A stretch of DNA of 63,239 bases, counting the filler, from Nemertoderma westbladi (Eukaryota; Animalia; Xenacoelomorpha), in the NCBI GenBank assembly GCA_032718475.1. It is 3 parts of 3 records of this genome, joined end to end, with 100 filler letters (N's around TTAATTAATTAA, not from the genome) between each part and the next. Parts side by side here need not be neighbours in the genome. Positions count along the whole stretch, not along the records: positions 25,555 to 55,898 come from JAUCBJ010002555.1; 2 more parts are not named here. One strand, written 5' to 3'. Below are positions 1 through 63,239 of this stretch, piece by piece. The notes beneath the pieces are model-generated. The model searched no databases and had not been told where the DNA came from. It saw nothing but the letters and a program-made list of their open reading frames with translations. The position numbers were made by a program, and so were the translations under genes. Within the stretch, counting starts at the first letter, position 1; each line of letters begins with the position of its first letter.

Positions 1-300
1 TTTTTAAAAAAAGTAATGTTTTAGAACAAATATTTTTTTGTTCTAGAACAATTTTTTGAAAAAAATCTGGATTATATTTAAAACGCATGGCATCGTTCTA
101 AAACGTGTTTAAAATCAATAAAAAAAATTAAAAAAAAATATTGTGAAAAATTTTTTTAGAAAACAAAATTTTGAAAATTTTTTTTATTGATTTTAAACAC
201 ATTTTAGAACGATGCCATGCGTTTTCAATAGAATCCACATTTTTTTCAAAAAAATGTTCTAGAACAAAAAATATTTGTTCTAGAACATAATTTTTTAAAA
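1..300. repeat. Imperfect inverted repeat (foldback/MITE remnant)
   Basis: Arms ~1-128 and ~178-300 are reverse complements, e.g. AAAACGCATGGCATCGTTCTAAAA vs TTTTAGAACGATGCCATGCGTTTT. May extend beyond the window start. Confidence 0.8.
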
Positions 301-604
301 ATGAGTAGCTAACATCTTCTGGAACATATTACGTAAGATGAGAGTGCCTTGAAAAATAATCTTAGGAAAATATTCTTAGGAAAATATTATTACTGTATTT
401 ACAGTAGAGGTATAGGTTCACCACTAGTCCTACCATATACGTAGCGTACAGTTAATATCGGGAAGGTTTTTTTTTGACTAATGGACGTGGACGACCTCCA
501 AACTATTGACATTACACTGTCTTAAATGATCCCGACCCTCAACACTGAATGCTGCCGAAGCAGAGTTATGCTTACTGCTTAAAGGTGTGAAGTGAACCGC
601 GCCA

Positions 605-639
<35 letters not shown>

Positions 640-792
640 TGGCTCAGTTGGTGGGATGTCCGAATATGGAATATTCGCTCTTTTATATTTGCGAACAGAC
701 AACTGTGACATAAACTCTAAAGGCAGGAAGTATATAATAATATTTATGGAAATAAATAATCTGAAAATCCGTAGAATGTTGATTATATAGTA

Positions 793-2766
793 GGGCAATT
801 CCATCGTTACGGACTCACATTCATACGCAATTTTCGAATTTAATTGGCATATTTAATTAACAACTTTACAATATAAATAACATTCAGCTATGGTGGCTGA
901 TGGATTAATGGTACATCTTTACTTTGACTTATAAAAAAGAGTTGTATCTCATTTGATTCATAGGATATTGTAAATATAGTGCCCGTTACGGACTCACATG
1001 CAAATGGACAAAGAAAAATTACCCAATTTTATTTTGACAAATTCTCTTGAAATGTTTAACGCCATACGTTATAACTTTCACAATGAGAGGTCGATACATC
1101 AAATTTTGTAAATTTGTAAGTTAATAGCAGAAACATATGGTGGTAAACCTCATTTATAGAGAAATTGTTCGTTACGGACTCACAGAAAAAATTGTTACGG
1201 ACTCACACTTGAAATCGTTATGCACTCGTTATTTTGTTTAGAAAAAAAAGAGCAACGACCAATGACTGTTTATGGTATTTATTCAATAAATATATTTATT
1301 GCTTATATACCTTTCGCTTTCACAATGTACCTTAAGTATCACTATTAGATATATCTTTAGTAGTGTTCATATTTTGAGTAGGCATATTTGGTGTGTGTAT
1401 AGTAGTGTATATTTAATATCCTATAAGTTCATATGACCAAAATTTGTTAAAATGACCAATTTCTAATTCTTTAACAACATAAATACCACGTTCACGGAAA
1501 ATTTTTTATACTGGAAAATACATTTTGAACAGTATTTCGTTGTATTTATGTTTTACGATCACTACTATCACAGTACTTAAGTTATTCAACCTTGGCGTAG
1601 TTGGTTAAATCGGTGGCATTGAAATCACATCTCTCCTTGGGTCGTGGGTTCGATCCAATCATGAGGGCTAGGGTATTTCGTTTCGGCACGAATACTATAA
1701 AGACCATAAAGGGACTTATTAGCCAGGGCGCATCTCTTCCTTCCGTAAACTGTAGCTAAATGAGAACTGGAGTTTCTTCTGGGGAATATAGGAGGGGACC
1801 GCACTGGAAATATACACTTTATTATTGAGAGTTTGTGCGTAATCCCTGGTCTAACGGACGATTTGTTTGTATCACTATCCATCATTTGGTCACTCGTTTC
1901 ATGAAATCTTGGCGAACTTCGAGTGTATCATACTATACCATCTTGGTCAGTAACTTCTGTCATCCGTGATATATGCCGTTTGGCCCTTTCGGCCCAGAAA
2001 TGTGAGTATTAGTCGTAAGAGACAGGATTAAACGGGCGCAATGAAGAATGTCGTACATTAGGATGATGTATGAATGAATACGTTCGAATGTACTGTCGAT
2101 GGACAATTGTCAGACTAAAGGAGCTGAATACTTTCAGTTTACATAGTGAATAATGTATACAAAGCAGAATGATTCTTACCTAACCTACCGCCTGGTGAGT
2201 CCGTAACGGAAAATTTGTGAGTCCGTAACGCTATTCTTAAACAGTTCAGCTGCAATACAAACCATAGAGACCTAATGGATGGTTTTGATTGGTTGTAAAC
2301 CCAAAGGAAAATGATTGTCAGTGCAATACACATGCGGGGTGTACTCCAAATTAAAACTTGAAGTACTTTTCGTTACGGACTCACATAATTCTGTAGGCCA
2401 AATCTAAAATTTTTGAAACATTGAATACACAATGCTATTCTGTCAATATTCAAATTTTTATCATCAATAAGCTTCTAATAAATGTTGAATTTTCGGTTGG
2501 TGTAATTACCTGTCTTAATCAGACAATTTCAATGGTAGTAAGATTATATCAAAAATGACATGTAATAATTTCTGCATATTTGAAAATACGTAAAAAAAAT
2601 TTCTCATATTCAATAATGAAAAACCAGTTGTTACCCTCAAAAAAATTAAGAATCCGTCACTTTTATTAAAAATTTAATTCTTTCTCGTCATTTTGATACC
2701 AAAATTATGCTGATTAGATGACTTTTTATTTTCGACGTAAGTGTTACATCAATGGTGGAATTGCCC
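793..2766. mobile_element. Non-autonomous TIR DNA transposon, Sola2-like
   Basis: TIR GGGCAATTCCA...TGGAATTGCCC, 4-bp TSD AGTA (789-792, 2767-2770), seven internal GTTACGGACTCAC copies, no transposase. Superfamily inferred only from GRG termini and the 4-bp TSD. Confidence 0.7.
1586..1830 (+). mobile_element. tRNA-derived SINE-like element (tRNA-Ser-like head)
   Basis: Pol III A box TGGCGTAGTTGG (1593-1604), TTGAAAT anticodon-loop-like segment, B box GGTTCGATCC (1647-1656). Acceptor stem does not pair. 3' boundary approximate. Confidence 0.55.
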
Positions 2767-3267
2767 AGTAGGCCCTTAATCAACACAGTCCACGTAATTA
2801 CTAATAATTATTAAGTAATAATTATTTCCTGTACAGTGTTGCACAAGTAAACATTTAAAAGCCAAATGGGGATTCATTCTTTAAGTTCCCTTTCAGCCTA
2901 TGTAAATGATTGAGCCAATCAGGTTACAATTTTCTGGCTTCAGTCCGCCGTTTGTCCAGACAACAAAGAGCGGATTCTTAGTTTGGAAGTCGATAATTCA
3001 ACTTGACCGCGCGGATTTTGGCAATCCGCAGTCCGCTCTTTACATGCACCCCTTTCTTATACCTACAATAACTAAATTACTACACGTACCCTTACTTTTA
3101 CAAGTGTTTACAACTTACAAGGTTTCCGGTATACGTACTGACGTAGGCCTACAGTACATAAAAGTAATCCTGTCCTGTAATCTGATACATAGTCAATACA
3201 CAATAGTGCAGCAGTGTATATCCTTCTTAACTAATACTAAAGTTTTAACTTTGAACAATTATTAATT

Positions 3268-4458
3268 ATGGACGACTATTTAGGATTGAATTCCGAAGAT
3301 TACGTGGATAATAATGAACTACAAGACGCACCGCCCATACATAGGCCCATCCCAACCGCGGCTCTTTCAGCAAAGAGGAAGTTTCGTCAGCGGAATAATA
3401 AGACCCGAACGGAAATTAATAAAGATACTAATGATATTGTTTCTAATACCCCAAACAATGTTCTAGAAACGAATGACGTCACTTCCGCAACTGATTACGC
3501 CTTAAAAGTCCGAAACGCTGTGAGAAAGAAAACGTTTATTTCCAGTTCTAATGAAAAGAAGCAAGAAGTAACGAAACCATCTGGACTACAGCGGTTTAAC
3601 CATCTCAGAGAAGATGTGTTCGATATGGATAAACTCACGGAACGGGATGTTGCGAGTTTACTGAGGGAGAGAGTTATTTACGAAGACGATAAAATTCTCT
3701 GTATAAATAAACCGTATGGGTTGCCGGTGCACGGTGGACCCGGGATGGTGTGGAGTGTGATGGGAGTGGCGCAACGGTTAGTGAAAGCGGTGACACACGG
3801 AGGGGTGGGACCTCCGATAAAGTTAAGTCTATGTCACCGGTTAGACCGACAAACTACAGGAGTGGTAGTTCTAGCTAAAAACAACGACATTTGTTTCCAA
3901 ATACGACAAATGTTCATAGAAAGATCTATCCTAAAGACCTATTGGGCTATAGTTTGTGGTGTATCTATAGACTCTGAGGAGGGGACTATAGACATCCCAA
4001 TAGGAGAGAGTAAAGCAAGAGATGGTCTCGATAGGTTGGTTCTCAAACCGGATATTCTAAACGACGCCGGTAAGGTACTGAAGCGAGCCAGACACGCCAG
4101 TCCTGCGGTTACGGACTACCGGGTTCTATCTGGTAGCCCGGGCGCTTACATGCTCGAGTTCCGGCCCCACACCGGGGTTAAACACCAGATCCGGTTGCAC
4201 GCCGCCTGGGGCTTGGGCTGTCCCGTGTTAGGAGACCACAAGTACTCGCACCACGATAAACTAGCACCCCAGCAGCTGTCCGCTCCGCTCTACAAGGCCT
4301 TGGGTATTCGCAAGGCGCAGACTCGCTACCTCCCAATGCATCTACACGCTCGTAAACTAGTTATACCTCGTTACTTCGGTACCAAAGACTTGATTATCGA
4401 GGCGAAAGCCCCTAAATTTCATATTCGTAATATGCAACGTTTAAAACTCAGATTTTGA
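3268..4458 (+). CDS. RPUSD4: RluA-family pseudouridine synthase, RPUSD4-like (396 aa, single exon)
   Basis: INKPYGLPVHGG, catalytic HRLDRQTTG, TGVKHQIRLH, GCPVLGDHKYS...LAPQ...LPMHLHA tail typical of RPUSD4. An upstream exon cannot be excluded. Confidence 0.85.
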   Translation: MDDYLGLNSEDYVDNNELQDAPPIHRPIPTAALSAKRKFRQRNNKTRTEINKDTNDIVSNTPNNVLETNDVTSATDYALKVRNAVRKKTFISSSNEKKQEVTKPSGLQRFNHLREDVFDMDKLTERDVASLLRERVIYEDDKILCINKPYGLPVHGGPGMVWSVMGVAQRLVKAVTHGGVGPPIKLSLCHRLDRQTTGVVVLAKNNDICFQIRQMFIERSILKTYWAIVCGVSIDSEEGTIDIPIGESKARDGLDRLVLKPDILNDAGKVLKRARHASPAVTDYRVLSGSPGAYMLEFRPHTGVKHQIRLHAAWGLGCPVLGDHKYSHHDKLAPQQLSAPLYKALGIRKAQTRYLPMHLHARKLVIPRYFGTKDLIIEAKAPKFHIRNMQRLKLRF

Positions 4459-7086
4459 TTTTATTAGCAGATTAAGTGCATTAAAACATAATTCGTTTGT
4501 AATAAATGCTTGTTTATTTTATAATGGACAGACCAAATGAAACCCTAAAATAAACTTCACAGTTTGTTCTCCAAAATTTATAATAAAATAAATAATAATA
4601 TAATAATATTACTATTAACTGGCAGTTGAAAGTTGCAGCTCATAAATGTCCGGTTTCACTCACCTGGAATAGTCTGGGAATTTTTTTTTTAATGTCAGAG
4701 AATTCTTATAAAAATGGACAAATTAGGGAAAGTCAGGAAATTTGGTATATAAATGATTATGTGCCATAAGCGAAAATGTTTGCATTGGTAATGCCGGGAC
4801 CTTACTGCGCATTTAATATTTTTGTTGTCTTGTAATTTAATTTAATTTAATAACTAATTATCTTGATTTATTTTGTAATCAAATTAATATTTGTAGTCAT
4901 TTATTATTTACATATTATTATATTATTTATTAATCAAGTACTTTTGCAAAGCATCTTTTTAATAAAATATCGTGTTTTGTTTTCATGTAAAAATAAAAAT
5001 ATTTGAAAATATTTTTTGAAAGTTATTTGTAGATGCGAACTGTGAACTTTATTTAACTGTTCTATGGATGTTTTAGAACAACACTTTAAAGATTTATATA
5101 CATGGTGAGGTAGAGTAACGGGCTAACCCATATTTTAAAATCAAATATTGAGTCAAATACGTCAACCTGAAAAACAATAAGCCGAATGATCCACTCTTAT
5201 GACAATAATTATAGCTGAGGCTGGTTTCTTAGAGGTAACAGCTCAAAGAAAATTATACAGCTCTAGTGCACAATCTCGCGACGGCCTTCCCTTCCTGTTG
5301 CAACCTTGCGCATAAACAATAAACATAAATTAATTAAGTGTATCACTCTACTGGTTATCAACACCCCCAAGGCAGTACAGAACTCTCGAACGAACTAGTG
5401 TAGGTCGGAAAGTAGTACATACAACATGGAACTGCAGGTGGAATAACATCACCACAAAGACTCTTGGATGGTCTAGTTCGTATTGTAAGACCAGTGTATA
5501 TCTCCCAAGGTATTTCAGCTTGAACGAATCGCAAATAACGAAATGAGTTTTCACTTTCCCAAATTTCGCCCTCCTTGCTGCAGACTTTAGTATTTCTTTA
5601 GTAGATGGATCTGCGTCCCCACAAAGATTTAGACAGGGATTTTCAATGCCAAGATTCAGTTGAACTTATTAAATGAAGGGAACTGGCAACTGGAGAATGT
5701 TTTTACTTTCAGATATTTCGTCCTCTCATTGCGGCAGGATGGCGAACTGCAGACCGATTTACCGTCCACACATCGTCCGCTGGATGTGTTATGGTAACTA
5801 CCTGACAAGTTTCAGCTTCAACGGCCATAATAAACGAAATTAGGGAAGGTTTTCCTCTTTCAGACATTTCGCCATCTAGCGGCAAACTAGGGAACTGAAG
5901 ACAGATTAGAGCCTCTAATTAAAGAGGCACACCCGTCTGAGCCATGATATTATATTACAGTATTTCCTATCTATGGTTGGTTGTCTACAGTATATTTGAC
6001 TGGGCTTTCAGATAAATGCTACAATCCTCCAATTAGGTATTTGGGACAAGTAAAATGTATATCCATATACTCAGCAGCGCTCTATGACAGTCACCTCTAC
6101 TGTAAGGTTGTCTTTCTCATACATTTCTGTAGGCCTATAATGCAGTAGCCCTGCTGTTGAAGAACTCGGAAGAACTGTTGGTGTCGTTTACCTACTGTAC
6201 TACTACTACTGTACTAGGATCGGCAATGCTGCATTGCCACTGAAGTTCTAAGAATGATGTCCACGCCACATCAAAATGACTGTTGCACTGTAGGACGCAT
6301 CCGCACATGCAATATATTTTCCTCCGGTATGCAAAACGTTAGACACAGCTAATGGTTTCAACATGTCTGCCAAGTTTCGGCTTAAATGGATTGAAAGCAA
6401 ATGGAATAGGACGTTTTTGGCTTTAATAAGGATTAATAAGTCCTCCAGCTGGAGATTGTTGAAATGATGGTGTCTTAAAGTCTCTCATAAATATCAACTT
6501 TTGGTCCTATTGATATTGAATTATTGATGCCTAAAAATTTTCAGCTCCTCAGCTTTGAATCCGAAAAAGTGATGTCAAAATCGTAACGACGACAACTATT
6601 TGCAAATATATAATGTGTTATGTATAGAAAAGGCCTCAGTATTAATTAATAAACTAACAAGGTGTTTTTAGAGTATGCCGTCGTATCGCACTTTAAATGT
6701 GGTACGAAATCTGAAACGTAGACCTAAAGTCCTTCCTTTCGCCTTCAATCAACCAATCAAATGATGGAGAACCGCGGTCTGAAGGATAAAACTCTTAATT
6801 GGACAGATTTAACTCCAGGAAATTCAACGGATCCATTGAGGATCGGAGAACAACTGTCTCATCAAAACTGATATTCTGTGATAATAATTGTCTGCTTATA
6901 TTCAAGATACTGAAATACCATACCGGTCCGGTAGCAGGGTAGGCCTACGCAAATCATATGTCACTGTAGCTCAGTACAGCAGTAGTTCTTGCACATCCAC
7001 ATACTACAGTACCGGTACTAACTAGTAACTATCGAACTAACAGTACTCAGACACTGAGCCTGACTCCGAATAGCACTGACGTCGAA

Positions 7087-7849
7087 ATGGATACGTTTTA
7101 CGCCATCCCGTTTACAGTTTTGGAAATTCCGCGACTACGGTTGAAGAAGCCGTCGTGGGTACAAACTCCGAGTCCAATGTTTATGTTCATCGTTGTCATG
7201 ATATCCTATTTCCTGGTAACTGCCGGTAAGTGAAGTGGAGATGGAGAAGTGTATTTTTTTTAATTGGTTGGAATCAAGCCTTTTCTAATGACAGGATGAT
7301 GGCAACAGAACGCGAACATGGCCATGGCACCGACTGCCCGGGACCGGCAAGCGGTCGCAGTGCATCAGTAAAAGTTAGATTTGTTTTGAATTTTTCAAAG
7401 TTCTAGTTAATATAATTAATTAACTAAGCCAACCGTTACTAATGAAGCTTTTCTTAGGCCTATAAATTTCAAATATTGTTACGTTAATTATTATATTGCT
7501 CTACTTTAAAACTTATTATTGTTATTTATTTTCTTTAGGAATCATTTACGACGTGATTATAGAACCGCCTTCGATCGGTCAGACAACAGATGACTACGGA
7601 CACCCTAAACCGGTAGCCTTCCTGCCCTACAGGGTGAACGGTCAGTACATAATGGAGGGGCTAGCCGCCAGCTTTCTGTTCAGTTTAGGCGGGATGGGAT
7701 TCGTTATATTAGATAAAACCAACCAGCCGCTAATGCCCCGATTCAACCGCATTATGCTGTTATTCATCGGGTTTATTTCCATAATACTCTCCTTCTTCGT
7801 ATGCCGGTTGTTTATGGGGATGAAACTCCCCGGTTACCTTAGAGGTTAA
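7087..7849 (+). CDS. OSTC: Oligosaccharyltransferase subunit OSTC/DC2; exons 7087-7225 and 7539-7849 (149 aa)
   Basis: Exon 1 MDTFYAIPF...LKKPSW...SYFLVTA, donor GTAAGT at 7226, acceptor TTTCTTTAG ending 7538. Exon 2 [14 protein letters not shown]...[11 protein letters not shown]...MKLPGYL. Spliced length 450 nt, in frame. Confidence 0.93.
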
Positions 7850-10800
7850 CTAGCTGAACATTTCATAGGATCTTAAATGAACATCCGCATAGGAGCGTAA
7901 ATAATTGATGGTGATTGGTGTTTTGTATTTTACTGCGGGAGATGGATAGACGCGATTTGGTTGGAGGAACATTAAAATGATATTCACATTAACTGAAGAT
8001 GATTTCCACTTCATTAACTCGATATGATTCGATTGTAAGAGCAAGACATTCCGACATTATACGGAATTTAATTGATATATTATTTATTGTCTCTTTGTGG
8101 TTATTTTTAGCTGTCAGTGAACCCCAAACACTACCAATACGAAATATATTATATTTTATTTATATAATAACGATTATAATTCAGTTGCTGAAAGCTATTG
8201 AGTTCAATACCGGTACCAAAGCAAATTGTTTCATAGCTAAATTATTATATAACAATAACATGACATTTATTGACATCGATTTTATCCACAAAATTTTATG
8301 ATAAAATTCCGAATTCAATTTTTGGAGTCCGAAAGAAATCGAAATTACACACCGCATTTTTCTTATAATAGGTTTTTAAATTCACCATCATCATCAGAAT
8401 ATTTTATTAATTAAGGAGACCAGCGCACCGTGATAAATCATACATTTCACTATTAACACAAACGGGGTTGTTTTTAATTATGGCCGGTGAAAATCATTGT
8501 GAAACTTTTAAATGAACTGTGGAGCTTCTATTTTATAATAAACTGTTCAACAGATTGTATCGCGCAATGACTCCGAACCCCCGGACTCCGATTAGTATGA
8601 TAATTGTTCTGTTTATTGTTTAAATAGTTAAATGTGTTTTGGAAATACAAAAAGTTAGCTTAGCCTTTAAATTTTTTTGTATGCGATTGAAATTTGTCGT
8701 GAAACAGCACACTTCGGTTCGAAATTAGCCAGCCATTCTTCACATTAGCCTCAAAATCATATCTTATACATAGAAAGTTTGTGTTCCAAGGATTCTATAT
8801 AGAAATCTATGAATTTCGTTGAGAAACAGCTGATATAATATTTGTTTTCAAAGTTTGCAATGCACTTTATATTTAATTTAATACACATAACCTTAATTTT
8901 TGTAATATTTTATGATTCATAAAAACCACTACTAATGTGAAGAATGGCCCCGATACGAAGGGTGAAATTTCACAAACGAACTTATGAACTCATATAAAAA
9001 ATTCATTGTTAGTTTGATTTTTGTGGTAATTTGACAATTTATCACAGAAAGGTAAAATAACATTCCGGTTGTTATAGTTTACTGAGACTCTCACAGATTG
9101 ATGGTTACATTATTTTTTAGGACACGACATTTCAGGGTGTAGGCAGGAGCAAATTGTTGGAAAAATGTCATCAGTATTTTAAAACCAGATCACAGTCGTT
9201 ACCAGCATAAAAATGATGGTTTTTCAGCCTTTACTAGAAAAATAGTTTCATAGTCAATTCGAAAAGTGTCAAAGTCAAACTGATTTTCACGGACAAAATT
9301 TTAAAAAAATACAGTACCAGTATTATTGATGTCAGTGTACCAGGATACCATTAAGTTATTATTGATACTTTGCACCATTTTTTTTACCAATGATGCTTAT
9401 ACAGACAGACAGACAGACATTGACATTTTAAATACATTTTTGTAAACTATTTCCGCGCCACAGTGCGCCATTGGTATTTTTTATACTTTATTGCGTTATT
9501 GAATCATGAGCGCCAGCTCGTAAAGTGGCAATTCCTTAATCAGTGTGTGTAAGCCTAGTATATAGTACTATATAGTATATAGACTATAAAATACTAAAAA
9601 TATGTTCTATATTTTCCGGTCTTCATGTACTAGATAAGTTCCAGTATCAATATAATATACAAACCAGTGACAGAAACCTGATTACATAAGGTTCGATGTA
9701 GGAAACGACGGGGCCCCGGCAAACTCGGCCGATTTTTCAGACCTGGCCCCGGCTCCAGCCTGGCTTTAAAATGCCGGGTGTACTTAAAATAAATTTAACT
9801 TTTTTTGTATTTTTTCTATTTTTTCCCAAGGATGTATGGCTAAAGGGAAAAGCGATATTTTACCAATTTAGTTATCAAAATAATTGTATGAAAATAAATT
9901 ATTTGGATTTCTCTAATTTTCTCACACACCGTGTAGTCAGGGTATCATTCCATTCTAATCGACCCTACAGTATGACGCGCGGTTTGGTCAACAAATAAGA
10001 ATGTCCCTACTTATCAAAACAAACATACCAAATCTTAAATAAGATACTTTCGACGCCTTGAATTACAGGCGCACAAAATTTAAACAGATGGCAGGTAACA
10101 CTTTAAGGAATTAAAAGTCAAAGATTTTGGTCAAAGTTGTAAAATTTGAACCGCTGAACGGATTGCTGTCATTCAAGTATCGTTCGAAAGCTAATTTTTT
10201 GCTCTTTAACATATATATAAATTGTAAAATTGTAGCGAATATTTAATTATACACAACATGAGAATGTAATTTCCAAATTACATAAAAACGTAGACTTGTC
10301 AATAAAGTTTGTGTTGTTTTGGAAGAGGTGGCGTCATAATATATCGAAAATGAAGAATTAAAAACAAGTTTATGCAAATATATTACATACCTACTGTATG
10401 TGATCCTCATATAATTTGCAGTTCAGTAAAACTACTTACAGTACATTGAAAATATCATATCTATTACGTAGCTGTATGAAATTGGGTTAAAGTTTATTAC
10501 AACTACGCGAAATATAGAGATAAGCTGCTTCTTGGAAATCAAAATTCAATCCAATAAAAAAATACAGAGACTATCCTTAAAAATCCAATGTTATGCTTCC
10601 AAGACTACCTATAGTGTTAGGCTTCATATGCATTTAAGTGTCATATTTTTGAACTGTAGTTTGGCTACAAGAGCTATTGTTTCCAAGACTATTATAAAAA
10701 AAGTATACTTTTCTAATATTGTGTGGTTTGTCCCTAAATATACTGTAGTAGTCTTGTAACAATGACTTCGTGAATACTGTAAATTGCTGCACAACTATAC

Positions 10801-10862
10801 ATATTTTCTTTACAAAAATAAGTTACATATAAAATGCGTAACTTGTCAACAATTAATAGTCA

Positions 10863-11146
10863 AATAGGCGTACGGGCAGGGAGGCGGGGAGGTCAATTGC
10901 CCATCCAAAAAATTTCTATGGGGCGAAATTACAGGCATAATAAAGGGCGAAATTTTTAAGTATTACTGTACAACTTTTTCAAACATTACTGCGAAGGTGT
11001 ATGTCCACTGTTATACCAAAGCAAAAAAAAGTTAGTTAGTTTTATCATTATATTATACAGTATTATATTGTTTAAAAAGTTTGGTTTAAATGTGCAAAAT
11101 CTCAACATTGTTTAAAAAAATTTCACTCGTTACGCTCGCATTGTTT

Positions 11147-11179
<33 letters not shown>

Positions 11180-11212
11180 ACTCCCAGTGGTAATGGTTCC
11201 CGTACGCTTATG
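10863..11212. mobile_element. MITE with short TIRs and G-rich/C-rich subterminal tracts
   Basis: ATAGGCGTACGGG ... CCCGTACGCTTAT inverted ends; TSD not clear. Confidence 0.5.
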
Positions 11213-12411
11213 AATGTCCCGTAGCCTTGTTCATCGTAATAATTACATGGTTGTATAATGTATAGGCATGATTTACATACTTTGTGATCGTGGTGTACGG
11301 ATATCACAGAGCATTCTCGTTCTAGAGGTTAGGTTAGGGACATAATATAAAAAGAGCCCGTGTTTGCACTATTAATTGTCCTGCGTTTGACGGCCTAATA
11401 TCGAAATTATGTAGTTTAGTTTGATTGTTAATCAATTTTATATAAATGTAGACGTAATTCTGTAACGTACTTTGAATGTTTGGATATTGAAAGATCTCGT
11501 ACTGGAAGCAAATTTCATTATGTCGTATCATTTATGTAGAGCTCTGTAGAGTTCCGTTAGCGGTAATTGTTTGATTTAGGCTAATCAATAATAGTGTAAT
11601 GAATGAACAGTTAGATACTTAACGTAGGGTTTAATGATGAAATACTCTGTACCTTAATTAAAGACGATAAATTTTTAACTTATATATGTAGTACCCACCT
11701 TACCGTATTAACACCGTTATCTGACATTATCTGAGGATCATAATAAATCTTAATTATTGATAATGATGAATTATAATAAAATAAACTTGATGATGCTCGT
11801 GTCATTCATCTTTTGTCTTTTTTGGGCCATGTGACATTCCAAGATAACACATTGTGGGAAATAAGAAAGTTTCCAAGGTTACAATGTAGTCTTGGAAGTT
11901 GTACAAGACTACAAATGTAGTCTTGTCAAGCGTAGACTAGTCTGCGATTTGTAATTTGGGAGACAAATTTGTAAAATTTTACCACATTTTATTTTTTAAT
12001 TTGTCCTGTCTTAATTAGCTTTATCTCTGATTAGCACTAAAAAAAAGAGAAAATTCTGAGATTTCGAAATATGTTAAGATAGTAATGCTCTTGAAAACTT
12101 TATGTTTTGACCACTTTTTTCGGCTTAAAGTGTTTAGTTCCAGATACAAAATCATGAAATATTCGAACGCTCATCGGAATTCTGATTTTAATAGATATTT
12201 CGGAATCACAGAGTGCAGTACAGTATATCGACGGAGATATTATTTATAAACGGTTTCTAGCAATATATTGAATGCGGAAATAAATATGACTAATCGACCA
12301 ATTAGAAAGAAGTAAGTAGGGGGGTTTAATCTGTGTTTCAAATTGAAAATACACTCTCATTAAGGTTTGTAGAAAAATAAGGTGATGTGGGGTCGTGTCG
12401 TTTGATTGAAA

Positions 12412-12525
12412 TACTACTACGTCGAGTGAGCTCGGACAGTGGAAAAGGAATTGAGATCCTTCCAGGCTGCCCGATTCTCCATAGTTGTCGCAATTTCGTT
12501 CTCTCAAGTCCAGTATCCTTTTCCA
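12412..12525 (-). mobile_element. 5'-truncated RTE LINE 3' fragment
   Basis: Matches the 3' end of the RTE at 58119-58240, with a (TAG)n tail on the minus strand. Confidence 0.8.
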
Positions 12526-13289
12526 TAAACAAATCAGTTTCCCTTTCTGACTTTGAATTAAGATTTAACTAAGAGTTCAAAGGTTCTAAGGTAGTAATTG
12601 GAAAGTGATTGGCCCAGAGTTTTGTGTTGCTGGGGTACTGGTACACAACAGCTGTTTTATTATTTTATAATAAAAGATCTTGCTGATAGCCGTTAACTTT
12701 ATAACACATGACCGCATCAGTAGCGCAATACTAATAGTACTGCTGTACTACACTACAATACTGTAGTACCGTACTCTCCTCAGAATATCACCGTTATGTG
12801 GTCAAGTCTCTCTACTACTATGTAGTGTTTGTATTCTATCGGGCGGCCTCCAACACTAATTAAAGGGAATTAAATCTGGTTCTACTTGTGCCAATGGCGT
12901 TTTTTTATAGGCCTACAAAACTGATGTAGGCCGGATTAGTTCTGCGCTGTTTAGACTAAATTCAACATCGCTGCGCCGATGATAAATCATAGCTGTGCAT
13001 ATAGGCTGCAGGACCGTAACCTAACAGAACATCTAAACAGTTACCGCTACGACAAATCTGCAGTACTATTCAACTATTGCAGTTATTTGTCATCGTCATC
13101 GTCATTGTCTCGTCATCATCTGCCTACTACTGTATATCTATCAGTTTAATTTGTAATTTGATGTATATTAATAAACACTTCAGGTTGTGTTATACGGACT
13201 TCTACCGTTATCTACTTTATTTGAAGTATTTTCTGGTATTTGCTGAGTTTTGCTTTGTTTTACTCAAGTAACTCAGTATTCGAGATGAG

Positions 13290-15170
13290 ATGAGGAGAAT
13301 GCATCGGTGTAATTTTAAACGATTAATAATTCTTCTTATATTTATCATATCACTAATAGTAAATATTACCTACATACTTCATTTAGTATTCGATAAATCC
13401 TTCCTTAGAAAACCAATCCAGTTGGTGACAGATTCGGGGAGTTACAAATCACGAGTAGCGACGATCGAAGTTAGATCTAGTAAAGACGTAATCGAAGTTA
13501 AAGTCGATGGGATTCCGGTAGTTAGTAGTAAAGATTCCACCGATGAATCATCTCGAGGGATACACGTGGTTGTACTTAACGAAGCCACCGCTAAGGTAAT
13601 GTCCCACCGAGTATTCGATACCTATTCCCCCCACCAAGACGAAGCCATGATCCTATTCCTAAACCTCGTCTCCGCAGGACGAATTCTAGTTTTCTCAATT
13701 AAAGACGAAGGTTCTTTTCAGCTGAAGAAGTCTGCGCGACTACTGCTGCAGGGGTTAGGGAGTCAGCTATCGGGTCAGCTGTACTGGCGGGATGCGTGGG
13801 CGATGGTCACTCGTAAAGGTCTTTCTGGGCGGGATGGGTTACCTTACGTAGAGGGGCGACACTCGACACCCAGTCTAATGGAATGGGCGGATCCGGTCGT
13901 CCTCGAAGGATACGTACCTTTAGTGCCGAACTCAACCCCGATCTGTCCCGCAGCGTGGCCCCCTAACGACGCGTCCACGCATCGCAGACGCGCATTCTGC
14001 TCCGCCGTAGAAGGCTACGGGAGTATCTGCAGCTGCGAGCACCCCGCCCCTATAACCTTCGAACCGGGGGAACTACCGACCCCCGACCATCTAGCCGATG
14101 TCCCGGTAGCCGTTATGGCTAGTAATAGACCGCAGTACCTGTACCGGATGTTGCGCAGTTTACTCTCCGCTAGAGGCGCTAAACCATCGTCCGTTACCGT
14201 CTACATAGACGGAACTAACAATCTGGAAGTCGTGGAGGTAGCCAAATTATTTGGAGTTGGTTGGGAGGAGCATACGCCGTTAGGTGATTCGGTTAACTCG
14301 AGAATTAGTCAACATTACAAATCGAGTCTCGATATAATCTTCAGTAAACAACCCTCTGCCAGGTTCGCCATAATGTTAGAAGAAGATTTGGACGTTAGTC
14401 TGGATTTCTTTACCTTTTTCAATCAGTTGGTTCCGGTAATTCGGGAAGACGCGAGTGTTTATTGCGTGTCGGCGTGGAACGATTTGGGTTACGAGCATTC
14501 GGTGGGCGACCCGACGATGGTCTACCGCGTCGAGACGATGCCGGGGTTGGGTTGGCTGCTGAGTAGCGCCCTCTACCGCCGCGAGTTGGAACCGCGGTGG
14601 CCGGGACCCGACAAGGAATGGGACTGGGACCAGTGGATGCGACTCCCAGCCGTGCGTAAAGCTCGCGAATGCTTAGTCCCCGATGTTTCTCGCACGTATC
14701 ATTTTGGTTCGACGGGCGCCAATCTCAACCCGTACTTCCAAGAAACGTATTTTAAGAAACACGCTATAAATAAGGCAGTCGATGTTGTTTTGAAAGACGT
14801 TGATAAATTAAGCGAATTCGAATACGAGAACTTATTAATTGAGTTAATTAAGTCGTCTACATTATTAGACCACTCGACTTACCCCTGCGCATCTGATTAT
14901 TTCCCTGAGTACTCGGGTAAATCCTACGTCCTGTACATCGCCATGTCAGACGAGACGGATTTCTCGTCTTGGAAACACCTAGCGGCGTGTCTACGCATTT
15001 GGGATATCGATATTAGAGGCGTCCATAAATCCGCTTGGCGTCTCTTTATAAATCAGAATCACCTCGTTGTGATCGGCGTTCCCGCCTCCCCATATTCCGA
15101 ACTAAAACCTGATGACGTCATTCCTGTTCGATTTCAATCAACTTCTATAACAGTAGCAGCAACTGATTGA
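13290..15170 (+). CDS. POMGNT1: Protein O-mannose beta-1,2-N-acetylglucosaminyltransferase 1 (626 aa, single exon)
   Basis: N-terminal TM helix, ILEI-like stem (RGIHVVVLNE...FDTY), GT13 motifs ASNRPQYLYRML, EEDLD, SAWND, MPGLGW, WDWDQWMR, PDVSRTYHFG. Confidence 0.95.
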   Translation: MRRMHRCNFKRLIILLIFIISLIVNITYILHLVFDKSFLRKPIQLVTDSGSYKSRVATIEVRSSKDVIEVKVDGIPVVSSKDSTDESSRGIHVVVLNEATAKVMSHRVFDTYSPHQDEAMILFLNLVSAGRILVFSIKDEGSFQLKKSARLLLQGLGSQLSGQLYWRDAWAMVTRKGLSGRDGLPYVEGRHSTPSLMEWADPVVLEGYVPLVPNSTPICPAAWPPNDASTHRRRAFCSAVEGYGSICSCEHPAPITFEPGELPTPDHLADVPVAVMASNRPQYLYRMLRSLLSARGAKPSSVTVYIDGTNNLEVVEVAKLFGVGWEEHTPLGDSVNSRISQHYKSSLDIIFSKQPSARFAIMLEEDLDVSLDFFTFFNQLVPVIREDASVYCVSAWNDLGYEHSVGDPTMVYRVETMPGLGWLLSSALYRRELEPRWPGPDKEWDWDQWMRLPAVRKARECLVPDVSRTYHFGSTGANLNPYFQETYFKKHAINKAVDVVLKDVDKLSEFEYENLLIELIKSSTLLDHSTYPCASDYFPEYSGKSYVLYIAMSDETDFSSWKHLAACLRIWDIDIRGVHKSAWRLFINQNHLVVIGVPASPYSELKPDDVIPVRFQSTSITVAATD

Positions 15171-15617
15171 CATGGCGGTGGTTTGAGTGCAATAGCAATT
15201 AATTGTTTTATGTTTTAACTTAACTATTATTATATTTTATGTTTTTGTTATGCAAAGTTATGTTTTACATGAAAATAACCATTCTTAAAGGATACTTTAT
15301 TAATTAATATATAAAAAAATATGTAAATAATCTTAGTTAACAATCTCAAGCTCATTTTATTATACTAACTTTTACTGAGTAACATATCGTGGCATTATTA
15401 GATTATTAGATTGATTATTAGAAGATTATTAGAAGATCAGAAATGTAAATGCTAAGAATTTACTACTTTTTCTTGTTTACTGCTTTTTCTCTCTAAAACT
15501 CAGTTAAGTATTCTTCTCTACTAGTTAGGCCTATATATTTAGCTATTTCTCCTTTAAATATTAATTTAAGGATAATATGTATTTTCCTAATTTGTTTGAT
15601 TATTTGCATAATTTTTG

Positions 15618-15741
15618 CTGATCAACTTGAAAGGGATACTGAACTTGGGGGAAACGAAATTGCGACAACTATGGAGAATCGGGAAGCCTGGAAGGATCTC
15701 ATTTCCACTGTCCGAGTTCGCTCGTCCTAGTAGTAGTAGTA
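15618..15741 (+). mobile_element. 5'-truncated RTE LINE 3' fragment
   Basis: GATCAACTTGAAAGGGATACTGAAC...CCTAGTAGTAGTAG, near-identical to the reverse complement of 58119-58241. Confidence 0.85.
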
Positions 15742-16137
15742 CAGTCAATTGAATTATTATAAGATAAGTCTTTGTTATTTACGTTAAAATGCTAAGAATT
15801 AAATCAGATTACACGAGACATTTTATTAATATTAAGTAAATCATCAAAACTAAAACAAACCGTTACAAAAATAACGAGATTAATATTATTATCATCCGGT
15901 TTTTAACAATTTTTATACACATTTTAATAATTTTTAATATTTAATAAAGTTCTAGAACTGGAGAACTCAATAATTACTGTCATCTAATTCGTTATTTTCT
16001 TGTCTGAATGAATAATTTATTTGATACAAAACAATCCAGTAATTTTTCGGAAGTGTAAATTTTAAATACGATTTCGTAACAGTTAATTGTTTTAATTCAG
16101 CTAGTAATAAATAGTATTCTATATTTGGATGACATTT

Positions 16138-17328
16138 TCATTTTTTTGTTTTTTTCGTCATAAAGGATATTATAATATTTTTGCATTCCTCCGAGGTCCA
16201 TCGCTCCACCAACACGCGACATTCTTCCTCGTTAACTTTCCTAAGAAACTCTTTCTCCCACCGCTTCGATACCTCCTTCGCGGCCGCCAGCGACTCTGGC
16301 GGAAGTTCCGCATAACCCGCGATCAGCGCGTCGGTTTCCTTCCGCAACGAATCGGCGGGGAACAAGCGCGAAACCAACCCGGAACGGAACGCATCCTCGG
16401 CAGTCAACGTCCGGTTGAAGAGGAGAACCTCGCCGGAGGTGGCCGGTCCGAGTATCCTGGGGAATAGAACGGAGGAACACGCCTCAGGGGCCTGGCCCAC
16501 CTTAGTAAACGGGGTAGAGAAAGTCGCGTTATCCGAAGCATAAACGGCGTCAAAGTGACCGAGAATAGTAACGGAAATACCGATAGCCGGCCCGTTGATA
16601 ACAGCCACTAGAGGTTTAGGGAAATCAATAAAAGCGTCTACAAAACTCCTCAAAACAACTCCGCCATCTTTAGCTAATTCCACTAGTTTATCCATCGGGA
16701 CCATAAAGTTACCCAGATCGTTTCCGCTGCAGTAATAATCTCCTGTACCGGTAAACACAACGAGTTTAACAGAGTCGTCCACCGCTGCTTTATTCAAAGT
16801 GTTGCTGATACAGACGTACATGTCCCACGTAATCGCGTTGTATTTAGCCGGTCTATTTAATCTTATCGTCAAAACCTTGTTATTTACATCCACTTCTAAA
16901 CCTTCCGCACTCTCGTAACCCCCAGACTCAGCAACTTGTTTATTCTTCTCCCCTTCTTTAACAATTAACTGTTCTACAATCTCAATATATCTTTTAGCGG
17001 CTTCCTCTTTACTCATATCACCTAGACCGTTCCACGCGTCCCACTTCACTCTCCCCACCATATCCCCGCTAAACATTCCCGGTTTCGTCACGTTACATTT
17101 GCCCACCGTGTGCTGTTTGAACAACGCGTACATTTGTAGTTTCGTATCGTTTCCGGGGTCCTTTTTAAGTTTATCGAGTTTAGACTTCGCGGAATTGAAC
17201 TCGTCCTCGATCGTGTTTAGTAAAGATGAGCGATGGAGGAAATACTTTTGTTGTCCGCCTAATATTCCTGGCGATTTTGATATTCTTGGGAAATTCGAAA
17301 TACGAACGAATTGAGACATAAACGCCAT
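16138..17328 (-). CDS. ECI2: Enoyl-CoA delta isomerase 2 (ACBP + crotonase domains, 396 aa, single exon)
   Basis: First ATG at 17328 (the ORF-track start is a TTG). ACBP: KLQMYALFKQ...KWDAW. Crotonase: LNRPAKYNAIT, YYCSGNDL, FIDFPKPLVAVINGPAIGI. Confidence 0.92.
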   Translation of the reverse strand: MAFMSQFVRISNFPRISKSPGILGGQQKYFLHRSSLLNTIEDEFNSAKSKLDKLKKDPGNDTKLQMYALFKQHTVGKCNVTKPGMFSGDMVGRVKWDAWNGLGDMSKEEAAKRYIEIVEQLIVKEGEKNKQVAESGGYESAEGLEVDVNNKVLTIRLNRPAKYNAITWDMYVCISNTLNKAAVDDSVKLVVFTGTGDYYCSGNDLGNFMVPMDKLVELAKDGGVVLRSFVDAFIDFPKPLVAVINGPAIGISVTILGHFDAVYASDNATFSTPFTKVGQAPEACSSVLFPRILGPATSGEVLLFNRTLTAEDAFRSGLVSRLFPADSLRKETDALIAGYAELPPESLAAAKEVSKRWEKEFLRKVNEEECRVLVERWTSEECKNIIISFMTKKTKK

Positions 17329-17902
17329 TTTAAGTTTACCAGGTATTACAGTGCAATACAATATCCACTACAGCCTACGACCGCACTGTTACCTTGCAGT
17401 ATTACATGACTGTATTATCAGATTATTATACTATCTGATTACCGACACACCGCCAGAATTTCCACTGTAATTGATTCAATTTAATTATTGTTATTATTCT
17501 AACAATAATATAACAGTATAACGCAATTATTATTCAGTTATTTAGGCCTATAGAGTGTAGAGCGCCGTACATGAAGAGAGAGGGGGGGGGGGGGGGGGGG
17601 GGGGGGTACTGGGTTCGGGGTTGGGGGGATGCTTTTTGGGCTGAGTAGAGAGTGAGTAGTGACTATATTAGAATTAAAACAAAAAATTATGATGTAATAG
17701 TCGATTTAGTATTGTGTTAGCGTTACCGTGACAGTCAGCCATTGACTAAGTTACTGAGATAGTAAAGTCCTCCGGTGCTGGAGTTAATTAACACAGAAGT
17801 ACAGTTACAGTGTGCAGTGTACTTACCTAAAGTGTAAAGTACTGAAGTATACTGGTAAGCCTATCCTTTCCACTTTCTGATATCCCCATCCAAGACAGCA
17901 AG

Positions 17903-18502
17903 ATGCGTTTTAGATTTTGTGGGGATTTGGACTGTCCGGACTGGGTGTTAGCCGAGATCAGCATCCTCTACAAGATGACGTCACTAAAACTCAAACAACT
18001 CACCGGCCAGGTGGTAAACCACATTGTAAACGGCGAAATCGACTACGAAAGGGTCGATAAACTCTCCGGAGACGCTAAATTCAGCGACGAGGATCTCAAG
18101 GCGTGCATCGCATGTTTATCTTTCATCATCAGCAGCGCGGCGAAGAACGACTGCGATTCGGAATCTCTGAACGACGAACTACAACAACTCGGCCTTCCTA
18201 AGGAACTATCCGGAGCAATCTGTAAGGTTTACACCGAGAAACGCGAGCCGATACACGCGGCACTGGCGGCTAAGAGTCTGGGGTTCCCCAGTCTGGACTC
18301 GGTTGATTGGCGTATCGACGGAGCGGAGACCGACAGTCCGGCTGTCCGGTTGTGTCTCGGTGTGCGGGACCCGGACTCGCACCGCGTACAACGTCACGTC
18401 ATCTCGGCCGACGCCGATCAGTTTAACTTGCTGCTACACGAACTCCGACAAGCCCAGCAGGTTACCACTGGGTTCACTTCCAACGTAGACCAGTATAAAT
18501 AA
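17903..18502 (+). CDS. COMMD4: COMM domain-containing protein 4 (199 aa, single exon)
   Basis: Signature N-terminus MRFRFCGDLDCPDWVLAEI; ELQQLGLPKE; COMM domain VDWRID...LLHELRQA. Confidence 0.95.
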   Translation: MRFRFCGDLDCPDWVLAEISILYKMTSLKLKQLTGQVVNHIVNGEIDYERVDKLSGDAKFSDEDLKACIACLSFIISSAAKNDCDSESLNDELQQLGLPKELSGAICKVYTEKREPIHAALAAKSLGFPSLDSVDWRIDGAETDSPAVRLCLGVRDPDSHRVQRHVISADADQFNLLLHELRQAQQVTTGFTSNVDQYK

Positions 18503-20977
18503 ATTAATTATCACTCTGAGATTAGTGTATAATTCACATTTAATCGTATTAAAGGTTTTCTTTTTAATACCATTGCAAATTGATTGAAACGTAACTTAAT
18601 AAGGGTATCATTAGCCTGTGCCTTCTCTGCTTCTCAGCTTGTATTTGAGTATTAAAGTTGTTCCGTTACTACTTTTTGTCAACCGACAACAAAATATTAA
18701 AATATACTTAATTGTTGTGTAGATTTCTTAACTACAGTAAGAATTTTTTTTGAGTTTCTTCGTAAGTTGGTGCACCTTAATTATTGCAGAATAGTTTACA
18801 CCAAAAAAAACAGTAATAATGGAATTGAATTTTTGAACTTCAAGCGCTCAAGCTATTAATTTAGTTTTACTTTCGCTTTGTATGTATTGATTTATTGATA
18901 CTGTTGTAGAGCGGCAGTAACGATGCCTGCGATTTCTTCTGATGCACAAACAACTGTACCGGTAGGCCCTCCTGTAGTTTATTTTATTTCAAATAATTTC
19001 AGTTTTGGATTTCTGTTTCAATATTTCAGCTTAACAACTTTGGACTCAAGTACACGACATCAGCTGGTAAACATTCCGTTCACTTGAATTGTTCTATTCG
19101 TAGAAATATTTTTAGTGCAGATAATATTTAATGCTTATTCGTTCGTTATGTTTATTTATTCAGATTATGGATTACAGATTATTGTGATATATTCGTTTAG
19201 GTAGTATCGATAGACCTCATCTAATTAGAAAACCGAATTTTCCGGATATGCGGATATTTTTAACGATAGTCAATAATCCGTAACCGAGTCTCAAGTTTGA
19301 CACGCAAATAAGTCGTATCGTAAGACTTTGTGTGTAATCCCTGGCCGAACGGCCAACGAAAACTTTATTATCTATCACTTTTTAGTTTTTTTTTATTATT
19401 ATTTTTTTAATTTTTACTTTCATCCTTTTGTGGTCGATAAATGGGAACCAAGGCAACTCGGGAAACAGAGTGGAAGGGTTTATTGTGGATGATGTGGTGA
19501 ACAGACATTGAGACATTCCTTGGCCTAACGAGCCTAAACGATTCTCCCATTCAATTTAATGGGCGTTTATCACTTCACTTTTTCAACAAACATTCACAAT
19601 GCACCCCTCAACTGTACAGTACAACCGAGTAAAAAATGACAAATGAATACTGAAATCGGTATAAAACAAAGAAAATGTAAAAAAGCACCAAACTACAGTA
19701 AAATCTACTGAATTAATGAAAACTGATATTATAAAGATAAATTGAGCCTTTTTAAATTTTCTTTATTAAAAAGATATAAAAAAATTTGTAGAAAATTACG
19801 GGGTGTGCGGGAGATTTGGTGTTAAAATTTGGCCAAACATTAGAATGTAAAATCCACTCCATCCCTCATCCACATTGCGAGAATTTATTTACATATTTAA
19901 ATATTATTATAAATATTACCGCGTTGTGGATAAGGGATGGAGTGGATTTCAAATCTAGTGGTTCTTCGTTATTTTATTATTTAACTTTCGTAATTTGGGC
20001 CTACAGTATTCTGTAATAAAAGATTGAACGAAACAGTGTTACGAAAGAAAGTGAATTGCAGTGTTTTGCTATATTGTTTCCATAGTTTCTTCTATTCCAA
20101 TTATTGTTCTCTGGAACTCCTGATGCTGCCTGACTCAATAAGTAATGATCTGTACAATTTATGACGAAGTAGAGATCAGCTGAGCTACATAGAACCAATA
20201 TTGAATATGTTCTGTTTTGATGTACACCGTGTAGTCAATGAGGTTGCAATAATATTTCAGTGTTTACTTCGGTTTTGTTCGCTAGAAAGCCAGCAAGCTG
20301 GCTATAAGAAGACAGCCATTATACTGTACAGTAGTATACACAATATAACCTAAAAATAAAACACAATTTAACATTGATTCACTATTGTTTATTATTTACG
20401 AATAACAACAAAACATTTACAATTATTTTGCATTAGCTACGTACAACTTTTCGAGCCTCTCTATCTCCGACACAATACCAAGATAAGGTTTAAATTTGCC
20501 TAGATTCATAGGTATCTGGTAATCTAAACAGTGGATATGCACTAACCCTTGTGTTTTAGCAAGAACAAATCGTTCATATCAATGAAAGCTGTTTGTAACT
20601 GCGCAATTATGTTAATTTATAAATACAGTAGTATATTCAACCAAGGAAATGTACAGTATGAACAGTTTGTAGGTATACTTGGCACGAGGCACATATAAAC
20701 TTTCAATAAACTGCTTCCTTTCCATGATAATGTATTCGAGTGTAAGAATATGAGAGCCACGAAGTTAGCGGAGCCTTGGCGAACTGACACTAATAATGGA
20801 GTGGGTCAATAATAGCAAAAGCTGTTGTCGTTACGATTTTGACCTGCCAATGATTTTGTCGGATTTAATTAAAGCTGTCGAGTTGAAAATTTGTAGGCAA
20901 ACTATGTCCAAAAGTTAAGATTTGAAGTTACAAAAAAAAATTAAAAAGAAAATTTTAGATAATGTATGTATACCAGC

Positions 20978-21940
20978 CAAGGTGTACTAAATAACAGGTG
21001 ATGCAGCGAGCGGATTGCTGAAATTAGCGTGGGCCGATCTTTTCCCTATTTATTGAACTATTTTCATAATATTTACTTAGAAACTTCTTATGTGCTGCTT
21101 TTGTTAGGTGGATATGATGACTAGGGTTCATAGAAATGTAATACAAAGTCTTTCTGGTATTTTTACACCAGGGAATAAAAGTCTATCAGAATATTTTACA
21201 TTTGAATTTGTTTACATTCCCGTTGCCATGGTAATAAGTACAATGACAAATCTGAATAAAAGTCTACCAAATCTTTAAAACACCATGTTTATTCAGTTTG
21301 TCAGTCAAAATACGGTAGTAAGTTAAAATTGCCAACATTTTATTTTATAAATAGTCAATTGTGAATGACAGTTATGAGGTACAATATATGACAATAACCA
21401 AAACTGTCCAATCAAAGAGAACGACTTGTGACAGCATGATTTTTACATTCCAAAATATTAAATTTCGGTTTGGAATTATTAGAAACAAAGGACAGCCACC
21501 AGGCATGTCAGGTGCAAATGAATAATTAGTAAATACATAGTAGCCAAATTTCTCACTGGCGGTCATAATGGCAAATTATCGTAATACCCATCACCATGGA
21601 AACGGGATTGAAATAAAAATTTTATGTAAAATATTTTGATAGACTTTTATTCCCTTTACTCACCTATCAAATCTCAAGAACAGAATCCATCGTCGTCTTG
21701 AATTACAGGCGCACAAAGTTTGAACTTTGCACCCGATTACCTTGGCAACTACAAGATAAAAATTCCAGAAAGACTTTATTACATTTCTATGAACCCTAGT
21801 CATCATATCCACCTAACAAAAGTAGCATAAAAGAAGTTTCTAAGGAAATATTATGAAAAAGTGCCATAAATAGGGAAAGATCGGCCAACGCTAATTTCTG
21901 CAATCCGCTCGCTGCATGACCTGTTATTTAGTACACCTTG
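20978..21940. mobile_element. MITE with ~190-bp TIRs and 8-bp TSD (P- or hAT-like)
   Basis: CAAGGTGTACTAAATAACAGG ... CCTGTTATTTAGTACACCTTG; exact TSD ATACCAGC at 20970-20977 and 21941-21948. Confidence 0.88.
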
Positions 21941-22242
21941 ATACCAGCGCAAGCAACCATGAGCGCCTAGCCTATTAGCTGCAAGCTGACTCCCAAACTA
22001 CAGACAGTGGCTGATGATGAGTCAACAACGATCAACCCCTGCCCTGGTAGCAGTGGCACCCATTGGGAGAACCTGGCGCTTTTGTGTATTTTTAGTAATT
22101 ATATTGGCTTCAATCTGATAGGCCTGAGGAGTAAAGTGTATTTAATCTACAGTCCAGCTCACCAACAGAGTGCCATCGGATCCGATCTGAACCGATCGGA
22201 TCCAACAGCTTAAAACACTTTCAGACAAACTCCAACAGTCCA

Positions 22243-22315
22243 ACAACTTCAAACAGATTCAGACAGTTTCAAACAGATTCAGACAGTTTCAAACAGAATC
22301 AGACAACTTCCAACA
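22243..22315. repeat. 20-bp minisatellite (TTCAAACAGATTCAGACAGT) x~3
   Basis: Direct inspection; followed by a GC hairpin GGGCCTTCG...CGAGGCCC. Confidence 0.75.
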
Positions 22316-22563
22316 CGTTCGTGGGGCCTTCGCGCAGCACGAGGCCCAGTTATGAGATACAAATTAAAATTGAGCGACTGTATCACAAAATCAGGTTTTG
22401 AGAAATTTACCCACACCACCAATCAATCAAAGAAAGGGGGACAGTACGTGTTCACCCCTTTTAATCCCCCCCCCCCCCCCCCACCCTTCCCAACCACCAA
22501 TACATAACCGCGACATCTACCACCCACGGAAGGGTAGCACGAACTTATTTCCAATCGCACGTT

Positions 22564-22856
22564 CAATATGCAAAGCCAGGTGGTTTATAGGAATATAATA
22601 AACGCAGTACTCGTATTCATTATAAGCCTCGTTGCGTTCGTCCTGTTTTGTATTTAAATATATTTCTTAAACGCAGGCTAGGACGTTCTTTATAATAATA
22701 ATAACTAGGGATGCGATCAATATGTGAAGCCAGGTGGTTTATATAATAATTTAGTCAACGCAGTACTCGTCTTCATTATATGCCTCGTTGCGCTCGTCGC
22801 TTGTCCTGTTTTGTTATAAAATATTTTTCCTAAACGCAGACTGACGATCTTTATAC
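22564..22856. repeat. Diverged tandem duplication, ~154-bp period
   Basis: CAATATG..AAGCCAGGTGGTTTATA...AACGCAGTACTCGT at ~22564 and ~22718. Confidence 0.75.
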
Positions 22857-24680
22857 AGTTATAACTATGCGAAGTTTCGAAACTGTGCGAGTAACTGTTG
22901 ATACATCTATGTGGATATGTGTGATATGTGGAGATGTGTGATACAACGCCAACGCATCTTATGCCGATGTAGTAATATGGGTATTGAAATAATATTAAAT
23001 TAATGTACACTCTTAAAGCTGCAGCGAAAAAATGTAGCTAATTTCCTAGGTTACATATAAAATAATAATATTATTTTTAAGAACATTAATTTTACTACTT
23101 TGCAAAAATTCAATTAAAAAATAACCAGACAATACATTGTGGAATAAACTATTTCAGAAGCCTACACAACAGCCATGCCATGGATAGTATTTATGTTATG
23201 ATATCTGTCATTCACCTGAGATAGCAATACAACATTTATAGTGAATTTAAAGAATGCTGTCTGGGCTGGAATAGCAATACTGGTTGTCTATTACTATTCC
23301 TCTCTGGTTAGTCTTAGCAACAACTCCCAGCCAGCAGCAGAGACTTGACCAATAATCATTCCCAGCAACTGGGAATGACACACACATCCCATCTATGTAC
23401 CAGCATGTTGGCCAATAAATGAGCAGTATTTAATGAGAATAAATTTTTTTTGCCGTTTTAATTACTTTAGATCAATTAAAGACACAATTATTAAAGCAAA
23501 TCACTTGAACTAATTAAAAACTATAATAGAATGGCGTATGGGGATTACATCTGTATAATTTTTAATTATAATTATTTAAATCTTATACTGTAAAACAATT
23601 AATTTCCTTTAAAAGGCAGGTTGAAAATGGTGTTTTTACCGTAATAACTTAATTAACTAATTAACTGCTATTATCTTAGCTTCTCGAAGGCCACACTGAA
23701 ATTCTACTTGGAAAATTTCTAAACTTTTGCCAAACAACATGTGTACCAAGTTTGGATAGATTTCATCAAAGATTGGCCGAGTTATTAACGTTTAAAATTG
23801 AACACGACAGAACGACAGAACGACAGGTTGATTAATGGTACCACTACGCTAAGGCTCACTCACTTCGTGGCTCGCCCCACAACCTGTCAATCACTCCACC
23901 CACAATCAACCGCAACCCCAACTCAACTCGCATCTTCTTGCGCGCAGATAGAATGAAAGCGTTTGAAACTACTAAAGGAACTCCATTCATAAAGCCACAA
24001 TAACGACAGAGTGGACTGGCCACTGGCGGCGCCCTTGAACATTCACACTGTAACTTAAGCCGACCTGAAGGAACAGCCCATTAGTGAGGTCGGTATTTCT
24101 CTTTATTCCTGCCGCTATCTTGGAATAACACAATAGCAGAAAGCTAACCAGTGGTCTACCCCCAATACAAGAAAGACAGGTTGGCTACCATTGAAATGAA
24201 TGGGGAATGGAATTTTGTGTTCACATACTAATGTTGCTTTGGGTTGGTCTAGAGCCATACAATAGAGCTTTACGGGAATACACTTCCAAAGAGCCAAGCA
24301 GTGGCGGTATAGGTCCAAAATGCTTATGTAGAATTTCTTCGAATAAGGCTCAATTTCTTTAAGTTACATTAATTAAAATACTGATAAATATATTTTGCTT
24401 TTCGCAGGAGGGACAGTATCCCCCTCTACAGTTAATATAGTGTACGTACATGTGTTAGTTATATCGTTGCGTTTATTTATATTTATACAGGTTTGGATAT
24501 GATCTCTACTAGTTTGATTTTTGTTTTGTCAATTAATTAATTGTGCGGTTAATTTGTCAATCACAGCCTTAATTGGCTACATTGCTTATTGTATGAATGA
24601 ATATAATTAGTTATTAAGACATTATTTTAATTAGTATCTGGTGTGATTAGGTCTACCTTTTACATAACAACAGTACGTCA

Positions 24681-24809
24681 ATGGCGGATATACTACTACT
24701 ACTAAGTCGAGCAGAACTCGGACAGTGGAAATGAGATCCTTCCAGGCTTCCCGATTCTCCATAGTTGTCGCAATTGCGTTTCTCCCAAGTTCAGAGATGG
24801 CGGATATAC
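24681..24809 (-). mobile_element. 5'-truncated RTE insertion with 13-bp TSD
   Basis: RTE 3' end flanked by ATGGCGGATATAC at 24681-24693 and 24797-24809. Confidence 0.88.
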
Positions 24810-25454
24810 ATTACATCATAATATGGCATGGCAGTCACGTGAAAACAAGGGCCTTTACATTCCCAATTCTCTATCTAACGTAGGGCCCCGTCCCTACGTC
24901 CACCCTCCCTTGTGAAGGGCTAGGGGGGACTTTCGACCCATCATTACTAAAGGGTAGTGATAATATTCAAAATAAGTTTTCCCATGTATACGTAATTTTA
25001 TTCTTAAATAGGTACTTGTTTGTTCCTAAATTCTGCCTAAATGCTGCCTTACTCAATGTTAAATAATTTATTGTTCTCGAATATTTATTTCGTAACTAGG
25101 GAACCGCTTAACTACAAACCAATATTGGATATGGAGTTCCGTTTCGAAGTTCGCCTTGCAGAGACTAAAGTTGCAATAACTTTTGAGTGTGTGAATGTAA
25201 TTTACTCAAATAGGGTAGGTGCGCGAAAAAATTATTTTTTCGCAGCACCCTTCCATAATATTATATTGGCCTAAATTTATATTATAGCTGTATAGCACCA
25301 TTTGATGTTAAGTTCCTTGACCTGTTGACCAATCGTCTTCGAACTCTCTTGTATCTACTGATTACTAATGGCATTAAACCTGTCTGACTGCAGTACTACA
25401 TATTTCCTTGTGACCAGGCCAGCCCAGTGCCAGGAGGCCATACGGCCTCCTGTG

Positions 25455-25553
25455 NNNNNNNNNNNNNNNNNNNNNNNNNNNNNNNNNNNNNNNNNNNNTT
25501 AATTAATTAANNNNNNNNNNNNNNNNNNNNNNNNNNNNNNNNNNNNNNNNNNN
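25455..25553. other. Assembly gap with TTAATTAATTAA linker
   Basis: N runs around a six-frame stop linker. Confidence 0.97.
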
Positions 25554-26572
25554 NTAGTTTTAATCTCTGTTAAGAAATTTCAGATTATAACAGACTCAGC
25601 ATATTATATGATGTTATCGACGCAGATTCCATTTTTGCCAAATCTAAGGCTGGCTGACTGGATTGTGAGATGGTTAGAGGCGTCTGGATCAAGCTTTTGC
25701 ACGCCGGATAGAACTATTTATAGAACATAAGGGAACACACGAGAACACAGTTAGAACATAATTAGAATACACCGCAAACATAGGCTAACACATGCACGCA
25801 TTGCACACATTATTGCACGCCTGTAATATTGTTCTTCCAACGTGACTAAACAATTGTAGGATTCCTTATACAAGCAGCTACCTCATTTTGATTGATCTAG
25901 GATAAGTGACTTCACCTCTTCCGTTAGTACATCCATAGGTCTATGTTTCATTTGACGACAAAAATTATTCATTCGAGTTATTCTTCAAGGATCTTATAAT
26001 ACTTAATACAGCTCCAGATACCTTTTTATCAATTAGAGACAATATTAGGGCTGAGTACAAAATAAAGACCCAAGGCCCAATTAAATAACCTGCATAATCT
26101 TGTAAAATCTCTTAACATTCATTTATTGTTTTGGTTCCACCAACAACGCTTCTGTAACCTGCCTCTTTACTAACTTGCTCCTTTAAATGGCAATGGGACC
26201 TAAAGCGACTTTACCTCTTTGTTTTGTACACTCTAGGGTCTTTGGTCTTTGTTTTGGACTCACCATAAAATTAGTTAGAATTAAATCCCAATAGCGCTCA
26301 AGGTCTACATTTGTAGACCAAAAGTAGGTGTTATAATTATTTATGTTGTTATGTTGTTACTCGAACGGGTTTTTGAACAACACATTCGTAGCAAGAAATT
26401 GATGTATGCAAGTGCCTACATCACTGAAACTGATCATTACACAACATCATTAAATAAATTTCCATATTAAGAAAAAGAAAATGTCTTACATTATTCTTAT
26501 ACGAAGTTGAATCGAAATATCTAAAATTTGTCTCTCCGGAGAAGCGCCATGCCACTCTTGAAGCATCTCAAA

Positions 26573-27522
26573 ATGAACTCAATCTAACATGGGTGTATTT
26601 TCCTAGGAATGCCATTTAATATATTTGTTTTTGGTTTTAGGGCCATTTCATATCTCTGTATTTATAATTCAGGGAATATTCTAAGGAAATCTTGATATCG
26701 CACTTCAATTGGGATTTTGGTGGATATTATTTATTATATAATACAATAACTGCTGTAAACAACGGTATGGGAGGTATGAGGGGAGGGGGTTAACTATAAT
26801 GCTGAGCCTGATATAATCTGAAATTTACAGGTACAGAGATTATAAATGTACGTTTTTGTATGGAAAATGTGCCTGAGCTAGTAATATGCACCTTAATTAT
26901 TACTATAATGATTACCAGGTATCACGTCAAAATGATTATAAAATATGAAATATCAAAGGTTTTAAATTTTGTGAAATTTAAAACTGCATATAAAAAACTT
27001 AAAAATCTGCATATGGATCAGTTTCTCCCCAATGATGCAGCGCAGGTTTTATTATAGTATTTATTTCACAAGTTTCTGCTTAACTTATCATAAATAACGA
27101 AACTGGAGGAGGATTTCACTATACTATTATTACTTACTTTTATTATTAACTTATAAGGCGATGGGCAAATGGCAAGGCAAGCAGTACAAGCCACCTTTGC
27201 CTCACATCTCTGATTGCAATCCCAATTATCCTTCCCCCTGCGTTTTCCGTTTGACACATGTCTGTCTGCCAGTCTATTTCTGCCAATAGACATCAATAAA
27301 ATTTATTTATAAATTTAGGGCCATATTTTATATTTTGATATTATAAAGGGCCCACTGTTAATAAATTTACTATAAATAACTGTAGATTATGAACTCAATC
27401 TAACATGGGTGTATTTTCCTAGGAAGGCCATTTAATATATTTGTTTTAGGTTTTAGGGCCATTTCATATCTCTGTATTTCTAATTCAGGGCATATTCTAA
27501 GGAAATCTTGATATCGCACTTC
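26573..27522. repeat. ~134-bp direct repeat pair (26573-26706, 27389-27522)
   Basis: ATGAACTCAATCTAACATGGGTG...CTTGATATCGCACTTC occurs twice with few differences. Confidence 0.85.
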
Positions 27523-28244
27523 CTATATGCCCTATCACGGGCTTTCCTCCCCCTTATTGGCTAATAACCTACTTGTCACCCTTTCACTCTCTGTTAGTGT
27601 TTCCCCTCTGCTGCTAGCCTCTGCTAGCTGTGTCCCATCCGAGGTGGTTTGACCTATTGCTGAAAATGCCACCATCCCATTTTATGAGGGAGTAGTATGA
27701 TAAACAACTTAAATAAAACAGCGTCTGCCATAGTCTACCATGTTAAAGAATTTGCCTAACGGCTCTTGCCCCGCCTACTTACTATGATTACCATTGTGTC
27801 ACCCCGCCCACTTACTATGGTTACCATTGTGCATATGTAACATATGTCACCACTGTGTATATGTGACATATGTGGTATAAGGCCAGTCCGCAGACGGAAG
27901 TAATTTAATTAATTTGTGTCTACCGGTTGGCATTTGACCTTGAACCGCAATAGGTAAAACCCAATATAGTAAGTGGGTTGCAGACGTTTGTTATAAAGTC
28001 TTTAACATGATTTCGTGATTTGATGAAAAAATGGGGCGAGCCATGAAGCGAGTGAAGCCTTAGCATGTGGGTTAAGGTTATAGTATTTATAATATTATTT
28101 TAATTTGATTATTCTACCTATGGGGCGCGCCATGAAGTGAGTGATAGCATCGAAGTAAGGTTATTGTATTTATAATATTATTATTTTAATTTGATCATTT
28201 ACTTAAATCCGTCACCGCTTTATTTAAAAACTTCTCCCACCACC

Positions 28245-28673
28245 TTACCCGCTTATCCCGCTATCACCATCCACCCAATCTTCTTCCTGATCCTCAGCAT
28301 CATTACCACCACCACCATCACCCAACATCACCATCATTCCTTCCAACATATTGATTCTCTCCTCCATCGCTTTCTCCCGCGCTCATCTCTCCGCCTCCTG
28401 CGCTCTCCTATCCCCCTCCGCTTCCATTTATAATGTCCAATCTTCTCCCCACGCGCTGTTCTTCCTCGCCTCTTCCTCCAAATAATGTTTTTTTTCTATC
28501 TCCTCCCACTCATTCCTTGGATTTAACAATCTTTCTAGCATCGCTTCTTCTCTCTCTCTCACATACATCGCTACTAATATCTCTTCGTTCTCCTTCGCTA
28601 CATCCTCATCTTCCTCCTCTTCCTCCACATCCATATCCACTTCATCCACCGCAAGCTCATTTTCTCCCAACAT
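28245..28673 (-). pseudogene. Acidic/charged hypothetical viral protein (~140 aa, two internal stops)
   Basis: ORF 28428-28679 continues in frame past TAA and TGA to ...EEDWVDGDSGISG*. Confidence 0.5.
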
Positions 28674-28903
28674 ATTCACGTATAATAAATAAATGTGTAT
28701 ATAATAATAATAATAATAATGTATAATACTATAAATAAATAAATTTATATAATATTTATTTCAATCGATAATTCATTATACCAACAAATAATTTACCACC
28801 ACAAAATAATAATAATAATAATTTAACCGTGTCCGGCTCGTTGCAGCGACACTGCCTATGAACATGGTCTATTTATATAATAAAGTTTCTACCGCGCGAA
28901 GAT

Positions 28904-30196
28904 TCACACTGAATGTTTATTCTTCTTTATTTGAGGTTGCCCATTAGTCTCGATTTCATTGAAAATGTCTTCACCATCATCCGTATCATTGACGATGTCC
29001 TCTTCAAAGTCGCCAATATCTTCATACGCATAGCTAGGTGTTTTATTCACGATGAGATCAATTTTTCGCTTAAGCGCTTGTTCTTTCCTGGCTTTAGGCG
29101 TTTTCATCTTCATCTGAGCGCTCACACCCCCAACGAGGGTATCAATATCCTTATAATCATTCTTTTTTTCAGCGCCGTCTACCCGTTCATTTTCTGCAAT
29201 CGCGGGCAATCAGATTTTTTTCTCATCCATTTTCTTAGCAGTGACTTTTACTGCTTCATACGTCTTCAGCTGACTAGCGTTGTTCGGCATTTCCACTTTC
29301 ATTAGTTCCTCGTCCACTAATTCATTAATCGCAGCCTCAACAACTAACTTTTTAATCGGTAGAAACTCACACCCAGACAGAATATCGTGGCCCGCGTACT
29401 TCTGTAATTGCTTAATTACCTTGACATTTGTGTTGTTTCGAGGGATGAAAATAACCTTGGTGTCGAAGTTGTGGGACAAATATATCCCGTTTTCGTTAAC
29501 AGTTGATGTGTACCTCATACTAACCTCATCAATATTCTCATTAACATTCTTATCTATGTTAAAGTCGAGCAAACAGAATTCATCCGCTCAGAGATTCAAC
29601 CCATCGTAATATAGAACACCCTTCCATTGTCTACCTATATCATGCGCTTCCCAAACGCCGACAAATCGTTGCCCTTCAAAGTCGTAGATATATCCAATGT
29701 ACCCACAATCTTCGAACTCCATAAAATTATCACCGTGAATTTCCTTTTTCTCCGGTTCAATACGGGAAAGAACGACTTTGCCGTAGATGCTTTGTAAGAC
29801 ATCTAGAATTTTTCGCGAGATAAAAATTGATGCGCCGTTTTTCCCAATGCGTAAGTACGCATGATTTATTGGCGTTATAAGCAAATTGCCTCTGGTGTAT
29901 TCCTTGTAATATTCAATGGCTATTTTCTTATAATTGAGGAAGTCAAATAGGAATCTTATGTTCTGGTAAGTAAGACTTACTGATTCTTGCACGACGTTGT
30001 GTCCTTTGGTATCACCCCAACGGTTGAATCGAACGTATTTCCCGTTAAATGCTTTTATTTCTATTCCTTCCCCCAAACACTGGAGGCCCCACACACTCTT
30101 ACCTGTAATCACCGATACATATGGGGCGGGCGCACTATCAGTAGAGCTACCGCTTAATGACATCATTTTTGGTTGTGATGGTTTCACAGATTCCAT
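28904..30196 (-). pseudogene. Protein with tandem PC4-like (ssDNA-binding/coactivator) domains, two in-frame TGA stops
   Basis: ORFs 29588-30202, 29210-29572 and 28904-29209 share one frame. Segments IKAFNGKYVRFNRW...SVSLTYQNIRFL and YDFEGQRFVGVWE...GLNL*ADEFCLL resemble the PC4 pattern. Confidence 0.5.
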
Positions 30197-30782
30197 CAAC
30201 AAATTTTGCGAAATATTAATAATTAAGTGTAAAAATACAATAATATCATGCTATACAATGTGCGAAAAATATTAATAATGAATTATAACCCGAATGACGA
30301 AATAAATTATTATACGACGTATTTATAATATAATGATGGGCTATCGGGAAAACGGGTATATTTTAACTACTCAACCGGATTAATCGCTATTGTCCTGAGA
30401 GAATTTTTTTTGAAAACTTCCTAAATTTCAAAGGAAATATTTATTTACGCTTAAATTGGTTGACGTAAGTGGTAACAGCTTGCGGTGGCGATTAATGCGA
30501 CCTACATAAATTTATATAGACACACCCCCGAATTTCCACAGAATATTACTCACGGTTAAATTGATTGACATCAACTGTATTAACAGTGTAGCTTCTTAGA
30601 AGTTTCATAATTTTAAGCATGAGCGAATTTAATTTAATGTCGGCATCGTAAACTTTCTCTCCCGATGGATATTTTTCTGTAATCATTTACTAAAAACAAA
30701 CGATTGCGGCGCGCGAACGACGTTTTAAAGACACACCCATTATAAATATACCCATTGGTGAAAATATTATTGATTAAGCGAC

Positions 30783-31330
30783 ATGACAATACTGGGGCAG
30801 CTTGAGTCTATAGATAAGATCATTTTTTCAAATATATTATTCATTGTTACCTTTCTTTTTGGAATTTTTTTAGGTAAAATACGCCGTAATAAAAAAATGT
30901 TTCCAATAATACAAGCTGAAAATAGTTACCGCGGTCCTAATTCAATTATTCCAATTAAAATTGAATTGTTAAGCCCGGCAGCTCGGGCGCCTGTATGCGG
31001 CTCATATTGTCATATAGTCCTGCTGGGATTGATATATATAGCGCCGTGAATAGATCAATAGAGCCACACTCACGAATGTTAATTGAGACGAGTGTTAAAA
31101 TATATTTACCCACCAATTATTTTGGAAGAATTACACCGACTTTTAGGTTGACAAAAATTGGCATTGATGTTGCAGAATGTGCGGTTGATTCCAGTGTCGC
31201 GCGCAGTAACATAGATCAACTTGTAATTATATTGATTAACAACACATCTAAGGAATACGTTGTAACATCGGGCAAATAAAATATGCCAGCTTATATGCCA
31301 ACAATGTAATGCGGCAATACTCTACGTTTC
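30783..31330 (+). pseudogene. dUTPase-like gene with N-terminal hydrophobic helix, frameshifted
   Basis: LSPAARAP..GS, AGIDIYSA, IETSVKIYLPTNYFGRI, IILIN, ICQLI spread over shifted frames. Confidence 0.75.
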
Positions 31331-31715
31331 TAATATTTATTCGGATGATTATTTTTGGCTTTTACCGACGAATTTAACGCCGTATGGGGAAGAGATTAAT
31401 TCAGCATTTCACCGCACATATTAAATATGTGACATTAAACGCATAACACCAAACTCGGGTGGTGACACATGTCAATACTATTTCAATACTCTTACACGCG
31501 ATTATACAACATAGTTAATAGAGCATATAAATAGGATAATTGTCAGTTCAGTAAATTTTGGTTGATTAAACGGTTTCTAGCGCAGGTGGCTGACTGGGTA
31601 TTGGATATATTTATCTACATAAAATCTGCCGCATCTCTATCATCGGCATATTGTAAATATGTTTTCTGTACCTACGTTAATAAATATATTATAATCGTAA
31701 TAATAATAATTATAA

Positions 31716-34700
31716 TGATGGAGATTAATTGCGTTTTTTGCGGTTGTACTATACTTAAGAAAAATTATTTACGGCATTTACGCACACATTTCGATGGGTA
31801 TGTTTGCGATTGTAATTGCCGAACTACTTCTGAAAGAATAGCAATATTTCACAGTAATAGATGTTGTGGGTTGTCTCGCCCGAATTACACCTACCGCAGT
31901 TACGCGCTATCCTGCCCAACATGCTCTGATGATTTTGAAAACTTTGAATCATATATCGAACATAGTTGCAATCAAAACCATTACAATTCCCGCAAACGCA
32001 AACATAACTAAAAACAATCAGAACCGACATTTCAATCAGATCTCAACGATGGTTCGCCTGTAAGCATTACAAACAGCTCAGATACACCCAACGAAGGTTT
32101 TCATCTCTCAAAAACATGTCACGAATCATGCGTTCAGGAATATACTCATAATGTACCATCTAATGAGATGTATCCGGATGTGCCGAATTATTTAAATTAT
32201 ATGAGGATATATTCTTCGCGCGCTTTTAACACGGCTGCATCGGCTTTTATTGATATGTTTTATAAAGTGTGGGTGATTGCTTCGGTGATAATGGGAACGT
32301 GATGATGCTAATTATACTTTACAAGAAGAATTCCATTTTACTTCGATCGGTACAGATAATTATATTGAAAATAGCTCGGAATTTGACGAATGGTACTACA
32401 CAGTCATTTCCCATATCGGTGAAAAAATATCGCAATTTATTAGGCGGGGTAGCGGTTGGAAACTTGTAACTCTATCGTGCATCAAACTTACTATTGCGTC
32501 ATACTTGTGATCGGTATATTGTTTTGGACATAGTGGTGATGCCAACCAATCAATCCCGACAAAATTAAAAAATAAACATTGTATAATAAATGTACCGTGT
32601 AATGAAGGTGAATGTTTTAAGTGGGCGGTCCTGACAGCAAAATTTTCAAAACATATATCGGATGATCACACACTGCGCCATGTTTCACGCCAAAGTTCTT
32701 ATAATCAGTATTTAGGGTTTTTTAATTTAAGCGAATTAGATTCTACCCTATCATGGAAACTAAATATTCTAAATTTTGAAAAAAATAATCCAAATTATTT
32801 AATACATTTATTGTATTTCGATAGAAGTAGCGAAAAAATTTCCTTTCTACGACAACCGAGCGCTAAAAAAGCTGAAGGTAAAAGATTGCTAAATTTATTG
32901 CTTATTGAACGTCAAAATTTAACCTCAACAAATCACATCGTCGGGGTTTCCAACTTAAATAGATTATTTAATGGTCGCGGGGAAGGCAATAGCAACACTC
33001 ATTGTCATCGTTGTGAGCGGTGTATTCGTGGCTTCTACAGTCCTAATGCGTTAGAACGCCATAGATTGTGGTGTTGGCAAGGTGGACGTCAAATAGAGGA
33101 GATGCCATCTAAACTGAATTTACGCTTTACTAATTACTATAAGTCTGTGAGTACACCTTTTATAGTATATATGGATTTCGAAGTGGTACTAGCCCCAACA
33201 AATAATGTAAAAAAATATTATATAGCCGAAAATCTCCCGTCGGCTGTTTCATATTTGATTGTCAACAATAGCGAATTAATTAACCCACCAAATTATTTTT
33301 TGTCTACATTTAGACAAAATATCGATAACAGAATTTTATCAATAGTCTGGTTTTTGATTTATTTAAGTGTTATGAATGGTCTACCTTTTAACACTATTCC
33401 ACCTGGGCTCTTTTGTCCGAGATTCCACCTGGGGTTGGGCATAATATGCCCAACAGTTTATTATACACTAAAAAGTAATGATAATTTTATCAAAATTTTC
33501 CAAATTTTCGCAGGTTTATAGAAAAATATATAATGCATCTGTTCTGAGTTTTATATATTCATAATTTAAAATAATATATCCATATAAATTAATTATCATG
33601 AAGATAACCCATTATAGTAAAAAGATGAGATAATACTATACATATTCCTCCCAACACCGCTGTCTGCCTAACTCTGCCAGACATCCCAAGTGAAAATTTT
33701 GCTTGCAGGGGTGCTGTTATTGAATAGATTTATTCACCTCTGTTTATGTCTGCTGTATTACATTAGGAATATACTGGGTTCAATGGTGGTTGTTGTTTTA
33801 TCCTAGTAGACTTATTGCTTATCTGTCAGTTTAGTATTTTGTTATTAAAAAATAATGTGATTGATGTGTACTAATCCAAGCAGTAGACAATCTCGTGTTT
33901 GAATTTAACTTTACAACCCAGCCAAGTGAATGTCCTGGACCGTAATTGGTTGTATTCTAGCCTGTTGACCAGGGGAACTATCCAACCAGGGATTATCTTT
34001 TCTACCAGTTAGGCTAATAAAGATATTATAATAAAAAAATGTGACTATGATATGAAAAACACACCATAGCTCAAAAAGTATAAATGATGAAAAAAATATT
34101 TTGTAACCATCAGAAAGCCAATTAAATTCTAGGAAAAGTCAATGAATTTCATAATAATACATAAAAATCATCATCATGAATTTCTAAAAATAAAAAGTGT
34201 TGGGCAGATTCGGTTAACACACACCACCCCAAACACCTGGATCACACACAATACCAAGCTTATATGCGTACCGCAAATTGCTTTAAGTAAATCATTTTTT
34301 CGGGAAGATATAAATCCAAGTGTAATGCATCACAACCATTACAATGGGGCTTTCATTGGTGCGGCATGTATTTCCTGTAATAAACAATTAAGTGTTACAC
34401 GTCACCTATTCCCAGTTGTCTGTCATAATTTTTTTTTTTATGATTCACATTTAATTTTACAAAAAGGGTTTGCCGGTAGTAAATATAAAAACTGGAACAT
34501 TGAAACCATTGCAAAAAATACTGAAAGATATATCTCACTTCGCATAGATATTCCAATGTCAGAAGCACTTAGCGTGCTTGGTTATGCTATTCCAGAAAAG
34601 GACGTAAAAGGGCTCCCAACCAGCAAATCAATAACTATACAGTTTATTGATTCATTCGCGTTTATGGGATTTTCCCTTTCTGCTTTGGCTGGGTTTTTGA

Positions 34701-36594
34701 CAAAAGATGTGTCAGATTTAACAACCGTTATTCCGCACACTGTGAAGCAAATGAGAAAATTATATCCAAATGTTACCAACGGAATTTTACGTCGTAAGTC
34801 AGTTTTTCCTTACGAATATGTCGATTCCTTAAGTAAATTGAGGGATACTAAATTACCGCATCCAAAAGAGTTTTACAGCGAATTAACATTATCATCTATT
34901 AGCCCTGAAGAATATACATTTGCTCATCTTTCGTGGGAACAATTTGAATGTGAGACATTTTTTGATTATTTGGAAGCTTACTTACATCTTGACGTGTTGC
35001 TGCTAGCTGATATTTTTGAAAATTTTCGCGCTTATTGTACTAAACATTATTCGCTTGAGGTCTCGAACTATTACACGATGGCAGGGGTTAGTTGGGACGC
35101 GGCTTTGAGATTTTCCAAGTCACATATTCGTCTACTTGCAGACCATGAAATGTATTTAACATTCGAAAATTCCATTAGCGGCGGAGTTTCTTACACCAAC
35201 CTTCATATGGCAAATGCGAATATACCAGGCACAGAAACATACGACCCTAATAAACCTGAAGCTCATTTATATAATTTAGATTTCAACAGTTTATATAGCG
35301 GTTCATTGTTGGAGAAACTTCCTTATTCTGACTTTGAATGGTTGGATGTTGATAGTGTCGATATCATGAGTCTGGAAATTGACGATATATACGGATATTT
35401 TGCTGTTGTAGACCTTGAATACCCAACGACTATTCATGATGCCACAGCCGAGCTTCCATTTGCACTGGAGCATGTTAAACTCGATAGTAGGTATCTCAGT
35501 CCACACATGAAAAGTCCTTGGCGACATTATAATGGTGATAAAATTTTCAATAGTTCAACGAAAAAATTGATGTTAACCCAATTTGATAAGTATGAGTACG
35601 GTGTGCATCTAAAATTATTGCGCTTTTATATTCATCATGGCATGCGCTTGATTAAAGTTCATAAACTTATTAGATTTAAGCAAGGTTACATTTTTAAGGA
35701 TTTTATTGAATATAACACCCAGCAAAGAAAAATAGCAAGCAATGACTTTTATGATAAGTTTCACAAAGGAACAAATAACGCGCTTTTCGGGAAAAGCATG
35801 GAGAATATATGGGACCGTGTCTCATTTCGCTTATGTAATTCAATCAAGAAATGTGACTTATTATTATCCAAGCCGAATCACGAAAATTTAATTATGTTCA
35901 CTGATTCATTATCAGGTCACGTCCTATCTAAAACTGCTGTTTGTTTGCATAAACCTATTTTTTTAGGCCAAGCTGTATTGGACCTGTCGAAGTTAGATTA
36001 TTACAGTTTCTTCTACGAGAAATTAATGCCCCTGGAAGCCGAATTAAATTGTAGTATAAATTTGTTAGGCGGGGACACGGATTCTTTTTTTTACAGTGTG
36101 TTGGTTTATCCCAACACCAATTTTTATCTGCGTTACAATCAAAAAAAGTTTTAGACTGTTCAAATTATCCTATTACACATCCGCTGTATACAGTAGAACA
36201 GAAAGGGAAATATAGATATTTAAAGGATGAAGGGAAGTCTATCCCGTTTGACCAGGGTATTTTACTTAGACCAAAATGTTATAGCTTTCGTGGGGGGTCA
36301 GTTCCAAAACGTGTCGCTAAAGGCGTATGAAAAATGGGTATAAAAAAGAAACTCTCCCACGAATCATATTTAAAAGTATATAACGACGTTAGCGAGCATT
36401 ACGAATACAGTCAAAGGTTTCAATCTAATTTACATAAAATCTACACCGTTTCACAAAGAAAAAAATCGCTAACACTGTGGGAAGATAAAAGATACTACAC
36501 ATCGACTAATGAAAGTTTTTACAGCCATTATAAAACACATTTGGATCGTAAAGCGCCTTCCCCTAAGCTTTATATACCGCCCATTATAGAATAG
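31716..36594 (+). pseudogene. Protein-primed family B DNA polymerase with N-terminal C2H2-like zinc fingers; disrupted
   Basis: C2H2-like fingers, GSGW, CIINV...CFKWAVL, ExoI YMDFE, HNH-like HHNHYNG..IGAAC..CN, HNFFFYDSH, FIDS, KSVFPYEY, DVLLLADIFE, DFNSLY, K..NNALFGK, DTDS, KDE, RPKCYS, DKRY. Several frameshifts and a ~0.9-kb interruption. Confidence 0.92.
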
Positions 36595-36603
36595 CGGATT
36601 GCG

Positions 36604-37164
36604 ATGTCTTTTAGTGTTGTCAACAGTAATATAAGTTTGAGGTTGGTTGATGGGTGCATATCATTCGATGTGCTGGCTAAACGAATTCGAAATGGAAAAC
36701 TCATCTTAAAGCCTTTTCAATATACCGCCAAAATTTGCGGATGGACGTGTCTATTTTTCCCGAGCGGTAAGGTCACTGTACTCAGTAAATCGCTTAAAAT
36801 AAAAAAAATTATTAAGTATATATATAAGCATACTGATTATAAACTAACTTTTATTTCAATCAATAGCCAAACTTATATTATTAACAATCTAGACATAGAC
36901 TATAGGAAATTAATGAAAACGGTCGGGTTTCATTTTTTAGATAATTATTATAATGTGGAGGTGAAATATGAGCCGGAGATATTTAATAATATTCTTGTGC
37001 AGTTTTATCGTCGGGGTAAAACTAGTTCTAATATCATAACATTTTGCGTTTTTTACACACAAAATGTTGTGTGTATGGCAAGACCCGGGATATTTCGAGT
37101 ATTTTTTCCAAAGTTTTTGAATTTTATTGGTAATTTAGATAGTCATTTAGGTAGAAATATTTAA
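36604..37164 (+). CDS. TATA-box-binding protein (TBP)-like viral protein (186 aa)
   Basis: Two-repeat TBP pattern: VVNSN, TCLFFPSGKVTV, SINSQT, YEPEIFN, FCVFYTQNVVC. Intact ORF starting 9 nt after the polB stop. Confidence 0.72.
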   Translation: MSFSVVNSNISLRLVDGCISFDVLAKRIRNGKLILKPFQYTAKICGWTCLFFPSGKVTVLSKSLKIKKIIKYIYKHTDYKLTFISINSQTYIINNLDIDYRKLMKTVGFHFLDNYYNVEVKYEPEIFNNILVQFYRRGKTSSNIITFCVFYTQNVVCMARPGIFRVFFPKFLNFIGNLDSHLGRNI

Positions 37165-37619
37165 TTTTTTCATTTCTGGTGCCAGTTTTAGGTTTGTCCG
37201 GCGGGATCTCGTTAGGTTTTTAAATAAACGTGGATATTACCATTATTCACATTATATATAACGTGTTTTATCGGTAGTCTTAGGTTGTCAAGGGCATCAA
37301 TTTCATTTCTGATGTCGGTTTACATTTACATAAATCTAGTCTATCTGTCTATTTGTCGGTCTTTCTGTCAGTCAGTATGTCAAACTTAATTCATTTTTCG
37401 CATTATATAATGGGTCAAACTTAATTCATTGTTCGCGTTATATAATGTATTTTATTAATTATCGATGTTAGGTTTTAAAGAGTGCTGGTTTCTATAATTG
37501 CTCGGTTTTATCGCGTGAAAAACCCCACCTGCGCATGTACTCGATACTATTTATAACGGTGGCGGTGTTTTATTACTTACTATTATTGTTCTCGTTTATA
37601 TAAGTTATTAATATATGTA

Positions 37620-38081
37620 ATGAAATCACTCAAAGCTTTAATTAAACAATTTGACGGGGATTTAAAGTTCTTATCTAACGCCTCCCTTAACCGTAGAAAA
37701 CCCTTCTTACGCGTCAGCGGAACCAATGAACCTATAAGTTTTCTAATTAATATTATTCTAAATGTATTAAATGGTAACGTAAAAATTCCTGAGCAAACAA
37801 TCGCGAGGTTAAAACGCCATAAAAAAACAATACGCGAGATCGCTAAAAAACCAATAGCCAAGTATCCCATCAGAATTTACCATAAACGATTGGTGCAAAG
37901 GGGCGGATTTATAAATCTACTAATCTCTGGTTTAATGAGTGGGCTTAACGCTTATCAGAAAATATCACCCATAATAATGGCTGTAAGAGGCAGAAAATTA
38001 GCCCAATCCCGCCGGGGGTATAGACCTAGTACCTCTGGTACATGCGTCAACCGTCAAGTTTCTAGGTTTCCCATCTACTGA
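37620..38081 (+). CDS. Polinton-type basic virion/core protein with GG|F cleavage-like site
   Basis: IILNVLNGNVKI...LKRHKKTIREIA...LVQRGGFINLLISGL: basic region followed by an amphipathic helix, as seen next to the ATPase in this element class. Confidence 0.6.
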   Translation: MKSLKALIKQFDGDLKFLSNASLNRRKPFLRVSGTNEPISFLINIILNVLNGNVKIPEQTIARLKRHKKTIREIAKKPIAKYPIRIYHKRLVQRGGFINLLISGLMSGLNAYQKISPIIMAVRGRKLAQSRRGYRPSTSGTCVNRQVSRFPIY

Positions 38082-38098
38082 GTGGCTACCTATCAACA

Positions 38099-38809
38099 AT
38101 GTCCCGAGAGCTGGCGATATCGCAGGAACCAATCACATCATACGACGCCTCTTTCAAGATGGGTTCGGCCATGATTATAGCGGGTCCAAGTTCTTCCGGA
38201 AAAACAGTGCTGGTATCAAAAATTGTAAAAAATAAAAATTTAGTTTTTGATATAACCCCGAAGCGTGTATTATTATTTTATGGCGCCACCCCACCTGAAT
38301 TCCCCGGTATAACACATCTATTCAAAGGTTTACCGCAAAAAATTAATTCTATTTTCCGCGAAAACGATCTAATTATTATAGACGACTTGTTAAGCGAAAG
38401 TAAGAGTGATGAGAGTTTGACAGAAAGTTTCACAAAAACCTGACATCATACTTCCTGTTTCATTATCTATATAACACAAAATTTTTTCAGTAAAGGGGCG
38501 GAAACACGGACTAGAAGTCTAAATGCCCAATATTGTATTTTCACAAAAAATCCCCGCGACGCAATTCAAATAAGTTATATAGCGCGGCAAGTGTACCCAA
38601 AAAATAGCAATTTTATTGTTCAAGCATATAGCGATGCCACACAAAAACCATTCACACACCTTCTTTTAGACTTTCATCAAAAAACGGATGATAGTATAAG
38701 AGTTAGGGGTGATATTTTCAACCCATTAGGGCAAACTGTTTATCAACCCACGAACACGAACTCTAACACACCTCACCAAGGCCCTGAGGCTCAGTCTATA
38801 CCACAGTAG
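38099..38809 (+). pseudogene. A32/FtsK-like DNA packaging ATPase (one internal TGA at 38441)
   Basis: Walker A GPSSSGKT, Walker B LIIIDD, then *HHTSCFIIYITQN...SLNAQY...KNPRD in frame with ORF 38591-38809. Confidence 0.9.
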
Positions 38810-38931
38810 CGACGCCGCGCGAAAACCATTTTCACACCTTGTTTTATACTTTTACCAAAATTAGGTTATTATCGGTCCATGAACGTGAACTCTAGTATAT
38901 AGTATTAATATATTAATAATGATATATAACG

Positions 38932-39418
38932 ATGAAAAATAACGAGATTAGCCTCGGAAATTTTAAGAAGTTGTATCTAGTTTCTACTTTATTAACGGAT
39001 ACTTATAATAATAATAAGAAAAGCAATAATATAATACAACCGCCAGATGGTGTGGCAATTTCATCCCCGAAAGCCAAACGATTGTTGAGTTATTTGATGC
39101 GATTCTCGCAAGACAGAGTACGGTGGAGTGATAATAATAAACTCTATATAGAAAATAAACTTATACCCGGAGCGAATATTGATCATTTGATTGAATTGCT
39201 GACTACAAAAAAAATAAGAAAAACACCAAAATAATTCCAGGACAAACAACATTTTTGGGGTTATTAAAACGATTAAGGATACCAAAATGATTAATTGGTC
39301 GCGGTTGGTTGAAACGACAAGGGGTCCGTGTGACCCCCTCCAACGCAAAACGCGTTGACGCGTGGAAACAATACGTAGGAGTACAATATATCGACGTGTG
39401 GAAACAAAACGCGGGATA
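38932..39418 (+). pseudogene. Conserved Polinton hypothetical protein, frameshifted
   Basis: KAKRLL...VRWSDNNKLYIENKLIPGANIDHLI matches a pattern recurrent in Polintons; end approximate. Confidence 0.5.
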
Positions 39419-39507
39419 ACATTGAAATAGTAGTATGTTTTTTGAACGTTTCATATTAAGTATTAACTGTCATTGCAAGTGTTTTCTACCGCGACTTGAC
39501 ACAACCG

Positions 39508-40599
39508 ATGGGGAGAATCGTAGAAAATCGAACAAACAAACGACTGGGACGAATATATTACGATGTTTCAAATGCTGCCGGTTTCGCGAGCGTAACCAAA
39601 CTAGCGAAAGCCGCTAAAGTTACGAGAAATCGCGCAAAGGAGTGGTTGAGCTCCCAACGAACGTATTCCCTACACGCGCTGGCTAGGCACCATTACCCGA
39701 CATCAAAAATTTTCACGGGCGGCATTGGAGATCTATATCAGGCGGACCTATGCGATATGCAACCCTTCAGGGTGGAGAATAATGGTTATGGTTACATAAT
39801 TACTTGTATCGATTGCTTCAGTCGCAAGGCATGAGCACTAGGGTTAAAACGTAAAACCGGTGTCGAAATTAAACGCACCCTAACCACAATATTCGAAGAA
39901 AGAAAGCCTAAAAGACTGGCGGTTGATCAGGGTACTGAGTTTGTAAATAAATTAGTGAAAGAATTCTTACAGAATAATAATGTTAATTTTTATACATTAG
40001 TTGCCAATTTAAAGCTAGCATCTGTGAGAGGCTGAACCGCACACTTAAGTCGAAAATGCATAAAGTGTTCACAAGGCGGCAAAATAGGAAATGGATCGAC
40101 ATATTGCCAAAGCTGGTAATTTCATATAATAATTCAATACATAGAACCATCAGTATGGCACCAAACTCAGTCAATAAAAATAATGAAACTGACTTATTTT
40201 TAAAACTATATGGCAGTGTGGGCCATCCCAATAAAAAGAAACGCCGCGAACAGTGTTGAGTTTATTTCAAAGTTGGCGATAAAGTGCGTCTGAGTTTAAC
40301 CGTGATGCCATTTTCCAAAGGATATACACCTAACTATACCTGGGAAATTTTCGAAATTTCTAGAATACGGATGGATCGAGAGCCGTACCCTATGTACGAA
40401 GTTATGGATGTGAATAGGCAGTGTTATTAAAGGGACATTTTATTAATATGAAATGAAAAAGGTGAAAGAACCGTTTGAGTTCTTACCAATTGAAAAAGTA
40501 ATCAAGGAAAAAGTAATAAACAAAAAAACAGGGAAAAAACAATACCTAGTAAAATTCGTTGGTTATGCGAAGCACCGGTGGGTTGATAGGATACAATAA
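39508..40599 (+). pseudogene. Retroviral-type (rve) integrase with C-terminal chromodomain; disrupted
   Basis: IYYD...GF, QADLCDM, IDCFSRKA*A, VDQGTEF, ERLNRTLK, YNNSIHRTI, FKVGDKVRLS, IEKVI...YLVKFVGY. Confidence 0.9.
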
Positions 40600-41484
40600 T
40601 GGATCGCTTACATTTGACATTGACTTCTGACACCAGTCTAGATAAATATCCTAACAACACACCGAGCGATTTTACAATTGAATTGTCCAAACCTATCCCC
40701 ATTACCACGGATTGGGTTGTGGGCCTAAAAGAAATACAATATGTATCAACTTATAGGAATATTGAGCAAGGATCCGGAATTAAAATTGGTGAATACATGG
40801 AAGATGTGGATATACCATTCCACATTGCCCTGTATAATCTTATTGAAATCGATCTTAATCATGGGCTGTATGCTTCCGTTGAGTCAATTATATATTATAT
40901 TATGGTATATTTGAAAAAAAATTCCGTAGCACATCATGGTTTCTCCGATGTTAAGTTTAATTATCACAAGCACACATCGAAAATACATTTGCATTCTATG
41001 AAAGGATGCTATTTCCAATTCTACGGGGATTTAATAAATATATTTGGCTTATCGTCTTTAAAAAATAACATACTTGGTCTTGGCGCGTTTTGGTCAATAC
41101 ATTACAACCCAGAAGACAACTTACTAAGTTTAGGCTCTAGAAATTCAGACAAAAATGGAATTGAATTTCCTGAACCCTGCGATATAACGAGGGATAGACA
41201 TACAATGTTTATATATACAGATATAATTGAATCTTCCCACATGGGGCATTCTATGGTTCCTCTTTTGCGGATAATTCCGTTAAAATGGCAACCATACTCA
41301 TTTATAAGTCAAGAGTTCGAAAACACTCATTACAAACAGTTAAAAAATCAAAAATTTGTTAATAAAATTAGTATAACGCTTCGCGATCATAAAGGAAAGC
41401 ATAGTGTTTCACGGCGGTAAAACAATTTTAGTTCTAGAACTAAAAAAACAGTCGCAATTACAAAACTGGTATAATGATGAATAG
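40599..41484 (+). pseudogene. Minor capsid (penton-like) protein 1; frameshift near the 3' end
   Basis: LTLTSDTSLDKYPNNTPSDF...WVVGLKEIQY; IYTDII...VPLLRII; ISITLRD..G / F.GGKTILVL in a shifted frame. Confidence 0.78.
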
Positions 41485-42280
41485 TTAATATGTTGTACTA
41501 ACTTCAAACGCGAACCCAATAGAATTTCCACTTAATAATGCTAGCGATTTCCAAACAAATTTACAAATTCCTTTACCTATCGCTAGAGGGCAATGGTTAG
41601 TAGGTTTGACTAGTATAACCTACATATCTAGTATTCGTCACGATAATAGTATCATTTATATAAAGGCTATAAAAAATAAAAAAATGGATACAAGAGATGT
41701 CACTCTCCCAGAAGGGTCGTTCCTGACATTGGAAAGAATCATTGAGTTCTTCAACAAAAGCATTATTAAAGCACAAATTAATATAGTTGATAATAGAGCG
41801 AGGTCAGGTGATATAACTATTCATTTCAAAGGGAAACAATGGGAAATATTCGTTAGCAAACGTTTGGGTGGTTACCTAGGATTAATAGAGCACGATATTG
41901 ATAAATTAGGTTTCAAGTGCGTAAAAACCGACGTCGGAGATTATAATTTAATTAGAATTAATCCGCGGAATAATAAGTACCAGTGCCATAAACATCCCGA
42001 CGCAGTCGAGATACTAGACCCTAACATAAATATTCACCTTAATTGTGTTGAATCTCAATTTGTGGACAATAACGAATATCGGCTGTTGCGCACCTTACCA
42101 TTAGAAGGGGAATACGGCGAAGTCATTACTAGGGAAGTTAAACAGATATACTATAAAAAACTTAAAGTAACATCTAATTTACGCTATATACGGGCTAAAT
42201 TGGTTGGGGATTCGGGTGATCTGATGCGCTTTCATTATGGAAATTCAATATTGACGCTTCATTTTATACGAATTGACTGA
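41474..42280 (+). pseudogene. Minor capsid (penton-like) protein 2; early in-frame TAA
   Basis: YVVLTSNANPIEFPLNNASDF...WLVGLTSITY; VESQFV...LLRTLP...F.YGNSILTLHF. Confidence 0.75.
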
Positions 42281-42354
42281 GATAGTCACAATTTAATCGA
42301 TGCAAATTATTTATTATTTATTCTTATCTGATTATCTGAAGTAATAGCGACTAT

Positions 42355-42948
42355 ATGGATAAATTTCTAAGTCGCAGCCGCGGTCGTGATTATTACCCGA
42401 CGCTGGAAAACCCAGGAATAATAGTAGATTTCCAATATTATACGCATCATCCGCAGATCGGCCAACACCCCGTTGCAACCATTTATTTTAAAGAGTTTGC
42501 GGCTTATAATACTACCATCAAATCATTAGAAAACGTATGGTTTATTAATGGACCGCCTGCAAAAATTTTAAGTTTAAGCGAATACGATTGTCTCACACAA
42601 CTCGCCAATATTACGCATCACATTAATTTTGACTACGGATTTATGGACCAAAGCGCATTTAAAATGTACATACAGGAATGGTTACAAGAAAAAAAACGGT
42701 TGGGGTTTCAAATATTAATACGCGGAATACCGAAATTATTTATTTTAAAAAATGAATTTAATGTGAATGGAACACTTGTAGAAACGTACGGCATAAACGA
42801 AAAATATGTCGATTATGACACCAAATGTCTTTTCCATGATTATTCGGCAATAACAAATTGTGCCTACCATTCTGATAAAGATTCTTGTTTTAATTACTGT
42901 TCTATGAAACTCACAGTTGGTTATGGGAAATGGTTGTCATCAAATTAA
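42355..42948 (+). CDS. Polinton-associated DEDD/RNase H-like fold protein (197 aa)
   Basis: IIVDFQ...FKEFA...HHINFDYG...ILIRG..K...C.YH...C pattern; intact ORF. Confidence 0.5.
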   Translation: MDKFLSRSRGRDYYPTLENPGIIVDFQYYTHHPQIGQHPVATIYFKEFAAYNTTIKSLENVWFINGPPAKILSLSEYDCLTQLANITHHINFDYGFMDQSAFKMYIQEWLQEKKRLGFQILIRGIPKLFILKNEFNVNGTLVETYGINEKYVDYDTKCLFHDYSAITNCAYHSDKDSCFNYCSMKLTVGYGKWLSSN

Positions 42949-44547
42949 TGTGTATATATTTATTAATTATATTGTATTATTATGTGGTACATATATTATT
43001 TGTTGATTACACATATACGTATGTAGTAAAGAATTATTATTATACGTTATAATAAATACTCATAATGTAAAAGCTTTTGCGTAATTAGTCGGTTATTTTC
43101 CCGTAAAGTACTTTGTAGTTGGTTTACCAGGCATAAAAAGGCCGTGTCCTTGCTGTACTGGTGTTTTAGAGGACATAAAAGTCATTTCTTCTGTATATGT
43201 ACTTTAAAGGACATAATCCGTAATTTCGTGACGCAATAGCTGGATACTCTTGAAAACAGTGTCGCTACCATGACGACGGCTAACAGCTGATATTGCCACA
43301 TCGAACATTTCTTTGTTTCTTTGTTCTCTCTTGTTCGGTTGACCAATCAGAGCGCTTTTTGACTCTGTGTTGGAGATTGTATACAGAAACTCATGAATTC
43401 AGTGTTATGTTTTTGCCCAGAGCCTAAGAACACCGGCTTTTGGCACCTCCGTGTTTCAGTCTTTTAGCTTAACATTAGTAGGCTTAATTATAGAGTGTAT
43501 ATCTGTTATCAGTACACTACTCACTTAATAATCATTTATACTTTAACTTTACTGCTTTTACTAGTCGGTTATGCATTATATTTGTTGATGGAATATTATA
43601 TCGGAATACTGATCAACATTCAGACACCCCAATCTTCTTGATATACTAAAGGTTAGAGAGACCGGTTACATATAAACGATTGCGACCTATGTTAAGTGGT
43701 TTGAAGTGAATCTAATGCTATTTCATAAGCTCGACATAAATTGTCTGTTGCTCTCTTTATACGTGACTAAATTTAGTAAAGGTCGGCAGATTAGTGTGCA
43801 GTATCGTGCAGCATTGTGTATGATTATAACTGATAACAAAGCATCTCCTAAAGAATGCGCCATATACACAAATCTATAGCCATTTCGTTGTGTGTGGTTT
43901 AAGTCATAACTCTGTTTACATATTTAGAGCGCCACGCCCTAAAGGAACTGTTAATATTTCCCGAAAGTGAATAATATTTGTCAGAGATTATATATTACGA
44001 TCAGTCGAATAATACAGTAGGCTTACACCATCAATCAAGTTAAGCTTCCGAATTCAGTCTCCCGGGTATATCCAACGGGTGAATGATTGCGCACAGACTG
44101 GCTTCGGCTAATGTAGTGTATCAAATACTCTTCATAGGCTAAAGACTATCTATCATCCAAAAGACATCCCAATTTGGTAGGTTAAACTGCCAAAGGTCTT
44201 AAAAGCGCAAACAATAACAGATATTATACTTCTGATTGCGGTGTAGGCAATAAATACAGTTTAATATTGTTTTGGTAAAAACAATAACAGATATCGCTTC
44301 TAGATTGCGGTGTAAGCTATCTAGTCGAAAGTACCGGTCGACCGGTAACCAGTAGGCCTGACTGCCTGATCATCCGGACCGGTACCTACAGCAGTACAGG
44401 TACAACAGTATTATTTCGATTGTGATATTGTGTTAGTAGGCTGCTTAAGAGATTAGGGACTGTACACCCCTTGTCTCTTCTGGAGCTTATTTATTTCTGT
44501 CAATTTTATTTACTAGTAGGTTGATATTGAGCAGAAGGCGTGTAACC

Positions 44548-45130
44548 CTGCTCGGATCGTACAGACAATTTGTAGGCTGGACTGTTGTTCTGACTGTTGA
44601 TTAGGTCTGAACGGATTGCAGTGCATGTAGAGTGTATGTCCGATAAAGAACGGTTAGGAAGTAGGGGCAGCCATAGCGGTAAGGTAAACCCCCATCTAAA
44701 GAATAAGTCGTACTACTGGGTTAGAACGCATACTACCTAACCATTTCGGAGTCTGCATGTCCTGTAGTTTATTTAGGCTTGATAGGAGTCCGCCAGCGTT
44801 TGGTCGGTACTTTGTTTGTGTAGTCTGTACGGGTAGCGTATAATTTTATTTAGATAATTTGTAGGCTGGATAGTTGTCTGGTTGTTGTTGGGTTTGAGGA
44901 AATTTCGGTGTGTGTAGAGCATCTGTCCGATAAAGTGCTAGTTGGGAAAGTAGGGGCTTCAAGTGCTGTGAGGTAAACCCCCTGTGAAAGAATAAGTCGT
45001 ACTACTGGGTTCGAACGTATACTAACTAATCATTTCGGAGTCTGCATATACCGTAGTTTGTTTAGGCTTGATAGTAGTCGGTCAGTATTTGGTCTGCATT
45101 TTGTTTGAGTAGTTTGTACGCGTAGCGTAA
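44548..45130 (+). ncRNA. Duplicated ~285-nt putative structured RNA element (long G-U-rich hairpin)
   Basis: Two tandem copies, each with nested complementary segments and compensatory changes between copies. Confidence 0.5.
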
Positions 45131-46094
45131 TATTTATTATTCAGAGTTTATGCTATTATTCGCAACATTCATTCCCCAAGTTTATTCCTACAGTAATTGT
45201 GTCTGTTATACATACCGTTATAGTTAAATTAACCCCGGTACTACATCAGGGCTGCTCGGCGTAGGTAAAGACTGGAGATTGTATGCATTGGTCACTCCGG
45301 CAGATACTGTGGTTCTTTTTGCTGTTCAAGTATTTTTAACGACTGATTATTTGTTGTACAAGTATTTGTACCTAATTTAGGGTTTAGTGTACAGTGCTTT
45401 CCGAAGGTAATTAGCGTGTAGGCAGTGTATTTGTGTTGTAAAGTGGTTAATAGGCACGTTGGTTCTGGTAGACCGCGGTAATTAATCTCTAGGTAGGAAC
45501 ACTCCGTGATACATAACGTAGTACCTATAGCGATACGGTTATAGGTCGTCAGGCGGTGGTATTTTCCTATCTGGACAATGCAGTATATTTACTACTACTT
45601 ATTATTTTCAAATACCGTAGTACCCTGTCCGTTGTAATAACCAGGTATTCTAACCCTTTGTTAGGCTGGTTAGTAGACTTCTTGTAAAATTACCCTAAAA
45701 ATTCGTATTTGTGTATTTGTAATTAAATTTTTGTGTTTATTTAGAGATTGTAATCTCAACCCGAATTGTACGTAATTTGTAGTATTAAGTAACTTAGGTA
45801 AATTAGAATTATTTGTTTTAGTGTCCAACAAGTAGCACTCCACTGAGAGTGCACAGCTTATGTGTAGTGACTCCCCCAGAAATAATAACATTTATTTCAA
45901 ATATTGACAAAACCCATTAAACAGGTATATATATATTATAAATCAACTCAAACGATTTATAAATAGTAGGCCTGCCATACAAAAATTAGGTCTCAATATC
46001 AGTTGGACTACTGCTTAAATAACGGTAATAAAGTAAGTTAAAGTAACCAAGTAACCCTTAAAATTCAGAAATTCAATTATTTAAAATAATTGAC

Positions 46095-46465
46095 ATGCCG
46101 GTATTCACGATAGGCTTATTATATTTATTTCTATAAATTTAGGCTGAAATCATACCGGTATTCTGCAATTAATTCTAGTTAATAATTATATTTATATATA
46201 CTATAAGTGTAAACTGCATACCGGTATCCACGATAGGCCTATTATATATTTATATATTTGTGCTAAAATTATATACTGGTATTCTGTGAAAAACTTAGTC
46301 TGTAATTATACTTATATATATACATTATAAGTGTAAGCTGTATACCGGTATTCACGATAGGCCTATTATATATATAAATTTAGGCTGAAATCATACCGGT
46401 ATTCTGTAATTAATTCTAGTTACTAATAATACTTATATATACTATAAGCATACCGGTATTCTAAT
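46095..46465. repeat. Tandem array of 7 units with palindromic ATACCGGTAT core
   Basis: Cores at ~46095, 46152, 46218, 46273, 46342, 46393, 46450, with alternating unit types. Confidence 0.85.
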
Positions 46466-46592
46466 ATTATATATATCACGCTACACTGAGTAGCAGTATC
46501 GGTAATTAATTACTAGGCTAGTAGTTAATACTGAATTACTAGACTTGCTTAGACTGTAATATAGCAGTAGGCATTCAACTGTGCACACAAAC

Positions 46593-48077
46593 ATGTCTGA
46601 TACTAAGCAGAACCTGTCAGACAGTTTGTTAGATGTAACTATCTGCGACTCAGATAGGGGTGTAGAACCGTCTAGACCTAAGTTCAGTTCACCTCCCACT
46701 GTGAGGAAGGTCCTCCCTCCTGTAGTAATATCAGACCCTAGGCTAATCCAACACCATAGGTCTGTCATAGGCACTCGAGCTCAGGTCAAGCGGGACCAAG
46801 AAGCAGCGGAACAGCAACAACCCGCGAGCCAAGAACTTGTTTCTCAGCGGCCCGACAGCTCCAGTAGTGAAGATACTGTAGAGCTGACACCCGAGCGCGG
46901 AGCAAAGATGACGGATGCGGTTTATTCGGATCCACTTCTCATCCTTCCTGCAGCCGTACTCACTAGGATATTGATCGTGGTGGAAGAACACCAGATTGAT
47001 TGGGCGAGAAGTCAGCGATCAACTAAAGATAGTTATGCGGGATACACAAGGGAAGAACTGAAGTCTATTGTCGAGTCGCAATGGAACTTCCCCGGACCCG
47101 GACTCCCGTTTGATTTATCAGAAGCTGCCTGGGAAGATATACACAGGATGGGAGTAACCAAGGAAACCATCGATCCAGCTGTGTGGAAGAGGTCCGCAGC
47201 CAGATACGCACAGGGATTCTTCAGCTCCATGAAGCGATTAGAAGAACAACTGTTTCAACAACCACAAGGACCTCAAGAGCAGGGAGAGCTGCTTTATCAA
47301 GTTAGAGAAAGAATTCTAAGAATCAGACTAATCTTATCTGCCTTTGAGGAGGCTTCGAAAAGAAAGCAAGACACGTTGTTGCAAGTTGCCGTAAAGACTT
47401 GGTTACAGCGGGTGAGTCTCCAAGTTCAAAGAGCTGCCCCGTGGAAATCGCAGTTAGATGAGCGCTCAACACTTGGGGAATCCACAGACGCTACCTTTTC
47501 CCAAGTGGAAAGTGAAGCGACGGCAGAGAAGCCGCATAAGAGGGATGCCATTGACATCTATCTGTCGGACTATCAACGTTTTGTAGGTGATGAAGAGTTG
47601 AGGAGAAGACTAGAGGGGCTTAGCCCTAATAGTGAAGGAGCCCAGCGTGTGTTGGACGCAATCGATGTGGATAGGTTAGCTGCGAACCAAGCTAAATTCA
47701 ATGAAAGCATCCGCATCGCTAAGGTTCAGGAAGAACAAGTAAAGAAAAAACGTATAGAAGATAGAAAGACAGCAGCAGCGGCAGTGGCAGCGGCAGAAGC
47801 AGAAAGAAAAGCGGCAGAAGTGGATAGAAAAGCGGCAGAGGCAGTGGCAGAGGCAAAAGCGGCAGCGGCAGAGGCAAAAGCGGCAGCAGCAGCAGTAGAA
47901 GCGGAAAGAAAGGCGGCAGCAGCAGAAGCGGAAAGAAAAGCGGCAGAAGCGGAAAGAAAAATAGCAGTGGCAGAAGCAGAACGGAGGGCATCTGAAGAGA
48001 CAACCCAACTAGAGTTGGAAAATCTTCAAGAGAGACAAGACAACTTTAATAAACAGTTAACAGCTAGTAATATGTAG
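46593..48077 (+). CDS. Coiled-coil ORF upstream of and in frame with gag
   Basis: ~494 aa with AAEAERK repeats; its TAG is directly followed by the gag ATG. Confidence 0.6.
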   Translation: MSDTKQNLSDSLLDVTICDSDRGVEPSRPKFSSPPTVRKVLPPVVISDPRLIQHHRSVIGTRAQVKRDQEAAEQQQPASQELVSQRPDSSSSEDTVELTPERGAKMTDAVYSDPLLILPAAVLTRILIVVEEHQIDWARSQRSTKDSYAGYTREELKSIVESQWNFPGPGLPFDLSEAAWEDIHRMGVTKETIDPAVWKRSAARYAQGFFSSMKRLEEQLFQQPQGPQEQGELLYQVRERILRIRLILSAFEEASKRKQDTLLQVAVKTWLQRVSLQVQRAAPWKSQLDERSTLGESTDATFSQVESEATAEKPHKRDAIDIYLSDYQRFVGDEELRRRLEGLSPNSEGAQRVLDAIDVDRLAANQAKFNESIRIAKVQEEQVKKKRIEDRKTAAAAVAAAEAERKAAEVDRKAAEAVAEAKAAAAEAKAAAAAVEAERKAAAAEAERKAAEAERKIAVAEAERRASEETTQLELENLQERQDNFNKQLTASNM

Positions 48078-50657
48078 ATGATGAATCGATCTACTCCCAA
48101 AAGACAAGGTTATACATCATCTGAGGAAGGCGATACCACCGATACTGAAGGCGGAGGAAATCGATCTCGCCTAAGCAGACGTAAAAGAATGTCCCACCGT
48201 CAGAAATTGCCTGATTTGCCCCCAGCTGTTAGAAGGCAACTAAATAACACAGATTTAGGTAGTACAGAACCCACAGACCAAATAATTAAAATAAAAAGAC
48301 TCCCTACTATAGTAGATGAGCCTGAAATAATTAGGCCTGTTCTTGAAATCACCCCTTCGGTGATAGAGACACCTGTGCTCCCAGAACCCACCTTTAAATT
48401 CCCTTTACACAGCACTAAATTATCTGTGCCTAGAGGAACAGCCCCTGAAACAGTGTCGGTCCTGGACTCCGAGCTAAATATAAAGGATATATCGCCCGTA
48501 GTCCCTCGTCTGCCCGCTACGACGTTGGCGGATCCCGCTTCGGCGGTTGATTGGGTAGACGAGAGACGGCGGGGGATGGACATTCTCCTCGGAGAGATGA
48601 AGGAGAATCGAGTGCTCTCCTCCCTACAGGTCCGAGAGTTAGAAGGGACTGTTCAACAGTTAAAGGGAACCGTAAAGGAAAGTAGGTTAGAGTTGCAAGA
48701 AGTGCAGCAAAGTATCGCGCTAGAACGCGATAAATTAGTAAATTTACAAAAGGGTATACCATCACCCCCGGTAACAATGTGTCAACCTGTTAGGTCTGAA
48801 GTATCTCATGCGCAAGGTGTAGAGCCTACACGCATATATACTGCTAGCGAAGTAGAAACTCCTATAGTGAACCCTATTAAGGGTAATTATAGACCTGTTG
48901 ATAATGACATTCCCTATAGACCTGATCATAATCCGAGAAATTTATATACCGATAACTCGATATTAAATAACACGATGGCCCAAGAAAGTTTTACGCGTCA
49001 AATGGCTAGAACCGAAGCCCGGCAAGCGGTAAAGGTGGGAGAGATAGTCAAGTTCAATGGAGATGAGATGAAATGGTTACCTTTTAATGAATATTATAAA
49101 GATAACATACAGAACTCTGTACTTTCTAATGGAGAGAAACTTAGATTCCTCATCGAGTGCTTGGAAGGATCTCCCAAGTTAATGGCGTTAAAGTTTATTG
49201 GACATCCAGACGGATTAAGACAAGTTTGGGATACACTAAACATCAGGTATGGTAATAGGAATAACATAGCTAAATATTTGTATGCAAAATTAGTAGCGCC
49301 CCGAAAGTTCATTAGCAGCGGGATAATAGAGTTTTCCGATGAGATTCAAGAGATCTGTAGACAATTGGATTGGTTAGGTAAGTCTCATGAATATCAGAGT
49401 TCTATGGTTATTGGAGCCGTGGCTTCTACTTTACCGAAGGGTGGAGTAGGTACACGCTGGGATAAGAAAGTGTTATATATGATGGAACAACAACGACGAG
49501 ACCCTACCATGGCTGATCTCATGTCATTCCTAGATGGAGAAGTGAAATTACAGCTCCTAAAACTGTCCAGAGAGAAGACACCGGAAAACAAGGTAAGTGA
49601 AAAACCCGTCTCTAGGAGAAAGGTAACACCAGTGTGTTATACAGACGACGGCGAAAGCCAGACTTCTCAAGGAGAGGATAGCGGGAAAGACACTGACAGA
49701 TCTTATTATGTCAATAAAATGCCTAAAGATCAGGTAAGTAAATTCAAGTCTCGAACCAATGACAGGAGAGAACAGGTAAGAAAAACTCCTCCTACGTCTC
49801 CCAAGAGAATTCAGGTGAGAAAGCCCGAAGAAAAAACAAGTGTGCACAATGTTACGCAAAATAAGGTAAGTAACATCAAACCGAAATGTGCGCTATGTGA
49901 TGGGACCCATCGCTTGAATATGTGTGATGAATTCCTAAAGAAATCATTAACTGAGAGACGTGAAGTCATGTGGGATAAGCGGTTGTGTTATAATTGCCTC
50001 AGACAAGGACACCAACGACGAACCTGTTACTCTGACACAAGGTGTGCCAAGTGCGGTGCGAAACATCATATCTTGTTGCACACTGAATTCGAGCGAAATA
50101 GTCCGAGTCAGGTAAGTGATTCCGAACTACATGTCCAATTCAGTGATGTGAACGACACTGATCAATCTGAGATGGAAGGATTCTATACGGACGAGTTCTC
50201 CGACGAAAACGAATCCTGTTACATGATAAATACCGCAGTGTATCGAGCACTCACTTATGAAAAAGATACAGAAAGTGACCTCACTCTAACTACTTCTGAT
50301 CGACAACCATTTTGGAAAGCGCCAACTTCCAATGTAGGGATTAGAGAATTTCCTGTGGTACAGGTAAGGGTCCACGGACCAAAAAGGAGTTATGTAGTGA
50401 ACGCCCTCCTTGACTCCGGTAGTACAGGAACATTCATCGACAAAGAGCTAGCCGAAGACATATTTGCTGGACAACCCAAGTTCCGAACTAAGCTAAACAT
50501 GTCAGGAATTATGCAGGTTTGGAAATCTACAGTAACAGCGGATTATTATGTAGGTGCGTTGTCCACCCCCCAGGACGAACTAGGAGAACATAGCATAAGG
50601 TCAGTGAAAATGGTGGCAATAAAGAACTTCGCTACTACCCAAGCGGAACCTTTATAA
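48078..50657 (+). CDS. Bel/Pao Gag-protease
   Basis: DUF1759-like FNGD..KW..F...EKLRFL..CLEG...RYGN; three Cys/His knuckles (CALC..H..C, CYNC...H...C, CAKC...HH..LH); protease ALLDSGS. Confidence 0.9.
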   Translation: MMNRSTPKRQGYTSSEEGDTTDTEGGGNRSRLSRRKRMSHRQKLPDLPPAVRRQLNNTDLGSTEPTDQIIKIKRLPTIVDEPEIIRPVLEITPSVIETPVLPEPTFKFPLHSTKLSVPRGTAPETVSVLDSELNIKDISPVVPRLPATTLADPASAVDWVDERRRGMDILLGEMKENRVLSSLQVRELEGTVQQLKGTVKESRLELQEVQQSIALERDKLVNLQKGIPSPPVTMCQPVRSEVSHAQGVEPTRIYTASEVETPIVNPIKGNYRPVDNDIPYRPDHNPRNLYTDNSILNNTMAQESFTRQMARTEARQAVKVGEIVKFNGDEMKWLPFNEYYKDNIQNSVLSNGEKLRFLIECLEGSPKLMALKFIGHPDGLRQVWDTLNIRYGNRNNIAKYLYAKLVAPRKFISSGIIEFSDEIQEICRQLDWLGKSHEYQSSMVIGAVASTLPKGGVGTRWDKKVLYMMEQQRRDPTMADLMSFLDGEVKLQLLKLSREKTPENKVSEKPVSRRKVTPVCYTDDGESQTSQGEDSGKDTDRSYYVNKMPKDQVSKFKSRTNDRREQVRKTPPTSPKRIQVRKPEEKTSVHNVTQNKVSNIKPKCALCDGTHRLNMCDEFLKKSLTERREVMWDKRLCYNCLRQGHQRRTCYSDTRCAKCGAKHHILLHTEFERNSPSQVSDSELHVQFSDVNDTDQSEMEGFYTDEFSDENESCYMINTAVYRALTYEKDTESDLTLTTSDRQPFWKAPTSNVGIREFPVVQVRVHGPKRSYVVNALLDSGSTGTFIDKELAEDIFAGQPKFRTKLNMSGIMQVWKSTVTADYYVGALSTPQDELGEHSIRSVKMVAIKNFATTQAEPL

Positions 50658-50688
50658 TTGGGACGAGGATGAGTTAGCATCCAGCATC

Positions 50689-53600
50689 TTGAAGATACCT
50701 CGATTCCAGACACCGATTATCCTGGAGTGCAAATACTCATCGGCCAAAACGCGCATGAGGCGCTCGAGACATTGGAGAAACGGCCTGCTCAACCGCAGCC
50801 ACTACAAACCTTATGCGGTAAGAACTAGAGTGGGTTGGTACTTTACTGGCCCTTCCCGTAGAACTCTCATGGAAAGATTACCGAAAGATCAGGTATATCA
50901 AGTGCGAGAATGGGAAGTTGAGAACAGTGAGTTCGACGATCCAACTGAGGGAACTCCATACTCCTCAGACAACGACGATATACATCAACTTTTTGACGAG
51001 GAGAATGCCATCGATCTCCTTAAGGAAAGCGAGACTTGGCAAAACCAAGTGAATTTATGTCAACTCCTTCTTCCATCCGAGCGAGACGACTATAACGACG
51101 AGCTTAATGACGTCATTGAACGTTATAATGCCAAGACTCGGGATGAACACGCCGTGAGATTCTTTACTCAAGAGGCTGTAGAGCCCAACTCCTACGATAA
51201 GGCCCTATCGGTGGAGGAAGAAAGAGCCAAGCAGATCCAAGCGACAACTACTCGTTTTCTTAAAGATCAAGGTAGGTATGAGATCGGTCTTCCTTTCCGA
51301 AAGCGAGAACCAAAGTTCATTAACAACAGACCCTTGGCGGAGAAAAGAATTGCTCAACTACATCGACGCCTTACGGCAAATTCTTCAGCTAAAGAAATGT
51401 ATCAAACGCAGTTGAAGAAGTTTATTAGCAAGGGATATGCGGAGCTAGTACCGGAAGAAACACCTATAACTGAGAGAACGTATTATTTAACTCACCATTA
51501 CGTTCCCAAACCCGGTAAACCCCATGAAGTACGAGTGGTGTTTGACGGCTCCGCCCTCTATATGGGCCAATCCCTTAATTCTGAATTGTTACCCGGACCC
51601 AACTTACTCCAATCCTTGTTGGGAATACTATTAAGATTAAGACAATATTCCATTGCTTTCGCCTCAGATATAGAAGGCATGTTCTTACAAGTCAAAGCGC
51701 TGGATAGGGATCGAGATAGCCTACGATTTCTGTGGTGGCCTGAAGGAGACCTCAACCAGAAACCGGTGGAGTACTGGATGACCATCCAAGCCTTCGGGAT
51801 AATCTCGAGCCCTTCAAACGCCTGTTCCGTGGTGCGCACTACTGCGGATGACAACCGAGACGCCTTCTCTAAAGAGGTGATTGACAACATCAAGAGAGAC
51901 ATCTACATGGACGATAATCTAAAGTCCCTTCCATCAGTCGCAGAAGCCATTGAGGTCGCTAAAGGAACGGTAGAGTGCTTAAAGAAAGGTGGATTTCGAT
52001 TAACTAAATTCACCAGCAACTCCCGTGAGTTTCTGGAGTCGATCCCGGTAGAAGATCGAGGAACAAAAGACCTAGATCTAATAAAGGATGATCTCCCAGA
52101 GACTAAAACCCTCGGTTTGAAATGGGACACCGAAAGAGACATCCTGTTTTTCCAACTAAAACAGCGAGATAATCCAGTTCGGACTAAACGGATTTGTCTA
52201 AGTATCTTGAGCACTTATTTCGATCCATTGGGATTTATTAGCCCAGTTATATTGATTGCTCGGAGTTTAGTACAACAAATGTGGCTTGAAAACCACTCAT
52301 GGGACGATCCACTTAAGGGAGAATTATTAAAGAAGTGGATGAAATGGGAAGATTCTCTACCGGCCATCGAGAACTTTATAATTTCCCGTTCATATTTTGG
52401 TCATGTTCTCCCTACGTATTCCTATCAACTCCATGTGTTTGGAGACGCCAGCGATATGGGAATAGGTATAGTAGCCTACCTAAGGGTGGAAACTCCGGAC
52501 GGAATCAAAGTCGCCTTAGTTACCTCTAAGGCATTGATAAACAACAAGTTGAAAGTTCCTCGAGCGGAGTTAAAAGCGGCTCTATACGCTACAGCCATCG
52601 GCCGGAATGTAACAGAACAGATTGATTATCCACTGGAGAAAACTGTCTATTGGACCGACGCTTTACTCGTGTTGGAGTATATAACCAATGAAGTCTGTCA
52701 GTTCAGCGTCTTCGTTACCAACAGAGTAGCCATTATACTCAGTCGCACAATGATGGATCAATGGAGACATTGCCCCGGAACGATTAACCCAGCAGACATC
52801 GCCTCCAGGGGAGCAACTCCACAAGAACTAGTAGATACTCCAGACTGGTTAGGTGGACCCGACTTCCTCTACAAAGAAGAAGAAGAATGGCCTCCTCATC
52901 TTACTACAGCAGAAATTAGACAGGCCAAGGGAGCGGAGAAAGTCAAACTTAAAACCCGGGCGAGTAAATCGAAGTTATTCAAACCCATGGTAGATCTGTC
53001 TGTACTACATACTTCCGGAGACGACGCTTCGGATCAGAAACCAACAGCCACAAATAAACTCGTTGTGGAAATCCGTGAGAAGGATTGGAAATCTGGGATA
53101 CCAGACGTCTCGCAAGGACTCTCACCTCTTCTGCAGAGAGCGATACATCACTACAGTTCCTGGAATCGGCTCTGTAAGGCCGTTACATATTTAAAGAGAT
53201 GTTTTCACCATCACTACTCCGGGACGAAGGCCAAAGGTGATACCGCTCCAATAACATCAGTGCAAGTCCATGTTATTAAAGATCTTCCCAACTATAAGAT
53301 ACCCGACAAGTTTCTGAAGGAGAAGATCAGTTATCAGGAGCATGAAGAAACCAACAAGCAGATGCTGAGACTCCTGCAATGCGATGAAGATTCCGATAAG
53401 TATTTCCTGTTGTTGTTGAGAAATCCACAGATGCGCTTAAGGGATCGCTTCTCTAGCACAATGATAGATGGGTCGATACGTGTTGGAGGAAGGTTAACGA
53501 ATGCACCATTATCCTTTGACACTAAGTTCCCCATACTCATTAGAAATCTTGAAATACAAGTCAAGATGATTGTAGATGTTCACAGCAAACTTTATCATGC

Positions 53601-54792
53601 TGGTAGAGAACAAGTTCTTAGCGAAATTCGAACTCGCTATTATTTTTATAAACCCCGTAGAGCTCTGAACCAAGTTCTTAGGAACTGTATACCCTGTAGG
53701 AAAGCATTCAGTAGGCCTTTAACACAGCGAGAGGCAGAATTACCTAGGGAACGAGTAAGCTTCTATGAACCACCCTTTACTAATACCGGTGTGGATTTAT
53801 TTGGCCCTATTGAAGTATATCGTGCTAGGACTATAGTCAAGAGATGGTGTGTAATCTTTGTTTGTATGACTTGTAGAGCTATCCATCTCGATATGGTGAA
53901 CGATTTATCGACCAACAGCTTCCTATTAAGCTTACGACGGCAGATCGCTCGCTTTGGCACTAGTAACACGATGAGATTGGATAAGGGAACTAACTTCATT
54001 GGTGCCAACAATGAAATCAAAGCTTACGTCAAAGATTGGAATCAAAGACAGGTGGACAATCAGCTACGAGTGACAGTGTCTAGCTGGACCTTCAACGCCG
54101 CCGACGCCCCTTGGTGGGGAGGAAGTTGGGAGAGATTAATAAGAAGTGTGAAGACAGCATTTCACTTTATAGTGCCTTGCCGCGCGTATCTCACCGACGA
54201 ACTTTTGCGGACGTTAATGGAGGAAATCGCCGCCTATCTCAACGAGAGACCTCTCATGCCAGTCTCATCTAGTCCCGATTCCCTGGAAGCGCTAACACCC
54301 GCACACTTCCTACTGAAGAAACCTGTAGCCATGCTCCCACAATCGGAAATCACAGACGGAGACGAATACTGCCGGCAAACTTGGCAACTCATGCAGTTGT
54401 TATCCCGTCGTTTCGCTGATCATTTCGAAAAACATTATCTGCCCACGCTACAACTTCGAACTAAGTGGTTTGCGCAGCAAGAAAATGTCAGCGCTGGAGA
54501 CATGGTTCTTATTGTGGATGTAGATCTTCCACGTAAGAGGTGGCAGGCAGGTCGTATCATCGAGACCCACATCTCTGATGATGGTTTGGTGCGATCGGTA
54601 GAACTCATCGTCATGCGACGTAACTTCAAGAAACCGGGAATTGTCTTCGAGACGCAGCAGCTCAACCGCCCGGTGGGACGCTTATGTTTACTGGAAAGAG
54701 ACAGAGAACTCTCCGGAAACTATGGGAGGCAAGATACTCTTCCCACGACCACCTCCCTAATCCAACAAACATCTAGGGACTCCCCAATTTAA
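50689..54792 (+). CDS. Bel/Pao Pol (RT, RNase H, integrase, DUF5641-like tail)
   Basis: RVVFDGS, DIEGMF, YMDD, HVFGDAS, NPADIASRG, H...C..C, GVDLFGP, DKGTNF, GGSWERL, DGLVRSV. The junction to gag is disrupted. Confidence 0.95.
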   Translation: MKIPRFQTPIILECKYSSAKTRMRRSRHWRNGLLNRSHYKPYAVRTRVGWYFTGPSRRTLMERLPKDQVYQVREWEVENSEFDDPTEGTPYSSDNDDIHQLFDEENAIDLLKESETWQNQVNLCQLLLPSERDDYNDELNDVIERYNAKTRDEHAVRFFTQEAVEPNSYDKALSVEEERAKQIQATTTRFLKDQGRYEIGLPFRKREPKFINNRPLAEKRIAQLHRRLTANSSAKEMYQTQLKKFISKGYAELVPEETPITERTYYLTHHYVPKPGKPHEVRVVFDGSALYMGQSLNSELLPGPNLLQSLLGILLRLRQYSIAFASDIEGMFLQVKALDRDRDSLRFLWWPEGDLNQKPVEYWMTIQAFGIISSPSNACSVVRTTADDNRDAFSKEVIDNIKRDIYMDDNLKSLPSVAEAIEVAKGTVECLKKGGFRLTKFTSNSREFLESIPVEDRGTKDLDLIKDDLPETKTLGLKWDTERDILFFQLKQRDNPVRTKRICLSILSTYFDPLGFISPVILIARSLVQQMWLENHSWDDPLKGELLKKWMKWEDSLPAIENFIISRSYFGHVLPTYSYQLHVFGDASDMGIGIVAYLRVETPDGIKVALVTSKALINNKLKVPRAELKAALYATAIGRNVTEQIDYPLEKTVYWTDALLVLEYITNEVCQFSVFVTNRVAIILSRTMMDQWRHCPGTINPADIASRGATPQELVDTPDWLGGPDFLYKEEEEWPPHLTTAEIRQAKGAEKVKLKTRASKSKLFKPMVDLSVLHTSGDDASDQKPTATNKLVVEIREKDWKSGIPDVSQGLSPLLQRAIHHYSSWNRLCKAVTYLKRCFHHHYSGTKAKGDTAPITSVQVHVIKDLPNYKIPDKFLKEKISYQEHEETNKQMLRLLQCDEDSDKYFLLLLRNPQMRLRDRFSSTMIDGSIRVGGRLTNAPLSFDTKFPILIRNLEIQVKMIVDVHSKLYHAGREQVLSEIRTRYYFYKPRRALNQVLRNCIPCRKAFSRPLTQREAELPRERVSFYEPPFTNTGVDLFGPIEVYRARTIVKRWCVIFVCMTCRAIHLDMVNDLSTNSFLLSLRRQIARFGTSNTMRLDKGTNFIGANNEIKAYVKDWNQRQVDNQLRVTVSSWTFNAADAPWWGGSWERLIRSVKTAFHFIVPCRAYLTDELLRTLMEEIAAYLNERPLMPVSSSPDSLEALTPAHFLLKKPVAMLPQSEITDGDEYCRQTWQLMQLLSRRFADHFEKHYLPTLQLRTKWFAQQENVSAGDMVLIVDVDLPRKRWQAGRIIETHISDDGLVRSVELIVMRRNFKKPGIVFETQQLNRPVGRLCLLERDRELSGNYGRQDTLPTTTSLIQQTSRDSPI

Positions 54793-55898
54793 CAACGGCT
54801 GGAGTGGGTGTATGACTATATTTTATATTTGTCTTATTATTTTATATTTATGTATGTATTATTATGTAATTTTATTATAATCGTTTTATTTAATTTTATT
54901 TAGTAGAATATTATTTTAGCGATTATTTAGTAGATTAGTGCAATATATATTCACGTTCATTACGTAATTACTTATATTATATATTTAGTGCGACGGCGAG
55001 AAATAATTCTTTTCTTTTTCCTTACTGCCCGTATTATATTACGAATACGTAACTACAGTAAGATGAAATGTCCGTACTTATTAAAGTACAATAAAGCCAC
55101 TACTATATTCAAGTATTATTGGTAGGCAGAGTATTAGGAATGCAAAGTTCAGATCCTCGTGTCTCGGCTAAACCAAGCTCTGGGTAGACCTTGGAAACGA
55201 CTTGCCTCTTCACACTGACATTGCTTCGTGCGATATTGCTCTCATACCGTATATTAAATAATACATATAGTAGCGTGATGTCCCTTTAACAGTAGCGTAT
55301 AACGCAAAATAAATCTGTTAAACCCTTTTGACCATCTGCAATTCTAGTCGATTAAGATATCGCGGCACCCACCGATATACTTGAAAGACAAAACTCTAGA
55401 ATCAGTGGTTAACGTCCCCAGACAAGTTCTGGAATAAACTGGTGCCCATACTAAATATTAATCATTAATATTTACAAAATCTGTCAAATATCAGATCCTT
55501 TAAAATTCTAGTCGATTAAGATATCGTAGCACTTACCGATACTCTTAAAAAGACAAAATTCCTAGAATCAAGGATCCAAGTCCCCAGACACGTTCTGTAA
55601 TGAAATTGCGTCTATTTAACATTAAATAATAAAATTTACGGGAATAAATTTAAATTCAGATATTTCAATGAATTTAATAAATTGTCATTTTATACAATTT
55701 ATAACATTCCCAAAATTCCATTAATTAATAGATCATGGGAGCGGAGATTCACTCTATTAAGTGTATTTGTGTGTGAGAATCTCCAATATATAGTCAATAG
55801 CCGATAAAATTCATAGAATCATGTATAAAGGGGATATTGACCATTAAAGAATTACTATTAAATAGCATCCCAGATCTGTATGCATGAGAGTTACCCTA

Positions 55899-55998
55899 NN
55901 NNNNNNNNNNNNNNNNNNNNNNNNNNNNNNNNNNNNNNNNNNTTAATTAATTAANNNNNNNNNNNNNNNNNNNNNNNNNNNNNNNNNNNNNNNNNNNN
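55899..55998. other. Assembly gap with TTAATTAATTAA linker
   Basis: N runs around the linker. Confidence 0.97.
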
Positions 55999-56067
55999 GA
56001 ATACATAGAATGAAACACATAGAATGAACATAGAGAGAAACACATAGAATGCTCATCAGATATAAAT

Positions 56068-56712
56068 ATGGGACGGCTACAACATATTATACGAGGATGC
56101 GAAAGAGCCAATGGAGCTCCATCTGTTGCCCGGCCTATAATGGCAGCCGACCTACACTTATTAATGCAATCCTTACCACAATTTTACAACAACCGTTTGC
56201 TTGATATACAAATGATGAAGGCCATTTTTACAATGGCTTTCTTCGGTGGCATGAGAGTGTCAGAATATGTTAATTTGACAAGGTCTAATATCGAAATGTC
56301 AATTAATTGCATAATCATAACTCTGGACCATTCAAAGACATCACGTTCAGCTCTAAAGTTTCCCATTGCTAAGGTGGGTGGACCATTGTGCCCACATAAT
56401 CGCCTGAAGATATACCTACAGTTCAGAGATCAATGCGGCCCAAACATATCCCCACTTTTTATATGGTCAACAGGTGAATCAGTTCAAGCCCACCACATTA
56501 ATGGTGTTTTACGTAAAATAATGGGACAGGGTTACTCCAGCCATAGTTTTCGTTCTGGGATGGCCACCACTGCCTCCAAGGTTGGTATACCTCCAAACAC
56601 TATAAAGAAATTAGGACGATGGAGAAGTTCTTGCTACGAATCCTACATAAGGCCATCAGACTACGAACTCATAAATGCTCAACGCGTTATGGTATCTTCA
56701 ATCAATAACTGA
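56068..56712 (+). CDS. Tyrosine recombinase of a DIRS-order (Ngaro/PAT-like) retrotransposon; 5' part lost in the gap
   Basis: AFFGGMRVSE (R), SKT (K), HSFRSG (HxxR), LGRWRS..Y..Y. Confidence 0.88.
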   Translation: MGRLQHIIRGCERANGAPSVARPIMAADLHLLMQSLPQFYNNRLLDIQMMKAIFTMAFFGGMRVSEYVNLTRSNIEMSINCIIITLDHSKTSRSALKFPIAKVGGPLCPHNRLKIYLQFRDQCGPNISPLFIWSTGESVQAHHINGVLRKIMGQGYSSHSFRSGMATTASKVGIPPNTIKKLGRWRSSCYESYIRPSDYELINAQRVMVSSINN

Positions 56713-57036
56713 TACATGTTCACTGATCATGAACATAATATATGATTACTATTATTATTAGATATTATATATATCCTTTATTCGAAATTATATATAGTCA
56801 TATATTATATCTCAATTTACCTATACACAACAGCATGTGTGTTGTATACGCATGAAAATATCGATTCTGAATTTATTCTATTAGAAACCAAAATCGCCAT
56901 CTCAATTTGTAAGAATAATAATAATTAATAGTGCCTCAATTTATTTTTTTTCATGGTTGAAATAGGCATAGGAAGTGGTACTTGATCAGTGCATTTCCGT
57001 ATATCCACCTTCTGCCATTCTGATTGGGGGTTTCTT

Positions 57037-57913
57037 TGGGGGGTTATTTTTTCCCTCTTCAGAATAGCAAACAGGATTACCTAACTAGGCTAGACTTCCC
57101 CAAACACGAACGCGAGCAATTCGACAGACAATGGTGCATAACGACAACGTTTGTATTATATCACTATATATATGTATTTCCACAGGAGATCGCTGTAATA
57201 CCCAATTGACAAAGGTAATTGGTTTTGCAGCGACATCCTATGTGACTATTTTCCCTTCCTTGGAGGGGTGTGTGTGTATTAGCATTTGCTCGGCAGGAAT
57301 AACCAGACTCATATATCAACCTGGACCAGAGCCATTTCCCCTCCCTTGGAGGTTGTGTATCAGCATATGGTCTATAGGAACAACCAGGTTTGTAAATCAC
57401 TCTGGGCAGCAAAGCTCAAAGCCAGAATATCGTTGCTAAGGCAACGTCCTATCAGAGCTTCAAGGTGCAGGTAGGTTACTAGCAGTGTAAGTAATAGAGC
57501 TGACTGCTCACCGTATATTGACAAATATTGGGTTCACTGAAACGTTCATTCCAACATTGCATAATACTACAAATATTATACTGACTTATTGTTTGTTAAT
57601 ATTTTCACCAAGGGAGAAATATTTGGATAGCATTCTAAAAATTTTTTTTTTTTTTTACCCTCTTCCGGCCTTGCGATTGGCCGTAGATGAACGATCTTAG
57701 ACAGCACGCGTTTTCTGGTCTTACCTAGTTTCCTATCTTGTCTGCCCACCTGGGGGGTTGTTTTTTCCCTCTTCAGAATAGCAAACAGGATTACCTAACT
57801 AGGCTAGACTTTCCCAAACACGAACGCGAGCAATTCGACAGACAATGGTGCATAACGACAACGTTTGTATTATATCACTATATATATGTATTTCCACAGG
57901 AGATCGCTGTAAT
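57037..57913. repeat. Split direct repeats, ~163 bp (57037-57199, 57751-57913)
   Basis: Near-identical copies downstream of the recombinase; fits the B1-A2-B2 end of Ngaro/PAT elements. Confidence 0.8.
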
Positions 57914-58118
57914 GGTAGTTAACTGCCTTGCTTATACCACCACCTTCTCTTGTTGTTGGGCTATCTTTCCCCTAATCCAATAGGAGGTAATTCATTACTC
58001 TGTTAGTGAGTTGCATTGCTTGTAGTGATTTAAACGTAATAGTTTCCCCCATCCAGCAGTGAATCAGAATATTTATTACGGTATTTTCTTGACTAATAAA
58101 TTATCAGTTGTATACCTA

Positions 58119-59463
58119 TTACTTACTACTACTAGGTCGAGCGAACTCGGACAGTGGAAATGAGATCCTTCCAAGCTTCCCGATTCTCCATAATTGTCGC
58201 AATTTCGTTTCTCCCAAGTTCAGTATCCCTTTCAAGTTGATCTATTTATGTTATGGCCGGTCGTCCACAACTATGCTTTCCATGAGTTGGTTGCCAGAGA
58301 AGTAGATCTGGTATGACCTCATCTTTACTTCGCCAGCAGTGCCCACTGAATCTTAATCTGCATACACGGAGGGTGGTTGATACAGGTGGTATTGTACCGT
58401 AAAGCTCGGCGTTTGTCATGTGTTGTCTCCAGCTGATGTTTAGGGTTGCCCTTAGTAGTCTTGTGTAGCAACCATCAATTCGTTGTTCAAGTGATTTAGT
58501 CAGTGTCCAGGTCTCACCCCCATATAAAAATACACTTTCCACTGTGGCTCGAAAGAACTTAGTCTTCAGGTGCCTGGAGAGATCTGATTTCCAGATGGTA
58601 TCCATTTTTGATAGAGCTACCCAAGCCTTTGCTTTCCTAACTTCTATGTCCTTTTTGCTACTCTCTATCCATGATCAAAGGTACTGGATGTCATCGACCT
58701 TCCTTAGTTGATTATTATCAATGGTTGTCAAGTTTCCATCAACATTAAAGGTCATGAATTCGGTCTTTGTAGCATTTATATGCAATCCAACCTCCGTAGC
58801 AGCCCTCTCCACTTTATTTAGTAGAAGCTGTGCATCTGCTAGCGTATTAGAGAGCAGGGCGATGTCATCCGCAAAGTCGGTGTCTGTGACTGTAGTTGCC
58901 GGATATCTACTACTTTTGCGTTCTTGAAGTGTGAATCCCAGATCTTCACCCTTAGTGGCCGTCCTCATTGCGTAATCCAGCACAATTACAAATAGTAATG
59001 GTGCTAATGTGTCACCTTGCAGTACGCCAGCCAGGATGAGAAAAACTCAGTTTCACCATCTTGTGAGAGTACCTGCGCTTCTGTGTCACAATATAACAAT
59101 CCAATGCCTGCAACAATTACTTCTGGTATTCCATAAGCTCTTACGATTTCAAGCATTTTACCTCTATGGATGGAGTCGAATGCCTTCTTGAAGTCCAAAA
59201 AAGTCATGACTGCGGGGAGATTCTTTGACTTAATTCCTTCAATCAGTCTCCGTAGTGCAAGTATCTGAGCTATTGTTGATCTACTTGGTCGAAATCCGTT
59301 TTGGCTCTTATGCAGTAGTTTCTCTATGTGAGGCCTAATCCTATATAGAATCAATTTATTGTATATTTTGGCAGCTACCACAAGCAGACAGATCCCACGA
59401 TAGTTTGTTGGTATGCCGAGGTCTCCTTTCTTGGGGAGAGGCATTAGTTGACCTTTAGTCCAA
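58119..59463 (-). mobile_element. RTE-clade LINE, 5'-truncated, frameshifted RT
   Basis: PLPKKGDL, NYRGICLL, QNGFRPSRST, LDFKKAFDSI, FADDIALL, LYGGETWTL; (TAG)n tail. Confidence 0.92.
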
Positions 59464-59464
59464 A

Positions 59465-61682
59465 TTGGTGGTGGTTAGCGAGTCGGACAAAGAGTTGATT
59501 CCCGATAATGTCAGATTGTCGGAACCACTCTATAACGACCGGCCAGATAGTGAACCCGAGGACTACTGTTATCAGACCCGTGGGTCTGGTTCAGCGGCCC
59601 ACGCCACCTATTTGAGTAACGTTTTGACTTATACTGACATAGTGGAGGGTCAGGTGGTTAGATATCGAGACCTCGACATTTTCCAATACAGTGAGGAGGA
59701 GCTACAGAAGGAATTGATATGCCAGGACCTCGAGACAGGAGCTAGAACCGTCGAATGGCTGGATAGGGACGCAATGGAACCCGGTGGGTATGACCTAACC
59801 ATGTCCACTGATGAGAAATGGTCGCTGGAGATGATGGAAGACACCATACGTCTGCTACCCAAAGGACATTTTGAAGTTGGAATGTTGTGGCGTCGACAAC
59901 CTCTTAAGTTGGAGAACAACTACAACTTAGCCTTGAAAAGATTGAACGGAGTAAGGGCTCGGTTGCTGAAGAATCCAGACGTTAGGGAGAAGTATTGCGC
60001 CCAGATAAACAACTATTTCGCCAAGGGATTTGCTGGGAAGGTAGAGGACCCGGACTTAGTGACGGACCAGACTTATTACCTCCCACACCACTATGTGACT
60101 CACCCTGACAAACCAGACAAGGTCCGAGTAGTCAACGACTGCGCAGCAGTCTATAGAGGTATGTCCCTGAACTCAGAGTTGATGGATGGTCCCAACTTAA
60201 ATAACTACTTGATAGGGGTACTGTTACGCTTTAGACAGCGGCGATTCGCGTTTACTTGCGACATCGAGGCGATGTTTCACCAGGTAAGAGCCTGCAAGGC
60301 GGACCAGGATAGTCTCCGATTTCTCTGGTATCGAGAATGAAGACCTATCCGGCCTAGTAGTTACATACCAGATGTATGTCAGGATATTCGGTGCCCACGA
60401 TAGTCCCAATGGCACGCTGTTTGTCCTAAAGAAAACGGCAACAGCCCAGATTGGTAAGTATCCAGTAGACGTTATTGAGTCCATCTTGAGAAACTTCTAT
60501 ATGGACGACGGATTGGTGTCCAAGGACACAGCAGAACAAGCCATAGAAGTGGCTCACGGCCTACAGGAGTGCTTGGCTACAGGGGGTTTCCCTCTGACCA
60601 AGTTTACCACCAACTCGGAGGCCCTATTAGAGTTGTTCCCGGTGAAAGATCGCGGGAGCGGAGACATTGAATTGGGGGTAGAACCCATCCCCATGGCGCG
60701 AGTACTGGGGCTCGCTTGGAATCCGAACACGGATAAGTTCCAGGTGAGAGTCAGGTCTGAGCCCAGTAGCCCGGACAAGGTTTTGACTAAGAGAATCTGC
60801 TTATCCACGATGAGTAGACTATTTGACCCGATGAACTTTATCAGCCCGGTAATATTGCAGGCACGAGTATGTATGAGGAAAATTTGGTTGTCCGACCTAG
60901 AGTGGGACGAGCCAATATCCCCTATACATGCAAAGCAGTGGAGAGAGTGGGAAGCCGAGTTGCATCTATTGAAAAATATAGATGTACCCCGCTCCTACTT
61001 TCCAAATCAGCTGGTATTTCCAACTGATCTTGAGCTGCACTTATTTAGTGACGCAAGTGATACCGGCTTTGGTATGGTAGCCTACCTTCACCGAGAGGTA
61101 AGTCAGGACAAGTTTGAGACGGCCTTTGTGACTTCTAGATCAAAGACAATGCCGGTCAAATATATGACTGTCCCTCGTGCAGAGTTGCAGGCGGAAGTAG
61201 TCTCAGTCGAGGTAAGTAAGCAGATAATAGAGGAGTTAGACACGACATTGACCTTATTCTATTGGACGGACGCATCCTTAGTGTTAGTGTACATTGCAGC
61301 CGACAATATTGCACTAAAGACATTTGTGGCCAACAGACGCGCTCAGATCATCGACTTTTCGACGAAGGAACAATGGAGACATTGTCCGGGAGTGTTAAAC
61401 CTGGCCGACATAACTTCGAGAGGTGCTATGCCGGGGGAATTCTGTCAGGAGGAGTCCCAGGAGTTTTGGTTGCATGGACCTGATTTTCTAACGAGGACAC
61501 AGGAACATTGGCCAGAGCGACTGAAGATAGTGACCAATCCGATGCCCGAAGATGCAGAAGTCAAAGTGGAGAAAGTCTCCAAGTCTAAGTCGAAACCAAA
61601 CTCAAGTCATTGGAGCGGCCTGAATAGTCATTGGAGCGGCCTGAAGTGTCATTGGAGCGGCCCGGAGACCTGTCAGACCTAG
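59465..61682 (+). pseudogene. Second Bel/Pao pol fragment (RT-RNase H), frameshift at ~60335, no integrase
   Basis: YYLPHH, RVVNDCAA, DIEAMF, YMDD, HLFSDAS, ADITSRG. Confidence 0.9.
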
Positions 61683-62743
61683 AGACTTACGTGACTACTA
61701 GATCCGGAAGGGTAAGTTATGACATAAAACCACCCTTACAGACTACACAAGGGTCACAATTGGTAAGTGACGGACAGAAAATGACCGACAAGATGTAGCC
61801 TTTGGTTTCCAAACCTGCGGGTTTGGATTCGAAACTTCCATTAGCTAGCGGGCAACCGTCGCTGGCATTAGAGCCATGTAGTATTTATGACAAATTACTA
61901 AATTCATCTGCCTCTTGGCTGACAATTCACTGGCTATCGCGATATGCGTAAAGTACCATTGGATTCAGCGTGGTTCTGGGCTCTGTATAAAGTAATTTTC
62001 AGCGACATGCAGTGAATATCCTCGGTACTTTTAGTACTTTTGCGGTATTTATTGCAATTCGATTAGTGTGTCTTTGCTTCTGAGAGACGAACACAGTTAG
62101 TAAAAGGTAAACACATCTCATTATTGAATGTTTGAAACTCGGAACATAGTAATCTATATATTAATACCCCGCTGATTATAGATATATTGTATAGTATTGT
62201 TGAAGTTGTTGTGTGGTAGTTGTGGGTAATACTCGGAATATAATAACGTTCAATATGAATCAGCTGCTTAATAAGGGCCAATAAACTGACAATTTATATG
62301 ACTAATTTATATAAACAGACAATACTTTATGAAATAGAGGCTATGTGGTAGCTAATTCAATTTGGATGCGACAGTCGAAGAGAATATAATACCGTATTAT
62401 AAGGTCAATCATGGAGAGTATCTATCATATAGTCTAAATTAACTTTAAATCATTTCAACTGTAGCTTGACAATCCATACTAAATTTGTGAGCATCTACAT
62501 GATTTGAGATTAATTTGTTGCATTTAATTGTATTATTTAATAAATATTTGCAATTTGTGGCTGATATGCCGAAGAGAAAAAGCGGGAATAATTGGAGTGG
62601 AAATAGTCTCTCAAATGTAGTATTCTAGAGATTTTTAAGAGGCGGTTGTCTTTTCGACACCTTTTTTTCGAAATTACTATTATGACCCCTTATATTGTTC
62701 TTATGACCCCTTTTGTTCCGACATTCAGACAGTACTCTATCAA

Positions 62744-62823
62744 CATCCGGACTGTGATTCACACATCCAAACTGTGATTCACACATCCAAACTGTGATTC
62801 ACACATCCAAACTGTGATTCACA
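62744..62823. repeat. 20-bp minisatellite (ACTGTGATTCACACATCCAA) x~4
   Basis: Direct inspection. Confidence 0.9.
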
Positions 62824-63239
62824 TAGTAAACGAATAGAACACGTTCGTGGGGCCATCGCGCAGGATGAGGTTCAGTTATTAGACTACAATTGAGCAATTC
62901 TATCCCAAAATCGGTACTTTTAACCAAAACCAATAAGAATAAATCAAAGAAGAGAAGAAAGATCCCCCCCCCCCCCCCTCCCCTGGCTTCAACCACCCTC
63001 TCAATCTGCACCACCCCAACCCAAAGGAGCACAGAGGATTAATGAAATACTAATAAAGCAAGCTGACTTTACCTTACACTACTATGTCCTATTGATGTAA
63101 TTACCCGTTGCCAAGTAGTGCTGAGGTGGTTGGACTATGGCCAGCGCCAGCAGATATGATAGGCAATATCAAGCATGCCAATGAATGAGGGAGCTGGAAG
63201 TATAGAGATACGGTGGCATTATGATAACTTAATTACGTT

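What the first reader, a model, noticed from the sequence alone, without database searches (positions are those of the whole stretch)
28245..42948. Polinton-like virus carrying its own putative transcription/host-control module
Seen: the core Polinton genes plus TBP-like, multi-PC4-like, dUTPase-like, DEDD-like and acidic DSGIS-ending ORFs, with a leftward accessory arm and a rightward replication-structural arm. Known: the canonical Polinton set is pPolB, integrase, ATPase, protease and two capsid proteins; TBP and PC4 both act at the Pol II preinitiation complex. Inference: a lineage that redirects host Pol II to viral promoters. This is the best candidate for an undescribed system here.
Basis: partly seen in the sequence, partly recalled or inferred. 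Interest (0 to 1): 0.8.

Follow-up and report, generated by a model that had tools for sequence, protein, structure and literature searches.

The report
Decayed Maverick with its own TBP
A broken, cut-off copy of a virus-like Maverick/Polinton element in an animal genome carries a divergent TATA-binding-protein gene that likely helped steer the host's RNA polymerase to viral genes, but the same gene set is already labelled in public adintovirus annotations and the claimed PC4 partner could not be confirmed.

Summary
The stretch is a decayed, right-truncated copy of a multi-copy Maverick/Polinton (adintovirus-type) element. pPolB, packaging ATPase, integrase and two penton-like ORFs are present; no major capsid or protease gene was found in the window. 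The TBP-like ORF (36604-37164) is probably a real, very divergent TBP: Atlas 28 of 30 hits TBP, and it matches a clear TBP in the sister element L087 (z 8.8; sister in two trees). The dUTPase is a truncated remnant. The 'DEDD' ORF weakly matches a Maelstrom-like accessory family. PC4 is unconfirmed by profiles and folds. DSGIS occurs once, behind two in-frame stops. L087 repeats CATAAAC before 6 of 13 genes; the window shows no such word. The gene set is not undescribed: a supplement of PMC11071296 labels TBP, the PC4 orthologue 'Mosub' and Maelstrom in one adintovirus (Adinto13673), though its main text never discusses them. This scan noted TBP-carrying Mavericks before in other genomes. Verdict: new member of a known kind; the TBP's function is untested and testable.

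The parts
27691..28240 (+). Probable left terminus: AGTAGT end motif and short subterminal direct repeats; no inverted counterpart in the window
   Evidence: motif type from PMC8097293 section 7; exact end inferred
28245..28673 (-). Acidic frame with in-frame stops at 28430 and 28385, ending DSGISG; no family hit
28904..30196 (-). One 430-codon frame with stops at 29590 and 29212; N-terminal part has three hairpin/helix repeats, PC4-like by eye only
   Evidence: negative or uninformative tests in 13, 84, 85, 106, 107, 125
30897..31350 (+). dUTPase-like remnant, frameshifted and truncated
31715..36594 (+). Protein-primed DNA polymerase B, broken by stops and frame changes and interrupted by a foreign stretch; the Cys/His-rich start at 31715 is inferred to be its N-terminus
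33387..34213 (.). 827-bp foreign stretch inside pPolB, skipped by contigs in 3 of 4 runs laid
   Evidence: table 5
36604..37164 (+). Intact 186-aa divergent TATA-binding-protein-like ORF
37620..38081 (+). Small basic conserved Polinton ORF (matches 5 related loci; resembles the 'GasderminX' label by eye)
38099..38809 (+). Packaging ATPase with one in-frame stop at 38441
38932..39234 (+). Small ORF of unknown function
   Evidence: one weak hit, E 0.012
39508..40599 (+). rve integrase with chromodomain-like tail, broken by a stop and frame changes
40599..41420 (+). Penton/minor-capsid-like ORF 1
41474..42280 (+). Penton/minor-capsid-like ORF 2
42355..42948 (+). Intact 197-aa Maelstrom/DEDD-like accessory ORF; first motif reads D-x-Q, C-terminal Cys/His cluster
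43058..43090 (.). Right edge: a different, far higher-copy repeat begins; the element is cut off here
   Evidence: depth table

Best explanation
This is a broken, right-truncated copy of a Maverick/Polinton-type element whose divergent TBP-like protein likely served, in active copies, as a virus-supplied promoter-reading factor that would bring host TFIIB-type factors and RNA polymerase II to the element's own genes. Shown: element identity, decay, sister copies in the same organism, kinship of the ORF to a clear TBP in the sister element L087. Inferred: DNA binding (four Phe at the TBP DNA-kinking positions, F38/F52/F127/F150, one of two central Asn kept), TFIIB recruitment (acidic YEPE stirrup kept), and private promoters (seen only in L087 as CATAAAC). 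The left-arm ORF, if PC4-like at all, is more likely a single-stranded-DNA-binding helper for protein-primed strand-displacement replication; dUTPase, the Maelstrom-like ORF and the acidic ORF are independent accessory genes, not one module.
For: TBP: Atlas 28 of 30 hits TBP, score 0.94, 197-200 of 256 features shared; Pfam TBP E 0.005; only phmmer hit among 3829 ORFs of related loci is L087:14633-15139 (E 7.8e-4), which is TBP at E 2e-15; local score z 8.8, 0 of 500 shuffles. L087 is the window's sister in the ATPase tree (96/97, 20 rows) and in the pPolB clade (0.999, 58 rows); its TBP lies next to the ATPase. The frame is open although most neighbours are broken. Another Polinton, L021/L034, has TBP beside TFIIB (E 7e-14, 5e-11). 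L087 has 11 CATAAAC copies, all on the coding strand, 6 of 13 genes within -100..-10; 1 of 300 random placements did as well. Precedent for viral TBP mimics: PMC7498053 abstract. PC4-like folds act in replication too: PMC7549692 passages.
Against: Pfam score is below the cut-off (17.1 vs 22.9 bits); Atlas recognition value 1814 is under its 2300 mark; no relatives in 5.8 billion or 1.8 billion proteins; similarity to the L021 TBP is not significant (58 of 500 shuffles); a 2-sequence TBP profile scored the ORF only E 0.13; no internal repeat by self-alignment. No shared upstream word in the window (96 and 153 of 300 random placements as good) or in TBP-carrying L034 (30 and 141 of 300). No TFIIB gene in the window. 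Residue roles are recalled, and mapped by eye.
Confidence: 0.55

Rival explanations
1. One reading: TBP, a multi-PC4 protein and an acidic degron mimic form one transcription/host-control module acting at the Pol II preinitiation complex.
For: TBP and PC4-type labels co-occur in Adinto13673 and uAdinto20464; the window ORF shows three hairpin/helix repeats and z 3.1 to the L111 PC4 (7 of 500 shuffles); a C-terminal DSGIS binds beta-TrCP in rotavirus NSP1 (PMC5574712 passages).
Against: PC4 not detected by Pfam, PHROGs, PDB, Atlas or hhalign (0.3%); no similarity to the L024 PC4; PC4 occurs where no TBP was found (L024, L111; 29 of 30 labelled uAdinto entries); the genes lie on opposite arms; DSGIS is a post-hoc 5-residue match, not the canonical DSG-phi-x-S, and lacks the downstream acidic residue that NSP1 needs for CKII.
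Confidence: 0.15
2. The TBP-like protein binds DNA or host factors for another purpose: a decoy that damps host transcription, a BRF/Pol III partner, or a DNA-bending factor for replication, integration or packaging.
For: No promoter word in the window or L034; gene sits between pPolB and the ATPase block; cluster names for the L021 partner do not separate TFIIB from BRF; very basic protein (26 K+R, 10 D+E).
Against: L087's strand-biased upstream word and the TBP-TFIIB pair in L021 point to promoter recognition.
Confidence: 0.2
3. The ORF is a degenerate relic or only superficially TBP-like and had no function in this lineage.
For: Sub-threshold profile scores, no database relatives, failed single-sequence model.
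Against: Open frame, landmark residues kept, significant match to a clear TBP in the nearest relative, contigs of all 4 runs cover it.
Confidence: 0.1

Closest known systems
Adintoviruses annotated in the supplement of PMC11071296 (file 2), above all Adinto13673 and Adinto18043
   Same: Adinto13673 is labelled PolBa, TBP (listed right after PolB, as here), Mael, Mosub (PC4 orthologue), GasderminX, integrase, PacK ATPase, penton; Adinto18043 has TBP and two pentons. TBP labels on 14 Adinto and 8 uAdinto entries.
   Different: Those entries also list hexon, adenain and cupiennin, missing from this cut-off copy; gene order differs; this TBP is more divergent. I compared labels and glimpsed sequence by eye only; the main text has no TBP, PC4 or Maelstrom word.
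Mavericks/Polintons of animals (PMC8097293; PMC8502044)
   Same: pPolB, ATPase, integrase, minor capsid, AGTAGT end motif, variable accessory genes; a TBP label occurs in a MELD-virus figure legend of PMC8502044.
   Different: Major capsid, protease, right terminal repeat not in the window; vertebrate Mavericks are described without TBP or PC4 (0 occurrences).
Metagenomic Polintons L087 and L021/L034
   Same: TBP gene beside the virion/ATPase block; L087 also has the Maelstrom-like ORF, L021 a dUTPase and a double penton.
   Different: L087 has a clear upstream word CATAAAC; L021 has TFIIB; the window has neither.
Beta/gamma-herpesvirus TBP mimic (KSHV ORF24)
   Same: Virus-encoded TBP-like factor using host Pol II for late genes (PMC7498053 abstract).
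   Different: ORF24 works with five other viral proteins and binds the Pol II CTD through an N-terminal domain; the window protein is a bare 186-aa core.

Membership tests
Maverick/Polinton (adintovirus-type) | Protein-primed DNA polymerase B | tested here: met
   (broken copy)
Maverick/Polinton (adintovirus-type) | rve integrase | tested here: met
Maverick/Polinton (adintovirus-type) | Packaging ATPase | tested here: met
Maverick/Polinton (adintovirus-type) | Minor capsid protein | tested here: met
   two ORFs
Maverick/Polinton (adintovirus-type) | Major capsid protein and adenain protease | tested here: inconclusive
   Absent from the window, but the copy is cut off at about 43060 and sister copies could not be read
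Maverick/Polinton (adintovirus-type) | Terminal inverted repeats with AGTAGT ends and target-site duplication | tested here: inconclusive
   Left motif at 27691 only; no right repeat
TBP (PF00352) | Sequence similarity to the family | tested here: met
   Indirect: Atlas (33), homolog L087 (56, 63, 83); direct Pfam score below cut-off (8)
TBP (PF00352) | Two-repeat saddle fold | tested here: inconclusive
   Single-sequence model pLDDT 35, fold search uninformative; 3-sequence profile that includes the ORF aligns over both repeats of solved TBPs
TBP (PF00352) | Four DNA-kinking Phe, central Asn pair, acidic stirrup | tested here: inconclusive
   F38, F52, F127, F150, N7, E123/E125 kept; second Asn replaced; by-eye mapping, roles recalled
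TBP (PF00352) | Binds TATA DNA and TFIIB | not testable with these tools
   needs bench work
PC4/Sub1 (PF02229) | Profile match | tested here: not met
PC4/Sub1 (PF02229) | Four-strand sheet plus helix fold | tested here: inconclusive
   pLDDT 33; best Z 2.9
Maelstrom/DEDD-like | Profile match and catalytic D-E-D-D set | tested here: inconclusive
   Pfam E 0.02 below cut-off; D-x-Q first motif; no PDB hit
Herpesvirus late TBP mimic | N-terminal Pol II CTD-binding domain and six-protein complex | tested here: not met
   186-aa ORF is all TBP core
beta-TrCP degron mimic | DSG-phi-(x)-S with downstream acidic priming residue | tested here: inconclusive
   DSGIS present, priming residue absent, frame broken

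The most novel reading that the evidence does not exclude
A clade of animal Mavericks runs its own late-gene programme with a minimal private TBP (sometimes plus TFIIB) whose changed DNA-reading surface recognises a non-standard TATA word such as L087's CATAAAC: a one- or two-gene way of redirecting host Pol II in a 20-kb virus, with a PC4-fold helper and a beta-TrCP decoy as extras in this lineage.
Probability: 0.3. Interest if true: 0.7.

Novelty: new member of a known kind. Interest (0 to 1): 0.36.

Why it matters
How Mavericks switch on capsid and integration genes is unknown. A captured TBP with a matching promoter word would make that directly testable and would extend viral TBP mimicry from herpesviruses and giant viruses to small integrating viruses. 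This window is a poor specimen for it (decayed, truncated, no clear promoter word); L087 and L021 are better. The gene content itself is already labelled in public data, so the value lies in the untested function.

Tried and rejected
No whole genome held. Homolog searches: TBP-like none; Maelstrom-like none. Single-protein locus scans found nothing; TBP alignment scan of viral contigs none of 601 candidates; genome scan found only a second copy of the L021 element in a bacterial bin; ATPase alignment scan returned only L024. Both AlphaFold jobs were single-sequence and failed (pLDDT 35, 33), so three fold searches say nothing. A phage hit to the L024 PC4 was spurious. TBP census: no TBP beyond L087 and L021 in 113 pPolB loci, but only 42 of 113 are 10 kb or longer, those two were in the profile, and the profile missed the Pfam-positive TBP of L036, so it is a lower bound. 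Family search by handle reached only 8 of 33 records, 1 with TBP. TATA-like words before window genes are at background. No RNA holder listed, which is no evidence on expression. L021:833-1378 looked PC4-like by eye but has no Pfam support. Alpha/Beta PolB class was not determined (my notes say Beta; the look-alike supplement entries say PolBa). No complex prediction was run. Trees: 58 of 112 qualifying pPolB rows were kept by a hand list, L021's split pPolB is not in it, and the window branch is long.
Full report
Setting. The window is animal DNA with host genes on the left and retrotransposons on the right. No whole genome is held. The finding lies in an AT-rich element that probably starts at an AGTAGT motif at 27691 (the commonest Maverick end motif according to PMC8097293 section 7) and is cut off at about 43060, where a far higher-copy repeat begins. 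No inverted counterpart of the left end is in the window. Four public runs of one organism (at most 3 samples) hold many contigs 90-99% alike across the element, so it is one copy of a family; copy number cannot be read from these data.

Core genes. pPolB has 234 relatives at E<=1e-30. It is broken by stops, frame changes and an 827-bp foreign stretch at 33387-34213. The ATPase has one stop, the integrase a stop and frame changes. Both capsid-like ORFs match a penton profile (1e-31, 2e-22). Profiles of major capsid (11 sequences), protease (11), PZ/cupiennin type (6) and a TFIIB query found nothing in six frames. So the core set is incomplete in this copy; whether sister copies have it is open.

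TBP-like ORF (36604-37164). Direct evidence is weak to moderate: Pfam TBP E 0.005, below cut-off; no database relatives; failed single-sequence model; Atlas 28 of 30 hits TBP at 0.94, with a recognition value under the tool's mark. I fetched 113 loci with related pPolB (33 viral; best 80 of 535 from a partial metagenome scan). Among 3829 ORFs the only hit was L087:14633-15139 (E 7.8e-4; z 8.8, 0 of 500 shuffles), a clear TBP (Pfam 2e-15) beside the ATPase. L087 is also the window's sister in the ATPase tree (96/97) and shares a pPolB clade with it (0.999). A second Polinton, L021/L034, encodes TBP next to TFIIB, plus dUTPase and a double penton; its TBP is not significantly similar to the window's. 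Mapping by eye keeps four Phe at the DNA-kinking positions, one of two central Asn and the acidic YEPE stirrup; these roles are recalled. I put the TBP assignment at about 85%.

Promoter word. L087 has 11 CATAAAC, all on the coding strand, before 6 of 13 genes; 1 of 300 random placements did as well. The window, L034 and TBP-less L024 show no word beyond chance. Decay and uncertain starts weaken the test in the window, but the result gives no support here.

PC4-like ORF. 28904-30196 is one frame with two stops. By eye it has three hairpin-plus-helix units like PC4, and a pLDDT-33 model shows that pattern. No profile, Atlas, PDB or fold search supports it, also when read through with X; the best sign is z 3.1 to the L111 PC4. 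About 45% likely. PC4-type genes (sub-threshold Pfam hits) occur in L024 and L111, where no TBP was found. PC4-like folds also serve replication, as in phage T5 (PMC7549692, passages).

Other accessories. The dUTPase is a remnant. The DEDD-like ORF shares motifs with ORFs of L031, L087 and L099 (E 0.006) and has a weak Maelstrom hit; nuclease activity is doubtful (D-x-Q). DSGIS occurs once, at the end of an acidic frame with two stops. It equals the rotavirus NSP1 beta-TrCP motif but lacks the downstream acidic residue needed there (PMC5574712, passages); a post-hoc short match.

Literature. Searches: polinton + TATA-binding protein (5 papers), polinton + maverick + TBP (2), polinton + TFIIB (18, listing only), polinton + PC4 (1, listing only), (0; 2). 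PMC8502044 and its preprint mention TBP only in figure legends (passages and section 10; one supplement file, no hit). PMC11071308, two 2026 preprints, PMC8097293 and the nematode preprint 10.1101/2023.08.22.554363 have no TBP or PC4 in the main text (term searches). PMC11071296 has none in the main text, but supplement file 2 (cut when stored; seen as search hits) has 27 TBP, 35 PC4, 2 TFIIB and 37 Maelstrom places. TBP labels are on 14 Adinto and 8 uAdinto entries (authors' labels, unchecked, at least one doubtful by eye). Adinto13673 lists PolBa, TBP, Mael and Mosub together (MoSub1 is a PC4 orthologue per the PMC4350104 abstract start). Of 30 PC4-labelled uAdinto entries, 1 also has TBP. 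Supplements of bioRxiv-only preprints were not seen. I found no paper that tests or discusses the function. This scan noted TBP-carrying Mavericks before in at least 5 genomes; those notes are leads, not support.

Mechanism and verdict. Most likely (0.55) the TBP-like protein read the element's promoters and drew in host TFIIB and Pol II, much as the herpesvirus mimic does by another route (PMC7498053, abstract); PC4-like, dUTPase and Maelstrom-like genes are separate accessories. Rivals: other DNA-binding or decoy role (0.2), joint TBP-PC4-degron module (0.15), relic (0.1). It works like a virus with its own basal transcription factor; it is a fragment of a known kind of element with an already annotated gene set. 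Interest 0.36.

Noticed in passing
L087:11153-18137: CATAAAC occurs 11 times in the locus, all on the coding strand, mostly 36-73 bases before starts of ATPase, integrase, penton and accessory genes of a TBP-carrying Polinton: a good candidate private promoter.
   Followed up: partly
L034:9876-11074: A 20-kb Polinton with adjacent TBP and TFIIB genes, seen on 201 contigs; it is binned into a giant-virus genome (L021) and a bacterial genome (L118), so those bins hold foreign DNA.
   Followed up: partly
L021:3747-4175: dUTPase gene on the opposite strand inside an interruption of the pPolB gene, which looks intron-split.
   Followed up: no
window 3241-18502: Several host genes appear as single long ORFs without introns (pseudouridine synthase 3241-4458, GNT-I/ILEI 13272-15170, ACBP-ECH 16138-17367, COMMD 17846-18502), unusual for an animal.
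   Followed up: partly
window 46560-54792 and 59459-61682: BEL/Pao retrotransposons, the first nearly intact; a tyrosine recombinase ORF at 56023-56712 and LINE reverse-transcriptase pieces at 58246-59474.
   Followed up: partly
window 43060-45500: High-copy repeat of unknown kind, about ten times deeper than the Polinton, with an internal 290-bp duplication; it cuts the element off.
   Followed up: no
window 25455-25554 and 55899-55998: Assembly gaps written as N runs around a TTAATTAATTAA spacer; artefacts.
   Followed up: no
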